Positions 1-64,000 of a stretch of DNA of 64,000 bases are shown here, piece after piece (position 1 is the stretch's first letter; every line of letters begins with the position of its first letter). The translations under genes and the position numbers were made by a program. A model generated the notes under the pieces. The model was not told the origin of the DNA. It searched no databases and saw nothing but the letters and a program-made list of their open reading frames with translations. The stretch lies in the sequence record OQ790161.1. The stretch is one strand, 5' to 3'.

Positions 1-3000
1 CCTTCTCGTCTTGCTCTTCCTTGGACTTCTTTTCCTTGTCCTCAGCTTCGTTGATTTCCTTCTGCTCCTGCCACGAACCCTTGCGGTTCTTCTTGCCAGG
101 CAGACGCTGATCGAGCAAGCCGTAAATCTTTTCGAGCAGCTCCACTTGCTTGGTGCCCGTCTTTTCAAACGGATTGAGCAACGCACCCAGCATCTTGAAC
201 GGAGCCCCCAGTGCCGCACCGCCGAAGCCCATCAGGCCACCGAACAGTTTGCCGTAGCCCTTCATGGCGCCACCGAACAATGCACCAGCGCCCTTGACCA
301 CCGAGATCGCAGCACCGCCGAGTGCACCCACCAGAGCCGCCAACGGCGTCTTCAGCGGCAAGCCCCAACGGTTACTGATACCCGGATCGTGGATCTCGTT
401 TTCGTGCAGCACCGTCTTGTCATCGGCAGAGGCCTTATCGCTACCTTGCGGCAGCTCCTTGATCTCGCCGTAGATGTCAGCGTAGGTGGTGACTACCTTA
501 CCTGTCTTCTTCGGACCGGCATTGTAGTAACGCCCGGTCTTCATCTTGCTGGCCAACAGACGCGGGGACGATTCGCCCTTGACGTACACGTCCACTTGCT
601 TGTTGGTGGCCCACTTGAAGGTAGCGCCAACCGCCTTGACACCCAGTGCGGCCGCCTTGAACGGCAGCGCAGCTGCATTGCCATAGAAGGACACCACAGC
701 ACTGCCGAAGGTCTTGAGCGACTTGGTCGCCAGACGCACCATGCCTGCTGGGCCCTTGACGTAGATACCCTGGTCGAAGCCTTCCTGATCCAAGATGGTC
801 TCGCCCGTGGTGACATCAATCACCGGACCGGTGACATCGCCCCAACGGGTGATCTTCTTCTTGGTGTTGACATCGCGGTAGTGACCCATCTTGATCCGCT
901 CGGCGGTCATGATCGGCTTGCGCTCGCCTTGGACGTAGATGTCCTTGACGCCACGGACCATATTGCCAATCCGGTGAGCACCGCCCGAAGCGACTGCCCC
1001 CACACCACGACCAGCCAGACCCGCCGCACCACCGATACCACCGAAGACCTTCTTGGTCCACCACCAGGTTGCCTTACCGGTTCCCTTGGCAGCACCCCAC
1101 ACGCCCTTAGCACCGCCGATAGCCAGCGAGTCCAAGAAGCCGCGACGCGGACCGCCACCACCATCACCGCCGGAGCCTTGGCTCGCCAGTACTTCAGCGA
1201 TGACCTTGAGCACTTCCAGCTGTTCAGAGTTCAGGCGCACCAATTCACTGGTGTCACCCAGCGAACCTGCTTCCTGTGGCGCAAAGGCATTGGTGGATTG
1301 CGAAGACGTACCCGCACCCAAACCGCTCTCGACATTGCGAGCTGCACGTTCGGAGTTGGAGCGCATCTTCTCCACAGCGCCGTTGAGTTCTTCACCGGTG
1401 CCAGCCACCTTCAGCACTTCTGCCACATCGGCAGCGGTAACGACGGTGTTACCGTTTTCGTCGATCACCGGACCTTGGATGTCTTGCGGACGACGCAGGA
1501 CCTTACCGGTCAGGGCGTCACGGTACTTACCCAGACGCAGGCGCAGGCCGGAGATCAGGGTCTCACCACGACGGTTCACCACGTCACGTACTTCAGTGAC
1601 GGTGGAGTTGTTGTTGACCGCATCACGCGCGGAGTTGAACGCGTTGGAAACGCTGTTGGCTGCTGCCGTGGTGGCAGAGCGCAGGTTGAAGTTGAATTCC
1701 TTACCCGAGGAGTCTTGCAGACCACCGGCCAAGGTTTCGGTATCGATCGTGGAGCCGTTGGACATGTCCTCGACCGGACCCTTGATCTCTTCCCACTTAC
1801 GCAGGATTTGACCGGTGGCCTTATCGCGGTACATGCCGCCCTTGAGCTTGAACTCCATCAGTACCGCTTTGCTGCCGCCCTTGGCGTACAGGTCCTTGGC
1901 CTTGCCGAGCTTCTCGTTAACCTTGGCCTTGGCCTCGTCGCGGAACATCTCAGCGGCCGACTTCTTCTTGACGTTGATGTCGCGGTAGTCTGCACCGGAG
2001 ATCATCTCCAGTACGCGCTCCATGTTCAACACGTCATTGCCGCTCTTGTCGCGGGAGATCAGGTTCTCGTGGGTGAGCAGTTCACGCTGGCCGACCGAGC
2101 GATACACGCCCGCAGCACCAACCGGAATCTTCGCACCGATGTTGAACTCGTTGAACTCCTTCTCACGCTTACCCAACCACTGCTGGTTGGAAGCGTTACC
2201 GCTGAACAGTGCGGTCAGTTCCATCTTGGCCGTACCCGACAGCTCGGTGGTAGCCGAACCGGGGTCAGTCAAACGCGAAGGATCAAACAGCTCACCGTTG
2301 ACCGAGTCGAGCACCAGCTGGCGGAACAGCGCCTTGCGGGTAGCGTCGCTGATCGGCTTGTCGCCGACGATGTCATCAATGAAGCGTTCGATGTTCTGCT
2401 TGTCCACAGCGCGGTTGGAGGCACTGTAGACCTTACCCATCATGTCCTTGGCAGCAGAGTCGACCGAGCCGAACTCACGCTTGTCATGGTTGTACACCAT
2501 GCGCTGCGCCTTGGGATCCAACATGCGGGCAGTGTTGTTCTCGATGCGCGAGAGCAAACCGGGAATGATCTCAACCAGCGTGCGCTGGGAGAGCTTGTTC
2601 CACGATGCCGGCTTGTCCAGATTACCTACGCCATCACGACCCACGGTGGGATCGAACTTGTAGCTACCGAGCACGCTCTTGAGCAGGTCCTCACCACGAC
2701 CAGCCAATCCCGTACGGGACGTGGCCGACTTGGAGTAACGACCCAGGTACTGCGCAGGGGAGGCAAAGAAGCGTTCGAGCTGGCCGCCTTGCTTGTCCAT
2801 GCCGGGGATGGCCTTGGCCAACATCTTACCCAGCGGACCCGACAGCAGCGTAGCACCCTTACCGACGGCAGCGCCGCCGGCCATCTGTGCGATCATTTCC
2901 AGCAAGGGCAAGTCTTCGCCCATGCCGCCCATGTCCATCATGCCGATGCCGGAGTTGGCGCGACCGGCCATGTCCTTGACGCTGGACTTGAGACGATCCA

Positions 3001-3871
3001 TGATCTGCTTGCCGTAGTTACCAGCAAACTTACCTGCCGAATCCTGCAACGTCCCCAGCATCCGGTTACGGAAGCTTTGGGTAGCGGTGTGCCTCAGATC
3101 TTGCTTGGCAATGTCAGGCATTGCCGTGTTGGTGACCAACGCTTCCAAGTTCGCCGTAACGCGCTTGGCCGTTTCTGCTTGCAGGCGCAGACTGTCACGT
3201 GCCAGGAAATAATGGCGGGTCTGCAATTCCAACGAGCGACGATGATACTTGTTGGTGATGTCGTCTTGGTAATTGACCAAGCGCATCACGCCTTGCTGGA
3301 TGATGTTCAGCTCGTGGAGCTGACTGCGCGCGTTTTGCATGGACTGTGCATGCTGAACACCGCGCTCGATTCGAGCCTCGGCATTCTGACGGGCATTGCC
3401 TTCTTCGATGGTGCCGAAGACTTCACCCATCGCCCGCTTCATCTCTGCTTCGCGCAGTTCTTCCGGACTGGCGTTACGCGGTGGTGGCTTGGCCCACTCC
3501 TCCACGCGGTCGGCAACACCCTTGGGCAGATACTTCTTGGCCTTGGGCAAATTGCGCTGCGTGATCCGACGCATGGTCGGCATGGAGGGCTCCAGCTCCT
3601 TCATGGCGATATTATGTAGCTCTTCGCCTCCGCGGTAGATCTTTTCGCCAAATTCCATGGCGTCGCCGTATCCCTTCGGGAGCGCTTTCTTCATCGCTTC
3701 CCGGAAGGTGGCCGGCGTCTTCATGGCGTCCTTGGCGCCTTGTGCAAAGCTGGTAGCAACGCGGGTAATCACACCGCGCTTCTTTTGCTGCTGTGAAGGT
3801 TTGAATGGGTCCTCGAACTCAAAATCGAGACTGCGGTCCCAATCGAGTTCCCCCAAGTCTTTCTTTGCCAT
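1..3871 (-). CDS. Tape-measure / large tail protein (phiKZ gp181-like), N-terminal ~1290 aa; runs off the window start
   Basis: ATG at 3871 (MAKKDLGELDWDRSLDFEFEDPF...); the frame reads as coding at both ends and matches the 11..3619 antisense shadow ORF; divergent from vRNAP beta' as in phiKZ/SPN3US synteny. Not in the ORF track because it has no stop in the window. Confidence 0.75.
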   Translation of the reverse strand, partial: MAKKDLGELDWDRSLDFEFEDPFKPSQQQKKRGVITRVATSFAQGAKDAMKTPATFREAMKKALPKGYGDAMEFGEKIYRGGEELHNIAMKELEPSMPTMRRITQRNLPKAKKYLPKGVADRVEEWAKPPPRNASPEELREAEMKRAMGEVFGTIEEGNARQNAEARIERGVQHAQSMQNARSQLHELNIIQQGVMRLVNYQDDITNKYHRRSLELQTRHYFLARDSLRLQAETAKRVTANLEALVTNTAMPDIAKQDLRHTATQSFRNRMLGTLQDSAGKFAGNYGKQIMDRLKSSVKDMAGRANSGIGMMDMGGMGEDLPLLEMIAQMAGGAAVGKGATLLSGPLGKMLAKAIPGMDKQGGQLERFFASPAQYLGRYSKSATSRTGLAGRGEDLLKSVLGSYKFDPTVGRDGVGNLDKPASWNKLSQRTLVEIIPGLLSRIENNTARMLDPKAQRMVYNHDKREFGSVDSAAKDMMGKVYSASNRAVDKQNIERFIDDIVGDKPISDATRKALFRQLVLDSVNGELFDPSRLTDPGSATTELSGTAKMELTALFSGNASNQQWLGKREKEFNEFNIGAKIPVGAAGVYRSVGQRELLTHENLISRDKSGNDVLNMERVLEMISGADYRDINVKKKSAAEMFRDEAKAKVNEKLGKAKDLYAKGGSKAVLMEFKLKGGMYRDKATGQILRKWEEIKGPVEDMSNGSTIDTETLAGGLQDSSGKEFNFNLRSATTAAANSVSNAFNSARDAVNNNSTVTEVRDVVNRRGETLISGLRLRLGKYRDALTGKVLRRPQDIQGPVIDENGNTVVTAADVAEVLKVAGTGEELNGAVEKMRSNSERAARNVESGLGAGTSSQSTNAFAPQEAGSLGDTSELVRLNSEQLEVLKVIAEVLASQGSGGDGGGGPRRGFLDSLAIGGAKGVWGAAKGTGKATWWWTKKVFGGIGGAAGLAGRGVGAVASGGAHRIGNMVRGVKDIYVQGERKPIMTAERIKMGHYRDVNTKKKITRWGDVTGPVIDVTTGETILDQEGFDQGIYVKGPAGMVRLATKSLKTFGSAVVSFYGNAAALPFKAAALGVKAVGATFKWATNKQVDVYVKGESSPRLLASKMKTGRYYNAGPKKTGKVVTTYADIYGEIKELPQGSDKASADDKTVLHENEIHDPGISNRWGLPLKTPLAALVGALGGAAISVVKGAGALFGGAMKGYGKLFGGLMGFGGAALGAPFKMLGALLNPFEKTGTKQVELLEKIYGLLDQRLPGKKNRKGSWQEQKEINEAEDKEKKSKEEQDEK
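450..1900 (-). repeat. Four ~55-60 aa protein-level repeats in the tape-measure-like protein
   Basis: Units read DLYAKGG..YRDKATGQILRKWEEIKGPVED, DVVNRRG..YRDALTGKVLRRPQDIQGPVID, DIYVQGE..YRDVNTKKKITRWGDVTGPVID, DVYVKGE..YYNAGPKKTGKVVTTYADIYGEIKE; boundaries approximate. Confidence 0.75.
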
Positions 3872-3939
3872 TGTTATCTCCGGGCCTGTACTTTAATAGT
3901 CAGGCCATAGGCCCTCATTCATAGATTAAGGATCCCCTG

Positions 3940-5403
3940 ATGTCTGCTTTGGAACTACCGTTCAATGTAGAGATCTTTCAGCCCGCCGAAGAACAGCTGC
4001 GTTTGCTCAAGCCTGTCACCAGCACAGACTACTACGAGAACTCCAAGGGCGATCTCCACGAGGAGGGCCTGTTCTCCATCAGCATCTTCGGGCGCATCGG
4101 CGATGAAGCACGAGATCGTCGTTTCTCCTACATTGACATCAAAACTGAAGTCTTCCACCCCATCCTCTACAACCGTCTTATCCGGTTGAAGAAACTCTAC
4201 GGCGGCATCCTCAACGGGGAGTCGTACGCAGTGTGGGATGAGGTGCGCAAGGACTTCTTCCCCGCCAACGAGCTGACCGGTCAGACCGGGTTTGCGTTCT
4301 TCTGCGAACACTGGCGCAAGATCGAGTTCAGCCGGAACAAGTCGGACGTGCGCGACCTGCGTGCCAAGCTGATCGAGAAGTATCGCAACCAGAGCATGTC
4401 CAGCAAGATCCTGGTGATCCCCGCTGGCCTGCGCGACATCGAGGTCGATGAGAACGGACGGACCAACGTCCATGAGATCAACGCCCTGTACCTGAAGTTG
4501 CTGGCGCGCGCAGCGGTGCTGCCGGACCACGACAACATCAAGAACGATCCCTCGCACAACCTGGCTCGCAAGTTGCTGCAAGCGTGCTTCAACGACATCT
4601 ACGAATTGCTGGAAGCCATGCTCTCGGGCAAGAAGGGTTTCTTCCAAGACAAGTGGTCGGCACGTAACATCACCAACTCCACCCGAAACGTGATCACCGC
4701 CATGGACACCTCCGTGGCTACGCTGGGCGCTGTCAATGCCCCACGCTTCACCGATACGGTTGTGGGTTTGTGGCAGCTGTCCAAAGCCGTGCTGCCGGTG
4801 ACCATTCACCACCTGATGAAGAACTACCTCTCGCAGGTGTTCGCCTACGGCAACCGTACGGCACGTCTGGTGGATCCGACCACGTTGGATGCAGAAGTCG
4901 TGGAAGTGTCTTCGGATGCCTACGATCGCTGGAACACCGTGGAAGGGCTGGAGAAGGTCATCACCAGCTACAAGGAACTGTCACTGCGCAACAAGCCAGT
5001 GATGATCGACGGGCGCTACTTGGCCCTCATTTATGCCCCCAAGAACCGACCAGTGTTCAAGGTCTTCCACGACATCAATGATCTGCCCGAAGGGGCTGAC
5101 CGTGCTGACGTGCGCCCCATCAACCTGATGGAGCTTCTGTACCTGTCTGGGTACAAGATCTGGAACGACCAAGTCGGTACCGTCACCCGTTACCCCATCG
5201 CAGGTGTGGGTAGCTGCTATCCAACCACGGTCTATGCCAAGACCACGGTGGTGGGTGAAGTGCGCGGTGAGCTGGATGAGAACTGGCAAGTACCGACCGA
5301 AGGGACCAGTCATCTGGCGCCCGAGTTCCCCACTTACGAGCCGCTGGCTTATCAAGACAGCCTCGTGATTCCCAGTACCCGCCTTGCGGGACTGACAGCC
5401 GAT
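3940..5403 (+). CDS. Virion RNA polymerase beta' subunit (phiKZ gp180-like), exon 1
   Basis: Beta'-like motifs (GLFSISIFGRIG, KILVIPAGLRD, TRYPI); ends ..RLAGLTAD just before the intron; the spliced product is 546 aa and restores ADFDGD. Confidence 0.9.
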
Positions 5404-5808
5404 AACCCGTAGCACGAACTACGGGTAAGTCCCGTACTGCTGTGAAGCAGTACGTGCATTTCCCTTAATTGCTGGGAACTCCTGTTAAACTCAATGGCTA
5501 CAACGTGGGACGAAAGTCCGAGCGTGAATGCTGAAAACATTGAGGTAGGGACAATCAGCAGCTGAACCCTTCTGTGACCCGGCTTTTTAGCACGAGGAGC
5601 GTGGGGAGAGTTCAACGACTATCCGGTGGTGCGGAGTACATTGCAATTGGGCAATGGAAATAGGGAAACATCTTCGAATCTGCGTCTGGGCAAAACGCTG
5701 CGAAGATGAAGATATAGTCTGGCCTGCATGGAGACATGCAGCAGTGGATCTGTAGTTGCGGCAGACACCACGCGCTTGAGGGAATACGACCACAAGCGGA
5801 ACAAAGCG
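5404..5808 (+). mobile_element. Group I self-splicing intron (IA-like), 405 nt, no ORF
   Basis: 5' exon ends in U, intron ends in G; P/Q/R/S elements AATTGCTGGGAA (5467), AATCAGCAG (5553), TTCAACGACTA (5611), AAGATATAGTC (5709); P3 TTTCCCT/AGGGAAA, P8 CATCTTCG/CGAAGATG, P9 CTGCATG-GAGA-CATGCAG; splicing is in frame. Confidence 0.93.
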
Positions 5809-5985
5809 TTCGACGGCGATACCGCCAGCTTCATCGCATACTACACCGATGCCAAGTTCGACATCGTGGATTATCTCAACACCAAGCAAGCCTTCGTGGA
5901 TCCAGTGGGTGGCATCCGGACCAGTGCAGCGGTTGATACCGTTGTGTTGTTCCTGCGCAGCTTCACGGGCAACCCCGAGGATTGA
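5809..5985 (+). CDS. Virion RNA polymerase beta' subunit, exon 2 (58 aa)
   Basis: Begins TTC GAC GGC GAT (FDGD), completing the catalytic motif; ends ..FTGNPED*. Confidence 0.9.
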   Translation, partial: FDGDTASFIAYYTDAKFDIVDYLNTKQAFVDPVGGIRTSAAVDTVVLFLRSFTGNPED

Positions 5986-6001
5986 TCTCAAGGACCTGGA
6001 C

Positions 6002-7303
6002 ATGCAAGACAAAATCGAACAGGAACTCGAGTCGACCTTGGCGTCGCTCGAGGCACTGGAGGACTATACCGAGGAACTGGTCAATGACCAGGTGAGCTTG
6101 GAGTCCTTCGGTGAGAAGGTGGACTACTTGCAAGTGCGCAGGTTGCAAGAACTCGAGCTCAGCTTGGGAATGGAAGCGTTGGACATGAACGATGTCCGCG
6201 ACGTCTTTGCTGCTGCCGGTCGTGCTTCCATTGCCACCGGCCGTGGCTTCATGAAGATGGTAGACACCGTTCACCGCTGGGTGGATCAAACCCATCTGGT
6301 GCGGTTGCAGCAAACCCGTGCCAAGATCAAGGCGCTGCCGGAAGCTGATGCCAAGATCAACAAGGGTCGGATGGAGCGTAACAAGCTCGCTGTGGCCCTG
6401 TCGGTGGGTGGTGAGTTCCCGACCAACTTCGATGCCTACGCTGAAGGGTTGGTGGACTTCTCCCGTCGCACCGGTAACACGGTCCTGCCAGATCTGGCCT
6501 CGCTCAGTCGCGCCATCGGTGCACGTCTGGAAGCCAAGCGTTGGATGGGCAACGATGCCTTCAACGCCGAAGTGCTGGAGATTACCAAGATCATCGGCCA
6601 GTACAAGCTGCCCATGCAGCGTTACCCCGACACCGACTACCGTCGTCTGTTCCCCGGCAACCGCTCGATCTTCTCCACGATCAAGCCGCGTCGTCCCCGT
6701 CGTGAACCCAAGGAACAAAGCGGTGCTGTGCGCAAGGTCATCGATGGTCTGACCAGTACCACCGTGGGCGTCATTAAGCGTTCGGACTACACCCGTGGTA
6801 AAGCCGATTCGATTCTGCCCATCCTCAACGGTGAGCAGATGTTGGACATGCTCAACGCTGCTGAACAACTGCTGCGCGAAGCGGTGCGCATTGGCCAGCT
6901 GGCCAAGGGCTATTCCAAGGATCGACTGCCCTCCACCTTCTCGATGATGATCTCCGGCTTCTATCATGGCGTCAAGCGCCAGTTCGATGATGTCTGGACC
7001 GCGCAAGACGATGGCTTTGATGTCATCGAAACCCGCGGTGGTCAATCCCAGCGGCACAAGCCCGGCAAGCGCAACCCCTTGGGTGGCGCCACCGGCGGCC
7101 TGGTGCGTGGGGGTATCGGGATGGAGAAGGATCAACGGGATGAAGACGAACAGCGCTCGCAAATGGCGGTGTGGGTCACCCGTTACCTGAAGCTGTCCTT
7201 GCTGGATCACCAGCGTACGGCGCAGTCGCTGATCCTGCTGTTGCTCGGCGTTGCCAAGACGTACATGGAGTACGTCGATGAAAGTCTCGACTACTACACC
7301 TGA
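6002..7303 (+). CDS. Putative internal head protein with cleavable propeptide (433 aa)
   Basis: ATG 6002; acidic N-terminus with repeated SLE/ALE/GME motifs of the S/A/G-x-E type cut by phiKZ-type prohead proteases. Confidence 0.6.
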   Translation: MQDKIEQELESTLASLEALEDYTEELVNDQVSLESFGEKVDYLQVRRLQELELSLGMEALDMNDVRDVFAAAGRASIATGRGFMKMVDTVHRWVDQTHLVRLQQTRAKIKALPEADAKINKGRMERNKLAVALSVGGEFPTNFDAYAEGLVDFSRRTGNTVLPDLASLSRAIGARLEAKRWMGNDAFNAEVLEITKIIGQYKLPMQRYPDTDYRRLFPGNRSIFSTIKPRRPRREPKEQSGAVRKVIDGLTSTTVGVIKRSDYTRGKADSILPILNGEQMLDMLNAAEQLLREAVRIGQLAKGYSKDRLPSTFSMMISGFYHGVKRQFDDVWTAQDDGFDVIETRGGQSQRHKPGKRNPLGGATGGLVRGGIGMEKDQRDEDEQRSQMAVWVTRYLKLSLLDHQRTAQSLILLLLGVAKTYMEYVDESLDYYT

Positions 7304-7318
7304 TCCAAAGCCCTTTTG

Positions 7319-7347
7319 ACTGGACGGAGGGCTTTCCTCCGTCCAGT
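7319..7347 (+). terminator. Stem-loop, putative terminator
   Basis: ACTGGACGGAGG-GCTTT-CCTCCGTCCAGT, 12-bp stem after the 7303 stop. Confidence 0.55.
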
Positions 7348-7372
7348 TATCCTGTCTACAAAGGCCTCCGGA

Positions 7373-10300
7373 ATGCACAATCCACTTGCCTATTTCACCT
7401 TGATGCCGTCGACCTTCGAGCCGACCGGGCATCATCTGAACGAGAACGGTGAAGTACCGCTGCTGACCTTCAATGGTCCGGCGCTGGAATCACTGCTCGA
7501 CACTGTGCCCCCGGACTTCAACGTGAGTCTGGAGGCCATGCCCTTTACACGCCTTACTTCCGCAAGTACGGCGTGCTGCGTGCAGTGCAGTTGGCTGCAC
7601 CGCTGCTCAACAAGCTTGCTGTGTTGGAGCTGCCCAAGGAAACCGTCCTGCATTACATGCCCGAGGACGAAACCGAAATCGGCCTGCCGCAAGACCATGC
7701 GATCTTGATCAACAACACCCGTGTGATCATGACCGAACACGTCACCCAGTTGGGTGATGACAAGGGCAACCCGCGGACCCTGCCGATCCCCTCGGCCCAG
7801 ATGAAGCGCGAGTACCATCGGCAGAACCGTCGTACCCGTGAGATGCTGCGACCGGAAACGGTCATGCGCGATGTCAACACCATCGTGGTGGAGAACTACG
7901 CGCTGCTCAGCCATCTGTATCGCTACCCCACCAACTACTTCCGCGCTTACTTCAAGTGGTGGAACATCCAAGCTGCCCTGTGGCAGCGTGTGGGTGAGAT
8001 CTCCCAGAACTACCCGCTGCGCAACCAATTCCTTCAGTGCCGCCTGCCCACCTTGCTGCCGACCATCGGTCAGCTGCGTCGTGGCGAAGGTGAGATGACC
8101 CGCAACCTGCTCGGTAGCTTCGTGCAGCCGGAGTCGCTGCTGATCCTGGAGATCTGGAAGTGGCTGGGTGAGCGTCGTGAGAACTCGGTGCTGTCCAAGT
8201 GCCCGCCTGAAGCCCTGACCAAGATGAACCTGATCTTCATTGAACAGGATCGCTGGTTGATGCTGAATCTAGGTCTGCTGGACAAGTGGCGCAAGCGCAC
8301 GCTGGAAGAAGGTGGCAACGATACCCACAAGGGCATCTTGGATCCGATCATGATCCAAAAGCGTTTCCTGCGTCTGTTGATGACGTTGATGGAAGTGCGC
8401 ACGGGCGGTGAGATCAACGAAGCACCGGCTGGTGAGATCGACACGGCGGTTGTCAATGTGGATGCACAAACGGCGCCGGGCTCGAAAGAGGATCCGGACA
8501 CCAGTATGACGGTGGCTCGCTCCGAGCCGGTCAAGCTGTCGGTGCCCACCGAAGATGGTCGCACGGCCAAGATCAAACTGACGGCCAACTTGAATCTGGA
8601 TCGTCTACCCGATGAACTGATCGAGGAAACCCCGGAGAACCAGCTCGCCATCGATGAGGCCATCACCAAGGACCTCGAAGCACTCGATGCAATCATGGCC
8701 CGGTTCCAGGAAAGCCAAGTCGAAGGTGAGGAAGACTCTCCGATCGATACCTCCACCGGCGAAGTCAGCACCATGCTCAAGTACGTGCCCAACGAGCGTT
8801 CGCTCTCGGGTAGCGTGATGGCCAAGATGGACCAGCTGGCTGATGCCGGTCTGTGTTCGGGTGCCGAGTACCGTCGCATGACGGCGCTGTCTACCGCCTA
8901 CCAGCGACTGCCCAGTCCCTTCGGCGAAGGCACCTTGGAAGACATGTCCACGATCGCACACGAAGATCTGGTCCTGTCCACCGAGTCGCAGATTCCGGAC
9001 ATGCTCACCGTGCCGGACAAGACGATGCTCAAGAGCTCGATCTTGGAATACGACAAGCAGTACCTGAACAAGATCTACCGCAAGGATCTGGTTCGTTCGG
9101 TGCTGGGCGTCCAGCATGCAGGTATCGCCGTGACCGGCTTCCAGATGGATGAGTACAAAGACGTGCTCAACCACTACGAGAAGTTTGCCATCCAGCTCAC
9201 CCCTGTGGTGGGTAAGGTCTCCACGGTTTACGCCAAGCTGCCCAAGATCAATGCCGACGGTACCTACGTCGACAACGGTTCGCGTTACCGCATGCGCAAG
9301 CAGCGTGGTGACGTGCCGATCCGTAAGCTCTCGCCTTCGCGTGTGGCGCTGACCTCGTACTACAACAAGGTCTTCATCTCGCGTTCGGAAAAGCAGATCA
9401 GCAACTATCCGGGTTGGCTCACCAACCAGATCGCTGCGATGGCCATGGACGAGGACAACGGCACGATCGACCACGCCATGTTGGCCGATGTGTCTGACAC
9501 CGAAATCCGCACCCCGCGTATCTACTCGATCTTGGCTTCGCGCTTCCGCTCGTTCCATCTGTACGAAGGCGACAACGCCTACGTCTACGAGTTCTTCTTG
9601 GACTACCATGCGCGCAAAGCGCAGTTCGGTGCCGAGCGCGTGGAGGCGATCGAGAAGGACGGTCTGTTGGTCATCGGTAAGGCACAGGCCTCCGGTAACC
9701 TGCTGGTGGTGGACAACACCAACACGATCTACGAAGCACAGGGTCTGGAACTGAAGACCTTGGGCTCGATCGAAACGATGATCGGTACGCTCTCCGGCAA
9801 GCCGCCGGCAGAGACGGCAGAGATTCGCATCTTCGGCAAGCAAGTGCCGGTGGGCCTGTTCTTGGCTTACCACTTGGGTATCACCAAGTTGTTCGAACTG
9901 CTGGGCGTGACGCCGCGTAAGGTACCCACCGGTACCCGTGCGTACATGAACGGGGACGAGCTGGCCATTCGCTTCGAAGATGAGATGTGGATCTTCCCGC
10001 AAGACCAAGGCATGCGTACGCTGATCCTGGCCGGTCTGGCCAGCTACGACAAGATCACCCGCAACTACTCCTCGCATCTGTTTGATCGCAAGGACATCTA
10101 TCTGCCGGTGCTGGAGCAATCCCGCGTTGGCGTGCGCTACTTGCGCGAGATGGATCTGCTGGTGGAACTGTTCGTGGATCCGATCACTGAGGACATCCTC
10201 AAGGAAATGGGTGAGCCTACGGACTTCATCAGTCTGGTACTGCGGGCCTGTCAGTTGCTGGAGACCGATTGGTCGCCGGCTGAGACCGACATGGCTTACA

Positions 10301-11892
10301 TGCGCATCAAGGGTTACGAACGCTTTGCCGGTGCGCTCTATGCGGAACTGGTCAAGGCCATTCGTCAGCAGCGCGCTCGTGGTTCGATTGCCAATGCCAA
10401 GATCGACATGCATCCCGATGCGGTATGGATCGGTGTGTCTCTGGATCCGGTCAAGAAGGCAGTGGAAGAATCCAACCCCGTGCACAACGCACGTGAGCGT
10501 GAGGAAGTCACCTACTCCGGTGTGGGTGGTCGTTCGGAACGTTCGATGGTCGGTCGTACCCGTGTGTATCATCCCAATGACTTGGGCGTGATCTCCGAGT
10601 CCACCAAGGATTCGGCGCAGGTGGCCATCACCACGTTCATGCCGGCAGATCCCACGCTGTTGAATGTGCGCGGTATGGCACGTCGCTTCGATCCGGAAAA
10701 GGACGGGATCACTTCGGTGATGTCGACCCCGGCTCTGTTGTCGCCGGCTGCCGATCGTGACGATCCCAAGCGCGTGAACTTCATCCCGATTCAGCACTCC
10801 TCCGGTACGTTCGCCAAGGGCTACCGTCAGACTCCGTTGCGTACGGGCTATGAGCGTGTGCTGGCACATCGCAATGACGACATGTTTGCTGCATCGGCTG
10901 ACCAAGACGGTGTGGTGACCTCGTTGGACGCAACTCGTGGCATGGTCGTGACCTACGCTGACGGTTCCACCCAATCCATCAAGGTGGGGCGTCGCTTCGG
11001 TAAGGCCGCCGGTCTGGTGTTCCCCCATCAGCTGACGGCGATGTACCAAAAGGGTCAGTCCTTCAAGAAGGGCGACATCTTGGTGTACAACGAACGCTAC
11101 TACGAACCGGACAGGCTCACCCCCGGACAGGTGGTGTGGAAGGCCGGCCTGTTGGTCAACACGGCCATCATGGAAAACCCCGATACCCTGGAAGACTCCT
11201 CGGTGATTTCAGCCCGTGTGGCTGCGGATCTGGAAACCGAAATTACCTACGTCCGCGACATCGTCGTGGCCTTTGATCAGTCCATTCATGGGCTGGTGGA
11301 AGAGGGTAGCGAGGTGGAGATCGAGAGTATCCTATGTACGATCGAGGACGCTGTGACGGCCGAGAACAGTTTGTTTGACGAGAACTCGTTGGACATGCTG
11401 CGACTGCTGGCCGCCAACACGCCGCGTGCCAAGTACAAGGGCGTCGTGGAAAAGGTGGAGGTGTTCTACCACGGCGAGATCGACGACATGTCGACTTCGT
11501 TGATGGAGATTGCAGCTGAAAGTGACCGTGACCGCAAGCGTCAAGCACGGTCGCTGCAAGAGCAGGCCATGAATGGTAAGGTGGATTCGTCCACTCGTAT
11601 CCAGTCCAAGCCCCTGCCGGCTGACCATCTGCTGATCCGCGTGTATATCACCGGCGCCGCTTCGGCGGGTGTGGGTGATAAGGCTGTCTTCGCCAGCCAG
11701 TTGAAGACGGTGGTCGGTCGCGTCTTGAATGGCGTGAACGAAACCAAGTCGGGTCTGCCGGTGGATGCAATCTTCAGCTACGCATCGATCTCCAATCGCG
11801 TCGTTCGTAGCCCTGAAATCATGGGCATCACCAACGTCCTCCTCAAACTCATCAGTAAACGCATGGTAAGTGCGTACAAGAAGGGAAAGTAA
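7373..11892 (+). CDS. Virion RNA polymerase beta subunit (phiKZ gp178-like); apparent frameshift near 7541-7546
   Basis: 1439-aa ORF 7573..11892 with beta motifs (VTYSGVGGRS, ISESTKDS, EDSSVIS, VGDKAVFASQLK). Coding-like sequence extends upstream in that frame to 7546 (YTPYFRKYG) and in another frame from ATG 7373. Confidence 0.88.
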
Positions 11893-11895
11893 GTC

Positions 11896-12111
11896 ATGTC
11901 CAACCAAGTCCTGCAGAAAGCCCTGCAGCGCTCCAACGTGCCGTTGCTCGCCAACGCCATCGAACTGGGCGCACAAGGCATCCTCGAGGTCGCCGGTAAT
12001 GCCATCACCGATTCGGTGGATGGTGAACCGATGACCGCAGCGTTCCTGCACTCGGCCCTTGCGGCCCGGATGCAGTCGCTGATCGTCAACGACACCAAGA
12101 CCGGGAGCTAA
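11896..12111 (+). CDS. Small hypothetical protein in the vRNAP operon (71 aa)
   Basis: Tightly packed ORF with strong GC3 bias. Confidence 0.7.
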   Translation: MSNQVLQKALQRSNVPLLANAIELGAQGILEVAGNAITDSVDGEPMTAAFLHSALAARMQSLIVNDTKTGS

Positions 12112-12116
12112 GCACC

Positions 12117-13553
12117 ATGTCCCTGAGCAAAACTTCCGTGGGCATGGCCCAGATCGTCAGCCAGTCCTTGCAGAACAAGGGCATCGAGCTGAGCGCGGTC
12201 AACGACACCCCGGTGCAGGTCCTGACCGACCTGTCCACCCAGCAGCTGATCATCGACGAAGGCGTCAAGGCCGCCGCCGGTGGTTTCGAACGTCCCGAGC
12301 TCAGCGTCTCGCTGCTCTCCGGTGCTGATGAACCCCTGCCGGGTCAGGTCGACTCGGCCCACACCCAACAGCTGGCCGAATCCAGTGCCCTGCTCTCGCG
12401 CGTCCTCAACGGCGCGCTGGACCTGGCCCAGAACACGGTCAACCCGATGATCGATCGTGTCGTCAAGAAGATCGGCGAAACCATCAGCCAGACCCTGGAA
12501 GCCACCGCCTCGCCGCTGGAGATCGTTCAGCAGCGTCCGGACCCGATCTTCGATTCGGTCTACCTCCAGGAATCGTCCGCGCGTTACCGCACGCAGGGTC
12601 GTGACATCAACCTGCGTTCGCTGGGCCTGAACAGCTCCTACATCGCCGGCAACGTCAAGGCACTGATGGCCACCGGTCATTCGGGCATGGATGCACAAGT
12701 CAGCGACTTCGTGGATCGTGTCGGCGATGACTTCATCATCAGCGTGTGGGACCAGATCTTCGGTGCTGCCAACAGCAACTCGATGCAGGTCTACGGTCGT
12801 CCGTCGCAGGCTCGTGAAGCCGTGGCTGCCTACTTCCTGGCCGCCTACGCACTCCAGAACGTTCCCTCGGGCCTGAACATCGACCTGAGCGAATACCGTG
12901 ACTACTGCTCGCAAGTGCTGGCCTCGGCCGGCGCAGCGATCTGCGGCAGCTACGAAGACCGTGCGCAGCAGCGCAAGCATGGTCGCCTGGTGCTGACCTA
13001 CCCGATGGACACCACCCCGGTCGGTGCCGTCGTGGTGGACGGTGACAAGTACGTGGAATGGCTGGCTCAAGGCGGTTCGCCCGAAGCCCTGTTCGCCACC
13101 GTCTACGGTGACCGCAACTTCGACAGCGCTCGCATGATCGAGCGCAAGGCATCGCTGGAACAGGACTGGGCACGCGTGATGATGTCCTACCAGTCCGTGG
13201 TTTCCACCAAGCGCTTCGATGCGGCCGTTGCCGGCCTGCGTGCGCAGATGACCTCCGAGATCAATGCGATCCCGGATGACCAGCTGATCGGTGACCGTGG
13301 TGCTTACCACGATCGTCTGCGTGAGCGTCTGCGTCATGCCAAGCTGCGCGACCTGGATCACCAGTGGCATTGGGCCCGCAAGGCCGTCTGCCGCGTCATC
13401 TTCCCGCACACCGACGCCGAGTCGTTGCTGCTGGGCATCGATGAGCAGAGCAAGGTGCACCCGGACAAGCAGCCGCGTGAACTGGCCCTGTACGCCACGA
13501 TCGACCTGGTCGCGCGTTGGCTGGTCAACCAGCTCGCCCGTCAATACCACTGA
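12117..13553 (+). CDS. Virion/head structural protein (phiKZ gp177-like position, 478 aa)
   Basis: Very biased codon usage; syntenic between vRNAP beta and the gp176/gp175-like genes. Confidence 0.65.
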   Translation: MSLSKTSVGMAQIVSQSLQNKGIELSAVNDTPVQVLTDLSTQQLIIDEGVKAAAGGFERPELSVSLLSGADEPLPGQVDSAHTQQLAESSALLSRVLNGALDLAQNTVNPMIDRVVKKIGETISQTLEATASPLEIVQQRPDPIFDSVYLQESSARYRTQGRDINLRSLGLNSSYIAGNVKALMATGHSGMDAQVSDFVDRVGDDFIISVWDQIFGAANSNSMQVYGRPSQAREAVAAYFLAAYALQNVPSGLNIDLSEYRDYCSQVLASAGAAICGSYEDRAQQRKHGRLVLTYPMDTTPVGAVVVDGDKYVEWLAQGGSPEALFATVYGDRNFDSARMIERKASLEQDWARVMMSYQSVVSTKRFDAAVAGLRAQMTSEINAIPDDQLIGDRGAYHDRLRERLRHAKLRDLDHQWHWARKAVCRVIFPHTDAESLLLGIDEQSKVHPDKQPRELALYATIDLVARWLVNQLARQYH

Positions 13554-13561
13554 GGTGATCC

Positions 13562-14287
13562 ATGGATCCTTCAGTGTTGAAACGCGATGCCAGTAAGGTT
13601 CGTCCTGTCCTGGTGAAGCAAGCTGATGGATCGGTGCTCACTTCGAAGCCGCTCAAGATCTACGTGCCGGAACGGTACACGGAAAAGGGGCTGGCTGAGA
13701 TCGGGTCGGAGACATACATCGTGGGTATCTTCGCGATGGTGGTGGAGGATAAGTATTACGCGGTGAGTAAAATCAACGCCATGATGCGCATCAAGCCCAC
13801 CACCATCTCCACGGTGAAGTTCGAAGGAACCTCCTACTTGGAGTTCTACTTCGAACCGGGGAGCGTGGTCTTTGCGACCACCTCCCTGATCATGTCCGAC
13901 ACGCTGGTGTACAACATCTTCTACAACTTCATTTCCAACGGCACCGTGCCGTGGTTCTTGTCGTATGAGGATGTTGCCACCTTGTTTGCAAGCGCCGACC
14001 GACACGCTGGCGTTGATTTGACCCGGAGTCACACGATCCTGGAGATGTTCGCAGCAGCCATTGCTCGCGATCCGAATCAGCGCACCAAGTACTATCGGCA
14101 TACCCTCGACGATACCGATAAGACCCCCACCGAACCGGTGGCGTACATCGCCCTGCGAAATATCTCGCTGGGTGCGACCAACACCACTGCCCGTTTGGGT
14201 GGTTCGTATTGGAACGATGGTCTGACTTCGGCTTTGGCCAACCCCAGCACCCGTCTGGAGAAGGTCGAACAACTTCTGCGCAGTTAA
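13562..14287 (+). CDS. Probable fifth vRNAP subunit (phiKZ gp176 / SPN3US gp244-like, 241 aa)
   Basis: Size and position directly upstream of the prohead protease; C-terminal TTARLGGSYWNDGL resembles the beta' C-terminal segment. Confidence 0.65.
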   Translation: MDPSVLKRDASKVRPVLVKQADGSVLTSKPLKIYVPERYTEKGLAEIGSETYIVGIFAMVVEDKYYAVSKINAMMRIKPTTISTVKFEGTSYLEFYFEPGSVVFATTSLIMSDTLVYNIFYNFISNGTVPWFLSYEDVATLFASADRHAGVDLTRSHTILEMFAAAIARDPNQRTKYYRHTLDDTDKTPTEPVAYIALRNISLGATNTTARLGGSYWNDGLTSALANPSTRLEKVEQLLRS

Positions 14288-14297
14288 AGGAAACGGT

Positions 14298-15089
14298 ATG
14301 AACGGCTTCTCCCTTTCCTGCACCGCGCTCTTGGGTACCAACAAAGCCGGAACCCTCAAGCCCGATGCAGACGGCTACTACACCGTGGTGCTGGGCGCTC
14401 TGGACGTGTTCAACTCGTCCGGCGCTTACTACCCGGAGGCTTCGGCCAAACACCTGTTCCAACAGTCCGCCTCGCTGATGCGTCGTATTGCCTCGGGCAA
14501 TCTGCGCGGTGAGTATGGTCACCCCCGGCCTCAGCCGGGTATGACTCCGGATGATTGGGTCAACCGGGTGCGCGACATCTACGAACCGAATGTGTGCATG
14601 CACATTCGCAAGGTGACGGTCGACTACACCTCCTTCCGCAATGAGCAAGGCCAACCGGTGATCACGATCGTCGGTGAAGTCAAGCCCTCCGGTCCGAATG
14701 GTCCGGCGCTGAAGGAGCAGTTTGACAACCGTCACGAGGACGTGTGCTTCTCGATTCGTTCGCTGACCAACGATGACTTCCGCATGGGTCGTGTTACCAA
14801 ACACATCAAGCTGATCGTCACCTGGGACTACGTGAACGAGCCGGGTCTGGCACAGGCCCACAAGTGGAACTCTCCGTCGCTGGAATCCCACAGCGAAGCA
14901 GTGATGGGCGGCGATGCGTATGCACTGGCAGAACAGATGATCCTTCCGGGTCAGCTGCTGGCCATGAGCAAGCGCATGGGCCACTCGGCTGTCTCGATGG
15001 AATCCAATGGCGGTGTTTCGATGGAATCGCTCATCGAAGCTGTCACCCTGGAACCGGAAGCCACCCGGCCGGCCTCGGCCCGCTGGTAA
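14298..15089 (+). CDS. Prohead protease (phiKZ gp175-like, 263 aa)
   Basis: LRGEYGHP (catalytic His), CFSIRS (catalytic Ser), VTWDYVNEPG; C-terminal SLES/SMES/SMES self-cleavage-type motifs. Confidence 0.9.
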   Translation: MNGFSLSCTALLGTNKAGTLKPDADGYYTVVLGALDVFNSSGAYYPEASAKHLFQQSASLMRRIASGNLRGEYGHPRPQPGMTPDDWVNRVRDIYEPNVCMHIRKVTVDYTSFRNEQGQPVITIVGEVKPSGPNGPALKEQFDNRHEDVCFSIRSLTNDDFRMGRVTKHIKLIVTWDYVNEPGLAQAHKWNSPSLESHSEAVMGGDAYALAEQMILPGQLLAMSKRMGHSAVSMESNGGVSMESLIEAVTLEPEATRPASARW

Positions 15090-15099
15090 CCGACATAAC

Positions 15100-15126
15100 G
15101 CCCCCGCCTTCGGGCGGGGGCTTATG
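15100..15126 (+). terminator. GC stem, UUCG loop, followed by TTATG
   Basis: GCCCCCGCC-TTCG-GGCGGGGGC-TTATG. Confidence 0.75.
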
Positions 15127-15221
15127 CTGCCGTAGTCAAAAAAGAAATACACCTGTACTATTCATGTGCAGACGCCCATCATGAGCGCCTTATCTGCTAA
15201 CCCTGAAGAGGAGTATTGCCA

Positions 15222-15332
15222 ATGCAGGACACCACCAGCTTCGTCTCGCAGACGACTGGCGATTGGATTGACGGTTTCGGCGAAGGACTGCGCAACGGCT
15301 TCGGCTGTGGTGAAGTCGTCGGCGGCTTCTGA
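15222..15332 (+). CDS. 36-aa glycine-zipper peptide (not in the ORF track)
   Basis: GAGGAG 8 nt before ATG; MQDTTSFVSQTTGDWIDGFGEGLRNGFGCGEVVGGF; flanked by two terminators. Confidence 0.65.
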   Translation: MQDTTSFVSQTTGDWIDGFGEGLRNGFGCGEVVGGF

Positions 15333-15346
15333 TTCAACTGCCTGGT

Positions 15347-15374
15347 GCCCCACCCTTCGGGGTGGGGCTTTATG
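15347..15374 (+). terminator. GC stem, UUCG loop, followed by TTTATG
   Basis: GCCCCACCC-TTCG-GGGTGGGGC-TTTATG. Confidence 0.75.
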
Positions 15375-15444
15375 CTCGTGTGAAGAAAACGTGTAAACTT
15401 TGACAGAGCCGCAGGGTCTTGTAGACTTTCTCCAGCTCATCGCC

Positions 15445-16728
15445 ATGAACGAACTCTTCGCAGCCTATTCGGAGCTGCTCAAAACCAATCCGGTTGCAGC
15501 ATCGATTCTGCCGTTGTATCTGGCAGGTGTCGCTACCTTCTTCTTCCGCAACCTTCCGATGAAGTTGTGGGGAATGATCAAAGGTCAATCCACCACCACG
15601 CTGAATCTGCTCTCCTCGGGCGCCGGTTCTGCGGACATGCAGTACTTCAGCTTTCTCAAGTGGTTCGTCGATCGTGGCTTCATGAAGTGGTCCCGCTCGT
15701 TGGCGGTTGAATCCTCTTGGAGTGGTGACAACGCTGACGGCCAAGTTCTGCCGGGCAACGGCACCCATTACTTCCTCTGGAAAGGTCGCCTGTGTTGGCT
15801 GACCAAATCCCGAGTGGAGACCAGCGGTACGATGTACCAGATCACGCACTCCATCACCGTGGGTATGGTCGGTCGCGATCAGCAGCGCCTGAAAGACATG
15901 GTGGACGAATTCCGCTGGAGACCCAGTAAGGATCGAGGTCATCTGTTCACTGCCGATCTGGCGGCAGCAAGCTGGTCGACCCAGCACAAGATCTCCCCGC
16001 GTAAGCTCAACACCATCGTGCTCAACGCAGGGGTGATGGAGAGCCTCGTAGAACGCATCCAGTGGTTCATCGACAACCGCGAGTGGTACATGTCCCGCGG
16101 ATTGCCGTATCGCCTTGTGGTGCTGCTGGAGGGCCCTCCGGGCACCGGCAAGACTAGTTTGCTGCGCGCACTGACCACGCACTTCAAGCGCAACCTGTGC
16201 CCGTTGAATCTGGCCACGGTGAGCGAAGAGAAGTTGCCGGTCTTGCTGCGCAACGCACCGGAAGATTCCTTCATCGTGATGGAAGACTTCGACGCCTGTC
16301 CGGCAGTGCTCAAGGCTGACGCCAAACCCAAGGGCGATAACGCCACCGCCGCAATGGCCGACCTGTTCGGTCGCTCGGGTAAGTCGGCGCTGCTGCAAGC
16401 CCTCGACGGTGTGGACGTGTTGGATGGTCAGGTCATCTTCCTGACGACCAACTACATCGAACGCATCGAACCGGCGATGATCCGCGATGAGCGTGTCAAT
16501 GAGATGGTCCACCTCGGACTGCTCAACGACGAAGCCATCCATCGCTATATCGCCAACGTGTTCCCCGAACACACCAACGAACCACCGTTGGTCTACGCAC
16601 CGGTTGCCGGTGCGACGCTTCAGAAGTTGTACGTGCGTAACCACGAATCCTACCGGGCGTTTATCGATTCGATCCCGGTAGTCAATCCCGACATGTCGTC
16701 GGTCCATCAGGAACAGGAGGTTGTGTAA
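15445..16728 (+). CDS. BCS1-like membrane-anchored AAA+ ATPase
   Basis: N-terminal hydrophobic helix, Walker A GPPGTGKTS, Walker B VMEDFD, LLQALDGV, second region of homology TTNYIERIEPAMIRDERVN. Confidence 0.8.
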   Translation: MNELFAAYSELLKTNPVAASILPLYLAGVATFFFRNLPMKLWGMIKGQSTTTLNLLSSGAGSADMQYFSFLKWFVDRGFMKWSRSLAVESSWSGDNADGQVLPGNGTHYFLWKGRLCWLTKSRVETSGTMYQITHSITVGMVGRDQQRLKDMVDEFRWRPSKDRGHLFTADLAAASWSTQHKISPRKLNTIVLNAGVMESLVERIQWFIDNREWYMSRGLPYRLVVLLEGPPGTGKTSLLRALTTHFKRNLCPLNLATVSEEKLPVLLRNAPEDSFIVMEDFDACPAVLKADAKPKGDNATAAMADLFGRSGKSALLQALDGVDVLDGQVIFLTTNYIERIEPAMIRDERVNEMVHLGLLNDEAIHRYIANVFPEHTNEPPLVYAPVAGATLQKLYVRNHESYRAFIDSIPVVNPDMSSVHQEQEVV

Positions 16729-17138
16729 TGGGTCATGTTACCCGTCATGAAGTTGGCGAGTTGATCGAGAAGTTCAAGAACCGTGTGATGCCGAAGAGCA
16801 TGGCGCTGGGAATGCCCGGCCTGCTCTACGCTGGCATCAATGCGGTGGAGTACGAACTGAAGAAAACGACAGGGGCTCCCGAGCCGCTGTTGCGCAACTA
16901 CGCACGGGTGCTGAAGCATTACATCGAAGCGCCGGTGGATCCGAAGAACATCAACTACGCCAACACGGCCATCCATCTGGTGGGCCAAGGCGCTGATGCA
17001 ACGGCGGCCATCAAGAAGGCCCGCAAGACCTACGAAGCCATGCACGACCCCAAGCGCATCCAGAAGGAAGCCAAGGCGGCCATGCAGCGCATCGTGGCGG
17101 AAGAGCAGCGCCAGCAGGCGCCGCAGCCCACGGCCTAA
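16728..17138 (+). CDS. Hypothetical protein (136 aa)
   Basis: Coupled to the ATPase stop; coding-like codon usage. Confidence 0.7.
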   Translation: MGHVTRHEVGELIEKFKNRVMPKSMALGMPGLLYAGINAVEYELKKTTGAPEPLLRNYARVLKHYIEAPVDPKNINYANTAIHLVGQGADATAAIKKARKTYEAMHDPKRIQKEAKAAMQRIVAEEQRQQAPQPTA

Positions 17139-17151
17139 GCAACGGCATACG

Positions 17152-17179
17152 GCGGGAGGGTGACCTCCCGCTTTATGCC
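17152..17179 (+). terminator. Stem-loop with TTTATGCC tail
   Basis: GCGGGAGG-GTGA-CCTCCCGC-TTTATGCC, preceded by GGCATA. Confidence 0.7.
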
Positions 17180-17194
17180 CCCAACGAGGTAATC

Positions 17195-18121
17195 ATGGAA
17201 AAGGACAACAAGGTCGTCCACTTCAACCACCGGCTCATCAACAAGAGCGCTGGGGATCTGGTCGATTATCTCAAGTACCTTGGTGCGCCGGGTCCTTTGC
17301 AGACCCTGGTGTTCGAAGCGGCCAAAGACCATTTCGAGATGAACAAGGCCAACGGTGAGATCACCTTCAAGATCAACACCCGAATGATGCGTGGGGCCTG
17401 CGAACTGCGTATGGGCACCGACGTGTTCGAGGGTAAGGAATCTGAAGATGAAGTACTGCCGTTGGTGTTCATCTCCAGCAGCATGATGCACATGGGCCAC
17501 TACTCCGCCGTGGCCGGGCTGGAACCCCATGACATTGATGACTGGGAGAAGACCGACCAGTTCTTCAAGGATCATCTGCATTGGTTGCTGGACGCTGCTG
17601 GTGCGCACGCACCGGGCACTGGCATGAATGAAGCCTTTGCCTTTGCATCGTGCTTCTTGATGAATCTGATGCGCAATTCCAGTCAGGTCTACATGGTGGA
17701 AGAGAAGACCGGTACCTCGGCCGGTACTCGCCACTACTTCGGACTGGCGGACCATCCAGAGTCGGAGGAAGATCTGGAGTTCATCAGCATCACCTTCACC
17801 GCGATGGGTATCGAGCATGACAAGAAGCGCAATCTGAGGATCGCGCGTGCAAAGATGCCCAGCTATGCACCAATGTGGACCAACGAGGAAGAAGGCACGA
17901 TCAAGGCCACCTTGACCATGCATAAGGAATCCTCGCCCTTGTTCAAGGGGCAGAAGCCGCATGTGTGGGAGGAGATCATCGGTACGGACCGCAAGGCCAT
18001 GGAGGCGCATATCCGTTCCTCGTTGAAGTGGTTGGCCCACTACGGACTGTACTTCAACACCGAAGGGTGGGAGTACAATGTCAAGTGGGGTACCCACAAA
18101 CCCAAGAAGAAACGGGAATAA
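17195..18121 (+). CDS. Hypothetical protein (308 aa)
   Basis: GAGG RBS, long ORF with coding bias. Confidence 0.75.
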   Translation: MEKDNKVVHFNHRLINKSAGDLVDYLKYLGAPGPLQTLVFEAAKDHFEMNKANGEITFKINTRMMRGACELRMGTDVFEGKESEDEVLPLVFISSSMMHMGHYSAVAGLEPHDIDDWEKTDQFFKDHLHWLLDAAGAHAPGTGMNEAFAFASCFLMNLMRNSSQVYMVEEKTGTSAGTRHYFGLADHPESEEDLEFISITFTAMGIEHDKKRNLRIARAKMPSYAPMWTNEEEGTIKATLTMHKESSPLFKGQKPHVWEEIIGTDRKAMEAHIRSSLKWLAHYGLYFNTEGWEYNVKWGTHKPKKKRE

Positions 18122-18284
18122 ACGGGAATCAAACCCATACCATCCCTTTGTAACGGTCCCGCCTAAGACTGTTGCGAGCTCGCAAGTCCAGCTTGACCCC
18201 TGTATTTTGTTACCTAACTGTGGGTAGCATGTGCAGGATGCTAGTTTCATCCCATACCCAGAAACCTGAACAAGGATAATCGCA

Positions 18285-18782
18285 ATGACCGCAGCAACCG
18301 CAACCAAGAAGAACGATTCGGCCACCGCCCAGCCGGAAATCAAGATCTCCGAAACCGTCAAGTCCCTGTCGGACGTGTTCGCCAAGTCGATGAAGGTCGA
18401 GAAGGACGGCACCGTCGTCATCGAAGGCGACCTGGTCAACGACAACCTGCCGACCGACCTGGACGCCGCCACCATCAAGCGCGTGCAGAAGCACCGCGGT
18501 GAAGTCGTGGCCGCCGCCACCCTGGCCCTGGCCCAGCACGGCATGAAGCACCTGGGCAAGAACAAGGACGCCGACAAGGTGTCGGTCCAGTTCAAGATCG
18601 GCCAAGACAAGGTCGACCTGGCCTTCGAGCGTTCGCGCGAGTTCAACGACGGCAAGGGTGGCAAGGTCACCAAGCACGGCTACGTGAGCCTGGGCTACAC
18701 CGCCGCCGGCGCCACCAACACCGGTGACTTCAAGAAGGCCCGCGAGCAGATCAGTCGCGAAGCCGCCGAAATCTTCGGCTAA
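18285..18782 (+). CDS. Basic hypothetical protein, probably highly expressed (165 aa)
   Basis: AAGGA RBS; almost all codons end in C/G; Lys-rich; own leader and terminator. Confidence 0.8.
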   Translation: MTAATATKKNDSATAQPEIKISETVKSLSDVFAKSMKVEKDGTVVIEGDLVNDNLPTDLDAATIKRVQKHRGEVVAAATLALAQHGMKHLGKNKDADKVSVQFKIGQDKVDLAFERSREFNDGKGGKVTKHGYVSLGYTAAGATNTGDFKKAREQISREAAEIFG

Positions 18783-18813
18783 GCATCGGCCGCGCCGATT
18801 AGGCGCACTAGAG

Positions 18814-18848
18814 CAGCGGGGTCCTTCGGGACCCCGCTGTCCTATGCA
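18814..18848 (+). terminator. GC stem, UUCG loop
   Basis: CAGCGGGGTCC-TTCG-GGACCCCGCTG then TCCTATGC. Confidence 0.75.
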
Positions 18849-18877
18849 GTTCTCTTTTTCAAAGCAAAGGAAGTAGT

Positions 18878-19051
18878 GTGTCAATAGTAAAGGAACGAGT
18901 GAGCGTATCGGAGATGGTCCGCACCCTGCAGAATCGGCAGTACACCGCAGAGGCCATCGCCAATGCGACCAGCCTGCCTATCAAACAAATCAAGCAGATC
19001 ATGTCCGATGAGACTCCCTCGATGTTCCCCGAGGGTTTCAAGAAGTCCTGA
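18878..19051 (+). CDS. Small helix-turn-helix-like protein (57 aa; not in the ORF track)
   Basis: AAGGAAG RBS, GTG start; ..YTAEAIANATSLPIKQIKQIM resembles an HTH. Confidence 0.55.
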   Translation: MSIVKERVSVSEMVRTLQNRQYTAEAIANATSLPIKQIKQIMSDETPSMFPEGFKKS

Positions 19052-19064
19052 GTAGGAGAGCGTC

Positions 19065-19589
19065 ATGCCGAAAGTTTTTACCATCCAAGTCGGCAAATGG
19101 CGACTGGCTAAAGACCGTGACATCAAGGTCATGGACACCACCGTCAAGTCCGGCTATTCGATCTTCGCCCCCACATGGGACATGGTTCTGGGGATTAAGA
19201 ACGGCTCGATGGATGAGGACACTTACAGTCAGCTCTATCGCGATATGCTGGTTCAGTCGTGGAAGGGCAACCGACAGAAGTGGATGGACTTTCTCAACGA
19301 TGATGATCAGTATGCACTGGCCTGCTATTGCAAGGCTGGTGTGTTCTGTCACCGTCACCTGCTGGTCAAGTTTTTGCAACAGCTGTGTAAGCAGCTGAAC
19401 ATTCCTTTCGAATACTACGGCGAGCTTACCAATGATCCACAGCTTGAAAATCCCCACCCCGTTACGCAACTGGTTCTCCCCTCCTCCGGTGGTGAGCGAA
19501 CCGACACCTCCGGCAGTACCGACCAGCCCGCCGCTGGTAGCAGCAGCGCCGATCCTGGACAACGCGATGGTGATCCTGGCTCTTCTTGA
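19065..19589 (+). CDS. DUF488-family-like protein
   Basis: APTWDMV..K.G and LACYC..G.FCHRHLL motifs; the true end may be near 19435 if one base is missing. Confidence 0.6.
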   Translation: MPKVFTIQVGKWRLAKDRDIKVMDTTVKSGYSIFAPTWDMVLGIKNGSMDEDTYSQLYRDMLVQSWKGNRQKWMDFLNDDDQYALACYCKAGVFCHRHLLVKFLQQLCKQLNIPFEYYGELTNDPQLENPHPVTQLVLPSSGGERTDTSGSTDQPAAGSSSADPGQRDGDPGSS

Positions 19590-19935
19590 AGAAGCCTGCG
19601 ACATCTTGCAGCTCAACCCCTACGAAACCCAGACCTACAAGGACTACGTCAGTGTCACCAATCCCGGCACGGGACTGGCGCTGATGTTCCGTCTGGCCAA
19701 CACCCGCCCCGTCATCAACGAAGGCTATCTCCTTGACAGTGCGGGTAAGATCGTTTCGAACTCGCTGGATGTCGAGCAGATCTGGCTGTGGGTGACGGCC
19801 GACGAACTGCCCAAGGACTTCCGTACTGACCTGATGCGTTACCTGTGCCACCGCGACGAGTTGCAAGAGCATCTCGCCGAGTTGAGCCAAGTGCGCTACG
19901 AACGCCTTCGCCAATGGACCAATTACCATGTCTGA
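19432..19935 (+). CDS. Hypothetical protein with Pro-rich N-terminus (167 aa)
   Basis: ORF with coding bias; overlaps the upstream gene as assembled. Confidence 0.65.
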   Translation: MIHSLKIPTPLRNWFSPPPVVSEPTPPAVPTSPPLVAAAPILDNAMVILALLEEACDILQLNPYETQTYKDYVSVTNPGTGLALMFRLANTRPVINEGYLLDSAGKIVSNSLDVEQIWLWVTADELPKDFRTDLMRYLCHRDELQEHLAELSQVRYERLRQWTNYHV

Positions 19936-20617
19936 CATCCCCGCACTGCCGCAGGAAGAAGAAGTGGGCCTGATTGCCCTGGACCTCAACGATCAGTTGG
20001 TCAAGGCCGACCATCTGCCTGACCTCACCGCCCCGGAGGCGATGGCGACGTACCGCATGATGATGTCTGGGATCGTCAGCAGGCTCTTCCTGTACTTGTA
20101 CGGGGAGATCGACCGGGAGAAGGCCGAACGGGCCGTAGCGATCATTGACGAGCGTCTGACGGTGTATCGTGAGATCGTGGCTCTGAAGGTGGCCCCGATG
20201 CGGGCCGTCTACGAGTACCTGATCAAGCAGCGCGTGATCGAGCGTGAGGAACTGGGCGATGAGGCCAATGCGCACCTGGACCTCAAGGACCGGTTGCAGG
20301 ATCGGATCATCGAAGAAGAGCTGGTCAACCGTGATGTGGTCGAGGTGATCGAGCCGCCGACCTACTCGGTGCCGAGTGTGGTGAATCTTCCGCACGTCGG
20401 GCCGCCTGCGGAGATCCGCCCGCTGGGTCCGTGCGATCCGAACAATCTCACTTTCTGGGGAGGCAAGACCGTGGCATCTGAAGACAGTGTACTGACGCAG
20501 GTGTCCGATCGACGTCTCCTGGACTGGGCCAAGATCCAACTCAACGGCGACATCAAGCCGGGCGCAGCTTCCCGCTACACCCTATTGTATAAACCCACAT
20601 CTAAGCTCGGTGAGTGA
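19928..20617 (+). CDS. Hypothetical protein (229 aa)
   Basis: ORF coupled to neighbours. Confidence 0.7.
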   Translation: MSDIPALPQEEEVGLIALDLNDQLVKADHLPDLTAPEAMATYRMMMSGIVSRLFLYLYGEIDREKAERAVAIIDERLTVYREIVALKVAPMRAVYEYLIKQRVIEREELGDEANAHLDLKDRLQDRIIEEELVNRDVVEVIEPPTYSVPSVVNLPHVGPPAEIRPLGPCDPNNLTFWGGKTVASEDSVLTQVSDRRLLDWAKIQLNGDIKPGAASRYTLLYKPTSKLGE

Positions 20618-20618
20618 G

Positions 20619-21260
20619 ATGACCGCAGTGTGTTACGACGGGGAAGTGATCGCAGCTGATCGCATGTCCCGGTTGACGGCCAAGGATGGGACCAAGCAAG
20701 TGAAATCGATGACGCAGGAAAAGATCGCCATCGATTTCAGTAGTGTCACCTTTGATGGTGATCCCATTCGTGCAGTGGGGCGAGCCGGTGTTTTGAAGGT
20801 ATCATTGGAACTGCTGCGGATGCTGCGCGAGAGCGCAGACCTGTACCAGCAGATCGATGAGATCCCTGATCGACTCCGCGCGGCCTTGGGCGAGAACCAC
20901 AGGAATGCATCGCTGCTGATCCTGACGCTCAAGCATTCGTATATCCTCAAGGTCGACAGACACGGCACTTGCCGTGTCAGCAAGCACCCTCGTTCGAAAA
21001 AACTCGCCATCGGCTCCGGTTGCAGCATCGCTCTGTTCTTGATGGAGCAAACCGGACTGAACGCGGTTGATGCAGTGGCTGCAATGGAACTGGCGCACGA
21101 TTGCTGCGGAGGTGGTGTCACCTACACCTCCCGCTTGATCGCCGGTTTTGATGAACCCCTGCGCGTTCGAGAACACAGCGATAAAGGCGTGGTCAGTCAG
21201 CGCATGCTTCGCTCTCTCATTTCTGCCAGCGCGACCAAGCTGTCTGGCGCCTCTGCATAA
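20619..21260 (+). CDS. HslV/proteasome-beta-like Ntn-hydrolase peptidase
   Basis: M-T-AVCYDGEVIAADR (N-terminal Thr nucleophile), EKI (Lys33 equivalent), LAIGSG, A.DAV....D..GG. Confidence 0.7.
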   Translation: MTAVCYDGEVIAADRMSRLTAKDGTKQVKSMTQEKIAIDFSSVTFDGDPIRAVGRAGVLKVSLELLRMLRESADLYQQIDEIPDRLRAALGENHRNASLLILTLKHSYILKVDRHGTCRVSKHPRSKKLAIGSGCSIALFLMEQTGLNAVDAVAAMELAHDCCGGGVTYTSRLIAGFDEPLRVREHSDKGVVSQRMLRSLISASATKLSGASA

Positions 21261-21322
21261 CAGCTCCCGGCTTCGGCCGGGATCTATGCCCTTCATCGAA
21301 TTATCTGCGGCCAGGAGCTTAC

Positions 21323-21631
21323 ATGTCCCGCCCCAATCTTGAGATCGTCTCGATCCTCAACAGTAAGACGATCCCGTTCATTGCACCGAATTACTGCGTG
21401 GCTACCTGTACCTTCCAACCAGAGACGTACGCGGCCATTGTGTTCAAGGTCTTTGATGCTGAACGCGATCCGTACACGCTCTGCGATGAAATCGCTGAGC
21501 AGTTCATCCATCTGATGACGCTGGACGATCAGAAGGCACGCGGGATCTTCGACGTTCATCCGGATGCGCCGTTGTTCTTTGAAGATGTGCACATCATCCA
21601 AATCATCGAAGGAATCCCCCGTGTCGGCTAA
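21323..21631 (+). CDS. Hypothetical protein (102 aa)
   Basis: CAGGAG RBS; ORF. Confidence 0.7.
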   Translation: MSRPNLEIVSILNSKTIPFIAPNYCVATCTFQPETYAAIVFKVFDAERDPYTLCDEIAEQFIHLMTLDDQKARGIFDVHPDAPLFFEDVHIIQIIEGIPRVG

Positions 21632-22055
21632 CCAACGTAACTACACTGCCATCTTACTGATTCCCGAGGGCGGTAATCCCAGCGAGCACTACCCAATCGA
21701 ATTCAAGGGCTGTGCTCACGGGCTGGGCGGTGTGGAGATCGATGTCAACAAGAGTCATCCCACCGCCAAGATCCTCCAAGTCATGTGGGAGGACAACTGG
21801 CAGTATCTGCCGACCGTGATCCCACACGATGATCGCTTCCACCCGCATCGCTATCGTCCGGAGCAACTGCGCAAAGCGCTGGAGTCCTGCGGTAATCTAC
21901 TGGATGATTACCTGCGCGGCGAACGTCGGGGTGGGTCGATGGCGTGGGATGATCTGGACTCCACCCACTCGATCCTGCAAATCGACCTCCCGGAATTCGT
22001 CCGGGCCAACGAAGAAAGCTTCAAGATTGAATACCCGGAGAATGAAGATGTCTGA
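21621..22055 (+). CDS. Hypothetical protein (144 aa)
   Basis: GTG start after AAGGA; overlaps neighbours. Confidence 0.6.
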   Translation: MSANQRNYTAILLIPEGGNPSEHYPIEFKGCAHGLGGVEIDVNKSHPTAKILQVMWEDNWQYLPTVIPHDDRFHPHRYRPEQLRKALESCGNLLDDYLRGERRGGSMAWDDLDSTHSILQIDLPEFVRANEESFKIEYPENEDV

Positions 22056-22374
22056 GAACAAGTTGAAGGTTCGTGCCCTGATTCCGCAGGGCCGTGGTAT
22101 TTGGTTGCCGTCGGGTGAGATGGCAGCCGTGGTCGGCGTGCCCACCCAAGTGGACAAGGGTGACCGGCGATTGATCGCACTGATCGTGCTCTTCGATGAT
22201 CCGGGCAATCTCAACCAAGGTGCGGTGGAGGTCTTCAGTAAGGAGCTGATCGAGCTGGTTCGCATCGAGCTGGCCAAAGACGTTGTCGAGACCCGGAAGT
22301 TGTTGTTCGTTTCCGATCACGCCAAGATTCACTTGGACGCCATCGAGTACGACTCGCTGCATCGCGAAGTCTAA
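22048..22374 (+). CDS. Hypothetical protein (108 aa)
   Basis: GGAG RBS, ATG 22048. Confidence 0.6.
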   Translation: MSENKLKVRALIPQGRGIWLPSGEMAAVVGVPTQVDKGDRRLIALIVLFDDPGNLNQGAVEVFSKELIELVRIELAKDVVETRKLLFVSDHAKIHLDAIEYDSLHREV

Positions 22375-22385
22375 GGCGACTAACG

Positions 22386-22619
22386 ATGAAAGAGATACCC
22401 GACCCTTTCAAGAACGGGTTGACGTTCACCGTTGGTAAGTACGTGGTGGTGGCTCGAGAAGGCAAGTGGTTGAACAAACTGCTTGACACCTACAAGGTCG
22501 ATCATGCTGACGCTACGTTGGAGGACGCCTTGAAGTTCTTGGTCGAGGAAGGACAGATCAAGTTGCTGGATGAACATCCGGGATTTGCCTTCGGTCTGAG
22601 TAACCCCTTCACCGGCTAA
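22386..22619 (+). CDS. Hypothetical protein (77 aa)
   Basis: Last ORF before the terminator. Confidence 0.6.
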   Translation: MKEIPDPFKNGLTFTVGKYVVVAREGKWLNKLLDTYKVDHADATLEDALKFLVEEGQIKLLDEHPGFAFGLSNPFTG

Positions 22620-22642
22620 GTCCACACCTGTCTAATAGCGAA

Positions 22643-22675
22643 CCCTCCACCCTTCGGGGTGGAGGGCATATGCCG
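22643..22675 (+). terminator. GC stem, UUCG loop, followed by CATATGCCG
   Basis: CCCTCCACCC-TTCG-GGGTGGAGGG. Confidence 0.75.
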
Positions 22676-22846
22676 TCGGTTTGTTTTTTTGTATTCGACA
22701 GCATAAAACCCCACCGCCTTTCTTAAGGGCGGTGGGGCACAGCGGTCCAAGGGGTAGCGAATCCCTTGATCGGGCTGGTCGAAGAGGGAGAGAGGTACCC
22801 CACGACCGGTCAGATGCTTTTGAGACTAGTGTCTCACATACCATAC

Positions 22847-22887
22847 GGCATAAAAGCGGGAGGTTTCCCTCCCGCTTTTACTATGCC
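22847..22887. terminator. Bidirectional terminator after tail tube
   Basis: GGCATAAAAGCGGGAGG-TTTC-CCTCCCGCTTTTACTATGCC. Confidence 0.75.
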
Positions 22888-22901
22888 TTGAAAGGTACCA
22901 C

Positions 22902-23775
22902 TTACGGCATGGTGTTGCCGCTGGTGGCGACCTTGCGCAGCTGCTCGGCGTAACCGTTGTCCGTGTCACGCACGTACGGGTCGATTGCCGACACGAAGGC
23001 GTTCTGGAAGTTCGGGTTCATGCCGTTCAGCGACATCGCGTTCAGGCGAGCCTGTGCGAACTCGTCCACGCGACGGCCGACCTGGGTCAGTGCGGTGAAC
23101 TCGACCGAATAGTCGACGCTCTCGCCACCCTGGGTCAGGTCACGACGGCCGGTGTTCTCGGCGACCTGGTTGTTCGGACGCATGTTGGTGCAGAGCCAGG
23201 CCTTGGTGACCTTGGTGAAGGTCGGGTCGGGCTCGAAGAACAGCATGGTCGCGCCGGTGTAATCCGGCAGCAGGTCGGACGGACGCTTGCCCGTGGCGAT
23301 GATGCCCGGTGCCTTGGTGATGGGATCCATCATCAGCATCAGGACCCAGCCTTCCAGGAAGTTGCGCACCGGCTGACCGTACTTCTCGGTCCACACGAAG
23401 GTGGGGGGTCGAGCGAGCACGGGTCACGTTGCTCAGGTCTTGCTGCATTTCGCCAGCACCGCCCACGGCGTTTTCGACGTGTTCGACGGTGAGGGTCGAC
23501 TGCAGACCTTCGATGGACTTCGGGTGAAGTTCGACGAGCGACTTGAGCGTCTGCTCCCAGATCTCCGGGTTGTCCAGGTCGCGGAAGCCGCGCGGGGCGG
23601 CAACCAGCTGGCAGATGATGTTGCGGCGGACGTAGGCAGCATTGGCGACGTAACCGGTGAAGTCGGTCATCGCACCCATCTGCCCACCGACCTGCAGATT
23701 CACCATCGGGGCCTGGGAGCCCTGTCCAAAGGCACGGTTGCCCAGGATGGTGTTTTGCATGCGAGTGTTGCTCAT
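22902..23775 (-). CDS. Tail tube protein (phiKZ gp30-like, ~290 aa); one apparent extra base at 23403-23408
   Basis: Two track ORFs join as ..VTRARSTP|TFVWTEKYGQPV if the G6 run is G5; follows the sheath gene. Confidence 0.85.
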
Positions 23776-23820
23776 TGTAGATTCCTCGAGTAACGTGTTG
23801 AGTCTGGCGAGAAGCTGGCG

Positions 23821-25935
23821 TTAGGACGCCAGCTCCAAGTCGCTCGACCGATGGGCCACGACGGTGTAGGTACCCACAGTACGCATGTTCTCGCCGTACA
23901 TGTGGATGTCCGTACGCCAGCTGTAACCACGCTGCTCGTCGGCCGCCGTGAAGTAGGTGTCCGGACGGATGGTGACGCGTCCGTCGTAACGACCTTCCGT
24001 GCGGTCCAGAATCAGCTGGTTGGAGCGCTGGATGAACTGGGCCTGCGTCAGCTTACCGCTGATGCCGGTCAGGTCACGGTACGCCCGCTGTGCCACCTTC
24101 TCCAGGTCCACGGCGATGGCCATGTTGAAGAAGCTGTTCAGCACCGAGGTGTCGTCGTCGTACACGGTCTGCAGACCGGGCCAGAAGATCGAACGCATGT
24201 CGTAGGACTGCGCCCAGATCAGGCCATTGCGCCAGTCCTGCTGACGGACGTTGGCGTTCTTGAACACGACGTTCAGGTTCTTGAACTTCTGGATCTGGTT
24301 GTTCGGGGGCATGTCGAATGCCGCCGCAGCGTTCCAGATGCCAGTGCCGGCGCCCATGTACGCCGCAGCCTTGGCTGCGAATTCCACGGTGAGCGGCAGG
24401 TGCTTCTGGCCGTTCGGGCCCTTGTACTTCGAACCGATCAGTTCACCGGCATGGCCGACGATCAGCGCACGGCACACCGGGGTGCCATGGATGGTCGATT
24501 CCGGGTACAGGCGAGCTGCGTTCTTCAGGGTGATCGCGATCGAGGACTCGGCCGAGGGCGAGTTCATCGGTGCCGAAGCGTCCTGGGTACCCAGGATGAC
24601 CGCGATGTCCTTGCGCAGGCCCAGCGGGGTCAGCATGGCCAGCTTGGTGTCCAGCGGGTAGCCCGAGTCGTAGTAGAACGCCATCGGGTAACGCGCATCG
24701 TCCAGCAGGTCCGCTTCCAGTTGACCGTAGTTGCGCATCTCGTTCTCGACGAGTTCCGCATGGCTGGCGAAGGTCATGGTGCCGTCGGAACCACCAGCAG
24801 CCCACACAGCGGTCGAGTCGGTGAAACGCAGACCGCCGGTGGCGGCGCCTTCCAGCTCGTAGCTGTAGTACGGGGTGCCTTCCGGGCTGGTACCATTGAC
24901 CAGGTTGACCAGGTGCAGGAATTCGAGTCTTCATCGATCTCCAGTTCCGGCAGCAGGCCCAGCGGGGCTTCGGTCGAAGCGACCAGCGCCAGCAGAGCTT
25001 CCAGGTTGCTGTGGTAGACCTTGATCTTGCCGAAGTCGCCGTAGATCGGGGACATACCCGAGGCCGGGTCAGCCGACTGGTAGGCATCCATGAAGATGTC
25101 TTCCAGCGAGATTTCCTGGTCGTTGACGGCATTGATCGCGCCGGCCTTGAACGCGAAGTCCAGGCTCTGCTCGCCGCTCAGGGTTTCGGTGACGTTCACC
25201 GTCGACTCGGCGTCCAGGCGGTTGACCAGGGTCAGGCGATACACGTAGGCCTTGACGGCCGAGACGAGGTCACCATTCAGCGGGTTGCCGGACTGGAGGG
25301 AGGGGGGCGGTCAGGCGCACGCCGATGTTGTTGCCGTAGGAACCGAAGAAGTTCGCTTCCAGCTCCAGCACCGGGTACACGGTCGACTGCACGTCGGCCG
25401 AGGAGGTGATCGAACCGGCCTTGGTCGAGACAGCGCCGAACTCTTCGACGGTCTGGCCAGCGGTCCAGTCATTGACGACCCACTTGGCACGGTAGCCGGC
25501 GATCTTGCCAGCCGAACCGGTCAGCGGGATCTTGGCGCCCTGGGCGTCGAGCTTGAAGCTCTTGTCGGCGTTGCGCTCGTACTGCTGGATCTGGTCCGCG
25601 ACGATGTCGAGGCTCAGCAGCACACGGGCGTTCGGGCCGGCATCGGCCGGCTTCAGACGCTGCACGAAGCAGAAGTTGCCGGCGCCGAGAACTTCGGCGA
25701 GCAACGCGCTCTGGTGGTTGAAGTACGGGTAACGCGGATCCAGGCTCTTGGCGCCGTAGATGGTGTTGAACGACTCGCCCGTCAGTTGCGGCAAGGTCGG
25801 ACCCCATTCGGCGAAGATGTGGGAGTGCGGCAGGTGGGTGGGAATCTGTTCGGCTTCGCGGACGGGAGCGCGGCGACTCACGTCCTTCTTGCCGGTCGAG
25901 ATGAACATGGGAGCGGCGCTGATGACGTTGCTCAT
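23821..25935 (-). CDS. Tail sheath protein (phiKZ gp29-like, ~704 aa); two apparent indels near 25302-25307 and 24924
   Basis: Three track ORFs join into one reading frame; FYYDSGYP, LIWAQSYD and WRTDIHMYG segments; synteny. Confidence 0.85.
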
Positions 25936-26146
25936 ATTGAAAAAGCTCCTGAAAACTGGGACCAGTTCGAACCTGAATCAACACAATTCCCGGAACGCGA
26001 CTCCGGAAATAAAGCAGGTTGACACAGGCAGTGCTGACTAATGCTATAGCAGTGGAGTGATGTCGCGCATCATAGTAATACACGCACAACATCTACTCAG
26101 AACCCGCTATAGGTTTTTCGATTAAATTTCACAGCAGGAGTGCGAC

Positions 26147-27053
26147 ATGTTCCTCACCCCGTACCAAACAACTGCGTGCTCTGCGACCGCTGGATTGCCT
26201 GCGATCGCCAGCGCGCTTCAGCGTGCCGCTGTGCATGAGGATCTGCCCCCGGCGGTGACGCTGAAAGAGAACGTCCTTGAAGGGGTGTTCTTGGTACCCC
26301 CATACCTTAAGGAAATCAAACCCTTTAGTTTGCCCATCGACTTTGACGGACCCAACGGTCTGGCCGTAGCGGTGGACGTGCGAGGGATCACCAAGCAGGT
26401 CGGCGAGCGTCAGCTCAAGATCGTGGCCGGCGGGGGAGTACGAAGGCGCTGTCCTGCGCGCCGCGCTCACCAAGGCGTGGATCCAGGGCGGCTCCAAAGA
26501 GATGCGTCGCTGGAATGACATCAGTGCTCGCGTCTTCATCCGACTGCTGAGCGAAGCGCTGGTGCGCCGCCTGAGTCTGGGCCCGGCAGAACAACAAGCC
26601 ATCGCCGCCGTGTGCGGCCTGTTCTATTTCTCCAACTTCGTCCAAGGCGAAGTCGATGCCGAGGAGAAGGAACGAATCGCTGTGGCTGTCTCGCGCATCA
26701 CGCGCATCAGTCCCCAGTCGGTCATGCGCTTTTACGAAGGCGATGTCCCGCAGGCTGATTCGCTCGATGGCTTCTGCAATGCCCTGCGTCATGTCGTGCA
26801 GAACCCGCGACTGGAGCGAGTGGATGCAGCCTTCATCATCACCTTGATGGGTGGTGTGTGGTTCGGCGGTCAAGCTCGTATGGTAGTGGCTGTGGCTCTG
26901 GAATATCCGCCGGTCTGGTTGGCCCTGATCTATCAGGCCCTGACCGATCGCAGCTTCCATGGTGCCAGCCTGACCAAGATGGTCGAGACCGAAAACCGTG
27001 GCAACGCTGGCGCGCAGTTCATTCGCGACGTTGGCTCCTACCTGGACCTCTAA
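26147..27053 (+). CDS. Virion structural protein (phiKZ gp28-like, ~301 aa); apparent extra G at 26432-26436
   Basis: CAGGAG RBS; the halves join as ..IVAGG|EYEGAVLRAAL.. Confidence 0.7.
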
Positions 27054-27057
27054 GGCA

Positions 27058-29643
27058 ATGAGTGATTACCTGATCAATCATGCGGTCACCAATGTCTGGT
27101 GCACGCCCAATCAGGATCTGCAGGTCACTTATCGTCCCCAGCGCATCTCCAACCCGCGCGGTGTTCGTGAACGGATGTCCCACATGTGGGGCTCCGTTTT
27201 CATGCCAACGGCAACGGATGTGTATCACGTCTATCAGATCGGTCAGTACCAGCCCTTCCTCATCGGACTCAGTCCGGTGCGTGGTAAGTGGCGTTCGCTG
27301 GCAGATCTGATGAACGAGGAATCGCTCTTCTCGGACCTGTACACCGTCGATGGTATTCACCTGAGCCGGTTCCACACCTTCGTGATGGTGACCCCCGAAC
27401 AGAACGTGCTGGTGGCGGTGCGTGATCAAGCCAAGATCGTCAACCTCAAGACGGCTGTGCTTTACCTGCGCCTGTATTCCAACTCCTTCTTCAACTCGCC
27501 CCGTTCGGACGACTACGCCCATGGCATCGTCTGTCGCGGTGCCCGTGTGATGACCTCGGCCCAAGCGCTGAACGTCCAACGCGATTACTTGGAGATGAAG
27601 GCCCGTCCCCGTGGTTACACCTGGCTCTACGTCAACGGTGTGTATCGCGACGACTACCGGCCTGCCGATTTCCAAGCCGGCGATTACGTCGAGTTCGTCC
27701 ATGACAGCTCGGTCAAAGCAGTCAAGGAATTCAACATCCGCGACCTGCCGACTTTTGATAGCATCAAGGACAGCAAGCGTAAGTATCTGCTCCATTATGC
27801 CGGCAACCAAGTCGGCGGTGTGGGCATCGATTACCGCGACGACATCGACCTGTACCTGATCAAGCCTGCGGCCAACAACCGCTACACCGGTGTGTACTAC
27901 CACAAGAACAACGACGACGCTTTCCGACAGGTCACTCACCGTGACTACTCGATGGTGGTTGATTACGTGGTGGCCCATCAGCAAGCCATGCTCCCGCGGG
28001 GCTGGACGAACATCAACGACCTCAAGGTGCAGATGTTCATCCGTCACGGTGGCTACTCCCGACCGCTGGTGTTTGAACACCATCGTATCCAGGAACTGTA
28101 CAAGCTGCCCGACGCGAATATCCGTCAGGCGCTGTTGGGTCTGGACTCGGTCGTGGATGTCTGGCGCGCTGATCAACTGGAGAACTCGGAGTACATCGAG
28201 ATCATGGACGCACGCAAGCGTCAGATCACGATCGAGCGAGTCAAGGAAGCCTACGGTTACAACGCCATTGCCAAGCTCATCGGCGACACCCCGAGCAAGG
28301 TGCAGAACATGTCCGGTCGTCGGGCCGTCTCCTTGCCGTATGGCACGCAGGTGGATTCCACGGCCTATGAGATCGACAGTGCTGGTAAGCTGATCGCCTC
28401 GTACATCCATACCTCCGGTGTGGAGTACACCCCCTTCAATGCCAACTGCGCAATGGTCGAGATGATCATCGGTCGTGGCGGGCAGAAGTTGGACATGGTC
28501 TTCAACACCCAGGACGTGCCGGTCAATCCGAAGTACTCCTACCGCTTCTACATCGCTCCGATCGCCCATGGCGAACTGCGCAATGATCAGTGGGCCGATG
28601 TCACCGGTGACAACACCAAGTACGAGATCATCAACGGCAAGGTGCATTGGTTGGTGGACCTGCAATACAACGCAGTGTGCGTCAAGTCCGATGCGTTCTT
28701 CTTGAACTACGAGCTGAACCTGCCGGCCGACAACGGTCTGCTGCGGTTCACGGTCACAGCGACCAACACGTGGCAAGGTGGGCAGGCCCTGTCCAATCCG
28801 TTGTATATCCCGCCCGGTCGTGTGGATGTGTGGATCAACGATGAGGTGCTGGTCGAAGGACTGGACTACCTTGTGAAGTGGCCGCAGATCGTGGTGACCA
28901 ACAAGCAGTTCCTGCGTGATGGCCAGACCCAGAAGATCCGTGTGCGTGGCACCGGCTTCTGCAACGCAGACCTGTCCCGTGTTCCGCCCAAGGAAGTCGG
29001 GTTCGTGCGCTGGGGTAAGCTCTCGCGCAACACCCGTTACGACCTGCGCGATGATCGCGTGGTGCGTCTGGTGGTCAATGGTCGCACGTTCCATCGTGAC
29101 GATGTGTACTTCACCGAAGGTGATCCGTCCTTGTGGATGAACAACGTACCCAACGGTGCGCCGTACATCCTGGAGGACTTGGTCGTGCCGTTGCGTCAGG
29201 TGATCAGTGATGACACCTACGACTTCCGCGCCAAGTCGCTGGAGGTGGATCAGAAGGTCTCTGACTACCTGACCATGAAGATGCCCGAGCCGATTCCGGC
29301 CAACCCGGATCCGATCTTGGAGCGCTACGCGGTCTACAGTCCCTTTGCAGCTTCGGTCATGTACGACCTGCTCACCGAGCGGTTGTCCACCGAGAAGTTC
29401 CGGGGCCAGTACAGCGATCAGGAAGTGCGCACGTTCTTGAGCAGTTACGAATGGTTGCTCGACTTCGAGCCGACGCGGACTCAGCTGGATCTGTCCCATG
29501 TGGCCGTGCACCCGCACGATCGCACCACGGTGATCGAACTGGACGCCTACCAGTACATGCTGCTCAACCGCGCCATCAAGATCTTCCTGGAAGACAAGGT
29601 GGACATCACGCGCTTCGTGCGTATCAAAGCTTCCTTCATCTGA
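27058..29643 (+). CDS. Virion structural (baseplate/tail) protein (phiKZ gp27-like, 861 aa)
   Basis: MSDYLINHAVTNVWCTPNQD start; synteny between sheath and terminase. Confidence 0.7.
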   Translation: MSDYLINHAVTNVWCTPNQDLQVTYRPQRISNPRGVRERMSHMWGSVFMPTATDVYHVYQIGQYQPFLIGLSPVRGKWRSLADLMNEESLFSDLYTVDGIHLSRFHTFVMVTPEQNVLVAVRDQAKIVNLKTAVLYLRLYSNSFFNSPRSDDYAHGIVCRGARVMTSAQALNVQRDYLEMKARPRGYTWLYVNGVYRDDYRPADFQAGDYVEFVHDSSVKAVKEFNIRDLPTFDSIKDSKRKYLLHYAGNQVGGVGIDYRDDIDLYLIKPAANNRYTGVYYHKNNDDAFRQVTHRDYSMVVDYVVAHQQAMLPRGWTNINDLKVQMFIRHGGYSRPLVFEHHRIQELYKLPDANIRQALLGLDSVVDVWRADQLENSEYIEIMDARKRQITIERVKEAYGYNAIAKLIGDTPSKVQNMSGRRAVSLPYGTQVDSTAYEIDSAGKLIASYIHTSGVEYTPFNANCAMVEMIIGRGGQKLDMVFNTQDVPVNPKYSYRFYIAPIAHGELRNDQWADVTGDNTKYEIINGKVHWLVDLQYNAVCVKSDAFFLNYELNLPADNGLLRFTVTATNTWQGGQALSNPLYIPPGRVDVWINDEVLVEGLDYLVKWPQIVVTNKQFLRDGQTQKIRVRGTGFCNADLSRVPPKEVGFVRWGKLSRNTRYDLRDDRVVRLVVNGRTFHRDDVYFTEGDPSLWMNNVPNGAPYILEDLVVPLRQVISDDTYDFRAKSLEVDQKVSDYLTMKMPEPIPANPDPILERYAVYSPFAASVMYDLLTERLSTEKFRGQYSDQEVRTFLSSYEWLLDFEPTRTQLDLSHVAVHPHDRTTVIELDAYQYMLLNRAIKIFLEDKVDITRFVRIKASFI

Positions 29644-29748
29644 CCTTTGACTTTGCAACAGGCGGCGCTGACCCTTGCGGGTTAAGGCTACTACTTACTA
29701 GTGGTTGGCGCCGCCGCTTTGCAAGTCCGCCCTTAGGACACTGCAACC

Positions 29749-31458
29749 ATGTCGAACACCGTGCTTCCCGCGACGGTCATCGTGGACCCCAACCGGGGCT
29801 ACCGCGAATGGCTGATCAGCGAAATCTACGCACCGGGTAATGCCTCCAGCCAAGGCCAGTACGTCCCCAACAAGGACGACTCGGTACGCGACTGGACTCT
29901 GGGCATCCTGCGTGTGGTCTCGGTGGATTACACCACCGGCATCTCCATCCTTCAGAAGTGGTCCGAACCCCGCGATCCGGGTGTGGTCACTGACGAAGAC
30001 ATCCTGCTGGGCGCAGGACCGGGCACCCAGTCCGAGTCCTACCGCACCTACCTGGATCAGTCGGTCTTCCCCCATACCCTGGCCTGCGATGCGCGCCTGC
30101 GCTTCTATGGCACCACCACCCATTCGATCAAGATCTTCCGCGGCGTTGACATCTCCAACAACGGCGAAGTGATCTCCCAGTACTATGACTCGGCCGGCAA
30201 CTTGCTGGGCGAGAACATTCCGCTGGAGCTGGTCAAGGAGTTCCGCGACGGGGTGGTCGTTCCGGGTGAAGCCATCACGCTGGCCAACAAGGCGATCAAG
30301 TCGCCGATGGTCGGTCACACCACGGCCAAGCTCACCGATTACGAAGTGGTCACCATCGTGGCCTACGACGTGGCCGGTCAGCCGGTCAGCCAAGCCAAGA
30401 CCCTGATCAAGAACACCGCCTTCGTGCGCCAGACCGATGCCTCGCTCAAGTACGTGGCCCACATCTCCGTGGAAACCCCGTTCCTGCTGGCCTCCGATCC
30501 GCACGTGATCGAATACCCGATCAACATGCCGGTGGACAACCTGAACCTGATGGGCCGGGTGACGTACTCGGACGGCTCCAGCTTGCTGATGCCGGTCGAT
30601 AGCACCAAGTTCACCATGGCCGGGCTGCGCAACTTCGTGGCGACGATCCAAGGCCAGACCGTGGACCTGATGCTGTCCTATCAGCTCAGCGACGGTGAGT
30701 CGGCCTACCTGCATTCGCCTTCGCCCAACGGCAAGATCAATGTGGCCTACCAGGCACGCACCAAGGAATCCGATGGCGCCTACTCCGTCAAGCTGTTTGC
30801 CTACCCGATCTGGGTGGACCAGCTCAACGGCTACCGCCTGGAGTACCTGCTGTACAACCTGGATCGCAAGCAGGTCTACCGCGTCACCAACCTGATCACT
30901 CAGGCTGCCAACTCCGCCCCGTTCGATCCGTTGCTGTACAACGTCAAGCAGCGCATCAACGTCGGTGTGAACATGAATCAGGTCGATCCGCTGTTCGACA
31001 ACTGGCGTCACACCCAGCTGTTCGAGATCACCCTGATCCGTCCGGGCAACCAGAACGTGGGCGACAACTGGACTGTGGGTTACACCGCAGGTCAGGATCC
31101 GGCCTACGGCATCAAGGTCAAGGCGCTGTCCACCTTCATCAACGTTGGCAACGCTACGCTGGACATCAGCTGCGGTGCCGAGACGCTGGAAGAGTGGCTC
31201 AACACGGTGTACTACCCGACCCAGCCGCTGTACGACGCCCGCACCGAAACCGGTCCGCTGGTGCCGAACTTCTTCGTGCTGGTCTCGGAGAACAACCGCA
31301 TCGAGCTGCCGATCGGCGACTGGAACAAGACCATCACGGTCGAGCGTACTCCGGCAGAAGGCAAGCTGGTGTACATCGAGTTCCTGCGCAAGATGGCAGA
31401 CAACGATCTGCAGTTGGCCGTGGCGGGTTTGATCACCCACCAAGTGCCGGCAACATAA
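29749..31458 (+). CDS. Virion structural protein (phiKZ gp26-like, 569 aa)
   Basis: TAGGA RBS; beta-rich sequence; synteny. Confidence 0.7.
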   Translation: MSNTVLPATVIVDPNRGYREWLISEIYAPGNASSQGQYVPNKDDSVRDWTLGILRVVSVDYTTGISILQKWSEPRDPGVVTDEDILLGAGPGTQSESYRTYLDQSVFPHTLACDARLRFYGTTTHSIKIFRGVDISNNGEVISQYYDSAGNLLGENIPLELVKEFRDGVVVPGEAITLANKAIKSPMVGHTTAKLTDYEVVTIVAYDVAGQPVSQAKTLIKNTAFVRQTDASLKYVAHISVETPFLLASDPHVIEYPINMPVDNLNLMGRVTYSDGSSLLMPVDSTKFTMAGLRNFVATIQGQTVDLMLSYQLSDGESAYLHSPSPNGKINVAYQARTKESDGAYSVKLFAYPIWVDQLNGYRLEYLLYNLDRKQVYRVTNLITQAANSAPFDPLLYNVKQRINVGVNMNQVDPLFDNWRHTQLFEITLIRPGNQNVGDNWTVGYTAGQDPAYGIKVKALSTFINVGNATLDISCGAETLEEWLNTVYYPTQPLYDARTETGPLVPNFFVLVSENNRIELPIGDWNKTITVERTPAEGKLVYIEFLRKMADNDLQLAVAGLITHQVPAT

Positions 31459-31465
31459 GCACCCG

Positions 31466-31505
31466 CCCAGTAGAGGAGCTTCGGCTTCTCTACTGGGTCT
31501 TATGG
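31466..31505 (+). terminator. Stem-loop, UUCG loop, TTATG tail
   Basis: CCCAGTAGAGGAGC-TTCG-GCTTCTCTACTGGG-TCTTATGG. Confidence 0.7.
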
Positions 31506-31583
31506 TGTCGATGTCTTTTAGTGATACTGTTCTGCTATGAGCCATGCTGCTGCTACTATATGTGAAGCCCTATTGGACCTATT

Positions 31584-32372
31584 ATGCAGTCAACCAAATT
31601 GGAATGGCGCGAGATCCCTGGAGTAGACAAAGCGTTTGTGGTAAGCAATGAAGGACGCGTCTACAACCGGGTGCGCCATCGGTTGATTCGCACTTACTTC
31701 AATCACAAAGAGTACGTCATGGTCAGTGTCAGGTCTGAGGATGGACGTCCTCTCACCTGCGCACTCCACCGACTGGTTGCCTTGGCGTTCTTGGAACGAC
31801 CTGAGCGCCATCGTGACAAGGACTACTCCGAACTTCAGGTCAGTCACCGAAACGGCAACAAGGTCGTTAACAGTGTCGACAACCTTGAGTGGGTCACGCC
31901 CACTGAGAACATGGCACTGGCTAGAGCATCGGGGTTCTTTGATAACGAACTGCCCGTACTGGCCAAACCCAACCGGGGGAAAATCAAACACTACCCCAGC
32001 GTTGCCGAATGTGCCCGTCAACACAACCTGCAACCCGTAGACCTGTGGCGACATCTCACCTCTCCCTACGCAGGGATGATCGAGGCTGACGATTGCCGCT
32101 ACAAACTTGACAATCAATCCCCATGGCCCAGTCAATGGACCGTACCTGATCCGTCCATTCGAATCGGTATGGCCTGTGACTGCGTGGGTGAGAACGTTGA
32201 GACCGGTCTCAAACTGATCTTCGTCTCGTTGGCACAAGCTGCCAACTATCTGTCCCTCCCACTGACGCCGCTTCGTCTATCTCGTTCGAGAAAAGGCTTT
32301 GACGTGCCCTTTAAGGGATGGATCTTCTACTCGCTGAGCGGACGACCGCTCAGCCGCAAACTCAAAGGGTGA
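31584..32372 (+). CDS. Free-standing NUMOD4-HNH homing endonuclease
   Basis: EWREIPG..SNEGRV (NUMOD4), HRLVALAF, VSHRNGNKVVNSVDNLEWVTPTENM (HNH); codon usage less GC-biased than neighbours. Confidence 0.88.
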   Translation: MQSTKLEWREIPGVDKAFVVSNEGRVYNRVRHRLIRTYFNHKEYVMVSVRSEDGRPLTCALHRLVALAFLERPERHRDKDYSELQVSHRNGNKVVNSVDNLEWVTPTENMALARASGFFDNELPVLAKPNRGKIKHYPSVAECARQHNLQPVDLWRHLTSPYAGMIEADDCRYKLDNQSPWPSQWTVPDPSIRIGMACDCVGENVETGLKLIFVSLAQAANYLSLPLTPLRLSRSRKGFDVPFKGWIFYSLSGRPLSRKLKG

Positions 32373-34630
32373 CCGTCATTATCCTCTACCTATCGGACTG
32401 GGACAATTTCCCCACTGCGATTGCCGATTTCAAAACGACCAACAAGTCGTTCCTTCGGCTGGCGCAGGTGTACGAGAAGATGGGCGTTCGTAACAACGCA
32501 TTCCATCTTTCCCTCCTCAACCCTGACCTGCAAGGTGTCAACCCCTTCGCAGATGACCTGACGATCGAGCAGAAGATCGCCATTGGTTTTGAGTGTGCTC
32601 AGAACCCGTGGTACTTCTTCCGTGAAGTGGTCCGTGTGCCGCCGCAGTCCGGTCCCAACCCGGTACAGCTGCGTGCCAACCGTGGTAACATCGCGTTGTT
32701 CTGGTCCTTCTTCAACCACATCGACGTTGCGTTGATCCAACCCCGTCAGACGGGCAAGTCCGTGTCAACCGACTGCTTGATGACCAACATCACCTACATG
32801 TCCACGGACAATACCACGGTGACGATGATCACCAAGGATAACGATCTGCGGCGTAAGAACGTGGAACGTCTGAAGAAGATCCGTGACCTGTTGCCGAACT
32901 ACCTGATCTCCATCAGCTCGGACGATGCCGACAACCAGATCGAGCTGACGTACAAGATTCGTAAGAACTCGTACATGACGGCAGTGGCGCAGAACAACGA
33001 AGCCGGTGCAAACAACGTCGGTCGTGGTCTGACCTCGCCCATCCTGCATTCGGACGAAGGCCCGTTCACCAGCTGGATCCAAGTCATTCTGCCGGCAGCA
33101 CTGGCAGCAGGTACCGCAGCTCGTAACGAAGCCCGTGCCAACGGACGCCCCTACGGTAACATCTTCACCACCACGGCGGGAAAGAAGGACACCAAGGAAG
33201 GCAAGTTCATGTACGACATGATCTTCGGCGGTGCCACCTGGGATGAGCGTCTGGCCTTTGACAGCGCCAACGAAAAGGAACTGCGTGAGCGCGTGCTGGC
33301 CAACTGCATGGGCGTGCCCGGACAGAAGGGTGCCAAGCGTGCACTGTTCAACATCACCCTGTCGCACAAGCAGCTGGGTGAAACCGACGAATGGTTGATG
33401 GACGCGATCTCCAACGTGGCCGGTGCTACCCCGGACATGATCGAGCGCGACTTCTTGAATCGTTGGACGGCCGGTTCGCTGCGCTCGCCGCTGTCGACCG
33501 AACTGAACGAACGCATCAAGGGCTCGGAGCGTAACGCCAACTACATGGAGTTCTCCACCGACAACTACTGCCTGAACTGGTACATCCCGGAACATGAAGT
33601 AGCTCGGCGCATGGCCGAAGGTCGCTTCGTGGCTGGACTGGATACCTCTGAAGCAGTGGGTCGCGATACCATCGCACTAGTGGTGGTGGACGTTGAAGAT
33701 CTCTCGGTGGTAGCCACCGGTACCTACAACGAAACCAACCTGATCCGCTTCTCCCATTACTTGGGCAGTCTGCTGATCAAGTACCCCACCATCACCTTGA
33801 TCCCCGAGCGCAAGTCCACCGGCGGTATGATCGTGGACTACCTGATCCTCCAGCTGATCAAGGCCGGACAGGATCCGTTCAAGCGTATCTTCAACCGCAT
33901 CGTGGAAGAGGCGCAGATCAAGAAGGAAGACTACCAGGAACTGCAACGCCCCTTGGCGGTGCGTACGGATAACTTCTACGACACGCGTAAGGCCAGCTTC
34001 GGCTTTGTCACCAATGCCGACAACCGGACCTTGCTGTACACCACCATTCTCCAGCAGGCTGCCAAGAACGGCGGTGCGGTGGTGCATAGTGAACGCCTGT
34101 CGACGGAGATCCGTAGTCTGGTCGTCAAGAACGATCGTATCGATCACTCCAGCTCCGGACACGATGACCACGTCATTGCCTGGCTGCTGGCACACTGGAT
34201 GCTGACCCAAGGTCGTAACCTGTCCCATTACGGTATCGACCACAGTCGCGTGATGTCCGGTGTGGCCCACTTCGCAGAACGTGAGGAAACCCCCGGTGAG
34301 GTCTACGCTCGTGAGCAGCAGAACCGTCTGTTGCGTGAGGCCAGTGACTTGCTTGATGGCCTGAGCCGTGAGCGGGATCCGTGGGTGTTGGCCAAGTTGG
34401 AAGGTCGCCTGCGGTCGCTGTCTGGTCGTCTGGTCGATGACGGGGATACCTCCTACGTACAGACCATCGATGCAGCGATCAACGAATCGCGCGATAACCG
34501 CGAGAAGCTCAAGCGTCTGCAATCGCGTGGGGGTTCGCAAGTGGGTGGGTACCGTCCGATGGATCGTGCTGTCACCTACGGCAACTACGCTCCGCAAGGT
34601 GGACCGGGTCATCTGTTCAGTTGGGCCTAA
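32369..34630 (+). CDS. terL: Terminase large subunit (phiKZ gp25-like)
   Basis: Walker A PRQTGKS, Walker B LHSDEG, TTTAG coupling motif, nuclease GLDTSEAVGRD and HDDHVIAW. Confidence 0.92.
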   Translation: MTVIILYLSDWDNFPTAIADFKTTNKSFLRLAQVYEKMGVRNNAFHLSLLNPDLQGVNPFADDLTIEQKIAIGFECAQNPWYFFREVVRVPPQSGPNPVQLRANRGNIALFWSFFNHIDVALIQPRQTGKSVSTDCLMTNITYMSTDNTTVTMITKDNDLRRKNVERLKKIRDLLPNYLISISSDDADNQIELTYKIRKNSYMTAVAQNNEAGANNVGRGLTSPILHSDEGPFTSWIQVILPAALAAGTAARNEARANGRPYGNIFTTTAGKKDTKEGKFMYDMIFGGATWDERLAFDSANEKELRERVLANCMGVPGQKGAKRALFNITLSHKQLGETDEWLMDAISNVAGATPDMIERDFLNRWTAGSLRSPLSTELNERIKGSERNANYMEFSTDNYCLNWYIPEHEVARRMAEGRFVAGLDTSEAVGRDTIALVVVDVEDLSVVATGTYNETNLIRFSHYLGSLLIKYPTITLIPERKSTGGMIVDYLILQLIKAGQDPFKRIFNRIVEEAQIKKEDYQELQRPLAVRTDNFYDTRKASFGFVTNADNRTLLYTTILQQAAKNGGAVVHSERLSTEIRSLVVKNDRIDHSSSGHDDHVIAWLLAHWMLTQGRNLSHYGIDHSRVMSGVAHFAEREETPGEVYAREQQNRLLREASDLLDGLSRERDPWVLAKLEGRLRSLSGRLVDDGDTSYVQTIDAAINESRDNREKLKRLQSRGGSQVGGYRPMDRAVTYGNYAPQGGPGHLFSWA

Positions 34631-34641
34631 AAGCAATAGGC

Positions 34642-34680
34642 AGCATAGACCCCCGCCCTTCGGGGCGGGGGCTTATGTCG
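34642..34680. terminator. Bidirectional terminator between convergent genes
   Basis: GCATAGACCCCCGCCC-TTCG-GGGCGGGGGCTTATGTCG. Confidence 0.75.
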
Positions 34681-34681
34681 G

Positions 34682-35032
34682 TTACAGAGCTGCGGCGAAC
34701 TGAACCTGCTTCAACTTCTCCATCGTGGCCATACGTGCCACTTCCAGAGAGACCATCTCCATCGAATGCTCCAGCGACAGGCGCAGGATCTTGGAGGTGG
34801 TGTACTTGCGACCGCCCTTGAGCTGCAAGGTCGCAGTCACGTCCCAACCTTCCACCACCTGGTCTTTCAGCCAGGGATAGAGGAACTTGCGACGGATGGT
34901 CACCGGGGCAACCGTCACGCGCACCTTCCGGAACTCCGGAGCGGTATTCTTGACCAACCGAATCACTTCGGTGGCTGCACCAAAGCTGGTGCGTACGCGG
35001 GAGGGACCTTCGAGAAGTTGATTGAGGTTCAT
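34682..35032 (-). CDS. Hypothetical protein (116 aa)
   Basis: ATG overlaps the stop of the upstream minus-strand gene. Confidence 0.65.
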   Translation of the reverse strand: MNLNQLLEGPSRVRTSFGAATEVIRLVKNTAPEFRKVRVTVAPVTIRRKFLYPWLKDQVVEGWDVTATLQLKGGRKYTTSKILRLSLEHSMEMVSLEVARMATMEKLKQVQFAAAL

Positions 35033-35430
35033 AGCTCGCACTTGATGGTCGGATAGAAAGGACCCATGCGATCCAAGAACGCATGCAATGCATACGTGTG
35101 TGGATGCTGGGTGTCACGAAGAAGGGAATTGCAGAGCAGCGGATAAACCACCGGCTCAAAGAGCCGTTGATCCAAAGTCACCCGAACATCCTCGGGTGCG
35201 AACGCCAAGACGCGATAGACCGTATGGGTGGTGGGCAACAGCCACCACCGACGGTAGTGAGTAGCGTAGGTGATCTGGGTCACCGTCACGCCAATCTCCA
35301 CATCTGCATCTGCGAGGGACGGTCGCAACGTCAGTTGACGATGCGCCACTTGTCCCAAGTATTCCACCGTGGTCCGATCTCCTACGATCCAATCTGCCAG
35401 CTCCCCGATTTTTTCCAGCAACCAGTCCAT
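35029..35430 (-). CDS. Hypothetical protein (133 aa)
   Basis: GGAGA RBS on the minus strand; MDWLLEK start. Confidence 0.6.
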   Translation of the reverse strand: MDWLLEKIGELADWIVGDRTTVEYLGQVAHRQLTLRPSLADADVEIGVTVTQITYATHYRRWWLLPTTHTVYRVLAFAPEDVRVTLDQRLFEPVVYPLLCNSLLRDTQHPHTYALHAFLDRMGPFYPTIKCEL

Positions 35431-35459
35431 GACAGGTCTCCGGTTAAGGGGAAGGAAGA

Positions 35460-36695
35460 TCACGTCGCTGCCGAGCCGCCGCCTTGGTAATACTGCATGG
35501 CCATGGCCCGCAGCACCAAGTACAACTGCACACCGGTGCGAACCGAGGCGATGACCGAATCGTTCTTGGTCTTGATCGCCTGGGTAACCACACGCTCAGA
35601 CAACTCTTTTGTCTTGAGCAGTGATTCATTGGACATGCGCGAAGCCATGTACATCGAGCGCAGCTTGGCGATCAGTGGAGTCAATCCACCGCGGGCGTTG
35701 TACAGCGATCGATCCGAGGAAATCAGATCGAAGGCGTAGATCAACGACTCATCAGCCAACTCGGTGATGTATTCATGGCGAGGGACCATCCGATTCCGGC
35801 TCATCCATTCCAGTGTTTCCACCAGGTGGCGAGGGTTCATCGTGTGCATGCCATCGGCGATCACATCCACCAGCTCATCGCGGATAAACGACTTGGGGTC
35901 GTCCATCACGCCATGCAGGTAGCGGATAAAGGTCGAGAACTGCTTGGTCCGGTCCTGAAGGACAACGGTACCATCAATCTCTCGCACACTCTTTTCGCTG
36001 TTGACACGCACGCCCTTGGCATGCAGATCATAGAAGACTTTGCTGATCGACTTGATCAGCTCCTTCAAGCGGTTCTGGATGTCGTTGATCATCTTGATCA
36101 CATCGTCATCCGAGCGCATCTCCATATACGCTCGCCGGTGCACGCTCCGAGTGGAGACCATGTCCTTGGCGCGCTTTTCGAGCAGGTCATACCAGCTCTT
36201 GGATGTCTTGATCAGGTACTTACGCGACATGGCTGCCAGCGTGGCCTGAGCGGTGCCCTGATCGGCAGGGTATTGCCAGAAGTTGTGCAGCAACGAGCCC
36301 ATGAGCTTGTACTGCATGATCTGGATCGTCAACGTGGCCCCTTCCTCTTTCAAGGCAGGTGACAAGTTGGAAGTCATGATCCGGTGGGTGAGCCAGATGC
36401 AGGACTGGTTGAAGGCGTCGTTGGCGCGGACCCAGGTTTGGTCGTGCGGCAACCGCTTGATCCCTTCTTCGATGAGCAGGTCATCGATTTCCAGAACTTC
36501 GGCGAACCACCTGTCTCGATCGGTGGGTCGGAAACGCATCGGATGCACGCCGGTGAGCTGACCGCCGAAGAAGGCGATGTGATCCTCGTTGCGATTGACG
36601 ATAGCGCGCTCGAACTCCCGGAGACGTTGGATCAACTTCACATCGACGACGAAGTCCGGAGACGCGTCGTTGAAGATAGACTTGAACGTTTCCAC
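35460..36695 (-). CDS. Conserved virion structural protein (phiKZ gp32-like, 411 aa)
   Basis: HIAFFGGQLTGVHPMRF motif; position next to the terminase block. Confidence 0.65.
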   Translation of the reverse strand: METFKSIFNDASPDFVVDVKLIQRLREFERAIVNRNEDHIAFFGGQLTGVHPMRFRPTDRDRWFAEVLEIDDLLIEEGIKRLPHDQTWVRANDAFNQSCIWLTHRIMTSNLSPALKEEGATLTIQIMQYKLMGSLLHNFWQYPADQGTAQATLAAMSRKYLIKTSKSWYDLLEKRAKDMVSTRSVHRRAYMEMRSDDDVIKMINDIQNRLKELIKSISKVFYDLHAKGVRVNSEKSVREIDGTVVLQDRTKQFSTFIRYLHGVMDDPKSFIRDELVDVIADGMHTMNPRHLVETLEWMSRNRMVPRHEYITELADESLIYAFDLISSDRSLYNARGGLTPLIAKLRSMYMASRMSNESLLKTKELSERVVTQAIKTKNDSVIASVRTGVQLYLVLRAMAMQYYQGGGSAAT

Positions 36696-37049
36696 GTGTA
36701 GCTCCAGTGGGGCTTGTATGTGTGACTATACAATGGAGCGGCAGGTGAGGTTTGAACATAAGGTCATGTCAACGAAGTATGAAATTACTGTGAAGATGAA
36801 GTTAAGTATTTCCTTACATCAAAGACTCTAAGTGTAGGACCCATTTTTACAGTAGTACTTTAGTACTACTATGTATTACTAATAGGGGAGGTCCATTTTG
36901 AGACGGCAGTCGAAAAATGAAACAGGGGTGGGAATTGAACACTCAGCCTTGGGGGCTGAGTTTTATGCCCTGTGTGAAATTAGCTGCGTGGGTTTTTGAG
37001 AACCCACTCCGCACTACCCTATGACTGAACTTCCTTCGGAGTCTTACCC
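36696..37049. promoter_or_regulatory. AT-rich divergent control region
   Basis: Visibly AT-rich; inverted repeat AGTAGTACT-TT-AGTACTACT (36851-36870) overlapping CTACTATG; hairpin plus TTTATGCC at 36941-36969. Confidence 0.55.
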
Positions 37050-37985
37050 ATGAGTCAGAACGCTAACCCGTCCACCATGCGGGTGGACGTGATCTGCACC
37101 CCTTCGCAACAGGTCGCGCTCGAAGCGCTCCTGGATACGGCAATCTTCCGTTTCCCCCATTCCAGCGTTTCGCTGGAAACCCAACAACTCGATGAAGTCC
37201 AGAAGCAGCGTGATCTGGCCGATCACCACGAGAACATCCGCAAACTGCTGAAGGCTGAAAAGCCCACCGGCGTTCCGCACCTGTTCGTTCTGGATCCCAA
37301 CCGTCTGGCCGACGGTGACCTGGAATCCCAAGCCACGCTGCAAGCGCTGGCCAATGCGCACTTCTCCAACTCCGAACGCGCAGCCGTTGCACTGCTGCCG
37401 CCTGCCATGGGTCTGACGACTGCCGGCGCTGGCGCGGTGAGCCTGCTCAAGGACGGCATCTTGGCCGACACCGGCGTGACCACGCTCGAGTCGATCGAAG
37501 CGATCCGCCTGCACTTCCTGGGACCGAATGGGTTGATCCCTTCGATGGAAGCGCACGTGGATCAGAAGTTCCTCGATACCCTGTTCTCCGAAAAGGGAAT
37601 TTCCCACAAGCCCTTCGATGAGCAAGACATCGAATTCATCGAGACGCACATGGGCCGGCAGCTTCCCTCGGCCCTGCGCAAGTTCTACGCCGACATCGGC
37701 AGCTTCCGCGCTGACAGCACCACGGTGTTTGCTGCGACCCCGGCCATGGAAGAAACCTCGAAGATGGCCCGCTCCAATCACCACCTGCCGCACACCTACT
37801 TCGTGTTCGGCCGTAAGGTGTTCAAGCAGGACATCGGACAGATCAAGGCCGGCGATGAGTTCATGCTCATCTGCGACCTGAAGACGGGCAAAGCCGGATA
37901 CCTGTCCTACAAGGTACCCTTCGTCACCACGCCCAGTAGCGCCCTGCTGGAGTTCATTGCCAGCCTGGTGCATTACAACGATTGA
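37050..37985 (+). CDS. Two-part protein with C-terminal SMI1/KNR4 (SUKH) domain (311 aa)
   Basis: FDEQDIEFIETHMGRQLPSALRKFYADIG fits the SMI1/KNR4 start motif; N-terminal half carries several xLE/SME motifs. Confidence 0.65.
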   Translation: MSQNANPSTMRVDVICTPSQQVALEALLDTAIFRFPHSSVSLETQQLDEVQKQRDLADHHENIRKLLKAEKPTGVPHLFVLDPNRLADGDLESQATLQALANAHFSNSERAAVALLPPAMGLTTAGAGAVSLLKDGILADTGVTTLESIEAIRLHFLGPNGLIPSMEAHVDQKFLDTLFSEKGISHKPFDEQDIEFIETHMGRQLPSALRKFYADIGSFRADSTTVFAATPAMEETSKMARSNHHLPHTYFVFGRKVFKQDIGQIKAGDEFMLICDLKTGKAGYLSYKVPFVTTPSSALLEFIASLVHYND

Positions 37986-37989
37986 CCCC

Positions 37990-38026
37990 CATAAAGCCCC
38001 TGCCTTCGGGCAGGGGTCTTATGCCG
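37990..38026 (+). terminator. GC stem, UUCG loop, flanked by CATAA/TTATGCCG
   Basis: CATAAAGCCCCTGCC-TTCG-GGCAGGGGTCTTATGCCG. Confidence 0.75.
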
Positions 38027-38234
38027 CCTTAAAAGTCGATTCAAAAGAACTTCAGTTACATACTACAACTACGACAGAGTACCTGTACTCGCTATCCTAC
38101 CGCTTCTATGGCGGGGGTCGGTAGTGCTCGTAAACGGATGCCCCTCCTGATACGAGGTGCGGACTACCCAAACCCCCGCCACCTTTTCCCATCGCACCGA
38201 AACGAATCGGTGTCTACTTCAAGGAGCTTCACCC

Positions 38235-38708
38235 ATGACTTACCACTCGCCACAGCAGATCGTTCTGAAAGATTCCAACAATCGTCCGGTCCTGTCGATC
38301 GAGGCCCGCATCAACGTCGTGTTCGGTGCCGCCCAGATCTCGGATGTGGATCGGCAGCATCTGTGGCGGTTTGTGGACTTGGCCTACCCGGACGCCCACT
38401 TCACCTTCCTGCCCGAACCGACGTTGGATGGTCGCGTCCAGATCTCCCTGCACTACGAGCTGGTCAAGAACAGCCAGTGGACTCGTCCGGATGATCGCAA
38501 TACCGGCGGTCAAGGTCTGCGCGTGCAGGTGAGCAACTACTCCGGTGAGTTCATGGACATCAAGGACGCCATCGCAGACTACCGCGGTCAAGGTCACTCG
38601 GGCACCTTCGAACGCTTCGAGAAACTGCTGGCACTGCTCGACCTGCCCAAGGGTCATGAGAACTTTGCGCTGGAACACTTCAGCAGCTACCTCTTCGGCA
38701 CCAACTGA
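38235..38708 (+). CDS. Hypothetical protein (157 aa)
   Basis: AAGGAG RBS. Confidence 0.7.
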   Translation: MTYHSPQQIVLKDSNNRPVLSIEARINVVFGAAQISDVDRQHLWRFVDLAYPDAHFTFLPEPTLDGRVQISLHYELVKNSQWTRPDDRNTGGQGLRVQVSNYSGEFMDIKDAIADYRGQGHSGTFERFEKLLALLDLPKGHENFALEHFSSYLFGTN

Positions 38709-38773
38709 TCCAAGTTTTACTCAACCGCCTTTCCCGTATACCACATCCCATCACTTTCAGAGGTAAACCTCCA

Positions 38774-39310
38774 ATGCAGACCCAGACCTTCAAGCAGACC
38801 GTCCGTCGTCATGTCCGTGGCTTCATCGGTTCGCTGTTCCGCAACAACTCCAATCCGGCCTGGCAGGGTCGTAACCACAACCACCTGGAAAGCGAGTACC
38901 GTCGCAAGCTGTCCTCGCCGCTGGCCGCTGCTTCCTTGCTGATCAGCTGGATCATGGCCGATGAGGATGCAGTCAAGATCCTGCAACAGAATCCGGCCGA
39001 CCAGCCGCAGCTGATGCGAGTGGCCGTGGTTGGCGATGAGATCCGCATCAACCTGTACCGCCTGGAGCTTTTCCCCGGCGGTCCGCTGACCCGTCCCTTC
39101 AACGACAACTGGGCCAAGGACGGGATCATCGACTTCACGATGGTGCTGCGCGATGGCAAGCAGCACTACCAGCATCTGCTCCATGACTTGCGTGCTGACC
39201 TGAGCTACGACGCCTTCGAACCTTACGCCTCCCTGACGCTGCCGCTGGTGGCCGAAGAGATGGATTCGATCAACGCAGTGACCACCCCGGCCTGGCGTCA
39301 GCTCTCCTAA
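38774..39310 (+). CDS. Hypothetical protein (178 aa)
   Basis: GAGGT RBS. Confidence 0.72.
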   Translation: MQTQTFKQTVRRHVRGFIGSLFRNNSNPAWQGRNHNHLESEYRRKLSSPLAAASLLISWIMADEDAVKILQQNPADQPQLMRVAVVGDEIRINLYRLELFPGGPLTRPFNDNWAKDGIIDFTMVLRDGKQHYQHLLHDLRADLSYDAFEPYASLTLPLVAEEMDSINAVTTPAWRQLS

Positions 39311-39371
39311 TCGGAGGGCAACGCCAATGCCACGTGCACCACCCCTTCTCAACTTCCCAATAGGTATTCTC

Positions 39372-39980
39372 ATGAACAGCAACTTCAAGCGTTACGCCCT
39401 GCTCGCCGTCCTGCTGGCCGTTGTGCCGGCCTGCCATTCCAAGAGTGGCACGGTGGACACCCATCCGATCCAGAAGGGCATCAACGATGCCACCGTCCAG
39501 AAGGCCCTGGAAGCGGAAAACCCGAACATGGCGTTCGTGGCACCGGCTGCCAAGCAGGTTGCCATGGCCACCACCCCCGCCGGCCTGGCCCAGGCCACCA
39601 ACCAGCAGGCCGTGCCGGCTGATGGTACCGAGTACCAAGTCGACCTGGTGGAAATGAAGCAAGCCCTGACCACCAAGGATCCGGGCCGCTTCGTCAGCCT
39701 GCCGACCAGCTTCAAGCTGGGCTACCCGGTCTTCGCCGCTACCTGCATCTTCAATCCGGGCGAAGCCGAGTGCACCCTGGCTGATGGTGAGGTGGTCGAT
39801 GAAGCCTACTTGGCTGCCCATACCACCGTGATCCGTAATATCGACGTGCTGGGCCTGACCTGTGGTCAGATCTGCGTGGACGAAGAAGGCAACGTGCTGG
39901 GCCATGTCTCCAAGGAGATGATGGCATGGCGCGACCGCAACTGCACCTGGGTGGATTACGGCACCCCCAAGTGTAAGTAA
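39372..39980 (+). CDS. Putative lipoprotein (202 aa)
   Basis: MNSNFKRYALLAVLLAVVPA-C signal with lipobox-like Cys; Cys-rich C-terminus. Confidence 0.6.
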   Translation: MNSNFKRYALLAVLLAVVPACHSKSGTVDTHPIQKGINDATVQKALEAENPNMAFVAPAAKQVAMATTPAGLAQATNQQAVPADGTEYQVDLVEMKQALTTKDPGRFVSLPTSFKLGYPVFAATCIFNPGEAECTLADGEVVDEAYLAAHTTVIRNIDVLGLTCGQICVDEEGNVLGHVSKEMMAWRDRNCTWVDYGTPKCK

Positions 39981-40023
39981 GCAACACCCCGCCGCACACA
40001 CCTCAGGAAAATAAGAAAAGACC

Positions 40024-40476
40024 ATGAACGAAACCATCACCATCCAACACAACGCTTTCGCCGATGCAGCAGCTGTGGCTGCCTTCCGTGAAATCCTGCT
40101 CGAAGTCTTGGCAGATGAAGGCTCCACCCCGACCGTCGTTGTCCAGAAGGTCGGCCCGTTCCAGCTCGACGGCAATCAGTTCCGCGTTGTCTGGATGGGC
40201 GGCTACAGCTTCGCCTCGCCGGACGGCTTCTACACCTTCTCCGAACAGGACCTGCGTGTGGAAGTGGAAAGCATCGAGCTGGACTTCGATGCCTACACCA
40301 AGCTCGTGGCCGGCCGTAGTCGTGCTGTGGTGCGTGGCTACCGCAACGCACTGCGTGGCATCTTCAACATGGCTACCGCACTGAACAACGGTGCACACGT
40401 GCCGTCCACCCCGGTCAACGAGTACGTCCAGCTGACGTTGGAGGCGGCGGTCAACGCCTTCCCCAACAGCAACTGA
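40024..40476 (+). CDS. Hypothetical protein (150 aa)
   Basis: Strong coding bias. Confidence 0.72.
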   Translation: MNETITIQHNAFADAAAVAAFREILLEVLADEGSTPTVVVQKVGPFQLDGNQFRVVWMGGYSFASPDGFYTFSEQDLRVEVESIELDFDAYTKLVAGRSRAVVRGYRNALRGIFNMATALNNGAHVPSTPVNEYVQLTLEAAVNAFPNSN

Positions 40477-40512
40477 CGGCATAACCAGAGGGCTCCTTCG
40501 GGAGCCCTCTGG
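40477..40512. terminator. Terminator between convergent genes
   Basis: CGGCATAA-CCAGAGGGCTCC-TTCG-GGAGCCCTCTGG. Confidence 0.75.
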
Positions 40513-40534
40513 CGTTGTGCTGTTTTCTTTTGGC

Positions 40535-41335
40535 TTAGTTGTTGCCGCCAACCAGCGTGCGGAGCATGCGCTCCTTGGACTTGACATCGTCCATGACCAT
40601 GACCTTGGTCCAGACTTCCTTGATGTAATCCCGGTAGAGCTGGTTGGAATCGGCGTAACCATCCACGATCTCGCGGAAGACACCCAGTTCCATACCGCCC
40701 ACCAACTGACCCATGCCCATCTTGACCTTGAGCTTGTTGTAGACGTAAGCCTTGACGGCCAACAGCACCAACTGCACAAAGTGGGGATAAGTCATCGGGT
40801 TCAGGCTGGAGAACTCATCGTCCTGCTCCAGATAGCAGCGCAGGAAAGCGGTCCGGGGCAGGGACATGTAGTCACTGACCAGCACGGTGTTCTCGGCGAT
40901 CAGTCGGATGTAGGCGGTGGAGACGATCGGAATACCCGCTTGGGAATTCATCATGCCTTGGGCCGCTTCCAGAATCTGGGAGTAGCCCTCTACGCCCATG
41001 TACGAGCTGTTCATCATCGTCGACTGGGAGATGGTCAACGACAAGACCTTGGAGATGCGCCGGTTTTGGGTCAGCGACATCGGGATACGGTAAATGATCT
41101 TGTGGGTATCCACCCAGTCCGGCGTTACCGACGCCAAGGGCAGCTCCACTTGGGTACCGCCAAGCAAACGACAGTCCACCATCACGCGCGGGTCGATGAC
41201 CTTCTCACGGATCATCGTGTCCAGCGAAACCGGCAGGGGAGTTTGGCCGAACTCCCGACGCAAGAAGACTTCCCGGAGAATCTCTTCAGGGATGTCCCAC
41301 TTGACTTCTTCAATGGCCTTTTGGATTGCGCCCAC
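40535..41335 (-). CDS. Conserved virion structural protein, possibly neck (266 aa)
   Basis: AIQKAIEEVKWDIPEEIL..SLD..I..KVI.PRVMVDC.L.GG pattern recalled from phiKZ-like phages upstream of phuZ. Confidence 0.55.
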   Translation of the reverse strand: MGAIQKAIEEVKWDIPEEILREVFLRREFGQTPLPVSLDTMIREKVIDPRVMVDCRLLGGTQVELPLASVTPDWVDTHKIIYRIPMSLTQNRRISKVLSLTISQSTMMNSSYMGVEGYSQILEAAQGMMNSQAGIPIVSTAYIRLIAENTVLVSDYMSLPRTAFLRCYLEQDDEFSSLNPMTYPHFVQLVLLAVKAYVYNKLKVKMGMGQLVGGMELGVFREIVDGYADSNQLYRDYIKEVWTKVMVMDDVKSKERMLRTLVGGNN

Positions 41336-41503
41336 GATAGGCTCCTGTGTAGTTCTTCATAGAGATACCCCACCTACGGACTCTATTCAACAAACTTTCA
41401 AATATAGAATATCTATTAGAGCACCTGTCAAAGAGCTTCTGTATTTTTTCTCTGAGACAGTCTCATGGTTTGATGTATTCCCCTTAACGGCCTGGAGCCA
41501 CTC

Positions 41504-42043
41504 ATGTCCAACTCACCGCTGGGCAACAACACCTCATGGGTGGTCAACTCCGACCGCCAGTACGTCTCGCGTGAACTGGATCAACCCACGCACGATGCAT
41601 TGGCCCTGGCCGCCGTCTTCTTGGACCCCGAACTGGTCTTGCTGGAACGGCAACTCAAGCATCGTGTCATTATCGGTCTGAAGATCGGTAAGCGCACCTT
41701 GCACATCCGTGTGTACAACCGCATGGAAGTGGAGCAACGCCCGGATCGCATGGCCTCCCGGATGGCCCATCGTGACACCTACACCTACGTAGGATTCGAC
41801 GTCGATGGACATTTGGTACCCATCGAAGGGGACCTGCGCGAAGCAGCTCAAGGACACAGCCCGCACTTCTACGGCGACCGGCGGCTGACGCCGGAACGAA
41901 TTGCCGAGTTGGACGTGCTTCAGGAAACCTTCCAAGTCAAGAAGGTCCACTCCCCGTCGTTCGTCTTGTTGCAAGCCATGGCCCTGTCGTTGACGGGAAA
42001 ACCCAAACCGCCGCACCACACTCACGAAACTGAACCCGCTTAA
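41504..42043 (+). CDS. Hypothetical protein upstream of phuZ (179 aa)
   Basis: GGAG RBS. Confidence 0.7.
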   Translation: MSNSPLGNNTSWVVNSDRQYVSRELDQPTHDALALAAVFLDPELVLLERQLKHRVIIGLKIGKRTLHIRVYNRMEVEQRPDRMASRMAHRDTYTYVGFDVDGHLVPIEGDLREAAQGHSPHFYGDRRLTPERIAELDVLQETFQVKKVHSPSFVLLQAMALSLTGKPKPPHHTHETEPA

Positions 42044-42055
42044 TCGAGGCCTCAA

Positions 42056-43051
42056 ATGTCGCAGAATCAGAACGAACTCCCGCCGAAGGGCGTACTCAAG
42101 CTGTACGGTGCAGGTGGCGCGGGCATCAACCTGGCCGGCAGCTGGAAGGGCATGCATGGCACCTCCGACGTGGGGACCGCGCTCTGCCAGCTGGTCTACG
42201 CCGATACCTCCCGCTCCAACCTGCCCGATGGCATCGATCCGGAAACGGTCTTCATCATCGATGGCGTGGACGGCTCGGGCAAGGTCCGTGCTGAAAACCA
42301 CATCGAGATCTCCCGCTCCGTGCGCAGCCTGCTGCAGAAGCATGCACCGGGTGACCTGAACGTGGTGCTGTTCTCGGCCTCCGGCGGTTCCGGTTCGGTG
42401 TTCGGTCCGCTGATCATGGCTGAACTGCTGGAAGCCAAGCAGCCGGTGGTGGCACTGGTGGTCGGTTCGGAAGAATCGAACATCACCTGCAAGAACACCA
42501 TGAACACGCTCAAGTCGCTGGAAGCGATCGCCAAGAAGAAGGGCGTGCCGGTGGTGATCAACTACCAGCACAACTCGCGCACCGGCAAGCGTTCGGAAGT
42601 GGATGTCCACGTGCGTTGGACGCTGTCGGCCCTGGCCATGCTGGCCAGCCGTCGCAACCGCGAACTGGACACGATGGACCTGGCCAACTTCTTCAACTTC
42701 TCCAAGGTCACCTCGGTCGAGCCGCAGCTCTCGCTGCTGCACGTCTACGACAAGGACGAAGAAGTCGAAGCGGCAACCCTGCCGATCGCCATCGCCTCCC
42801 TGCTCAAGGACGCCGACCAGCCCACCCACTCGGTCATCCCCGAGTACAGCACCGTGGGCTACCCGCGCGAAGCCATCGACAGCTTCGATCGTCTGCACTA
42901 CGTCATCACCGTGGACGGTGTGCAGGTCATCGCCAAGATGATGGGTGATCGCCTGGACGAAGTGACCAAGGTCGCCGCCTCGCGCGTCAAGCACGACTCG
43001 ATCGTGTCGGCCAACGACGCCGTCACCGACGACGGTCTGCTGATCCTGTAA
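42056..43051 (+). CDS. phuZ: Phage tubulin PhuZ
   Basis: GAGGAGINL, tubulin signature SASGGSGS, LDTMDLANF, acidic C-terminal tail DDGLLIL. Confidence 0.93.
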   Translation: MSQNQNELPPKGVLKLYGAGGAGINLAGSWKGMHGTSDVGTALCQLVYADTSRSNLPDGIDPETVFIIDGVDGSGKVRAENHIEISRSVRSLLQKHAPGDLNVVLFSASGGSGSVFGPLIMAELLEAKQPVVALVVGSEESNITCKNTMNTLKSLEAIAKKKGVPVVINYQHNSRTGKRSEVDVHVRWTLSALAMLASRRNRELDTMDLANFFNFSKVTSVEPQLSLLHVYDKDEEVEAATLPIAIASLLKDADQPTHSVIPEYSTVGYPREAIDSFDRLHYVITVDGVQVIAKMMGDRLDEVTKVAASRVKHDSIVSANDAVTDDGLLIL

Positions 43052-43121
43052 TCGGCATATCGCCTCTCCCCTACTTCGGTGGGGGAGAGGGTGTTTGTGC
43101 TTTTCTCTTCGAGGTTGCCCC

Positions 43122-43322
43122 ATGAACGACCTGTTCGTATGCGACACCTGCAATAACATCGATGCGCTGGACTTTGCGTATCCCGATGGCTACATCCCCG
43201 GTACCCCCTACGAGTGCACCCAATGTCAAACTGGTCAATGGCACGGCCTGCTGACCCAACGGGCGTACGACCCGAGCAAGGACGTGGTGGTCAACCGCCC
43301 ATCCGGCGTCGGCCTGAGCTGA
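43122..43322 (+). CDS. Small Zn-ribbon protein (66 aa)
   Basis: CDTC...CTQC pairs; GAGGT RBS. Confidence 0.65.
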   Translation: MNDLFVCDTCNNIDALDFAYPDGYIPGTPYECTQCQTGQWHGLLTQRAYDPSKDVVVNRPSGVGLS

Positions 43323-43798
43323 GTCTGGTTGTTAACCTCAATCCCGAATCGTCGATCAACCAGCGTGAACAAACCATCCTCCACACCTTCGGGGTGGACG
43401 GACATTGGTTCTTCACTTTCATCGTCGATGTCCTCATCAAAGGGATTGTGGATCCGTTGGCACCGCGCTATCTGCGCGATGTCCAACTGAGTTCGGTTGC
43501 GCTGTACATGGAAGACCAACTCCATCAGCGACTACTCAGTTGTGTTGAAGCAGAAGGCTACGACGACGACCGCATGACGTGGTTTGATGCCGTGGCTACG
43601 GAAGAGATCCCCAGCCTACTCGGTGTTGCCGAAAAGGTCTTGGGGGAAATGCTCGATGTCTTGAGCAACATGGAGGCTCCGGCCTATTGTGTCCATCGGC
43701 GACTGGATAAGTACCTGATGGGTTACTCCACCTTCGGCAATCACGCCGGCTACCTCCACTTCTACTTTAGCGAAAATGCAGATAACCATTCACTATGA
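43319..43798 (+). CDS. Hypothetical protein (~159 aa), probable CTG start
   Basis: CTGA overlap with the upstream stop; no ATG nearby in frame. Confidence 0.55.
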   Translation: MSLVVNLNPESSINQREQTILHTFGVDGHWFFTFIVDVLIKGIVDPLAPRYLRDVQLSSVALYMEDQLHQRLLSCVEAEGYDDDRMTWFDAVATEEIPSLLGVAEKVLGEMLDVLSNMEAPAYCVHRRLDKYLMGYSTFGNHAGYLHFYFSENADNHSL

Positions 43799-44210
43799 CG
43801 TGGCTGAGATCTACACGCCTGACGACCTTAAGTTGTTATCGCAACTGTCGTTGGACATGAAAGACCTCACCGATCACGTTCTCACCCACTGGGTCATCTA
43901 CCGTCATGGCGACATCACGGAGATGTATGAAACCCTGATCGATGCTGCCTACGAACACATTCACCACAAGTTCGGCGACACCGATGCAGGAATTCACGCC
44001 CATCAGGTACTGGCCAATGGCGCAGACCAGTTGGTGCAGATGACGGACATGCTCGCCCAGTACTTGGCAAGGATGCTCGTGAACATGCCCGATGAGATCA
44101 GTCGGGGCCGGATGAGCGAAGATCACTACCATTTTCTCAGAGTGGATAGGATCAGCCTCACCGGACGCTTTGCCGTCTTGCGAACGGACACCATCGACCT
44201 CTACGGCTGA
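43776..44210 (+). CDS. Hypothetical protein, member of the phuZ-polymerase small-gene array (144 aa)
   Basis: Helical body, C-terminal beta-hairpin-like segment. Confidence 0.65.
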   Translation: MQITIHYDVAEIYTPDDLKLLSQLSLDMKDLTDHVLTHWVIYRHGDITEMYETLIDAAYEHIHHKFGDTDAGIHAHQVLANGADQLVQMTDMLAQYLARMLVNMPDEISRGRMSEDHYHFLRVDRISLTGRFAVLRTDTIDLYG

Positions 44211-44352
44211 CCTCGCGTCAGCCGGTATGTGCCGTCAAACCGCGTAGATCGCTCACAGAGCGCCTTACGTTTAAACCTACATAACTCGGTAATCTAGTGA
44301 GGGAAACGGGCCTGTGGCGCCGCTGAGGCCCTTTCTGATTGAGTGACATTCC

Positions 44353-44742
44353 ATGACCCCCAAAGCAAAAACGTTCTACAGCCAGTTTGTGTTTTCCCTT
44401 GCACCGATCTTGCCGGACCTCGAAGCCGATGTGAGAAGATTGCAGCGGGAGCTGGCGGAACAGGGACACTCATTCTCACATGAGGACCTGATCGCCACGT
44501 GGGTGATGTTTCAGTTGGAGCGCCATCTGCACCTGACGTTGGAGTTCTCCGACCAAAGGTCGATGGCTCAACGATTGGCCTGGGCACTCGATGAACCCTT
44601 CTTCCACAATCACGCCGTCCCCCGCGATCTGCTCATCAGTCAGATCTTGCCGCTGCTAACGCATCGGGAGACCGTACCTTACACCGATCGCATTTGTAGA
44701 GTCAGCACCCGCCTGCCGGATCTGCATGTGCGTTTTCTCTGA
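44353..44742 (+). CDS. Hypothetical protein, array member (129 aa)
   Basis: Ends ..RVSTRLPDLHVRFL. Confidence 0.65.
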   Translation: MTPKAKTFYSQFVFSLAPILPDLEADVRRLQRELAEQGHSFSHEDLIATWVMFQLERHLHLTLEFSDQRSMAQRLAWALDEPFFHNHAVPRDLLISQILPLLTHRETVPYTDRICRVSTRLPDLHVRFL

Positions 44743-44756
44743 GAGCTGAAGTCGAA

Positions 44757-45494
44757 ATGAAAAACATTTCCGTGGGCACCGTGGTAGTACTACCCGCACA
44801 TGTCATGGTGTTGGAAATCATCGAACGCATGAACGAGTTTGCCCAACTCCCCGGTAACGAGATCTTCGCCGAGGCGTTGGCTTACCGTTACATGCCCGGT
44901 CGAACCCATACTGGCATCAGTCGCCTGCCCGTGGCCGATCTGGTGGTGGCCATGTACCTGGACATGCTGTGCAACTACTGCCAGTGGAACATCTCTGGTC
45001 CAAACGATCAGTACACCGAAGAGCAGTGGCGCAAGATGGTTCCGCGTTGGAAGGACGTCACGCGTGAGCAGGAGATCGCCATGTTCAACGCAGTGGTTCA
45101 GCCGGCGTATGAAGTCATCGGCGATTGGGCAGAGCAGTTCAAGACCACGGCCGATGGTTGGCATGTGTGGGGTGCCCGCCGTGTGGGTCTGGATGTCATC
45201 ATCGAAAAGGGTGAGGACTACCGGATCTTGGATTGGAACCGTCGCATGGAACTGGCCAAGGAATACGTCGACGCCGAGTCCAAGGACGAACCCCTGCCAC
45301 CCGAAGCGTGGGTCCCCGATCACGAAGCCCGTCGCTTCGTCGAGCTGCTGCGTCAGCAGATGCGCGAACCCAGTCCGCTGGGTAAGATGGCCATCGAGAA
45401 CCACGACAAGGAACTGGCCCGCCGCAAGGCGCAGGCCAAGCCCAACCGCAAGCAGCGCGGCCGGCAGTACAGCAACAATAGCGGCACGCTGTGA
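44757..45494 (+). CDS. Hypothetical protein, array member with C-terminal extension (245 aa)
   Basis: Contains ..ARRVGLDVIIEKGED. Confidence 0.7.
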   Translation: MKNISVGTVVVLPAHVMVLEIIERMNEFAQLPGNEIFAEALAYRYMPGRTHTGISRLPVADLVVAMYLDMLCNYCQWNISGPNDQYTEEQWRKMVPRWKDVTREQEIAMFNAVVQPAYEVIGDWAEQFKTTADGWHVWGARRVGLDVIIEKGEDYRILDWNRRMELAKEYVDAESKDEPLPPEAWVPDHEARRFVELLRQQMREPSPLGKMAIENHDKELARRKAQAKPNRKQRGRQYSNNSGTL

Positions 45495-45889
45495 GTAGGG
45501 CCGCCCCGAGCTCACGTGTGGTGTTCATTGGCGGCCGTACATTGACGGAGCTCATCCGTGGAACGCTGGAAAAGCACATCGGTCATGTAGCTGACATTAT
45601 CGATGCGCAGAAGATCGTGGAGTCATTACTGGAAGAGTTCTTCTACGGAGGGAGCTTGCAAGATGACTTCTACGAACAGCTGGCTGCTTATCGAGCCACC
45701 ACCCACGAGATTGAATACGCACGCAAGGAGATCCTCGCTTCGATCTCCCAGCAGGTCCAGAGTGCCATCGGCATTATCTGGCCATCCAACCACTACTCTT
45801 TCGAGTTCATTGCCGGTGGTGATCTGCGGATCACCGAAACCCGTCCGACGCCGGTGTTCAAACCGAGTCGTCTACAACTGGTAGGCTAA
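45491..45889 (+). CDS. Hypothetical protein, array member (132 aa)
   Basis: GTGA overlap; ..FEFIAGGDLRITE. Confidence 0.65.
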   Translation: MSRAAPSSRVVFIGGRTLTELIRGTLEKHIGHVADIIDAQKIVESLLEEFFYGGSLQDDFYEQLAAYRATTHEIEYARKEILASISQQVQSAIGIIWPSNHYSFEFIAGGDLRITETRPTPVFKPSRLQLVG

Positions 45890-45891
45890 CC

Positions 45892-46347
45892 ATGCTCATC
45901 GTCATCGCCATCCAAGACATTTGGAAGCGCTTTGGTGAAGATAGCCAGGCATTGCAGAACATCGGGTTGCAGGTCGAGGACGTTGTCAAGCTGGCCTACG
46001 GGTACGCTTGTCTGACCAATCGACCCTACGCCCATGAAGCGATGATCCCGGTCAGTGCCAACATCTTTACTGCCGTGCGTGACTTACTTGTCGACCGATT
46101 GCCCTTTGACGACCGGCTGCCGTTCACCCGGCAGTCGGGTTATGGCGTCAATGACCAAGTCGTTCATCGGGTGGTTGACATAGTAGGTGAAATTTCACAG
46201 ATGCTGTCCGATGCTGTAATCAGGCAAGTAGGTCACTTCCCCGCCGGGTTGATCTTGCAACGTCTGATGGGTCCAGATCTGGTACTTTACTACAACACTG
46301 AGGATTCACGTGTACCTCATCCTTTCGCCGAAAGTCGAACCAGCTGA
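45892..46347 (+). CDS. Hypothetical protein, array member (151 aa)
   Basis: ..LQRLMGPDLVLYY. Confidence 0.65.
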   Translation: MLIVIAIQDIWKRFGEDSQALQNIGLQVEDVVKLAYGYACLTNRPYAHEAMIPVSANIFTAVRDLLVDRLPFDDRLPFTRQSGYGVNDQVVHRVVDIVGEISQMLSDAVIRQVGHFPAGLILQRLMGPDLVLYYNTEDSRVPHPFAESRTS

Positions 46348-46705
46348 CCTGCGCAGCGGGGACGATACGCTGGAAGACCTGCCAGTCGACTACACCGACC
46401 TGTTGCAGTTTACCCTCCAGCACTGGCCATTGCTGGATGGAGGGGTCCTCTCCATGGAAGAACTCAGGGCCGCTGCTGAAGCCCACCTGAGCCAGCCCTA
46501 TTTCCTCACCAAGCTCCATGACTACCACCACATGCAGGAAGTAGTCAATGCGGTGGTGAACGCCGTACAAGTGTTCTACGACAGTCTCAGCGGACAGCTC
46601 ACCCCTTTGATTGAACCCTTCGGTCTGGACGTCACGATCCGACTGACCCGCTACATGCACAAAGACCTGGTGATTCGGGTGGAGAAACCTTACTATGGAC
46701 CATAA
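46310..46705 (+). CDS. Hypothetical protein, array member (131 aa)
   Basis: GAGG RBS, GTG start; ..LTRYMHKDLVIRVE. Confidence 0.65.
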   Translation: MYLILSPKVEPADLRSGDDTLEDLPVDYTDLLQFTLQHWPLLDGGVLSMEELRAAAEAHLSQPYFLTKLHDYHHMQEVVNAVVNAVQVFYDSLSGQLTPLIEPFGLDVTIRLTRYMHKDLVIRVEKPYYGP

Positions 46706-47345
46706 AGGCTACATCAATCTGGTCCTCCCCGGTCATGGATTGATCTTGGACTACGGCCCGACGGATAATCTCCTGCGCACCATGGGTACCTCAGTCAAAG
46801 AGATGATTGAGATGTTCATCGCCGCGTGGGCAGAGTACAAGTCCGTTGACATGCATTACACCTGCAACAACGGCCCCCTCAATCTGGACGAAGACTGGGG
46901 TCCTGGCTTTACGCAGTTGCGCACCCATGCCCATTGGATGGTCATGGACATTGTGTTCGAGAACGCGTTCATGCGTTTTGAGCGCGGTGAGATTGAGAAG
47001 ATGAGCAAGCAGGACATGCGCGATGCTGAATCGATCATGCTCTCGCTGTGGGATTCGCTGAGTTCCTACATCTTCGAACTGCTCATCGAAATGGGTGCAC
47101 ACGAAGGACAGATCTCCCTCCTGCGCTTTGTGCGCTGGATCGGCGATGACTTCATCATCAGTCTGCCCCGACGCACCACCGCCATCGCTCTCAAGCAACA
47201 GATCGAGTTCGATAAGCGCCAGAAGGAATTCCAAGCATCGCTGGATGAGTCCCGCCAAGAGGAGAAACAGTTTGTCCAGAATCTACGTGACCGGTCCCCG
47301 CTTTGTTACTACCGCAGTGATCGGGTCAACGACCTGTCTGAATGA
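46695..47345 (+). CDS. Hypothetical protein, array member (216 aa)
   Basis: GGAG RBS; ..FVRWIGDDFIISL. Confidence 0.68.
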   Translation: MDHKGYINLVLPGHGLILDYGPTDNLLRTMGTSVKEMIEMFIAAWAEYKSVDMHYTCNNGPLNLDEDWGPGFTQLRTHAHWMVMDIVFENAFMRFERGEIEKMSKQDMRDAESIMLSLWDSLSSYIFELLIEMGAHEGQISLLRFVRWIGDDFIISLPRRTTAIALKQQIEFDKRQKEFQASLDESRQEEKQFVQNLRDRSPLCYYRSDRVNDLSE

Positions 47346-47745
47346 CTACCCCGGACTGAAGGCCGAAGAGTTCTTCGGCCGTACGTACTCGCTGACCATC
47401 GTGGGCAACATCTTGTTTGAGTTGATGATGTCCTCCAATGGCGAGACGTTCTCCGGTCGTGAGTTGGTTCAGCACGTGGAGGCGGAGATCCTGTCCACCT
47501 ACAAGGTGGCCACCGTCTACAACCCCAAGACCGACTGCCATGAGCTGGTCACCGAGCCCAATGCGTACTTCCAGTCCGAAGCGGGCGAAGCGCTGCTGAC
47601 GGCCCTGTACCAAGCCATGCTGGATCAGTTCTGGCCTCTGCTGGCCACCAACCTTGTTGCCCGCAGGTCGGCCATGCTCAGGCGCATCAATTACCACCAG
47701 ATGGAAATCAGCATGAACCGCTTGGAGTACAGCGATGGCAGCTAA
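47342..47745 (+). CDS. Hypothetical protein, array member (~134 aa); start needs one extra C at 47349-47352
   Basis: ATGA overlap with the upstream stop; C4 to C5 gives MTTPGLKAEEFFGR. Confidence 0.55.
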
Positions 47746-48106
47746 GGTTGTCGTACTGCACGGAGGCCCCTCGTTCGAAAGAGCGCGGGGCCTCCTCAAT
47801 GGGATGGTTAATTTTCCGGATCTCGACAGCTTTGGCCAAGTCATGGTCGAGTTGATGATCAATGGCGTTGGCCTGTCCCCTCAGCAACAAGAGCAACATC
47901 TGGAACGCTACCTTCAGCGGTTTGAGTTGCCCGGTGAAACCGAAGATGATCGCGGCTTTGATCGGCGCGTCATGCTGGAAGCTCTCCACTTCGCCGCCCG
48001 GCAATTCCGGGTCGCCTGGGACACCCAAGTCCCGCCGGATCTGAGGATCGAAGATTACCAGTTCAGCCGTTGGCTGAATATGGATCTGATGTTGCAAAGA
48101 CGCTAG
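47735..48106 (+). CDS. Hypothetical protein, array member (123 aa)
   Basis: GGAG RBS; ..FSRWLNMDLMLQRR. Confidence 0.65.
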   Translation: MAAKVVVLHGGPSFERARGLLNGMVNFPDLDSFGQVMVELMINGVGLSPQQQEQHLERYLQRFELPGETEDDRGFDRRVMLEALHFAARQFRVAWDTQVPPDLRIEDYQFSRWLNMDLMLQRR

Positions 48107-48139
48107 TCTATGACCCTTCTTTTTTTGTAGGCTTCCGTC

Positions 48140-48550
48140 ATGCTCAATACCAGTTCGATCGTGATCGACAGCACCGTCTCGTTCGATCTCTACCCGGCAG
48201 CGTACTTGCAGTCCAAGGTAACCAATGCCAAGGTCGTGGGTATCGTCAGTGCCCGTATGGCCATGCAGTTGGGTTTCGATGCCCCGGCCATGCACGTCAC
48301 CGTGTACCCCACCCTGCCGCCGGGTACTCCCAACGGCTACGACAAGTACCAGTACATCTACGTCAAGCTGCCCTCCGGTGAACACACCTTCTACGGCGTG
48401 CCGTGGATCAAGGAGTCCACCTTCAAGGAGGAGATGGTTCGCACCGTCGCCTTGTACTTGGAGAACATCTCGCCCGAACAACAGAACCGTGCGATCCAAG
48501 CCCTGTCGGCCATCGGTCTGACCGTGGCCAAGGTCGAAGAGCAGTCCTAA
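48140..48550 (+). CDS. Conserved hypothetical protein (phiKZ gp49-like position, 136 aa)
   Basis: VSFDLYPAAYL..YGVPWIKEST pattern; directly upstream of the DNA polymerase. Confidence 0.6.
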   Translation: MLNTSSIVIDSTVSFDLYPAAYLQSKVTNAKVVGIVSARMAMQLGFDAPAMHVTVYPTLPPGTPNGYDKYQYIYVKLPSGEHTFYGVPWIKESTFKEEMVRTVALYLENISPEQQNRAIQALSAIGLTVAKVEEQS

Positions 48551-48599
48551 AAGAGCACTCGGTCTTCACGTCCTAGTTTTTTCTTATCAGACTGCTACT

Positions 48600-48832
48600 A
48601 TGTTGTAGACGACACCGGCGGATGGCGTCTAACACCCCTAACGACAGCCCGATGCACTGTTATGGTTCTCGATTTCCCAGACAGTGTTAAGGGATTCAGC
48701 CTGTAGGTAGGGATAGTGACACCAATTGGTGTCACCACGGCCAGCGAGCGCTCGCTTGCTTTGGACTAGCAAGCTTGATGCGCTTCGGAAGTGGAAGAGG
48801 GGCTCCATGAGGAGCCCCTTCTTTTTATGCCG
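48600..48832 (+). ncRNA. Candidate structured non-coding RNA
   Basis: Several stems, no convincing ORF, bounded by GCTACTATG and a terminator. Confidence 0.35.
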
Positions 48833-48893
48833 TCAAGTGGGTGTGGGTTTTTATGCAACCGCCCCAGCATATGCACGGTAGAAGAGAAACCAC

Positions 48894-51098
48894 ATGCACC
48901 ATTTCGTAAATCCTCCGGAGACCTACGTCCGGAAAGTTGATGTACAGAAAACCTACTTGGACGATGCCGCCCTCTTCGTTTCCAAGATGCGCAGGATCTC
49001 GTTGGAGCAAGCCCGGCAGTTCGTGCTGAACACGACCGCCCCCTCCGGCAGCTTGCCGATGAAAGACCCCAACACCATGGTTCTGGTCCGTCAGCCCAAT
49101 GGCGACCGGGAACAGCGACAGATGCGGTTCTCCGAATTCCTTCGTTCGGTTTACGATGGTCGGCAGATGCTCTCGCCTTCGATGACAGCGTATATCCATC
49201 CGGACGACAAGAAGTCGCTGCTGGCGATCTACATTGACAAGAACTTGGATCGACGCAAGAAAGCCAAGGCTGAGATGTTTGCAGCCAAGATGGCCGGCGA
49301 CGAGGCGATGGCCAACATCGGCAACTCCAAGCAGACCACGTTCAAGATCAAGAACAACTCCCTGTCCGGTGCGCACAGCTCGCCGTACACGATCCTGTGG
49401 AACAAGTCCAGCCACTCCACGCTGACCTCGACCTGTCGTGTGGCCACCTCGTATGGCAACACCAACAACGAGAAGTTCCTGTACGGCAACCGGCATTACT
49501 GGTGCCCGGACATCGCCCGCAACAACATCATCTCGATCATCAACCACACCGACCTGGAGAACATGGCGCGTGTGATGGCCAAGTTCGAACTGCAACCACC
49601 CACGGTCGCTGATACGATGGAGATGCTGCACCGGTGCTGTGACAACTACTGGCGCGATGCAGATGAAACCGAGAACCTGCACCAGTTGGTGCTGTCGCTG
49701 ACGGACGTGGAACGTGCCGCTGTGATGTTCACCTCGGACCTGTATCACCTGTCCAAGTCCAACGATGCATTCGTGCGTGAATTCCTGCGTCGCCTGTCCC
49801 ACCATCCGGCCCAACCACAATCGGTTGAAGAAGCCAAGGGTTGGATCAAGCGCATGGACGGTAACCTCGAAGCGTTCGTGTTCATGCTCTGCTCCAAAGA
49901 ACTGGCCGGCGGTACGCTTAAGGACGCCAACGGCGACAAGACCAACATCCCGCTGGATGTGGCCCGTCCGGAAGACTACGGTCGTCTGGGTGCTGCTGCC
50001 AAGAGCGTGATCGATACGCTGGACCATTACGAAGAGTTCATTCGCTGCTTCTGGGTGAGCAACAACCTGCCCGCCTCGATCTTCCATGCGCCGGGTATCC
50101 TGCGCCGATCGGCTGTGACCTCTGATACCGACTCGACCATCTTCACCGTCCAGCATTGGACGATTTGGTACCGTGGCCAATTGGACTTCACCAAGGAGTC
50201 TGAAGACATCGCCTCGACCACTGTGTATTTGGCCGGTCAGCTGATTCGCCACATCCTGGCCACCACCTCCGGTGCCATGGGCGTTGCCAAGCAGTACGTC
50301 AACAAGCTTTCGATGAAGAACGAATACTACTTCCCGGTATTCAGCCTGACCTCGAGAGCCAAGCACTATTACGCCTACCAAGCCGCGCAGGAAGGCAACG
50401 TGCTCAAAGAGCTGGAACTGGAGATCAAGGGCGTGGCCCTGCGTAACTCCAACATTCCACCTGACATTACCGGTAAGGCCCATGCACTGATTCGTCATGT
50501 CATGGACACCGTGATGGCCGGTAAGAAGCTCAATGCGTCCCAAGTCCTGCGTTATGTAGCCAAGGTCGAAGATGACATTCGACAGGGCGTGCTGAGCGGC
50601 TCCTACAGCCTGCTGGGCAAGATGCAGATCAAGGGCCGGGATGCATACAAGAATCCGGAGTCTTCCAACTTCCTCCACTACGACATGTGGGAATCGGTCT
50701 TTGCCGACACCTACGGTCATGCACCGCCTCCACCGTACGTGGCCGTCAAGGTCCCGGTCGATCTGGAGCGCAAGCAAGACATGGAGAAGTGGCTCAAGGG
50801 CATGGAGAACCAAGCCATTGCCGATCGTCTGCGTACGTGGCTGGAAGCCAACAACAAGACGACCATGGCCATCATGATGTTGCCTGAGCAGGTACTGGCA
50901 TTGACGGGTATCCCCAAGGAGATCGTCGCCGCTGTGGACATTCGCCCGCTGATCATTCAGACGGTCGAAGCGTTCTACCTGATCTTGGAGTCGCTGGGCA
51001 TCTTCATGAAGAACAAGGACCAAACCCGTCTGGTATCGGATGAGGAATGGTTACTGGCCGAAGATTGGCCGTTGGGTGAATTGCTGATTGCAAGCTAA
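48894..51098 (+). CDS. Family-B DNA polymerase subunit (phiKZ gp50-like, split polymerase)
   Basis: KIKNNSLSG (motif B-like), VTSDTDSTIF (motif C-like), IKGVAL. Confidence 0.85.
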   Translation: MHHFVNPPETYVRKVDVQKTYLDDAALFVSKMRRISLEQARQFVLNTTAPSGSLPMKDPNTMVLVRQPNGDREQRQMRFSEFLRSVYDGRQMLSPSMTAYIHPDDKKSLLAIYIDKNLDRRKKAKAEMFAAKMAGDEAMANIGNSKQTTFKIKNNSLSGAHSSPYTILWNKSSHSTLTSTCRVATSYGNTNNEKFLYGNRHYWCPDIARNNIISIINHTDLENMARVMAKFELQPPTVADTMEMLHRCCDNYWRDADETENLHQLVLSLTDVERAAVMFTSDLYHLSKSNDAFVREFLRRLSHHPAQPQSVEEAKGWIKRMDGNLEAFVFMLCSKELAGGTLKDANGDKTNIPLDVARPEDYGRLGAAAKSVIDTLDHYEEFIRCFWVSNNLPASIFHAPGILRRSAVTSDTDSTIFTVQHWTIWYRGQLDFTKESEDIASTTVYLAGQLIRHILATTSGAMGVAKQYVNKLSMKNEYYFPVFSLTSRAKHYYAYQAAQEGNVLKELELEIKGVALRNSNIPPDITGKAHALIRHVMDTVMAGKKLNASQVLRYVAKVEDDIRQGVLSGSYSLLGKMQIKGRDAYKNPESSNFLHYDMWESVFADTYGHAPPPPYVAVKVPVDLERKQDMEKWLKGMENQAIADRLRTWLEANNKTTMAIMMLPEQVLALTGIPKEIVAAVDIRPLIIQTVEAFYLILESLGIFMKNKDQTRLVSDEEWLLAEDWPLGELLIAS

Positions 51099-51110
51099 AC
51101 ATCGACTATC

Positions 51111-51155
51111 GGGCATAAGCCCTCCACCACTTCCTTAACCGGAGGTGGTGGAGGG
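51111..51155. terminator. Terminator between convergent genes
   Basis: GGGCATAAG-CCCTCCACCACTTCC-TTAACC-GGAGGTGGTGGAGGG. Confidence 0.7.
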
Positions 51156-51161
51156 TGCTGC

Positions 51162-52250
51162 TCAATCCAGATAGGGTCGAATGGCGTAATCGATGAGAAT
51201 GGTCAGGTCCTCATACAGATCAGAAGGCATCGAAGAACGCAAGACACTACTGCCTTCCATGTACTTCAGCCAACGCTTGATGTAGTTCAGGTATTGCTGA
51301 TTGCGTGAATTGTCCGTACTGCGATTGAACTGGACCAAGAAGGCCACCAGATTCACACGTGCCAACACGACACTCCATTGCAGCTGGGTGGAGAAGGGCA
51401 TCTCCGGGAGCCTTAGGACGTCGTGTAAATTCTCAGAGGAAACCGTAGGTATGTGAGACACCAACGTGTCAAAGTCCCACCGCTTGGGACCGGCTTGCTC
51501 CAGGAACTTATCAAGCACACGATCTACCTCCGCCGACCAGTCGGTCAGGTAGAACGGATGACGATAGGGATCCACAACCGGTCGGGTGCCGAAGTAACGG
51601 CCCATCAAGCGATTGAGGATGGCGATGTCGATTTGGCTGTCAAGCATGTTGGGCAGCGGATACGCTTGCAGGAAGTGACCGGGGGTCCGCACGGACTCAT
51701 CCAGACCACCGTACTTCAAGCGCCACATCCGGTACTGACTGGCCAGCATGGGAACATTGATCGAAATCACTGTCACACCGGGGGTAGCAGACGCGAACTG
51801 CCCATCGGCCACCGGCAGCTTGAGGGTACTCATGGGATGCCAGAGATAACGAATCGGGGCCAGCTCCTCCCAATTCTTAATCCCAGCTTCCACGTCCCAC
51901 GTATCGGTGTTGGCGACGTAGACCTCCGTTGACTGCTTGCCCAAGAAGTCACCGGGGCGAAACACCCGCCCTTTAGAAAGAGCAGAGTTCATTCCCAGGC
52001 TTTGCGTGAACAGTAGCGCGATGTCAGCGATCTTGTCATTGTAGGTAACCGCATCGAGCTTTTGGCTCACGGGGATGCTGCCCAACAGGCGCAGCAAGAA
52101 ATGCCCACCCTTGAGCATTCGAGGATTGATGCGGCGGTACTGCTTGATTCGGTCGATCGACAGCTGCAGTCCATCTCGGATCCTGCGGAAGTCGGGGAAG
52201 ATCAATCCCCCACCGTAATGGAGGGGAGACTCCTGCAACAGATGATACAT
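51162..52250 (-). CDS. Conserved core protein (phiKZ gp52-like position, 362 aa)
   Basis: GGAGG RBS before MYHLL; opposite strand between the polymerase and chmA. Confidence 0.62.
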   Translation of the reverse strand: MYHLLQESPLHYGGGLIFPDFRRIRDGLQLSIDRIKQYRRINPRMLKGGHFLLRLLGSIPVSQKLDAVTYNDKIADIALLFTQSLGMNSALSKGRVFRPGDFLGKQSTEVYVANTDTWDVEAGIKNWEELAPIRYLWHPMSTLKLPVADGQFASATPGVTVISINVPMLASQYRMWRLKYGGLDESVRTPGHFLQAYPLPNMLDSQIDIAILNRLMGRYFGTRPVVDPYRHPFYLTDWSAEVDRVLDKFLEQAGPKRWDFDTLVSHIPTVSSENLHDVLRLPEMPFSTQLQWSVVLARVNLVAFLVQFNRSTDNSRNQQYLNYIKRWLKYMEGSSVLRSSMPSDLYEDLTILIDYAIRPYLD

Positions 52251-52555
52251 GTCGCCTCCGGGCGGTGGTGTTATCGGTGCGGGGTAAAAGGGCCATATAA
52301 TTCGGGTCTTAGAGGAGCTTACGTTTTTCTTTACCGAAAAGTGCTCTATCATGTAGGGAATACGCTTCCCAGACATCCACCGCAACTGGATGTCGAAAAC
52401 GTCGAGGTATATTATCGACGGGCGTAAATAGAATAGGATTCAAAGAAATTTGGAAACTAAACTATACCCTTGACATTAGTAACGAGCCATCGATACTGGT
52501 GTTCGCGCGAACTACCCATAGAAAAATCCGTCCAATCGAAACAGAGGAATACGCA

Positions 52556-54496
52556 ATGTCCATGTCCCGTCCCGGCGACAACAACGGCAATGACAAGAAC
52601 CAGCAGGGCACCCCGAAGAGCGGCGTGTTCAGCGATTCGTTCAACCAGACCGGCAACTCGCAGAACGCCGGCGCTGCCCAGGGCAGCTCCAACACCAACC
52701 GCACCGGTGGCTCGCCGCGTGGCGTGAACCGCATCCTGTCCCAGCGCACCGGCATGGGCCGCAAGCGTCCGGCCGCCGACATCAAGGCGATGCAGGAAGC
52801 CCTGAGCCTGGAACTGGACGCGTTCAACAACAACGCCGCCCTGCCCGAAGCGCAGGACTTCAAGCTGATCATGGCGGACCGCAACCGCCTGAACAAGAAG
52901 GTCGACGCGCTGATCTGCGTGCTGCCGGTCAACCACGAAGGCTCCATCCACGCCGTCATCCACACCCTGCTGCTGGAAGACGCCAACGACGCCTACGAGC
53001 CGACCACCCTGCAGGTCGCCGGCAAGCAGTACCGCTACACCACCGCGGTGGGCGACGTCTACACCCCGGAGTTCTGGGCAACCATCGTGGACGTGGTCAC
53101 CGAGCAGAGCGGCCTGAAGGTCATCCCGTACGACGCCGGTCACCAGACCATCCCGGCTGAAGCGGACATCAAGGACAAGGACGCGATCCACAAGTTCGCC
53201 TTCTTCGCCAGCGAAGCGCTGACCCGCAACGCGCTGAGCCAGATCCTGAAGACCACCGCCGACGTGATCTCCCTGACCGACCTGGGCGACAGCGTCAACA
53301 CCACCGCCGTGATCGACTTCCGTACCGTCGACGACCAGACCGCCTCCGGCCTGCCGCTCGCCAGCGATTACGAAGTGAAGCTGCGTTACAGCGACGTGGC
53401 CGGCGGCCAGGGCACCAACCAGAGCGGCAAGGCGTTCGAGCTCGGCAGCCAGATCCCGCTGGGTGGCGCGACCGGCATCATCGACCTGTCCTACTCGCCG
53501 CCGCCGCAGGCCGGCTTCGGTCAGCAGCAGCAGACCCAGCACTACTGGGCCCGTACCGTGCTGACCCGCCTGGACACCGACCAGGACGTGATCACGCCGG
53601 AACTGCAGGGCCTGTCCCTGCTGGCTGCCACCCTGATCGGCCGCAACCTGAACTGGGCGCGCACCTGGTCGCCGCAGTTCCGCAGCCAGGACGATGTGCT
53701 CAACGACATCGGCGCCATCGGCTACGAACTGCCGGGTCCGGACGGCCAGCCGTACGGTCGCATCCCGACCAACACGGCGTCCTTCGACGACGCGGCGCTG
53801 GCGAAGCTGGTCATGACGGCCATCCACGACCGTCCGATCATCTCGCTGGACATCGAAGAGTCGGGTGAGCTGACCTGGCTGAACCGCGTGCTGCTGGACG
53901 CAGCCAACGGTTCGCAGGAAGCCGAGCAGGCCATCATCGACACGTTCGACAACCTGACCGGCGGCAACTTCAGCAAGCTGTGGACCGGCGGCCGTCTGGT
54001 CGAAGACGACAACAACCGCATCCACCTGGGTTACTTCATCGCCGATGACCTGGGCACCCGTCGTGACATCCGCAACCTGCGCTACCTGCAGGTGCTGAAC
54101 CGTTACGCCGAGCAGGATCCGCAGATGATCGTCAAGTGGCAGGACACCTTCGACAACCAGGACCTGGACCCGGAAGTCCGCCTGGCCGAGCGTGAAGACC
54201 TGATCCGCAAGATCCTGGGCCCGACCGTCCGCATCACCGGCTACGCCCGTCGCGTGTCGTTCAACCCGGACTTCCTGAACTGCGCGCTGGAAGCGGCAGC
54301 GATGGCCGGTCTGCGCATCCGTCCGGAAAACACCCTGATCGGCTTCGGCCAGACCGTCTCGCGCGGTCGCGCCGACATGTCCTCGCTGGCCTTCGGTGGC
54401 CAGGGTGGTCGTGGTGTGTTCGTGCACGGCGGCAACAACAACGCCGGCCGCTCGTTCGCACGTCCGTTCACCGGCCGTGGTCCGTTCCTGCGCTAA
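52556..54496 (+). CDS. chmA: Chimallin, phage nuclear shell protein (646 aa)
   Basis: Segments align by eye with 201phi2-1 gp105 (WART..NDIGAIG, ASFDDAALAKL, IHLGYF..RRDIRNL, ITGYARRVSFNPDFL..AGLRI); disordered N-terminus; directly upstream of nvRNAP beta'; extreme codon bias. Confidence 0.92.
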   Translation: MSMSRPGDNNGNDKNQQGTPKSGVFSDSFNQTGNSQNAGAAQGSSNTNRTGGSPRGVNRILSQRTGMGRKRPAADIKAMQEALSLELDAFNNNAALPEAQDFKLIMADRNRLNKKVDALICVLPVNHEGSIHAVIHTLLLEDANDAYEPTTLQVAGKQYRYTTAVGDVYTPEFWATIVDVVTEQSGLKVIPYDAGHQTIPAEADIKDKDAIHKFAFFASEALTRNALSQILKTTADVISLTDLGDSVNTTAVIDFRTVDDQTASGLPLASDYEVKLRYSDVAGGQGTNQSGKAFELGSQIPLGGATGIIDLSYSPPPQAGFGQQQQTQHYWARTVLTRLDTDQDVITPELQGLSLLAATLIGRNLNWARTWSPQFRSQDDVLNDIGAIGYELPGPDGQPYGRIPTNTASFDDAALAKLVMTAIHDRPIISLDIEESGELTWLNRVLLDAANGSQEAEQAIIDTFDNLTGGNFSKLWTGGRLVEDDNNRIHLGYFIADDLGTRRDIRNLRYLQVLNRYAEQDPQMIVKWQDTFDNQDLDPEVRLAEREDLIRKILGPTVRITGYARRVSFNPDFLNCALEAAAMAGLRIRPENTLIGFGQTVSRGRADMSSLAFGGQGGRGVFVHGGNNNAGRSFARPFTGRGPFLR

Positions 54497-54537
54497 GCCA
54501 TCGACGTGAGTCGATAGCTGCAGGATAGCAACTGTGA

Positions 54538-54572
54538 GAAAGGCCGCCCTTCGGGGCGGCCTTTCTTTTTGC
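54538..54572 (+). terminator. Intrinsic terminator after chmA
   Basis: GAAAGGCCGCCC-TTCG-GGGCGGCCTTTC-TTTTTGCCG. Confidence 0.8.
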
Positions 54573-54726
54573 CGTCTACGTGTAAAAAGCAACACAGAAC
54601 AGCTATGAAATGATCCGGTGTTTTGCTGAGCTGCCACCGGAGAGAACGAATCGAAGGCTCAGTGCAGAAAGGGGATGAACTATCAACGCACTACTTTCAT
54701 TTGACCCCGAGTCGATTGATCCCCCG

Positions 54727-56211
54727 TTGCGTGCTCGCAAGCGCGACGGGATTGACAAGTGTCGCAAGTTCGATGGCATTGCGATGCGACTGGTGGACCT
54801 GAACCGGGATTTCGAAACGGCCAGCAATCCGCCGGTGATCGTCAACTCCTTCAACGTGAACACCGTCGAAGACAAGCAGCTGCTGGATCGGATGATCTAC
54901 ACCTACTACGAAGGCGATAGCCTGAATGTGGTGCCGACCTGCGACTGTGGCAAAACCAAGGGCGCTGGCAAGATCGGCAGCCGTTGTCCCAAGTGCAACG
55001 GTGAAGTCCGTCCGGTCAGTGAGCAACCGCTGGAGCCGCTGCTGTGGCTGGCTCCGCCTGACGGTGTCAAGACCTTCATCAACCCCCAAGCGTGGACCAT
55101 GTTGTCCAAGGCTCTCTCGCATGGTGGGGTGAACGGTCTGGCCTGGCTGTGTGATCCTTACATGCCAGTGGGTAACGAACCCCATCGTGAGATCCGTCGT
55201 CTGATGGATCTGGGTATCGAACGTGGGATCAACAACTTCTACGACAATTTCGATGAGATCATCGAGATGCTGTTCAATGCCGGGGTGATCTCGGGCACCA
55301 GCCGTCGTCAACGCGAAGATCTCTACCAGTTCATCAAGCTCAACCGCGATCGCATCTTCACCCGCCACCTGCCGATCCCCTCGCGCATGGGGTTTGTGAC
55401 CGAGCGGTCGATTACCGGTTCGTTTGCTGATACCACGATGAAGACAGCGATCGAGGCCATTCGCACGATCTCGGCCACCGTCCATTCGCTGATCCCGCTG
55501 GACATCAAGCGACTGCAGTCGCGTACGGTAAAGGCCAACGAGTATCTGGCCGTTTACCATCAGGAGTACATGTCCGCAACGCTGACGTCCAAGCGTGGCT
55601 GGCTGCGTAAGAACGTCTTCGGTTCTCCGCTGTACTTCACCTTCCGTGCCGTGATCTCCTCGCTGTCGGAGCGCCACGAGTACGATGAGTTGCACCTGCC
55701 GTGGGGTGTGGCGGTCTCGACCTACGAGGTCCACCTCACTTCCAAGATGTTCCGCCTGAACAATCCGGATACCGGCCGGCCGTTTACTCCCAACGAAATC
55801 AAGAAGCACTTGCGCGAGCACACGCTGCGTTACAGTCCGCTGATTGATCAGTTGTTCAAGGAGCTGATCGCCGAATCCCCGCACAAGGGACTGCCGGTCC
55901 TGTTCAACCGCAATCCGTCACTGGACCGCGGTTCGATCCAGGAATTCTTCGTCACCAAGATCAATCCGGATCCGAAGATCAACGCCGTGGCCATGTCGGT
56001 CCTGACGCTGAAGGCGCCCAACGCCGACTTCGATGGCGATGCACTGAACGGCACCCCGCTGTTGTCCAACCGCTTGGAGCGTGCATTCAACGTGCTTGCT
56101 CCGCACCAAGGCGTCTTGGATCTGGACCGCCCACGTTCCATGTCCAGAAACCAAGCGATGCCGCCACCGGTGGCAAGTACCATCGCCAACTGGCTGCACG
56201 GTGGCAAGTAG
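54727..56211 (+). CDS. Non-virion RNA polymerase beta' subunit (phiKZ gp55-like), intron-less
   Basis: Zn finger CDCG..CPKC, NRNPSL, intact NADFDGD; exact start uncertain. Confidence 0.9.
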   Translation: MRARKRDGIDKCRKFDGIAMRLVDLNRDFETASNPPVIVNSFNVNTVEDKQLLDRMIYTYYEGDSLNVVPTCDCGKTKGAGKIGSRCPKCNGEVRPVSEQPLEPLLWLAPPDGVKTFINPQAWTMLSKALSHGGVNGLAWLCDPYMPVGNEPHREIRRLMDLGIERGINNFYDNFDEIIEMLFNAGVISGTSRRQREDLYQFIKLNRDRIFTRHLPIPSRMGFVTERSITGSFADTTMKTAIEAIRTISATVHSLIPLDIKRLQSRTVKANEYLAVYHQEYMSATLTSKRGWLRKNVFGSPLYFTFRAVISSLSERHEYDELHLPWGVAVSTYEVHLTSKMFRLNNPDTGRPFTPNEIKKHLREHTLRYSPLIDQLFKELIAESPHKGLPVLFNRNPSLDRGSIQEFFVTKINPDPKINAVAMSVLTLKAPNADFDGDALNGTPLLSNRLERAFNVLAPHQGVLDLDRPRSMSRNQAMPPPVASTIANWLHGGK

Positions 56212-56262
56212 TGAAGGGGCCCTTCGGGGCCTCTTGTTTTCCCTTACCTCAAGAGACACCCA

Positions 56263-56583
56263 ATGTCCGAGAACAAAGACTACAGCCGCATCCTTGCGTT
56301 GGCACTGACTCAGGTCTTGCCGATTGCCAAGCGCGCGGTGGAGGCGGATAACGCCAAGGCTGAAGCCACCGAAGAAGCCATCGCGGCCATCGTTGGTGAT
56401 GATGTCGAATCGGATGCTCAGCTGATTGAAATCAGCGCCGGCTACACGGCCGTCAATCTGGATGAAGTTCGCATCCACCGGGGCGAAGAAGCCCTGCGGC
56501 AGTTCAATACCACCGACAAGTCCGTCGTTGGTCTGGGCGAAAGCGCCCTGGATGGCGAGTTCAACATCGAGTTCGAGCTCTAA
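56263..56583 (+). CDS. Paralog array member 1 (106 aa)
   Basis: LALALTQVLPIA ... LDGEFNIEFEL. Confidence 0.75.
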   Translation: MSENKDYSRILALALTQVLPIAKRAVEADNAKAEATEEAIAAIVGDDVESDAQLIEISAGYTAVNLDEVRIHRGEEALRQFNTTDKSVVGLGESALDGEFNIEFEL

Positions 56584-56646
56584 GTCCTGTTCCACGTAAG
56601 GGTTCTACGGAACCAACCCTTTTTTCTTCCGCAATCGAGAATACTG

Positions 56647-56979
56647 ATGACCCAGAAGACCGATACCGAATTCGCCCGTGCACTGGCCCTGTCGCTGACC
56701 CAGGTCCTGCCCATCGCCAAGCGTGCCGCCCAGGCCGATGGCGTGGCCAACGCCAATGCCAACCTGACGCATCTCAATGACGTCAGCGCCAACGGCGAAT
56801 CGGATGCGTCCAACATCAAGAAGGCTCAGCTGGACAAGGACGTGGCCGCCCACCACGCCGACACCAAGCGCCTGCAGCGTGCCAGCCACCTGCTCGAGCA
56901 GTTCGACCAGACCGAGCAGCACATCCGTGAGCTGCCCGAAGACCACTTCGACGGCACCTTCGAAGTCAAGTTCGACTAA
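56647..56979 (+). CDS. Paralog array member 2 (110 aa)
   Basis: LALSLTQVLPIA ... FDGTFEVKFD. Confidence 0.78.
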   Translation: MTQKTDTEFARALALSLTQVLPIAKRAAQADGVANANANLTHLNDVSANGESDASNIKKAQLDKDVAAHHADTKRLQRASHLLEQFDQTEQHIRELPEDHFDGTFEVKFD

Positions 56980-57043
56980 GCGCCGGCATAAGCGGAGGGT
57001 CTTCGGACCCTCCGCTCCTGTGCCCCCAATCGGATTTTTCTTT

Positions 57044-57553
57044 ATGTCCACCAGCCCCTACCCCAAGATTCCCAGCCTGAGGCTATTGACCGGCGGTCTT
57101 CGCACCACGTTCAAGCCGATGCTCTCCAGTAACCCCGATCCTGAACTCCTCGTTAAGGTGCGAGTGGGACTGCAAGGGGACATCGTGACCCATGGCTACC
57201 ACATCGGCCTGCACGATGCGTTCGTCCAGAACAACCTGGATCTCACCGAGCAGGACTTCAATCACATCACCAAGATGTACTGGTTGCGCATCCGTACCCG
57301 TTTGGAGATGGAGGCATTTGCCAGACGTAGCAACTTGTGGTGGGTGTCGATCGGGCTGAAGTTGCGCCCGGATGCCATCAACTACGCCATGACGAATCAG
57401 ATAAGCCCGTGGCAACACATGGCTAACGGGGATGTGCCTGAAGATGAACTCTATCTTGAAGTGATGCGTGGTCCGGACGAATTCGTTGCCTACGCGATGG
57501 ATCATTACACCAAGCCACTTCCGCCCCTTACCTTGGTGCCGACACCCGGTTGA
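57044..57553 (+). CDS. Hypothetical protein interrupting the array (169 aa)
   Basis: ORF without the family motif. Confidence 0.6.
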   Translation: MSTSPYPKIPSLRLLTGGLRTTFKPMLSSNPDPELLVKVRVGLQGDIVTHGYHIGLHDAFVQNNLDLTEQDFNHITKMYWLRIRTRLEMEAFARRSNLWWVSIGLKLRPDAINYAMTNQISPWQHMANGDVPEDELYLEVMRGPDEFVAYAMDHYTKPLPPLTLVPTPG

Positions 57554-57567
57554 ACTAGGAGAACAAG

Positions 57568-58140
57568 ATGGACCAGTTTCTGTTGAAAACCCCTGACCCC
57601 TATCTTCGCCAAGGTGCGCTGGCCACCACCGACACGCGCGGTGATCGGGTCAAGATCAGTTTCGAGGTGGGTGGGGATTTCGTCTTCACTCATGTCCGCC
57701 CACCTTACGCCAACATCAGTCCCGCTCAAGTGGAAGAGAAAGTGGACCACGTGATCGCCAACGGTGAATCCTTGCGTGGAGTGATGGATGATTACCAGCG
57801 CGTGGAGAACTTCTCACAGGCGGTCAAGGAAACCTTGGCACCCTTGCGCGAAGAGGTCCGCGAAGCCACTTCCCGCACTGTCGAGCTGGATAACCTCACC
57901 CAGTTCTTGGGCGTGAGCCTACGTGGCGTGCTCCCCTTTGCCATTGAGAGCGTCGCACAGCGCCGCTATCAGGCAGAGGTGAATGAAGACCCCGATGCCA
58001 TGGTCAGTGCCGTCAAGGCCCACCAGCTCATCGACAGGGCCGAGGCGGCGCTTGTGGCGCTGCGTGAGACTGACCTCAACATCGACGACAAGTCCGATGA
58101 TGAGCTGGACGGTGAGTTCACCATCTTCTTTGAGGACTAG
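57568..58140 (+). CDS. Paralog array member 3 (190 aa)
   Basis: LGVSLRGVLPFA ... LDGEFTIFFED. Confidence 0.75.
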   Translation: MDQFLLKTPDPYLRQGALATTDTRGDRVKISFEVGGDFVFTHVRPPYANISPAQVEEKVDHVIANGESLRGVMDDYQRVENFSQAVKETLAPLREEVREATSRTVELDNLTQFLGVSLRGVLPFAIESVAQRRYQAEVNEDPDAMVSAVKAHQLIDRAEAALVALRETDLNIDDKSDDELDGEFTIFFED

Positions 58141-58144
58141 ACCC

Positions 58145-58615
58145 ATGTCCTACGATCCGCTGGAAAACTCACCCGCGTTGCAAACCTCCCACAAACAGTT
58201 CATGACCGCCACTGGACTTCAACAGAAGCTGTCTTTGGGCGATCGGATCATGGACTTGGTTTCGGCTGGGTTTGAGGACTGTGCCCCGGATCGGATGGAG
58301 GCTACCACCGGCTATGTGATGGTACCGGTGGCGCGTTTGGAGAGTCTGGGCATACAGATCCATGAAGAGCGCAAGCTGACTCAGTTCCTTGGAGTGGCCT
58401 TGCGTGAGGTCGTGCCCTGGGCGGGTAACGAACTCGGTACCCTCATTGAAGGTCAGGTCACTGAACAGGATCAGGCCTTAGTGAAGGAAGCACAGCAAGC
58501 AGTCACCCGCGCTGAAACGGCACTGGCTGCATTGCGCCAAACAACCTTGTTCATCGACAACACGCCCGCCAACGCGTTCGACGATGAGTTCCGAGTTACT
58601 TTTGAGGAGGAGTGA
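58145..58615 (+). CDS. Paralog array member 4 (156 aa)
   Basis: LGVALREVVPWA ... FDDEFRVTFEEE. Confidence 0.75.
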   Translation: MSYDPLENSPALQTSHKQFMTATGLQQKLSLGDRIMDLVSAGFEDCAPDRMEATTGYVMVPVARLESLGIQIHEERKLTQFLGVALREVVPWAGNELGTLIEGQVTEQDQALVKEAQQAVTRAETALAALRQTTLFIDNTPANAFDDEFRVTFEEE

Positions 58616-59154
58616 TGGACATCGATAAACAAATGGCTGCCCGCGTTTGCACGCTGGTAGCTGAAGGAGTCAGTCCGGACGTGGCCGCACTGCAAGTGAT
58701 TGGCGACGTCAATCATCCGGCCGTCAACGTGATCGAACAGCTCCAACGCACCGAAGGGCTGGATTACTCCCGCACCATCTTGAAGGTTGCCGCCAAGGGA
58801 CTGGAAGGACATCGGCTTGCCCCGGAGCCGGACTACCTCGGCTTTGACTTGGATAGCGTCCAAGAAACCCTGAGCCAGGTCTCCCGTCAGCTGGACACAG
58901 AGCGTGACCTCACTTGCGCACTGGGTGTGGCCCTGCGACAGGTACTGCCTCATGCCGAGCAGGAAGTGAACTCACTCGAAGACGATGCCGACTGCGATCG
59001 CGACAGCGGTACGGCAGAAATAGCTGCTGAAGGTCGCCGCTCCCTCCAACGCGCACGCATCGTCCTGAAGAAGCTCGACCAGACCCACCTGTCGGTACGC
59101 GACTTTAAGGACGATCATTTCGATGAGTCCTTCAACATCAAGTTCGAGGACTGA
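58615..59154 (+). CDS. Paralog array member 5 (179 aa)
   Basis: LGVALRQVLPHA ... FDESFNIKFED. Confidence 0.75.
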   Translation: MDIDKQMAARVCTLVAEGVSPDVAALQVIGDVNHPAVNVIEQLQRTEGLDYSRTILKVAAKGLEGHRLAPEPDYLGFDLDSVQETLSQVSRQLDTERDLTCALGVALRQVLPHAEQEVNSLEDDADCDRDSGTAEIAAEGRRSLQRARIVLKKLDQTHLSVRDFKDDHFDESFNIKFED

Positions 59155-59156
59155 AC

Positions 59157-59684
59157 ATGGATACCAATACGCCAGAAGCCAAGAGAATCATCGAACTGGT
59201 GGCCAAGGAACTCCCGGCACACATACGGGACTATCCTTCCTTCGTAGTGGTTGAGAAGGCTCAAGGAAAAGAAATGGCCAACTTCGCCCGTGCACTCGTG
59301 GCGACTGCGCCGGCTCAGAAGCGGACATCCGGGTTTGATCGGACCGTAGCGATCGGTGAGAACGACGTCTACAAGGCTCACACGCGAATCGACCAAGCCG
59401 TTCAGAACGAGATCAATCGACTGGGCGCCACCGTGGAGGCCTACGGGATTTACACGCAGAGTCTGGCAGTGGTACTGCGCGACGTACTTCCCATGGTGGA
59501 AGAAACGGTGGAATCCACCGGTGAACTGGGCCGTGATTTTATCGAAGCCTACCAACAGGAAAAGCGTCTTCTGCAACGTGCCAAGGCGGTACTCAAGGCG
59601 GTGGATGAAGATCCCATCCTCCATGTTCGTGACGTCTACGCCCAGGACGTCGATGAGCAATTTGACATCAAGTTTGAGGAGTAA
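59157..59684 (+). CDS. Paralog array member 6 (175 aa)
   Basis: LAVVLRDVLPMV ... VDEQFDIKFEE. Confidence 0.75.
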   Translation: MDTNTPEAKRIIELVAKELPAHIRDYPSFVVVEKAQGKEMANFARALVATAPAQKRTSGFDRTVAIGENDVYKAHTRIDQAVQNEINRLGATVEAYGIYTQSLAVVLRDVLPMVEETVESTGELGRDFIEAYQQEKRLLQRAKAVLKAVDEDPILHVRDVYAQDVDEQFDIKFEE

Positions 59685-59802
59685 CGGGATCTCAAAACTA
59701 TACCATCCTCTTGTAACCACAAGTAAAAGGTGTAGGATGTTCCCGAAGTGAAGTGGATTTTTACAGGTCTTATTAACGGTATAGATACCCAAAGGAAACC
59801 TG

Positions 59803-60423
59803 ATGGCACTTTTGATTGATGGCGATGCCATGTCGTTTCGTGCGGCGCTCTATGGCCGACCCGCTGAGACGACAGTCAATTTCCTGCAACAGCAGTTCAA
59901 CGACCCGTCCCGCGCGTTGAGCTTTGCCAACAACTCGTTCTTCGATCGTGCACGCAGCATGTTCGAGACCAACTTCAACGAAGAGGCCATGGCCAAGTAT
60001 GATTCGGTTCGCCGCAATCTGCACACGGTCTGGGACATGGACGACATCCGACCGTTGTTGACGTTGGATGCAATGCAGCAGGCCAAGCCTGTGATGCAGC
60101 GCTGGCTGATGGCCAATCCGTTCTTGCGCAACCTGCACAAGCAAGGACGTATCGAAGCCTTCGGCGATTCGTACGTGGACCACAAGAACCAAGGCATCGG
60201 TGTGGACCATTACGACTGGCGCCTGGCGCGCAACGGCTTTGCTACCTTCAATGACGAAACCGAGTGGGAAGCAACCACCTACGGTGATGAGTTGTTGGAA
60301 GGCGATGTTGAGCCGACGTTCTTGGAAAAGGTGGCTATCGACCAAACGTGGGCCGCAGCAGAAATCGAGATGCTGTTTGGCACGCGCGATGTGACCTCGC
60401 CCGAGAACAATGAGTGGGGATAA
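59803..60423 (+). CDS. Conserved core protein of the chmA block (206 aa)
   Basis: MQRWLMANP...DHYDWR pattern recalled from phiKZ-like core genes; exact ortholog number uncertain. Confidence 0.6.
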   Translation: MALLIDGDAMSFRAALYGRPAETTVNFLQQQFNDPSRALSFANNSFFDRARSMFETNFNEEAMAKYDSVRRNLHTVWDMDDIRPLLTLDAMQQAKPVMQRWLMANPFLRNLHKQGRIEAFGDSYVDHKNQGIGVDHYDWRLARNGFATFNDETEWEATTYGDELLEGDVEPTFLEKVAIDQTWAAAEIEMLFGTRDVTSPENNEWG

Positions 60424-60488
60424 GTATGTGAGCCGGGACCCTTCGGGGTCCCGGTAATCGACCGTTCTTTTTCTTTTAGGAAGTAACC

Positions 60489-60902
60489 ATGACGGACGTC
60501 GTCCCCACCCTCAGCACGGCCGGATTCGTCTCTGACGTTCCGTCCATGATTGACCGTATGCTGGCGTATTACCTCACCAGCGATTTCTCGCAGTCCAACG
60601 TGTTCTTCGGTCAAGTCGTCTCGCTGCAAAAGCAGATGCAACAGTACCAACACGATACCCTGACCCTTCAGACGCGCATCCGCGAAGAACTGACGGGTTA
60701 TTTCGGCGGGGCGTTCGATTCGGTCACGGTCAACGTGAGTACCGAGATCCCCAACCCCGATGATCCCAACCGTATCAACGTGACGGTTGAAGCCATCATT
60801 GTCAAGGACGGTAAGTCCTACAGTGTCGGCAAACTGATTGAGACCCAAAACTCGATCACCCAGAAAATCATCAACCTCAACAACGAAGGCGTCTCCGCAT
60901 GA
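60489..60902 (+). CDS. Conserved core protein (137 aa)
   Basis: VPTLSTAGFV..SDFSQSN pattern; TAGGAAG RBS. Confidence 0.6.
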   Translation: MTDVVPTLSTAGFVSDVPSMIDRMLAYYLTSDFSQSNVFFGQVVSLQKQMQQYQHDTLTLQTRIREELTGYFGGAFDSVTVNVSTEIPNPDDPNRINVTVEAIIVKDGKSYSVGKLIETQNSITQKIINLNNEGVSA

Positions 60903-61609
60903 GTTCCAAGCCCGCCAAGAAGGCAACCAAGAAGGTAGCCACCAAGACCACCGCCAAGAAAGCGCCGGTCCGCAGTGCACCGCCGAAGGGTAACACCGCA
61001 CCGAAGCCCGATCTGCTGGCCGCTGGCCTTGCCCAAGCGCAGCAGCGCCTGCAGGACCTGTCTCCCGAAGAACAGCGCAAGCAAGCCCAGGTCCTGATGG
61101 GCCGTCTGATCAGTGAAGTCTCCCGTGTCAGCGCGCAGGCTGGTTTCCTGCTCAAGACCGGCCAGACCCAGTACTCCGAAGTGACCGGTCGCCTGGACTA
61201 CCTGGACGCCTGCGTGGCCATGATCGCCGAAGCCCTGCATATCGAACTGCCCAAGCGCCTGCCGCCGCTGCTCGATGCCACCGTCGAGCTGCTGACCGAA
61301 GCCGAAGTGCCGGCAGGCGAAAACTGGGAACTGCAAGCAGTGGCCCATGCCAAGTCGCATCCGGTCTACGGCAAGATCGAAGTGGTCATCGGCGTGGGTG
61401 AAGAAGCCCGTTCCGAATCGGTGGAGCGCATGCATCCGGCCGTGGCCGCGCGCCTGAAGGAAGCCTTCGCTGCGCGCGAAGCCGCCGGCACGCTGGTGTA
61501 CGGTTACTTCTACACCGTCCGACTGCACATGGTCCATGCCGGTGCGATCGACGAGTCCAGCGTTGCGCTGGCTGACGAAGGAAACAGTGGCGATGTCCAA
61601 CAAGCCTGA
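60899..61609 (+). CDS. Hypothetical protein with Lys/Ala/Thr-rich histone-H1-like N-terminal tail (236 aa)
   Basis: MSSKPAKKATKKVATKTTAKKAP then a predicted coiled coil. Confidence 0.72.
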   Translation: MSSKPAKKATKKVATKTTAKKAPVRSAPPKGNTAPKPDLLAAGLAQAQQRLQDLSPEEQRKQAQVLMGRLISEVSRVSAQAGFLLKTGQTQYSEVTGRLDYLDACVAMIAEALHIELPKRLPPLLDATVELLTEAEVPAGENWELQAVAHAKSHPVYGKIEVVIGVGEEARSESVERMHPAVAARLKEAFAAREAAGTLVYGYFYTVRLHMVHAGAIDESSVALADEGNSGDVQQA

Positions 61610-62180
61610 TTCCCGCGCTCTCGAAGAACCGCGTCGCACCCCACCGGACGTACTGGAAGCCATGCGTGAGCTGGCTGAAGCGGACAAAGTGGAAGTGGCT
61701 CGCATGTCCGAGCCGATGTTCCGCGAACACATCCTGCCGATGCTCTCCGCACCGGCCGGTGCGCGTGTGGACCTGACGCGTTGGTTGGAAGTGGCCGGTA
61801 CGCCCCTGCGTGCCATCGATGTGGTCGATGACCATACCGGTGAGACGATCTTCCGGGTTCCGGCCCTGATGCGTACCATTCCCACGGTCGCCCAGCAGGA
61901 AGTGAACTTCAACACCATCGTAGTCGAATCGATCGCTCACGAGAACGTGCACCCGGCCGCCGCTGATCGTTACCTGTTTCAGCAGTTCTCCCGTGTCCGT
62001 ACCGGTCACACCCTGCTGGACATCCCCACGGCACGTGCGTGGAATGATATTCGCAAGCGCTATGATCTGCCCCTGATTCCGATCCCTGCCGGCGACGGTA
62101 CGTTGGAAACGGGCACCACTCCCACTGCCAGTTCCGGCCACGGCCAACTGGTTGTCGAGGATGATCAAACCGACTTCTAA
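61593..62180 (+). CDS. Conserved core protein (195 aa)
   Basis: WLEVAGTP...IDVVD..GETIFRVPAL pattern; AAGGA RBS. Confidence 0.62.
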   Translation: MSNKPDSRALEEPRRTPPDVLEAMRELAEADKVEVARMSEPMFREHILPMLSAPAGARVDLTRWLEVAGTPLRAIDVVDDHTGETIFRVPALMRTIPTVAQQEVNFNTIVVESIAHENVHPAAADRYLFQQFSRVRTGHTLLDIPTARAWNDIRKRYDLPLIPIPAGDGTLETGTTPTASSGHGQLVVEDDQTDF

Positions 62181-62191
62181 CTGGTAGAGCA

Positions 62192-63307
62192 ATGAAGCCT
62201 GATTTGTACCTTGCCTCCACTTCGGATATTCACTGCGGTCACAAAAAGACCAATACGGAGTGGGTCATCAAAACCCTGCGCCGGGAGTTTCCGGACACTG
62301 CATCAACCCACGCGTTGGACTTGATTCTTTTCGGTGGCGATTTCTTCGATCAGCTTCTGCACTTGAACCAGTACGATGTTCCAATGATCTTGGAGTGGGG
62401 CGGGCTCTTCTTCCAGATGGCTGAAGAGCACAAGATCGAAGTTTACTTCCTCGAAGGTACGCCTTCCCACGACTGGCGCCAGCAGCGCCTGTTGGAAGTA
62501 CTGAAGCGATTGGGGCACGGTCGCAACCATGTTCACTTTGTGGATGAGTTGTCGATCGTGCACAATGAACGTCTAGGGATTGACATCTTGTTCGTGCCAG
62601 ATGAATGGCGTCCCGAACCGGATGACACGTGGATGGAAGTTCGGCAGCTGCTGCTGGAGAAGGGCCTTGAGAAGGTGGACTTCACCGTCCTCCACGGGGC
62701 CTTTGATTTTCAGCTCCCTGCCCACGTCACCGTGCCTAAGCACACGGCTGAACGCTACCAGAATATCACCCGCCATCGGGTATTCGGGGCGCACATCCAC
62801 ACCCCTTCCGTGCACGGCAACATCCGTGTCAACGGCTCCCTCGAGCGCTTGGCGCACAACGAGGAAGAAGACAAGGGTCACTGGCGTGTCCGTTTCAAAG
62901 ACGGAGAAGTGGACCATGAGAAATTCGTGGTCAACAAGCACGCCAAGATCTACCGCACCATTGATTGCACCAAGACCGAATTGGACGATGCATTGACCCT
63001 CGTGCGCAAAGAGGTTCAGGCGATGCCCGATGACAGTCACGTGCGTATCCGTGCGAACAAAGGCGAACCGGTGCTGGCCAGTCTGGATGTGCTGCGTAAG
63101 CAGTTCCCCCAGATCCACTGGAGCACCAAAGCCATCGAGACTGAGGAGGTGCAACAAAACCTCTTGGTCGACCTGCGGGCGACTTACAGTCAAGTCCAGA
63201 TCACACCGGACAATATCCAAGAGCTCCTCCTGAACCGGCTGGAGATGATGGCAATTGATCCGGTGGTATTGGCGCGTTGCCAACAACGAATTGGAGAACT
63301 GGGTTAA
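62192..63307 (+). CDS. SbcD/Mre11-family metallophosphoesterase nuclease (phiKZ gp65-like)
   Basis: SDIHCGH, GGDFFD, EGTPSHD, VLHG, AHIH metal-binding motifs. Confidence 0.85.
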   Translation: MKPDLYLASTSDIHCGHKKTNTEWVIKTLRREFPDTASTHALDLILFGGDFFDQLLHLNQYDVPMILEWGGLFFQMAEEHKIEVYFLEGTPSHDWRQQRLLEVLKRLGHGRNHVHFVDELSIVHNERLGIDILFVPDEWRPEPDDTWMEVRQLLLEKGLEKVDFTVLHGAFDFQLPAHVTVPKHTAERYQNITRHRVFGAHIHTPSVHGNIRVNGSLERLAHNEEEDKGHWRVRFKDGEVDHEKFVVNKHAKIYRTIDCTKTELDDALTLVRKEVQAMPDDSHVRIRANKGEPVLASLDVLRKQFPQIHWSTKAIETEEVQQNLLVDLRATYSQVQITPDNIQELLLNRLEMMAIDPVVLARCQQRIGELG

Positions 63308-64000
63308 TGAACATGATCCAAGTCATTGTCGACAATCGCGACAAAGGACAGGTGCCGATTACGATCGGCACTTCACTCGCACTGGAGGCAGGAGCTGGCG
63401 TGTATCCGGACCGTCCGGAGATGCCACCCCCGTTCATGCGAGTCCGGCAACTGTGGGTGAATCTGCGCACGATTGTCCGTAATCTTTATGGATGCCTGCC
63501 CACTGACGTTAAGGAGTCTGTACTCCCGGACGATATGTGGCAAGCGGCTCTGGAAGAGCTGTCAGTGATCGAGGCGGCCGTCAAGGAAGCCTCCAAGGGG
63601 CACACCCAGGTGGTGTTCTACGTGAGCGACTACAAGCGCTTGCAGGGACGTTATCCGGGCGCCGTCTTGAAGGAAGCCAAGACACCCAAACAGATCTTCC
63701 AACAGAAACTGGAGGAGACCACACTCCAGCTGATGCTCAAGAACAACCATCAGCAGGAAGTGAAATTCTTCGAGTTTGGTATCGAAGGTCAGTATCCGGA
63801 AAGCTTCATCATCACCCACTTGCCTGTGGATCTTCTGGCCCGCTACCGGTTCACGCGACTGGAGCTGCTGGAATCGCACACCGGCAAGATCAAGGGACCG
63901 GCGGAGTGGAACACGAAACTGACCAACGGTAAAGAGCTGGCAAACATCCCGTTCAATGCTTTCACCCTGCAACTCTTCGGGGATAACGGAAACATGTTCT
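63307..64000 (+). CDS. Conserved core protein (phiKZ gp66-like), truncated by the window end
   Basis: ATG overlaps the SbcD stop; PITIGTSLALE..LWVNLRTIVRN pattern; absent from the ORF track because there is no stop in the window. Confidence 0.65.
   Translation, partial: MNMIQVIVDNRDKGQVPITIGTSLALEAGAGVYPDRPEMPPPFMRVRQLWVNLRTIVRNLYGCLPTDVKESVLPDDMWQAALEELSVIEAAVKEASKGHTQVVFYVSDYKRLQGRYPGAVLKEAKTPKQIFQQKLEETTLQLMLKNNHQQEVKFFEFGIEGQYPESFIITHLPVDLLARYRFTRLELLESHTGKIKGPAEWNTKLTNGKELANIPFNAFTLQLFGDNGNMF

Follow-up and report, generated by a model that had tools for sequence, protein, structure and literature searches.

In phage phiKZ, the products of orf47 (Imp2) and orf48 (Imp4) are cargo-specific nuclear-import factors (10.1101/2024.03.27.586873; 10.64898/2026.09.21.753271). 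Imp4 is needed for import of TopA and Imp2 for import of Nlp1, phenotypes that are separate and cargo-specific and were shown in phiKZ only; Imp2 itself enters the nucleus via Imp1, and Imp2, Imp4 and Imp5 were reported to be confined to Pseudomonas phages (10.1101/2024.03.27.586873). The gene array described here bears on how the phage nucleus selects proteins for admission. To our knowledge, Imp2, Imp4, Imp5 and Imp7 are the only known cargo-specific factors, reported from phiKZ-like Pseudomonas phages only and without recognisable relatives.

The DNA analysed, a window of 64,000 nucleotides, corresponds at 100% identity to record positions 248001-312000 of Xanthomonas phage RTH11 (OQ790161.1). 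RTH11, a nucleus-forming Xanthomonas jumbo phage, carries genes for homologs of Imp1/PicA, Imp3 and Imp6, which are core factors; no sequence homologs of Imp2 or Imp4 were found in RTH11.

A ten-gene array between the PhuZ and DNA polymerase genes

Ten small collinear genes, here called A0 to A9, lie on the plus strand between the PhuZ and DNA polymerase genes. The features of the locus, together with the Imp3 gene of the same window, are as follows.

42056-43051, plus strand: PhuZ gene, annotated as tubulin; upstream boundary of the array, outside the family
43095-43322, plus strand: small CxxC...CxxC ORF, unannotated in the RTH11 record and unrelated to the array family
43238-43798, plus strand: A0, likely family member; orthologs in 6 relatives, hhalign link to A1 above the null
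43776-44210, plus strand: A1, likely family member with a weak hairpin string; hhalign links to A6, A5, A7 and A0
44211-44352, plus strand: conserved intergenic element dividing the array into A0-A1 and A2-A9
44353-44742, plus strand: A2, unproven candidate; collinear ortholog in all relatives
44757-45494, plus strand: A3, homolog of phiKZ gp43; motif-bearing domain of about 150 aa and a C-terminal extension
45491-45889, plus strand: A4, probable member; motif degenerate in RTH11, canonical in the M17 and M23 orthologs
45892-46347, plus strand: A5, likely family member, strict motif; ortholog unannotated in LucasX DNA
46310-46705, plus strand: A6, likely family member, strict motif; orthologs of 129-145 aa align from 46310
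46695-47345, plus strand: A7, likely family member, strict motif; C-terminal extension of about 60 aa
47317-47745, plus strand: A8, unproven candidate; collinear orthologs, second gene upstream of SH3DP
47735-48106, plus strand: A9, likely family member, strict motif, 123 aa; immediately upstream of SH3DP
48140-48550, plus strand: SH3DP gene (PF20287, E 1.5e-31; tblastn match to PHIKZ049, phiKZ gp49); downstream anchor, outside the family
48894-51098, plus strand: DNA polymerase, phiKZ gp50 homolog (annotation; PF20286 and PF00136 on orthologs); downstream boundary
59803-60423, plus strand: homolog of the core import factor Imp3 (phiKZ gp59; phmmer E 2.4e-20)

The first-pass annotation had placed the start of the array at 43776 and counted about nine members; there are ten candidates, because A0 precedes that start. 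The encoded proteins are acidic (pI 4.8-6.4) and span 123-245 aa, a wider range than the 120-150 aa that had been given for most of them. Packing is tight, with gene ends that overlap or nearly abut, and the array shares its strand with the SH3DP and DNA polymerase genes, in a neighbourhood conserved across Chimalliviridae. The adjacency to the polymerase fits a role in replication equally well as one in import. At the upstream edge, PhuZ genes were detected by tblastn in 202 phage records, and the CxxC ORF matches LucasX gp45 (2e-34), Xoo-sp14 gp200 and Goslar gp235 by phmmer. At the downstream edge, the SH3DP domain PF20287 was matched above its gathering score by the neighbour at 48140-48550 and by none of the ten array proteins.

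Several gene starts called for attention. The annotated starts of A3 (44805) and A6 (46454) are probably too late, the true starts probably being 44757 and 46310, and A4 probably begins at 45491. The start of A0 is not certain and probably lies near 43316; the N-terminus of its product shows a hydrophobic strand followed by P. The intergenic element at 44211-44352 has a mean column identity of 60% and 30 invariant columns across 7 phages and is probably regulatory; no convincing RNA fold was seen in it, and a search of Rfam gave 0 matches.

Each array member has a 1:1 ortholog in at least seven related phages or contigs, and this collinear orthology is strict, with the same order in 8 lineages. 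No relative examined departs from this one-to-one, order-preserving correspondence, and the duplications that gave rise to the array are accordingly old. Identity between relatives is 26-69% for the array proteins versus 51-83% for the flanking core genes, leaving aside the gp38-like gene (35-53%), and the evolutionary rate of the array copies is about double that of the core genes on either side.

The locus can be aligned with that of phiKZ, where gp39 is PhuZ, gp43 the homolog of A3, gp49 SH3DP and gp50 the DNA polymerase. Among chimallivirus genera the number of genes from the gp43 homolog to SH3DP varies from 5 to 9; in both phiKZ and RTH11 it is six, so that by position A8 corresponds to Imp2 and A9 to Imp4.

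Sequence relationships and the hairpin motif

Pairwise blastp and phmmer comparisons among the array proteins detected no similarity inside the window. Ortholog profiles of 7-13 sequences were compared by hhalign, all against all as the first-pass annotation had proposed, with 110 reversed-profile comparisons serving as the null (maximum 23.8). Eight pairs scored above the entire null: A5-A7 (33.0, over 133 columns), A7-A9 (32.7), A1-A6 (31.8), A0-A1 (30.6), A5-A6 (29.2), A1-A5 (28.6), A1-A7 (27.8) and A5-A9 (25.5), several of them aligned over more than 100 columns. Progressive merging of profiles lifted the hhalign probability to 74-80%, and between array families it never exceeded 80%; A6 reached 79.6% against the merged profile over 128 columns and A1 reached 73.7%. 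Consistent with these links, A1 and A6 are matched by phmmer at an E of about 1e-3, and with the A7 HMM orthologs of both A9 and A6 are matched, with E values from 4e-5 to 4e-4.

The resulting network joins A0, A1, A5, A6, A7 and A9. A3 is marginal, its score with A7 (24.2, in register with the hairpin) being barely above the null maximum. For A2, A4 and A8, hhalign gave no link to other members against the reversed-profile null: A2 showed none exceeding it either pairwise or against merged profiles, having by eye an N-terminal strand and a C-terminal strand-turn-strand pattern; A8 has its C-terminus in register with the merged profile at a score close to the null (19.8); and A4 scored 30.0 against Eowyn gp076 and not above the null against any other RTH11 array family. 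The idea of a divergent paralog array, as first put forward, is supported for the six networked members; A3 and A4 carry the motif, and A2 and A8 are unproven.

All nine hairpin strings that had been quoted were found in plus-strand ORFs where they had been placed. The strict end pattern, which had been ascribed to most members, is present in A5, A6, A7 and A9 only. These 4 occurrences compare with 0.10 expected when array residues are shuffled, and 0 of 20,000 shuffles reached 4, a p-value that is optimistic because the pattern was defined post hoc, after the sequences had been viewed. No strict match occurred in the remaining 16,709 aa of proteins annotated in the window. Among orthologs the signature R-x-h-x-x-D-h-x-h is conserved in the families of A3, A4, A5, A6, A7 and A9; the A3 motif is present in all its close orthologs, and the A3 and A4 families are canonical in relatives. 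A0, A1, A2 and A8 carry strand-turn-strand strings that resemble the signature only loosely. A hairpin HMM trained on A4, A5, A7 and A9 missed A3 and A6 and, beyond its training families, found only Xoo-sp14 gp204.

Predicted fold of the family

The AlphaFold2 model of A9, the one member modelled (pLDDT 88.4, pTM 0.81), contains elements E5-8, H11-22, H30-43, H49-63, H75-98, E108-114 and E117-122, which for this protein bears out the earlier description of helical proteins ending in a hairpin. A search of BFVD with the A9 fold returned at least 30 matches with probability >0.9 and TM 0.5-0.66. Almost all were small jumbo chimallivirus proteins, several per genome; assignment to genes, mostly by length, places array genes of Xoo-sp14, LucasX, RP31, Ea35-70 and Eowyn among them. 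The same search against the PDB gave nothing above probability 0.30. Judging from these models, the shared fold would begin at the N-terminus with a short strand, after which comes P or G, and continue through four helices to a beta-hairpin at the C-terminus that bears the signature; it appears to be previously undescribed and specific to the nucleus-forming jumbo phages (Chimalliviridae).

We judge the hyper-divergent paralog family to be real and undescribed, and the best explanation of its pattern is that at least six or seven array members descend from one ancestral gene. A0, A1, A4, A5, A6, A7 and A9 probably form a paralog family with a common fold; whether all ten array genes belong to it is evenly balanced. 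For A3 and A4, membership is suggested by the motif, by a single hhalign score of marginal height and by fold matches that are weak or assigned by length; among these is a 147-aa BFVD match from the A9 search (probability 0.93) that fits the LucasX ortholog of A4 in length. There are no more than hints that the conserved domain of gp43 shares the A9 fold: the motif, the hhalign value of 24.2 and a fold match of probability 0.47 with the length of Eowyn gp075. In domain-database scans the array proteins had no known domains, PHROGs returning no match at all, and the family explains a block of 'hypothetical proteins' left unannotated by any such database.

Possible roles and comparison with known import factors

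We suggest that a constant scaffold would be built from the three strands together with the buried sides of the helices, and that divergence would lie on the exposed helix surfaces. With a binding partner of its own, every paralog would serve as a cofactor specific for that cargo and deliver it to the machinery of Imp1/PicA, Imp3 and Imp6 at the chimallin shell, in the manner of phiKZ Imp2 and Imp4, which are encoded at the equivalent genomic position. That the array proteins are import adaptors is plausible from their genomic position, though we lean somewhat against it. Counted for this role were the gp43-gp49 synteny, the published roles of gp47 and gp48, the presence of Imp1, Imp3 and Imp6 homologs in RTH11 alongside the absence of sequence homologs for Imp2 and Imp4, and protein size and acidity; counted against it were the lack of similarity to Imp2 or Imp4 and the reported restriction of Imp2, Imp4 and Imp5 to Pseudomonas phages. 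Of the earlier proposal of an expanded family of cargo adaptors, the expanded paralog family was largely right, and the adaptor role is inferred from position, through synteny with Imp2 and Imp4. It had also named gp41, gp47 and gp48 as import factors; gp47 and gp48 are published as such, and gp41 is not named as one in the papers cited here. Taken as a whole, an operon-like collinear array of ten small acidic proteins with a cargo-cofactor role is the best explanation that we can offer, with a chance of being correct that falls just short of even.

Other readings of the array were weighed against this one. The paralogs may be nuclear-resident accessory proteins of replication or transcription, co-expressed with SH3DP and DNA polymerase and thus cargo rather than adaptors. 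Their place directly upstream of these two genes, in the same orientation, with gene ends that overlap or almost touch and in a neighbourhood conserved across Chimalliviridae, would suit such proteins, and in phiKZ the nucleus takes up Imp2 itself (10.1101/2024.03.27.586873). However, ten copies of one small fold would be unusual for replisome accessories, no known replication family was matched in Pfam, NCBIfam, PHROGs or the PDB, and the phiKZ genes at equivalent positions have a demonstrated import phenotype (10.1101/2024.03.27.586873); we regard this reading as unlikely. Less probable still is a single hetero-oligomer at or in the nuclear shell, its subunits joined by exposed beta-sheet edges and its stoichiometry mirrored in gene order. 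Strict 1:1 orthology with order kept in 8 lineages, tight and probably translationally coupled gene packing and a shared three-strand element that, on the model, could pair edge to edge are all compatible with a complex of this kind, but the block from the gp43 homolog to SH3DP varies from 5 to 9 genes by genus, and the Imp2 and Imp4 phenotypes of phiKZ are separate and cargo-specific (10.1101/2024.03.27.586873).

An equally small likelihood attaches to the paralogs being host-takeover or anti-defence effectors in an early gene region. Small, acidic, fast-evolving proteins without known domains would fit this description, and PADLOC gives A1 a weak match (E 2e-4) to one of its candidate defence models; however, that match amounts to 18 bits, and counter-defence genes usually vary in presence or position, whereas the array members are all retained in order and the block is family-wide. 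Finally, there might be no family at all, the array consisting of unrelated small helical proteins with chance hydrophobic ends and a motif drawn post hoc. Pairwise similarity is indeed absent inside the window, hhalign probabilities are modest, and the hairpin HMM is confined to its training families except for Xoo-sp14 gp204. Against this stand the excess of motif matches over expectation with none elsewhere in the window, the eight profile pairs that exceed all 110 null comparisons, and a fold search whose matches are specifically array proteins of chimalliviruses, with none from the PDB; we consider chance resemblance very improbable.

Under the preferred reading of a divergent family of cargo cofactors, a distant chimallivirus of Xanthomonas has, at the position of the phiKZ adaptors, a single hyper-divergent family of paralogs whose confidently predicted fold recurs several times per genome family-wide, supplying a concrete set of candidate adaptors in every chimallivirus. 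A structural hypothesis also follows that is open to checking by means other than genetics, namely a constant strand-hairpin scaffold with variable helix surfaces. A further step, which we consider doubtful, is that phiKZ Imp2, Imp4 and perhaps others belong to the same ancient fold family, beyond recognition by sequence, the block being a universal Chimalliviridae adaptor repertoire in which each paralog licenses its own cargo via Imp1/PicA. If true, adaptors would extend beyond Pseudomonas phages, contrary to the present view.

Comparison of the array with phiKZ gp40-48, which had also been proposed, identified A3 as the gp43 homolog and revealed no sequence or profile similarity of any member to the gp47 (5-member) or gp48 families by phmmer all-versus-all or hhalign. 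In phmmer clustering A3 groups with phiKZ gp43, 201phi2-1 gp75 and PhiPA3 gp039 in a set of 11 proteins; it matches gp43 by hhalign at 90.4% probability over about 110 residues and occupies the same place in the block; gp43 is longer, at 357 aa. Imp4 (gp48), like A9, lies immediately upstream of SH3DP and DNA polymerase, is of similar size (127 versus 123 aa) and is acidic. No solved structure of gp48 was found, and its model, unreliable at pLDDT 47.7, has the element order of A9 (strand, four helices, two strands) and returned only gp48 positional orthologs in a fold search; a confident structural link to Imp2/Imp4 was not found because the Imp4 model was of low confidence. Unlike A9, Imp4 has a C-terminal hairpin with another conserved pattern. 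Imp2 (gp47), like A8, is the second gene upstream of SH3DP and acidic (Imp2 and Imp4 have pI 4.5-4.7 versus 4.8-6.4 for the array); it differs in its greater length (178 aa) and in lacking similarity at profile level to A8 and to all the other members, and its homolog in Psa21 (A0A481W4H7) is a weak A9 fold match at rank 31 (probability 0.41, TM 0.35). Eukaryotic adaptors of the importin-alpha type are built of ARM repeats and are structurally and evolutionarily unrelated to the array proteins, which at 120-250 aa are predicted to combine a strand, four helices and a hairpin without a PDB match; the likeness, by analogy only, is that of a proposed adaptor family bridging diverse cargo to one transport factor.

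Organization and conservation of the array

The window matches Xanthomonas phage RTH11 (OQ790161.1; a circular record of 312,199 bp) at 100% identity and begins at record position 248,001; this phage is a chimallivirus. Ten small genes (A0-A9), all on the plus strand and all annotated as hypothetical, form an array between the PhuZ tubulin and DNA polymerase genes. RNA polymerase beta-subunit genes are also present in the window.

42056-43051, PhuZ tubulin gene, upstream of the array
43095-43322, small ORF with two CxxC pairs (CxxC...CxxC), directly 3′ of PhuZ, unannotated in the RTH11 record
43238-43798, plus, A0
43776-44210, plus, A1
44353-44742, plus, A2
44757-45494, plus, A3
45491-45889, plus, A4
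45892-46347, plus, A5
46310-46705, plus, A6
46695-47345, plus, A7
47317-47745, plus, A8
47735-48106, plus, A9
48140-48550, SH3DP gene, between the array and the polymerase (Pfam PF20287, E 1.5e-31)
48894-51098, DNA polymerase gene, downstream of the array
52556-54496, chimallin-like gene (orthologs with PF25677)

Neighbouring array genes overlap by 4-38 bases or are separated by 2-33 bases, the sole exception being a 142-base gap 3′ of A1. The first-pass annotation had described about nine paralogs starting at 43776 and quoted nine C-terminal hairpin strings; all nine strings were found in the translated ORFs, but orthologs indicate that A0, which lies upstream, joins the series. Ortholog alignments begin at 44757 (A3), 45491 (A4) and 46310 (A6), and the GenBank starts (44805, 45518 and 46454, respectively) look too late. 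Judged from these alignments, the upstream positions are most likely the true starts, and adopting them restores the conserved N-terminal strand. The CxxC ORF and the annotated start of A0 overlap in different frames. It has homologs in LucasX (gp45), Xoo-sp14 (gp200), Goslar (gp235) and metagenome contigs, and in these three phages it is likewise placed after PhuZ.

The intergenic element that separates A1 from A2 (44211-44352) is conserved as DNA across seven phages (column identity averages 60%, and 30 columns are invariant), exceeding the conservation of the adjoining proteins. A short hairpin stands at its start, following the A1 stop codon. The element matched nothing in Rfam, gave no convincing consensus structure, and may serve as a phage promoter or a regulatory site of another kind. 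Strong terminator-like hairpins bracket the block, one just 3′ of PhuZ (43063-43090, 12 pairs) and the other just 5′ of the DNA polymerase gene (48797-48820, 10 pairs); the overall number of terminator-like sites across the region is not above shuffle expectation.

Among GenBank phages, Xanthomonas phage LucasX is the nearest (PhuZ 63% identical). Querying 5.8 billion proteins with A9, and then searching 1.84 billion representatives exhaustively with a profile, recovered ten further A9 ortholog clusters, and their contigs carried six extra complete blocks (loci L017, L022, L023, L028, L029 and L030) and five partial ones. A PhuZ-based search for related loci in IMG/VR found no relatives. Gene order is collinear in every copy, with exactly one ortholog per RTH11 gene. 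The absence of A5 from LucasX (MW825358.1, L004) is only apparent, as the unannotated gap between gp50 and gp51 encodes its ortholog (hmmsearch E 2.5e-43; tblastn 43% over 151 aa). That none of the copies has been lost from any relative argues against redundancy. Array proteins of RTH11 and its relatives share 26-69% identity, compared with 60-65% for PhuZ, 51-74% for SH3DP, 66-83% for DNA polymerase and 66-82% for the DUF7484 gene among the flanking core genes; the small gp38-like gene adjoining PhuZ is less conserved (35-53%).

Elsewhere in the window, a group I intron (5418-5741; Rfam RF00028, 68.9 bits, E 2.2e-15) lies directly 3′ of an RNA polymerase beta-subunit CDS (3940-5412) and 5′ of a small CDS (5776-5985), a position that suggests a split RNA polymerase gene. 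The tail sheath, normally a single gene, is annotated as three consecutive CDS with two interruptions (23821-25935, minus strand).

Evidence for a common family

Pairwise blastp and phmmer comparisons among the array proteins within the window detected no similarity (E >0.1), although the same run readily picked up a separate paralog family at 56263-59684. This second array consists of six adjoining plus-strand genes, with an RNA polymerase beta gene on one side and the homolog of Imp3 (phiKZ gp59) on the other; blastp E is as low as 3e-17 and there is no Pfam match.

56263-56583, plus, second array gene
56647-56979, plus, second array gene
57568-58140, plus, second array gene
58145-58615, plus, second array gene
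58615-59154, plus, second array gene
59157-59684, plus, second array gene

Searches of Pfam, PHROGs, NCBIfam and PADLOC with the A0-A9 proteins gave no credible match; A1 (residues 38-121) weakly resembles PDC-S24, a candidate defence model in PADLOC (E 2.2e-4, 18 bits), probably by chance. Shallow profiles of 2-5 sequences yielded hhalign probabilities below 15%, or three links only. Profiles were deepened to 7-13 orthologs per family with sequences from the metagenome contigs reached via A9 orthologs, and the same profiles reversed served as the null (110 comparisons, maximum score 23.8).

Table. hhalign scores between array families (null maximum 23.8)
A5-A7, 33.0, 133 aligned columns
A7-A9, 32.7
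A1-A6, 31.8
A0-A1, 30.6
A5-A6, 29.2, 109 aligned columns
A1-A5, 28.6
A1-A7, 27.8
A5-A9, 25.5
A3-A7, 24.2, in register with the hairpin

The comparison placed eight pairs clear of the null and A3-A7 barely over it, but left A2, A4 and A8 without a link, and the probabilities were moderate. The A7 HMM also matched orthologs of A9 (three) and of A6 (one), at E 4e-5 to 4e-4, and merging A7 with A5 raised the probability for A9 to 76%, followed by A6 (80%, 128 columns) and A1 (74%). Against the merged superfamily profile A2, A3, A4 and A8 did not rise above the null, and the rest of the window gave no further match. A 4036-aa repetitive protein matching the A9 profile was rejected as a compositional artefact.

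The hairpin pattern proposed in the first-pass annotation, [RF]-x-[ILM]-x-x-D-[LFV]-x-[ILV], is matched strictly by A5, A6, A7 and A9 but not by the other array genes. When residues of the array were shuffled, matches averaged 0.10 and four were never reached in 20,000 shuffles, a figure that overstates significance because the pattern was drawn post hoc from the same sequences. The annotated proteins elsewhere in the window (16,709 residues) contain no match, and the hairpin-like strings of two of them (12117-13553 and 6002-7303) do not rise above chance. Orthologs of A3 and A4 carry the canonical signature, bringing to six of ten the families with it at the end of the conserved domain. A hairpin HMM of 23 columns, built from four of the families, missed A3 and A6. 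At the N-terminus, every family has a stretch of four or five hydrophobic residues and then either a proline or one or two glycines, a feature absent from the first-pass annotation.

An AlphaFold2 model of A9, built from an alignment of 14 ortholog sequences, was confident (mean pLDDT 88.4, pTM 0.81) and contained a strand (5-8), four helices (11-22, 30-43, 49-63, 75-98) and two further strands (108-114, 117-122), in exact agreement with the architecture expected from sequence patterns. The earlier description of predicted helical proteins ending in a hairpin holds for A9, the one member with a confident model. Invariant A9 columns cluster at the hairpin turn, flanked by the signature R and D. 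In a Foldseek search of BFVD the LucasX ortholog ranked first (E 3.7e-11, TM 0.91), ahead of at least 30 further matches at probability >0.9 (TM 0.5-0.66). Those with names are all small uncharacterised jumbo-phage proteins, several per genome, from Ralstonia RP12/RP31, Erwinia Ea35-70, Mortimer, Desertfox and PhiEaH1, Klebsiella Eowyn and others. Assigned to genes by length and organism, they include Xoo-sp14 gp205 and gp206, LucasX proteins sized like the orthologs of A4, A7 and A2 or A6, and RP31 ORF008, Ea35-70 gp212 and Eowyn gp075, gp080, gp081 and gp084, the last six each lying within their own PhuZ-polymerase block. Among 350,542 PDB chains the best match to the model reached only E 0.42, probability 0.30 and TM 0.36, and a PDB sequence-profile search gave chance matches alone. 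By the BFVD and PDB results, the fold is multi-copy, confined to this phage family and without a solved relative.

On sequence grounds, motif, profile comparison and N-termini are three independent lines that agree for most members. We consider it probable that A0, A1, A4, A5, A6, A7 and A9 constitute one paralog family; whether all ten proteins belong to it is evenly balanced.

Candidate functions and comparison with phiKZ

In phiKZ, orf47 (imp2), orf48 (imp4) and orf287 (imp5) are cargo-specific factors, "perhaps acting as specific adaptors", conserved solely in Pseudomonas phiKZ-like phages, whereas Imp1 (gp69), Imp3 (gp59) and Imp6 (gp67) form a conserved core (10.1101/2024.03.27.586873), as later papers repeat. 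Of gp41, gp47 and gp48, given in the first-pass annotation as import-specificity factors, the latter two are published as such, but gp41 is not named in those papers. RTH11 encodes the core:

59803-60423 of the window, Imp3 homolog (E 2.4e-20)
1-819 of the record, Imp6 homolog (E 7e-21)
2724-4232 of the record, Imp1/PicA homolog (E 2e-35)

These lie in a region syntenic with phiKZ gp59-gp70, with homologs of Imp3, gp62, gp64 and gp65 at window 59803-63307 and, where the circular record begins (1-5394), of Imp6, gp68, Imp1/PicA and gp70.

The analysis shows the block to be a conserved, collinear, tightly packed set of fast-evolving acidic paralogs (pI 4.8-6.4) with a common scaffold. Three strands and buried helix faces would form a constant core, with the signature R and D on either side of the hairpin turn, and exposed helix surfaces would vary so as to bind different partners. 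The best single hypothesis, held tentatively, is that these proteins act as cargo-specific import cofactors, because phiKZ genes in the same slots have this published function and the Imp1-Imp3-Imp6 core is present in RTH11. The earlier proposal of cargo adaptors keeps its positional basis, but array members show no sequence or profile similarity to the gp47 and gp48 families. Somewhat less likely, they could be nuclear accessories of replication or transcription, co-expressed with the adjacent polymerase. We regard it as improbable that they are subunits of a single hetero-oligomer at the shell, and equally so that they are effectors of host takeover or anti-defence, for which A1 gave the weak PDC-S24 match. 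That there is no family at all, as the pairwise searches taken alone would have it, is very improbable beside the profile links.

No Pfam family, PHROG function, NCBIfam model or PDB entry exists for the array proteins, and literature searches, which took in a chimallivirus core-genome study from which the word "paralog" is absent, turned up no account of the block as a family of paralogs. SH3DP retrieved PHIKZ049 by tblastn, and the phiKZ record has gp39 as PhuZ, gp49 as SH3DP and gp50 as polymerase. A3 and gp43 are homologous at the sequence level (phmmer cluster of 11; hhalign 90%). Comparison of the array with phiKZ-group families by hhalign gave no link to Imp2 or Imp4, and hhalign all-versus-all within the phiKZ group gave no paralogy. 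Six genes separate gp43 from gp49 in phiKZ (gp44, gp44.1, gp45, gp46, gp47 and gp48), and six (A4-A9) separate A3 from SH3DP in RTH11, with A8 and A9 in the positions of gp47 and gp48.

An AlphaFold2 model of gp48 from seven sequences (gp48 and positional orthologs) was unreliable (pLDDT 47.7, pTM 0.41), although its order of elements is that of A9: strand 3-8, four helices, strands 105-112 and 119-126. A fold search with this model yielded Psa21 gp44 (probability 0.82) and 201phi2-1 gp80 (0.69) alone, shared six low-probability matches with the A9 top-50 list, and is uninterpretable at that pLDDT. The Psa21 Imp2 homolog, the one BFVD target with a confirmed accession, appears weakly in the A9 fold list (rank 31, probability 0.41, TM 0.35). 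The link between the array and Imp2/Imp4 is thus positional and suggestive. Import adaptors of the phage nucleus are an already-known functional class, to which the array proteins would belong if they share the function of their phiKZ counterparts.

Follow-up and report, generated by a model that had tools for sequence, protein, structure and literature searches.

A modular family of small acidic proteins with a common C-terminal domain in a variable slot beside chmA of Xanthomonas phage RTH11

What are six related small genes doing next to the genes for the phage-nucleus shell and the phage's own polymerase? Despite intensive study of nucleus-forming jumbo phages, the majority of their clade-specific genes still lack an explanation. 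The window analyzed here, a stretch of 64,000 nt whose first letter is position 1, comes from Xanthomonas phage RTH11, a 312-kb chimallivirus (nucleus-forming giant phage), and the genes, which we refer to as m1–m6, occupy positions 56,263–59,684, all on the plus strand and in agreement with the GenBank CDSs of RTH11.

The array and its borders

The initial annotation had described a six-gene array at this place, and we indeed found six paralogs at these coordinates, but they are not contiguous, as x169 (57,044–57,553; 169 aa), which is unrelated to m1–m6, splits m2 from m3. The division into two short members and four extended ones held up. The members m1 (56,263–56,583; 106 aa; pI 4.2; ortholog L010_104), which forms a long hairpin, and m2 (56,647–56,979; 110 aa; pI 5.4; orthologs L010_116 and LUCX_62) consist of the core only, and m3–m6 add N-terminal heads of 73–105 aa. 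In m3 (57,568–58,140; 190 aa) the head spans residues 1–105 and the core residues 106–190 (nt 57,883–58,137), in m4 (58,145–58,615; 156 aa) they span residues 1–73 and 74–155, and in m6 (59,157–59,684; 175 aa) residues 1–94 and 95–175. The fifth member, m5 (58,615–59,154), combines a three-helix head, a flexible linker and the core, and has 179 aa from the ATG at 58,615 given in GenBank, versus 180 aa from the GTG at 58,612 used earlier. Reading frames are intact in all six members, and all are acidic (pI 4.2–5.4, net charge −6 to −17).

Both neighbors named in the initial annotation could be verified. Chimallin, the shell protein of the phage nucleus, is encoded by chmA at 52,556–54,496 (PF25677, E 1.9e-52; a GenBank CDS), which makes up the left part of the conserved block, and the N-terminal part of the nvRNAP β′ subunit, the homolog of phiKZ gp55, lies at 54,727–56,211 (PF00623, E 4.8e-9; phrog_2987, E 2.7e-153), is intronless here, and forms the left border of the slot that holds the array. 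The right border is a homolog of phiKZ gp59 (59,803–60,423; 206 aa; phrog_3254), a widespread chimallivirus gene; the neighborhood also includes SbcD. The genes for chimallin and for the gp55 and gp59 homologs are likewise on the plus strand. Terminator-like hairpins separate the array from the upstream chmA: a GC-rich stem-loop with a CTTCGG loop and a T-rich tail at 56,214–56,245 follows the polymerase gene, and further stem-loops with T-runs lie 3′ of m1 (56,597–56,630) and of m2 (56,990–57,043; GCGGAGGGTCTTCGGACCCTCCGC). A conserved intergenic element, GGATCTCAAAACTATACCATCC, sits directly behind m6 at 59,686–59,712 on the plus strand, where it is a promoter candidate and marks the right recombination boundary of the array. 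We considered AACTATACC as a general early promoter and rejected it, as the genome holds only 4 exact copies, all 4 of them intergenic and upstream of plus-strand genes.

Kinship of the six genes, whose alignment the initial annotation had itself offered as a point of attack, is significant both by BLASTP and by profile. Pairwise BLASTP, with E-values calculated for a database size of 1e8 residues, joins all six members through m1–m2 (1.7e-13), m3–m4 (4e-10), m4–m5 (2e-8), m5–m6 (6e-8), m3–m5 (1e-5) and m2–m5 (1.5e-4), and a family profile run over the whole 312-kb genome matched just m1–m6, with E-values of 3e-35 to 9e-28. The three motifs proposed at the outset, in helix 1, in helix 2 and at the C-terminal end, are present in 6/6 members, and nine core columns are invariant among the six (L10, L14, V17, P19, R53, L58, D77, F80 and F84). 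The helix 1 motif reads L-x-x-x-L-[RT]-x-V-[LV]-P, with L10, L14 and P19 each at least 90% conserved across 40 sequences; helix 2 carries R-[AG]-x-x-x-L (R53 100%, A54 93%, L58 95%), and the terminal motif is D-x-x-F-x-[IV]-x-F-[DE] (D77 100%, F80 95%, F84 95%), which forms the end of a longer C-terminal pattern, L-S-[VI]-x-x-[LI]-x-D-D-x-F-D-D-x-F-x-[IV]-x-F-[DE]. Judged by their sequences, m1–m6 are true paralogs, anciently diverged members of one family.

The constant domain and its variable heads

AlphaFold2 predicts the core with high confidence (pLDDT 96.1, pTM 0.80) as two antiparallel helices, residues 2–35 and 38–62, with a conserved base. The protein's own C-terminal segment comes directly after this base and is confidently placed as extended; within it, the motif F-x-[IV]-x-F-[ED] has a pLDDT of 86–97, and an independent model of the LucasX homolog LUCX_65 in BFVD reproduces this conformation (TM 0.97, rmsd 0.6 over 85 residues). 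Covariation, drawn from only 40 related sequences, gives an antiparallel register (11–61, 9–57, 24–43, 22–40 and 26–39) together with some contacts between tail and base. The initial annotation had taken the constant part for a docking end, possibly acting by β-strand addition; the models speak for something else, namely a domain of about 85 aa that is predicted to fold by itself and to include an ordered tail, and neither the core model nor that of full-length m5 predicts a β-strand in the tail, which is confidently extended. Because AlphaFold2 holds the tail in this state, it looks like a component of the fold rather than a free docking peptide. Conservation forms a broad hydrophobic face on residues 6–21 of helix 1, a single stripe on helix 2 and seven hydrophobic positions in the tail, and these seven positions, along with the invariant R53 in helix 2 and D77 in the tail, would suit intramolecular packing: the tail may pack onto the base of the hairpin, with R53 and D77 plausibly paired as a salt bridge. 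Between 0 and 8 residues follow the domain in 43 of 45 proteins, and at most 25; the final residues of the family are D, E or L, often with additional acidic runs.

The heads are unrelated small domains. Those of m3–m6 have no significant similarity to each other, as the initial annotation had proposed. Full-length BLAST alignments of m5 and m6 do run into the heads, but the heads compared alone give E 0.16, and we therefore treat them as unrelated. The full-length AlphaFold2 model of m5 (pLDDT 88, pTM 0.56) shows the three-helix head joined to the core by a linker with a pLDDT of 57–62, and found no match in Foldseek. A helix-turn-helix DNA-binding head in m5 or m6 was also considered and rejected, since the m5 head, three-helix as it is, has no Pfam match and no Foldseek match with E < 0.9. 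In the ESM Atlas feature search nothing was found for m5 or x169, and for the m3 head it gave a score of 0.90 with DUF1366 phage proteins, a putative lead to another uncharacterized family. In P0006 and L010_180 the core subfamily of m3 is joined to a head other than that of m3.

Distribution and turnover

We searched 1.84 billion proteins with a family profile, as the initial annotation had suggested for phage and metagenome sets, and obtained about 40 true representative clusters; P0040, a 911-aa repeat protein, was dropped as a low-complexity false positive. The domain is C-terminal in every family member, and the heads that precede it fall into at least 17 unrelated types. Xanthomonas phage vB_XciM_LucasX shares the slot with RTH11 and contributes LUCX_62, LUCX_65 and the remnant LUCX_64 (family-profile E-values of 1e-31 to 1e-10), that is, two copies and one fragment versus six copies in RTH11; LUCX_65, which shares the predicted fold, differs by a 6-residue extension beyond the motif. 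The LucasX members, which are hypothetical proteins, and the metagenomic relatives carry no annotation. Using tblastn, we could not detect the family in GenBank phages outside the RTH11/LucasX clade, and profile searches of the whole genomes of phiKZ and Xoo-sp14 found it in neither.

No characterized domain was matched in Pfam, PHROGs, PADLOC, PDB, AFDB, BFVD or ESM Atlas, generic hairpins aside, which bears out the initial impression of an unrecognized family. Specifically, Pfam, PHROGs and PADLOC gave no recurring match below E 0.01 for the six proteins, x169 and 33 full-length relatives, and Pfam on the six proteins gave none at E ≤ 1. When the family profile, x169 and the four heads were compared with PDB sequences, only chance matches came up, such as a transmembrane helix of PsbY (E 0.29) and MDHAR (E 0.03). 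Structural comparison of the core by Foldseek and VIA-align, which covered PDB, BFVD, AFDB clusters and the Atlas, found only generic α-hairpins (E ≥ 0.7, Z ≤ 7.4) except for LUCX_65. In the literature we found nothing on RTH11, the LucasX paper is silent on these genes, and no paper ties chimallin to an acidic tail motif. Among public sequencing runs only metagenomes share words with the sequence (5–11%), and no infection RNA-seq was found. As far as these searches reach, the family is previously undescribed and occurs only in one clade of nucleus-forming jumbo phages, that of RTH11 and LucasX.

The slot between the gp55 and gp59 homologs holds family genes in 13 independent contigs or genomes, with 1–6 copies each, and wherever a locus has enough flanking sequence the genes lie between these two borders. 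Every clade member examined has at least one copy, and the last member usually adjoins the conserved element and the gp59 homolog. A second slot-resident family, x169, is present in most related loci and absent from two of them (L011 and L015); it has no Pfam, PHROG or PDB match. The array had been described as inserted in a conserved core block, and the flanks are conserved as claimed, but the slot itself is variable and contains unrelated genes in the other chimalliviruses compared, phiKZ and Xoo-sp14, so this is not a unique insertion. In the equivalent position phiKZ has gp57, gp58 and gp58.1 and Xoo-sp14 has gp212/213, small proteins of unassigned function, for which no relationship with the family or with x169 could be detected even when every HMMER filter was switched off.

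Each RTH11 copy falls in an old subfamily with orthologs in other phages. Between RTH11 and the relative L010, m1, m2 and m5 are 72–80% identical in amino acid sequence, on par with core genes, and orthologs are retained across phages whose ChmA is just 55–67% identical. The relative L019 is near-identical to RTH11 (RNAP 99% aa), yet its array is a mosaic, with m2 at 96%, m4 at 56% and the m6 core replaced: the m6 head persists as a 57-aa stub and the core has been exchanged for that of another subfamily. At the nucleotide level the flanks are 92–99% identical, m4 falls to 31–64%, and identity returns to 99% at position 59,684. In this comparison dS is 0.07–1.7 and dN/dS is 0.06–0.46 for every member. 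Besides the L019 stub, LUCX_64 (41 aa) is a second remnant. The array lies in a recombination-prone variable slot with sharp boundaries, in which heads and whole cassettes are swapped between phages by recombination while each gene is under purifying selection.

Candidate functions of the family

We tentatively favor, as the best single explanation, that these are clade-specific accessory proteins with one shared handle domain and exchangeable heads, probably for host interaction. The constant domain would be the common handle, which attaches to itself or else to a single conserved partner, the heads would provide diversified specificities, and the proteins may act as accessory factors, probably in host takeover or counter-defense. 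Several points weigh against this. A self-packed tail has the support of one monomer prediction, and AlphaFold may assign confident conformations to segments that truly pack between subunits. The conservation of m1, m2 and m5 between RTH11 and L010 is that of core genes and unusual for arms-race genes. All clade members retain a copy, usually directly before the gp59 homolog, so that a clade-essential rather than an accessory role would fit too. Such a role, as a structural or assembly factor working with the gp59 homolog or x169 and with the extra copies as subfunctionalized duplicates, also agrees with the low dN/dS and with the presence of the x169 family in most slots. We nevertheless regard it as improbable, given that loci carry anywhere between 1 and 6 copies, that near-identical phages differ by swapped heads and by truncated or replaced members, and that x169 is missing in two loci; furthermore, 190 phage records contain the gp59 homolog, whereas tblastn found the family in no GenBank phage outside the clade, and phiKZ and Xoo-sp14 lack it. 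That the copies are decaying or selfish duplicates without function would fit the two remnants, but is very hard to believe and largely refuted by the selection data, along with the long retention of orthologs and the six intact frames.

The initial annotation had proposed adaptors or inhibitors of one common partner, such as the shell, nvRNAP or a host hub, any of which the proteins may bind. As adaptors to a phage structure, they would use the constant domain to dock the heads on the lattice of chimallin, on nvRNAP or on the import machinery, with the tail possibly released for strand addition. The adjacency of chmA and nvRNAP in every genome, the constant end with variable heads, the lack of any clade member without a copy and the strand-like alternation of F-x-I-x-F all agree with such adaptors. 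However, the tail is predicted to be ordered and without a strand, the termini of ChmA are unlike the motif, and work on phage-nucleus import favors recognition surfaces over terminal signals (10.1101/2024.03.21.585822). Moreover, the chmA–gp55–slot–gp59 synteny persists in the other chimalliviruses compared, whose slot content is unrelated, which argues that the array inherited its proximity to chmA and nvRNAP from the slot and that this proximity is not specific. We consider such adaptors unlikely, and give slightly less credence to a related proposal in which the 85-aa hairpin–tail domain is the clade's addressing module, a folded tag that brings heads to the chimallin shell, the import gate or nvRNAP. 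Shell cargo tags, such as the cargo-loading peptides of encapsulins and the encapsulation peptides of microcompartments, are similar in that a constant C-terminal element serves diverse cargo and the shell gene is adjacent, but they are short peptides after disordered linkers, in contrast to the predicted folded domain here; EncB hairpins are among the weak fold matches of the core (E 2.8).

The acidity of the family could point to decoys, in which the negative core would mimic nucleic acid or the acidic tail of a partner and block host DNA-binding proteins, with the heads adding targets; restriction enzymes, nucleoid proteins and repair factors can be envisaged. All six proteins have the strong negative charge expected of a DNA mimic, the acid-rich tail is often lengthened by D/E runs in relatives, and cassette turnover is typical of host-interaction loci. 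On the other hand, the most conserved residues are hydrophobic or structural-looking and form no conserved acidic surface pattern, no known mimic is matched by sequence or by fold (PDB, BFVD, AFDB clusters and Atlas), and a nucleus-forming phage already screens its own DNA from the host, so we rate decoys as rather doubtful. The acidic tip of SSB, in which a disordered linker leads to a terminal D-D-D-I-P-F with Phe last, was rejected as a parallel, as the family ends in D, E or L and its tail is predicted to be ordered. WXG100/Esx proteins, helical hairpins with C-terminal export signals, resemble the family as α-hairpins of about 100 aa whose genes form tandem pairs of paralogs, much like m1 and m2, and whose hydrophobic or acidic C-terminal tail is important for function. 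We rejected membership, as there is no Pfam WXG100 match and the aligned loop regions lack WXG; EsxB is among the weak fold matches (E 7.8), no better than any other hairpin, and the family further differs in its phage context, its predicted ordered tail and the lack of type VII secretion genes near the array. A further parallel is offered by the tandem families of small proteins that are specific to single jumbo-phage lineages, which are likewise group-restricted, diverged paralogs and plausibly a host-interaction repertoire; unlike these, to which it has no sequence relation, the present family is modular, small (1–6 copies) and bound to one slot beside chmA and nvRNAP.

The locus offers a compact test case, in which a small, confidently predicted domain, unmatched in the libraries searched, is fused to at least 17 heads. 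If the constant domain is a common handle, as we favor, it would provide a route to a phage or host partner and possibly a tag, and the heads would constitute an inventory of effector modules. Should it serve only as an oligomerization scaffold, the locus still records the turnover of accessory cassettes inside a rigid chimallivirus core block. If instead it addresses the heads to their destination, the phage nucleus would gain its first described modular targeting domain, one whose head cassettes are shuffled by recombination.

The paralogs of RTH11 and their genomic slot

Xanthomonas phage RTH11 (OQ790161; a circular record of 312,199 bp in which window position 1 corresponds to about position 248,001) is a nucleus-forming jumbo phage, and its window encodes chimallin (chmA, 52556-54496, + strand; PF25677, E 1.9e-52) and the nvRNAP beta' subunit (54727-56211, + strand; PF00623; phrog_2987, E 2.7e-153), together with a tubulin-annotated gene, presumably the PhuZ homolog, and other genes whose annotation is RNA polymerase beta subunit. 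In translation, the N-terminal part of the chimallin has a long stretch rich in G/N/S/Q, and its C-terminal end is rich in Arg/Gly. Bases 52000-62000 match RTH11 at 100% identity, and among the remaining GenBank phages they have nucleotide similarity to vB_XciM_LucasX alone (75% over chmA and the RNAP gene). Downstream of these two genes lie six + strand genes, all annotated as hypothetical proteins: m1 (56263-56583, 106 aa), m2 (56647-56979, 110 aa), m3 (57568-58140, 190 aa), m4 (58145-58615, 156 aa), m5 (58612 or 58615 to 59154, 180 or 179 aa) and m6 (59157-59684, 175 aa), the last four tightly packed with gaps of 0-4 nt. Their paralogy, proposed in the initial annotation from two helix motifs and an acidic-aromatic end motif, was confirmed by pairwise BLASTP, which links all six (E 1.7e-13 to 1.5e-4, scaled to 1e8 residues), and by the alignment, which bears out all three motifs (invariant L10, L14, V17, P19, R53, L58, D77, F80 and F84). 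A profile of the shared core matches exactly these six genes in RTH11; in LucasX it picks out two complete copies and a remnant that a stop codon interrupts. The initial annotation overlooked an unrelated 169-aa gene, x169 (57044-57553), between m2 and m3.

We compared this slot, the interval between the nvRNAP beta' gene and a 206-aa homolog of phiKZ gp59 that occurs in 190 phage records, across 13 independent contexts: LucasX, eleven distinct metagenomic contigs (L003-L011 and L014-L016, among which L004-L006 represent one phage) and the close relative L019/L020. All of those with sufficient flank share the gene order DNA polymerase, a 362-aa gene on the reverse strand, chmA, nvRNAP beta', the slot, the 206-aa gene and, later, SbcD. 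The suggestion that the array interrupts a conserved block holds for the flanks, but the interval itself contains unrelated genes in the three chimallivirus lineages read, namely the RTH11/LucasX clade, phiKZ (gp57, gp58 and gp58.1) and Xoo-sp14 (two other small genes), with none of the phiKZ or Xoo-sp14 genes related to the family or to x169. In the RTH11/LucasX clade the family fills the slot, with six copies in RTH11, L010 and L019, four in L014, two plus a remnant in LucasX, two in L004, L009, L015 and L016, one in L003 and L011, and never zero among the contexts seen. The L003 slot also holds an R2K-type ATP-grasp gene (11064-11828; PF14243/PF18299, phrog_7313), so unrelated cargo can enter the interval.

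The x169 gene represents a second orphan family in the slot, with few invariant residues (P10, G42, G45, L98, W99) and no match in Pfam, PHROG, PDB or Atlas. Its homologs (150-170 aa) adjoin hairpin-tail genes in LucasX (LUCX_63), L003, L004, L008, L010, L014, L016 and L019; L009 yields a weak match (E 1e-3), and none was found in L011 or L015. A partnership of x169 with the family is possible.

The neighboring nvRNAP beta' gene (54727-56211) is intronless in RTH11; in LucasX (L002 12152-12524) and L003 (7948-8218) a group I intron splits it near the NADFDGD motif (Rfam RF00028, 55-63 bits), with an additional HNH endonuclease ORF in L003 (8300-9292). The gene layout of phiKZ is equivalently split (gp55, HNH gene gp56, gp56.1), the Rfam scan having covered LucasX and L003. 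Elsewhere in the window, a group I intron at 5418-5741 (RF00028, 68.9 bits, E 2e-15) separates a CDS annotated as RNA polymerase beta subunit (3940-5412) from a 210-nt ORF (5776-5985), probably that gene's second exon.

A constant C-terminal domain with variable heads

Searching 1.84 billion representative proteins with the family profile gave 41 matches, 32 of them below 1e-10; one, P0040, was rejected as a repeat-protein artefact. In all true matches the domain is C-terminal, followed by 0-8 mostly acidic residues (25 in two cases) and preceded by heads that range from 0 to 248 residues and form at least 17 mutually unrelated groups. A tblastn search of 50,697 phage records found no carriers beyond RTH11 and LucasX, and no member could be detected in phiKZ or in Xoo-sp14, whose ChmA is 25-27% identical to that of RTH11, as against 55-67% in carriers. 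The modular family is real and restricted to one clade. An ESM Atlas feature search placed the m3 head (57568-57882) near DUF1366 phage proteins (score 0.90, 182 shared features), a lead for which HMM support was not found.

AlphaFold2, given a 40-sequence alignment, models the m5 core (mean pLDDT 96.1, pTM 0.80) as two helices (2-35 and 38-62) followed by a non-helical 24-residue tail with pLDDT 86-97, and an independent BFVD model of LUCX_65 agrees with it, tail included (TM 0.97, rmsd 0.6 Å over 85 residues). Conservation follows this architecture, with a broad hydrophobic face on the first helix (residues 6-21), one a/d stripe on the second (40-61), seven hydrophobic tail positions (66, 68, 71, 76, 80, 82, 84) and invariant R53 and D77 in the second helix and tail, respectively; in its distal half the hairpin shows little conservation and differs in length between members, with insertions of ~20 residues there in m1 and m2. 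Simple covariation, weak evidence with 40 related sequences, recovers the antiparallel register (11-61, 9-57, 24-43, 22-40, 26-39) and some tail-base pairs (57-78, 5-79, 15-66). Together, the models, conservation and covariation indicate that the aromatic-acidic end would complete a small self-capped domain as its third element instead of being a free peptide. In the full-length m5 model (pLDDT 88), three helices (4-17, 22-29, 36-64) make up the head, and a low-confidence linker (65-79) connects it to the core; the pTM of 0.56 is what two independently moving domains would be expected to give.

Sequence searches of Pfam, PHROGs, PADLOC and the PDB returned nothing significant, and structure searches (PDB, BFVD, AFDB clusters, ESM Atlas and a Foldseek-independent PDB scan) returned generic hairpins over residues 1-66, the best of which (E 0.7-1.2, Z 7.4) lie inside the noise range stated for helical models. 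We found no basis for membership in the WXG100/Esx, SSB-tip, HTH or DNA-mimic families. The constant domain, predicted with high confidence, is unexplained by any library searched.

Old paralogs and turnover at the array

A maximum-likelihood tree built from 45 cores assigns five RTH11 paralogs to distinct, well-supported subfamilies, each of which includes orthologs of other phages (m1 with L010_104; m2 with L010_116 and LUCX_62; m3 with P0006 and L010_180; m5 with L010_179 and P0004; m6 with L010_121, P0024 and P0034), m4 being the unresolved exception, so the duplications are older than the divergence of these phages. Relative to L010 (ChmA 67% identical), m1, m2 and m5 are 72-80% identical, like core genes, the m3 position retains the core subfamily with a different head, and m4 is replaced. 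L019 is a very close relative (ChmA 97% and RNAP 99.2% amino acid identity, dS 0.11-0.14), and against it the array is a mosaic: amino acid identity and dS are 96% and 0.07 for m2, 97% and 0.35 for m3, 88% and 0.65 for m1, 80% and 0.74 for x169, 69% and 1.05 for m5, and 56% and 1.5 for m4, with dN/dS of 0.06-0.46 throughout. The m6 head survives in L019 solely as a 57-aa stub (6134-6307), its core swapped for a member of another subfamily, and the nucleotide sequences are 99% identical again from exactly 59684 onward. In LucasX, the 41-aa ORF LUCX_64 (L002 13735-13860) has kept just the tail motif and the last part of helix 2, and its profile match extends upstream through a TAG. Such a pattern is the hallmark of co-circulating phages that exchange cassettes by recombination while purifying selection acts on each allele. 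The family combines old paralogs, recombinational turnover and a fixed genomic slot.

Terminator-like stem-loops rich in GC, most of them with a CTTCGG loop and a T-run behind it, come after chmA (54540-54572), the RNAP gene (56214-56245), m1 (56597-56630), m2 (56990-57043) and the gp59 homolog (60432-60478). They separate these genes and suggest graded read-through or RNA-stabilising hairpins. A conserved intergenic element, GGATCTnAAAACTATACCATCC, sits just past the stop codon of a family gene in RTH11 (59686-59712), L010 (10737-10760), LucasX (L002 13862-13885) and L004 (7356-7380), and a shorter form, AAACTATACCCTTGACA, lies upstream of chmA (52458-52475). Exact AAACTATACC sites occur only four times in the RTH11 genome, each in an intergenic region 55-100 nt ahead of a + strand gene. 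The element is a candidate promoter; it coincides with the right recombination boundary of the array.

Possible roles of the family

We regard the descriptive findings, taken jointly, as close to certain, and are more tentative about function. The initial annotation envisaged a constant end that docks onto one common partner, possibly by beta-strand addition; docking by a folded domain survives as a weaker form of this proposal, and docking of a free strand is disfavored by a tail that is modeled as part of the fold. The persistent presence of at least one copy across contexts and the core-like conservation of some members would fit a role essential to the clade. Acidity, the turnover of cassettes and a copy number that varies point instead toward host interaction or counter-defence. 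Under this latter reading, to which we give slightly less than an even chance, the constant domain would serve as a common handle, either by oligomerising or by binding one shared partner, with function diversified by the heads.
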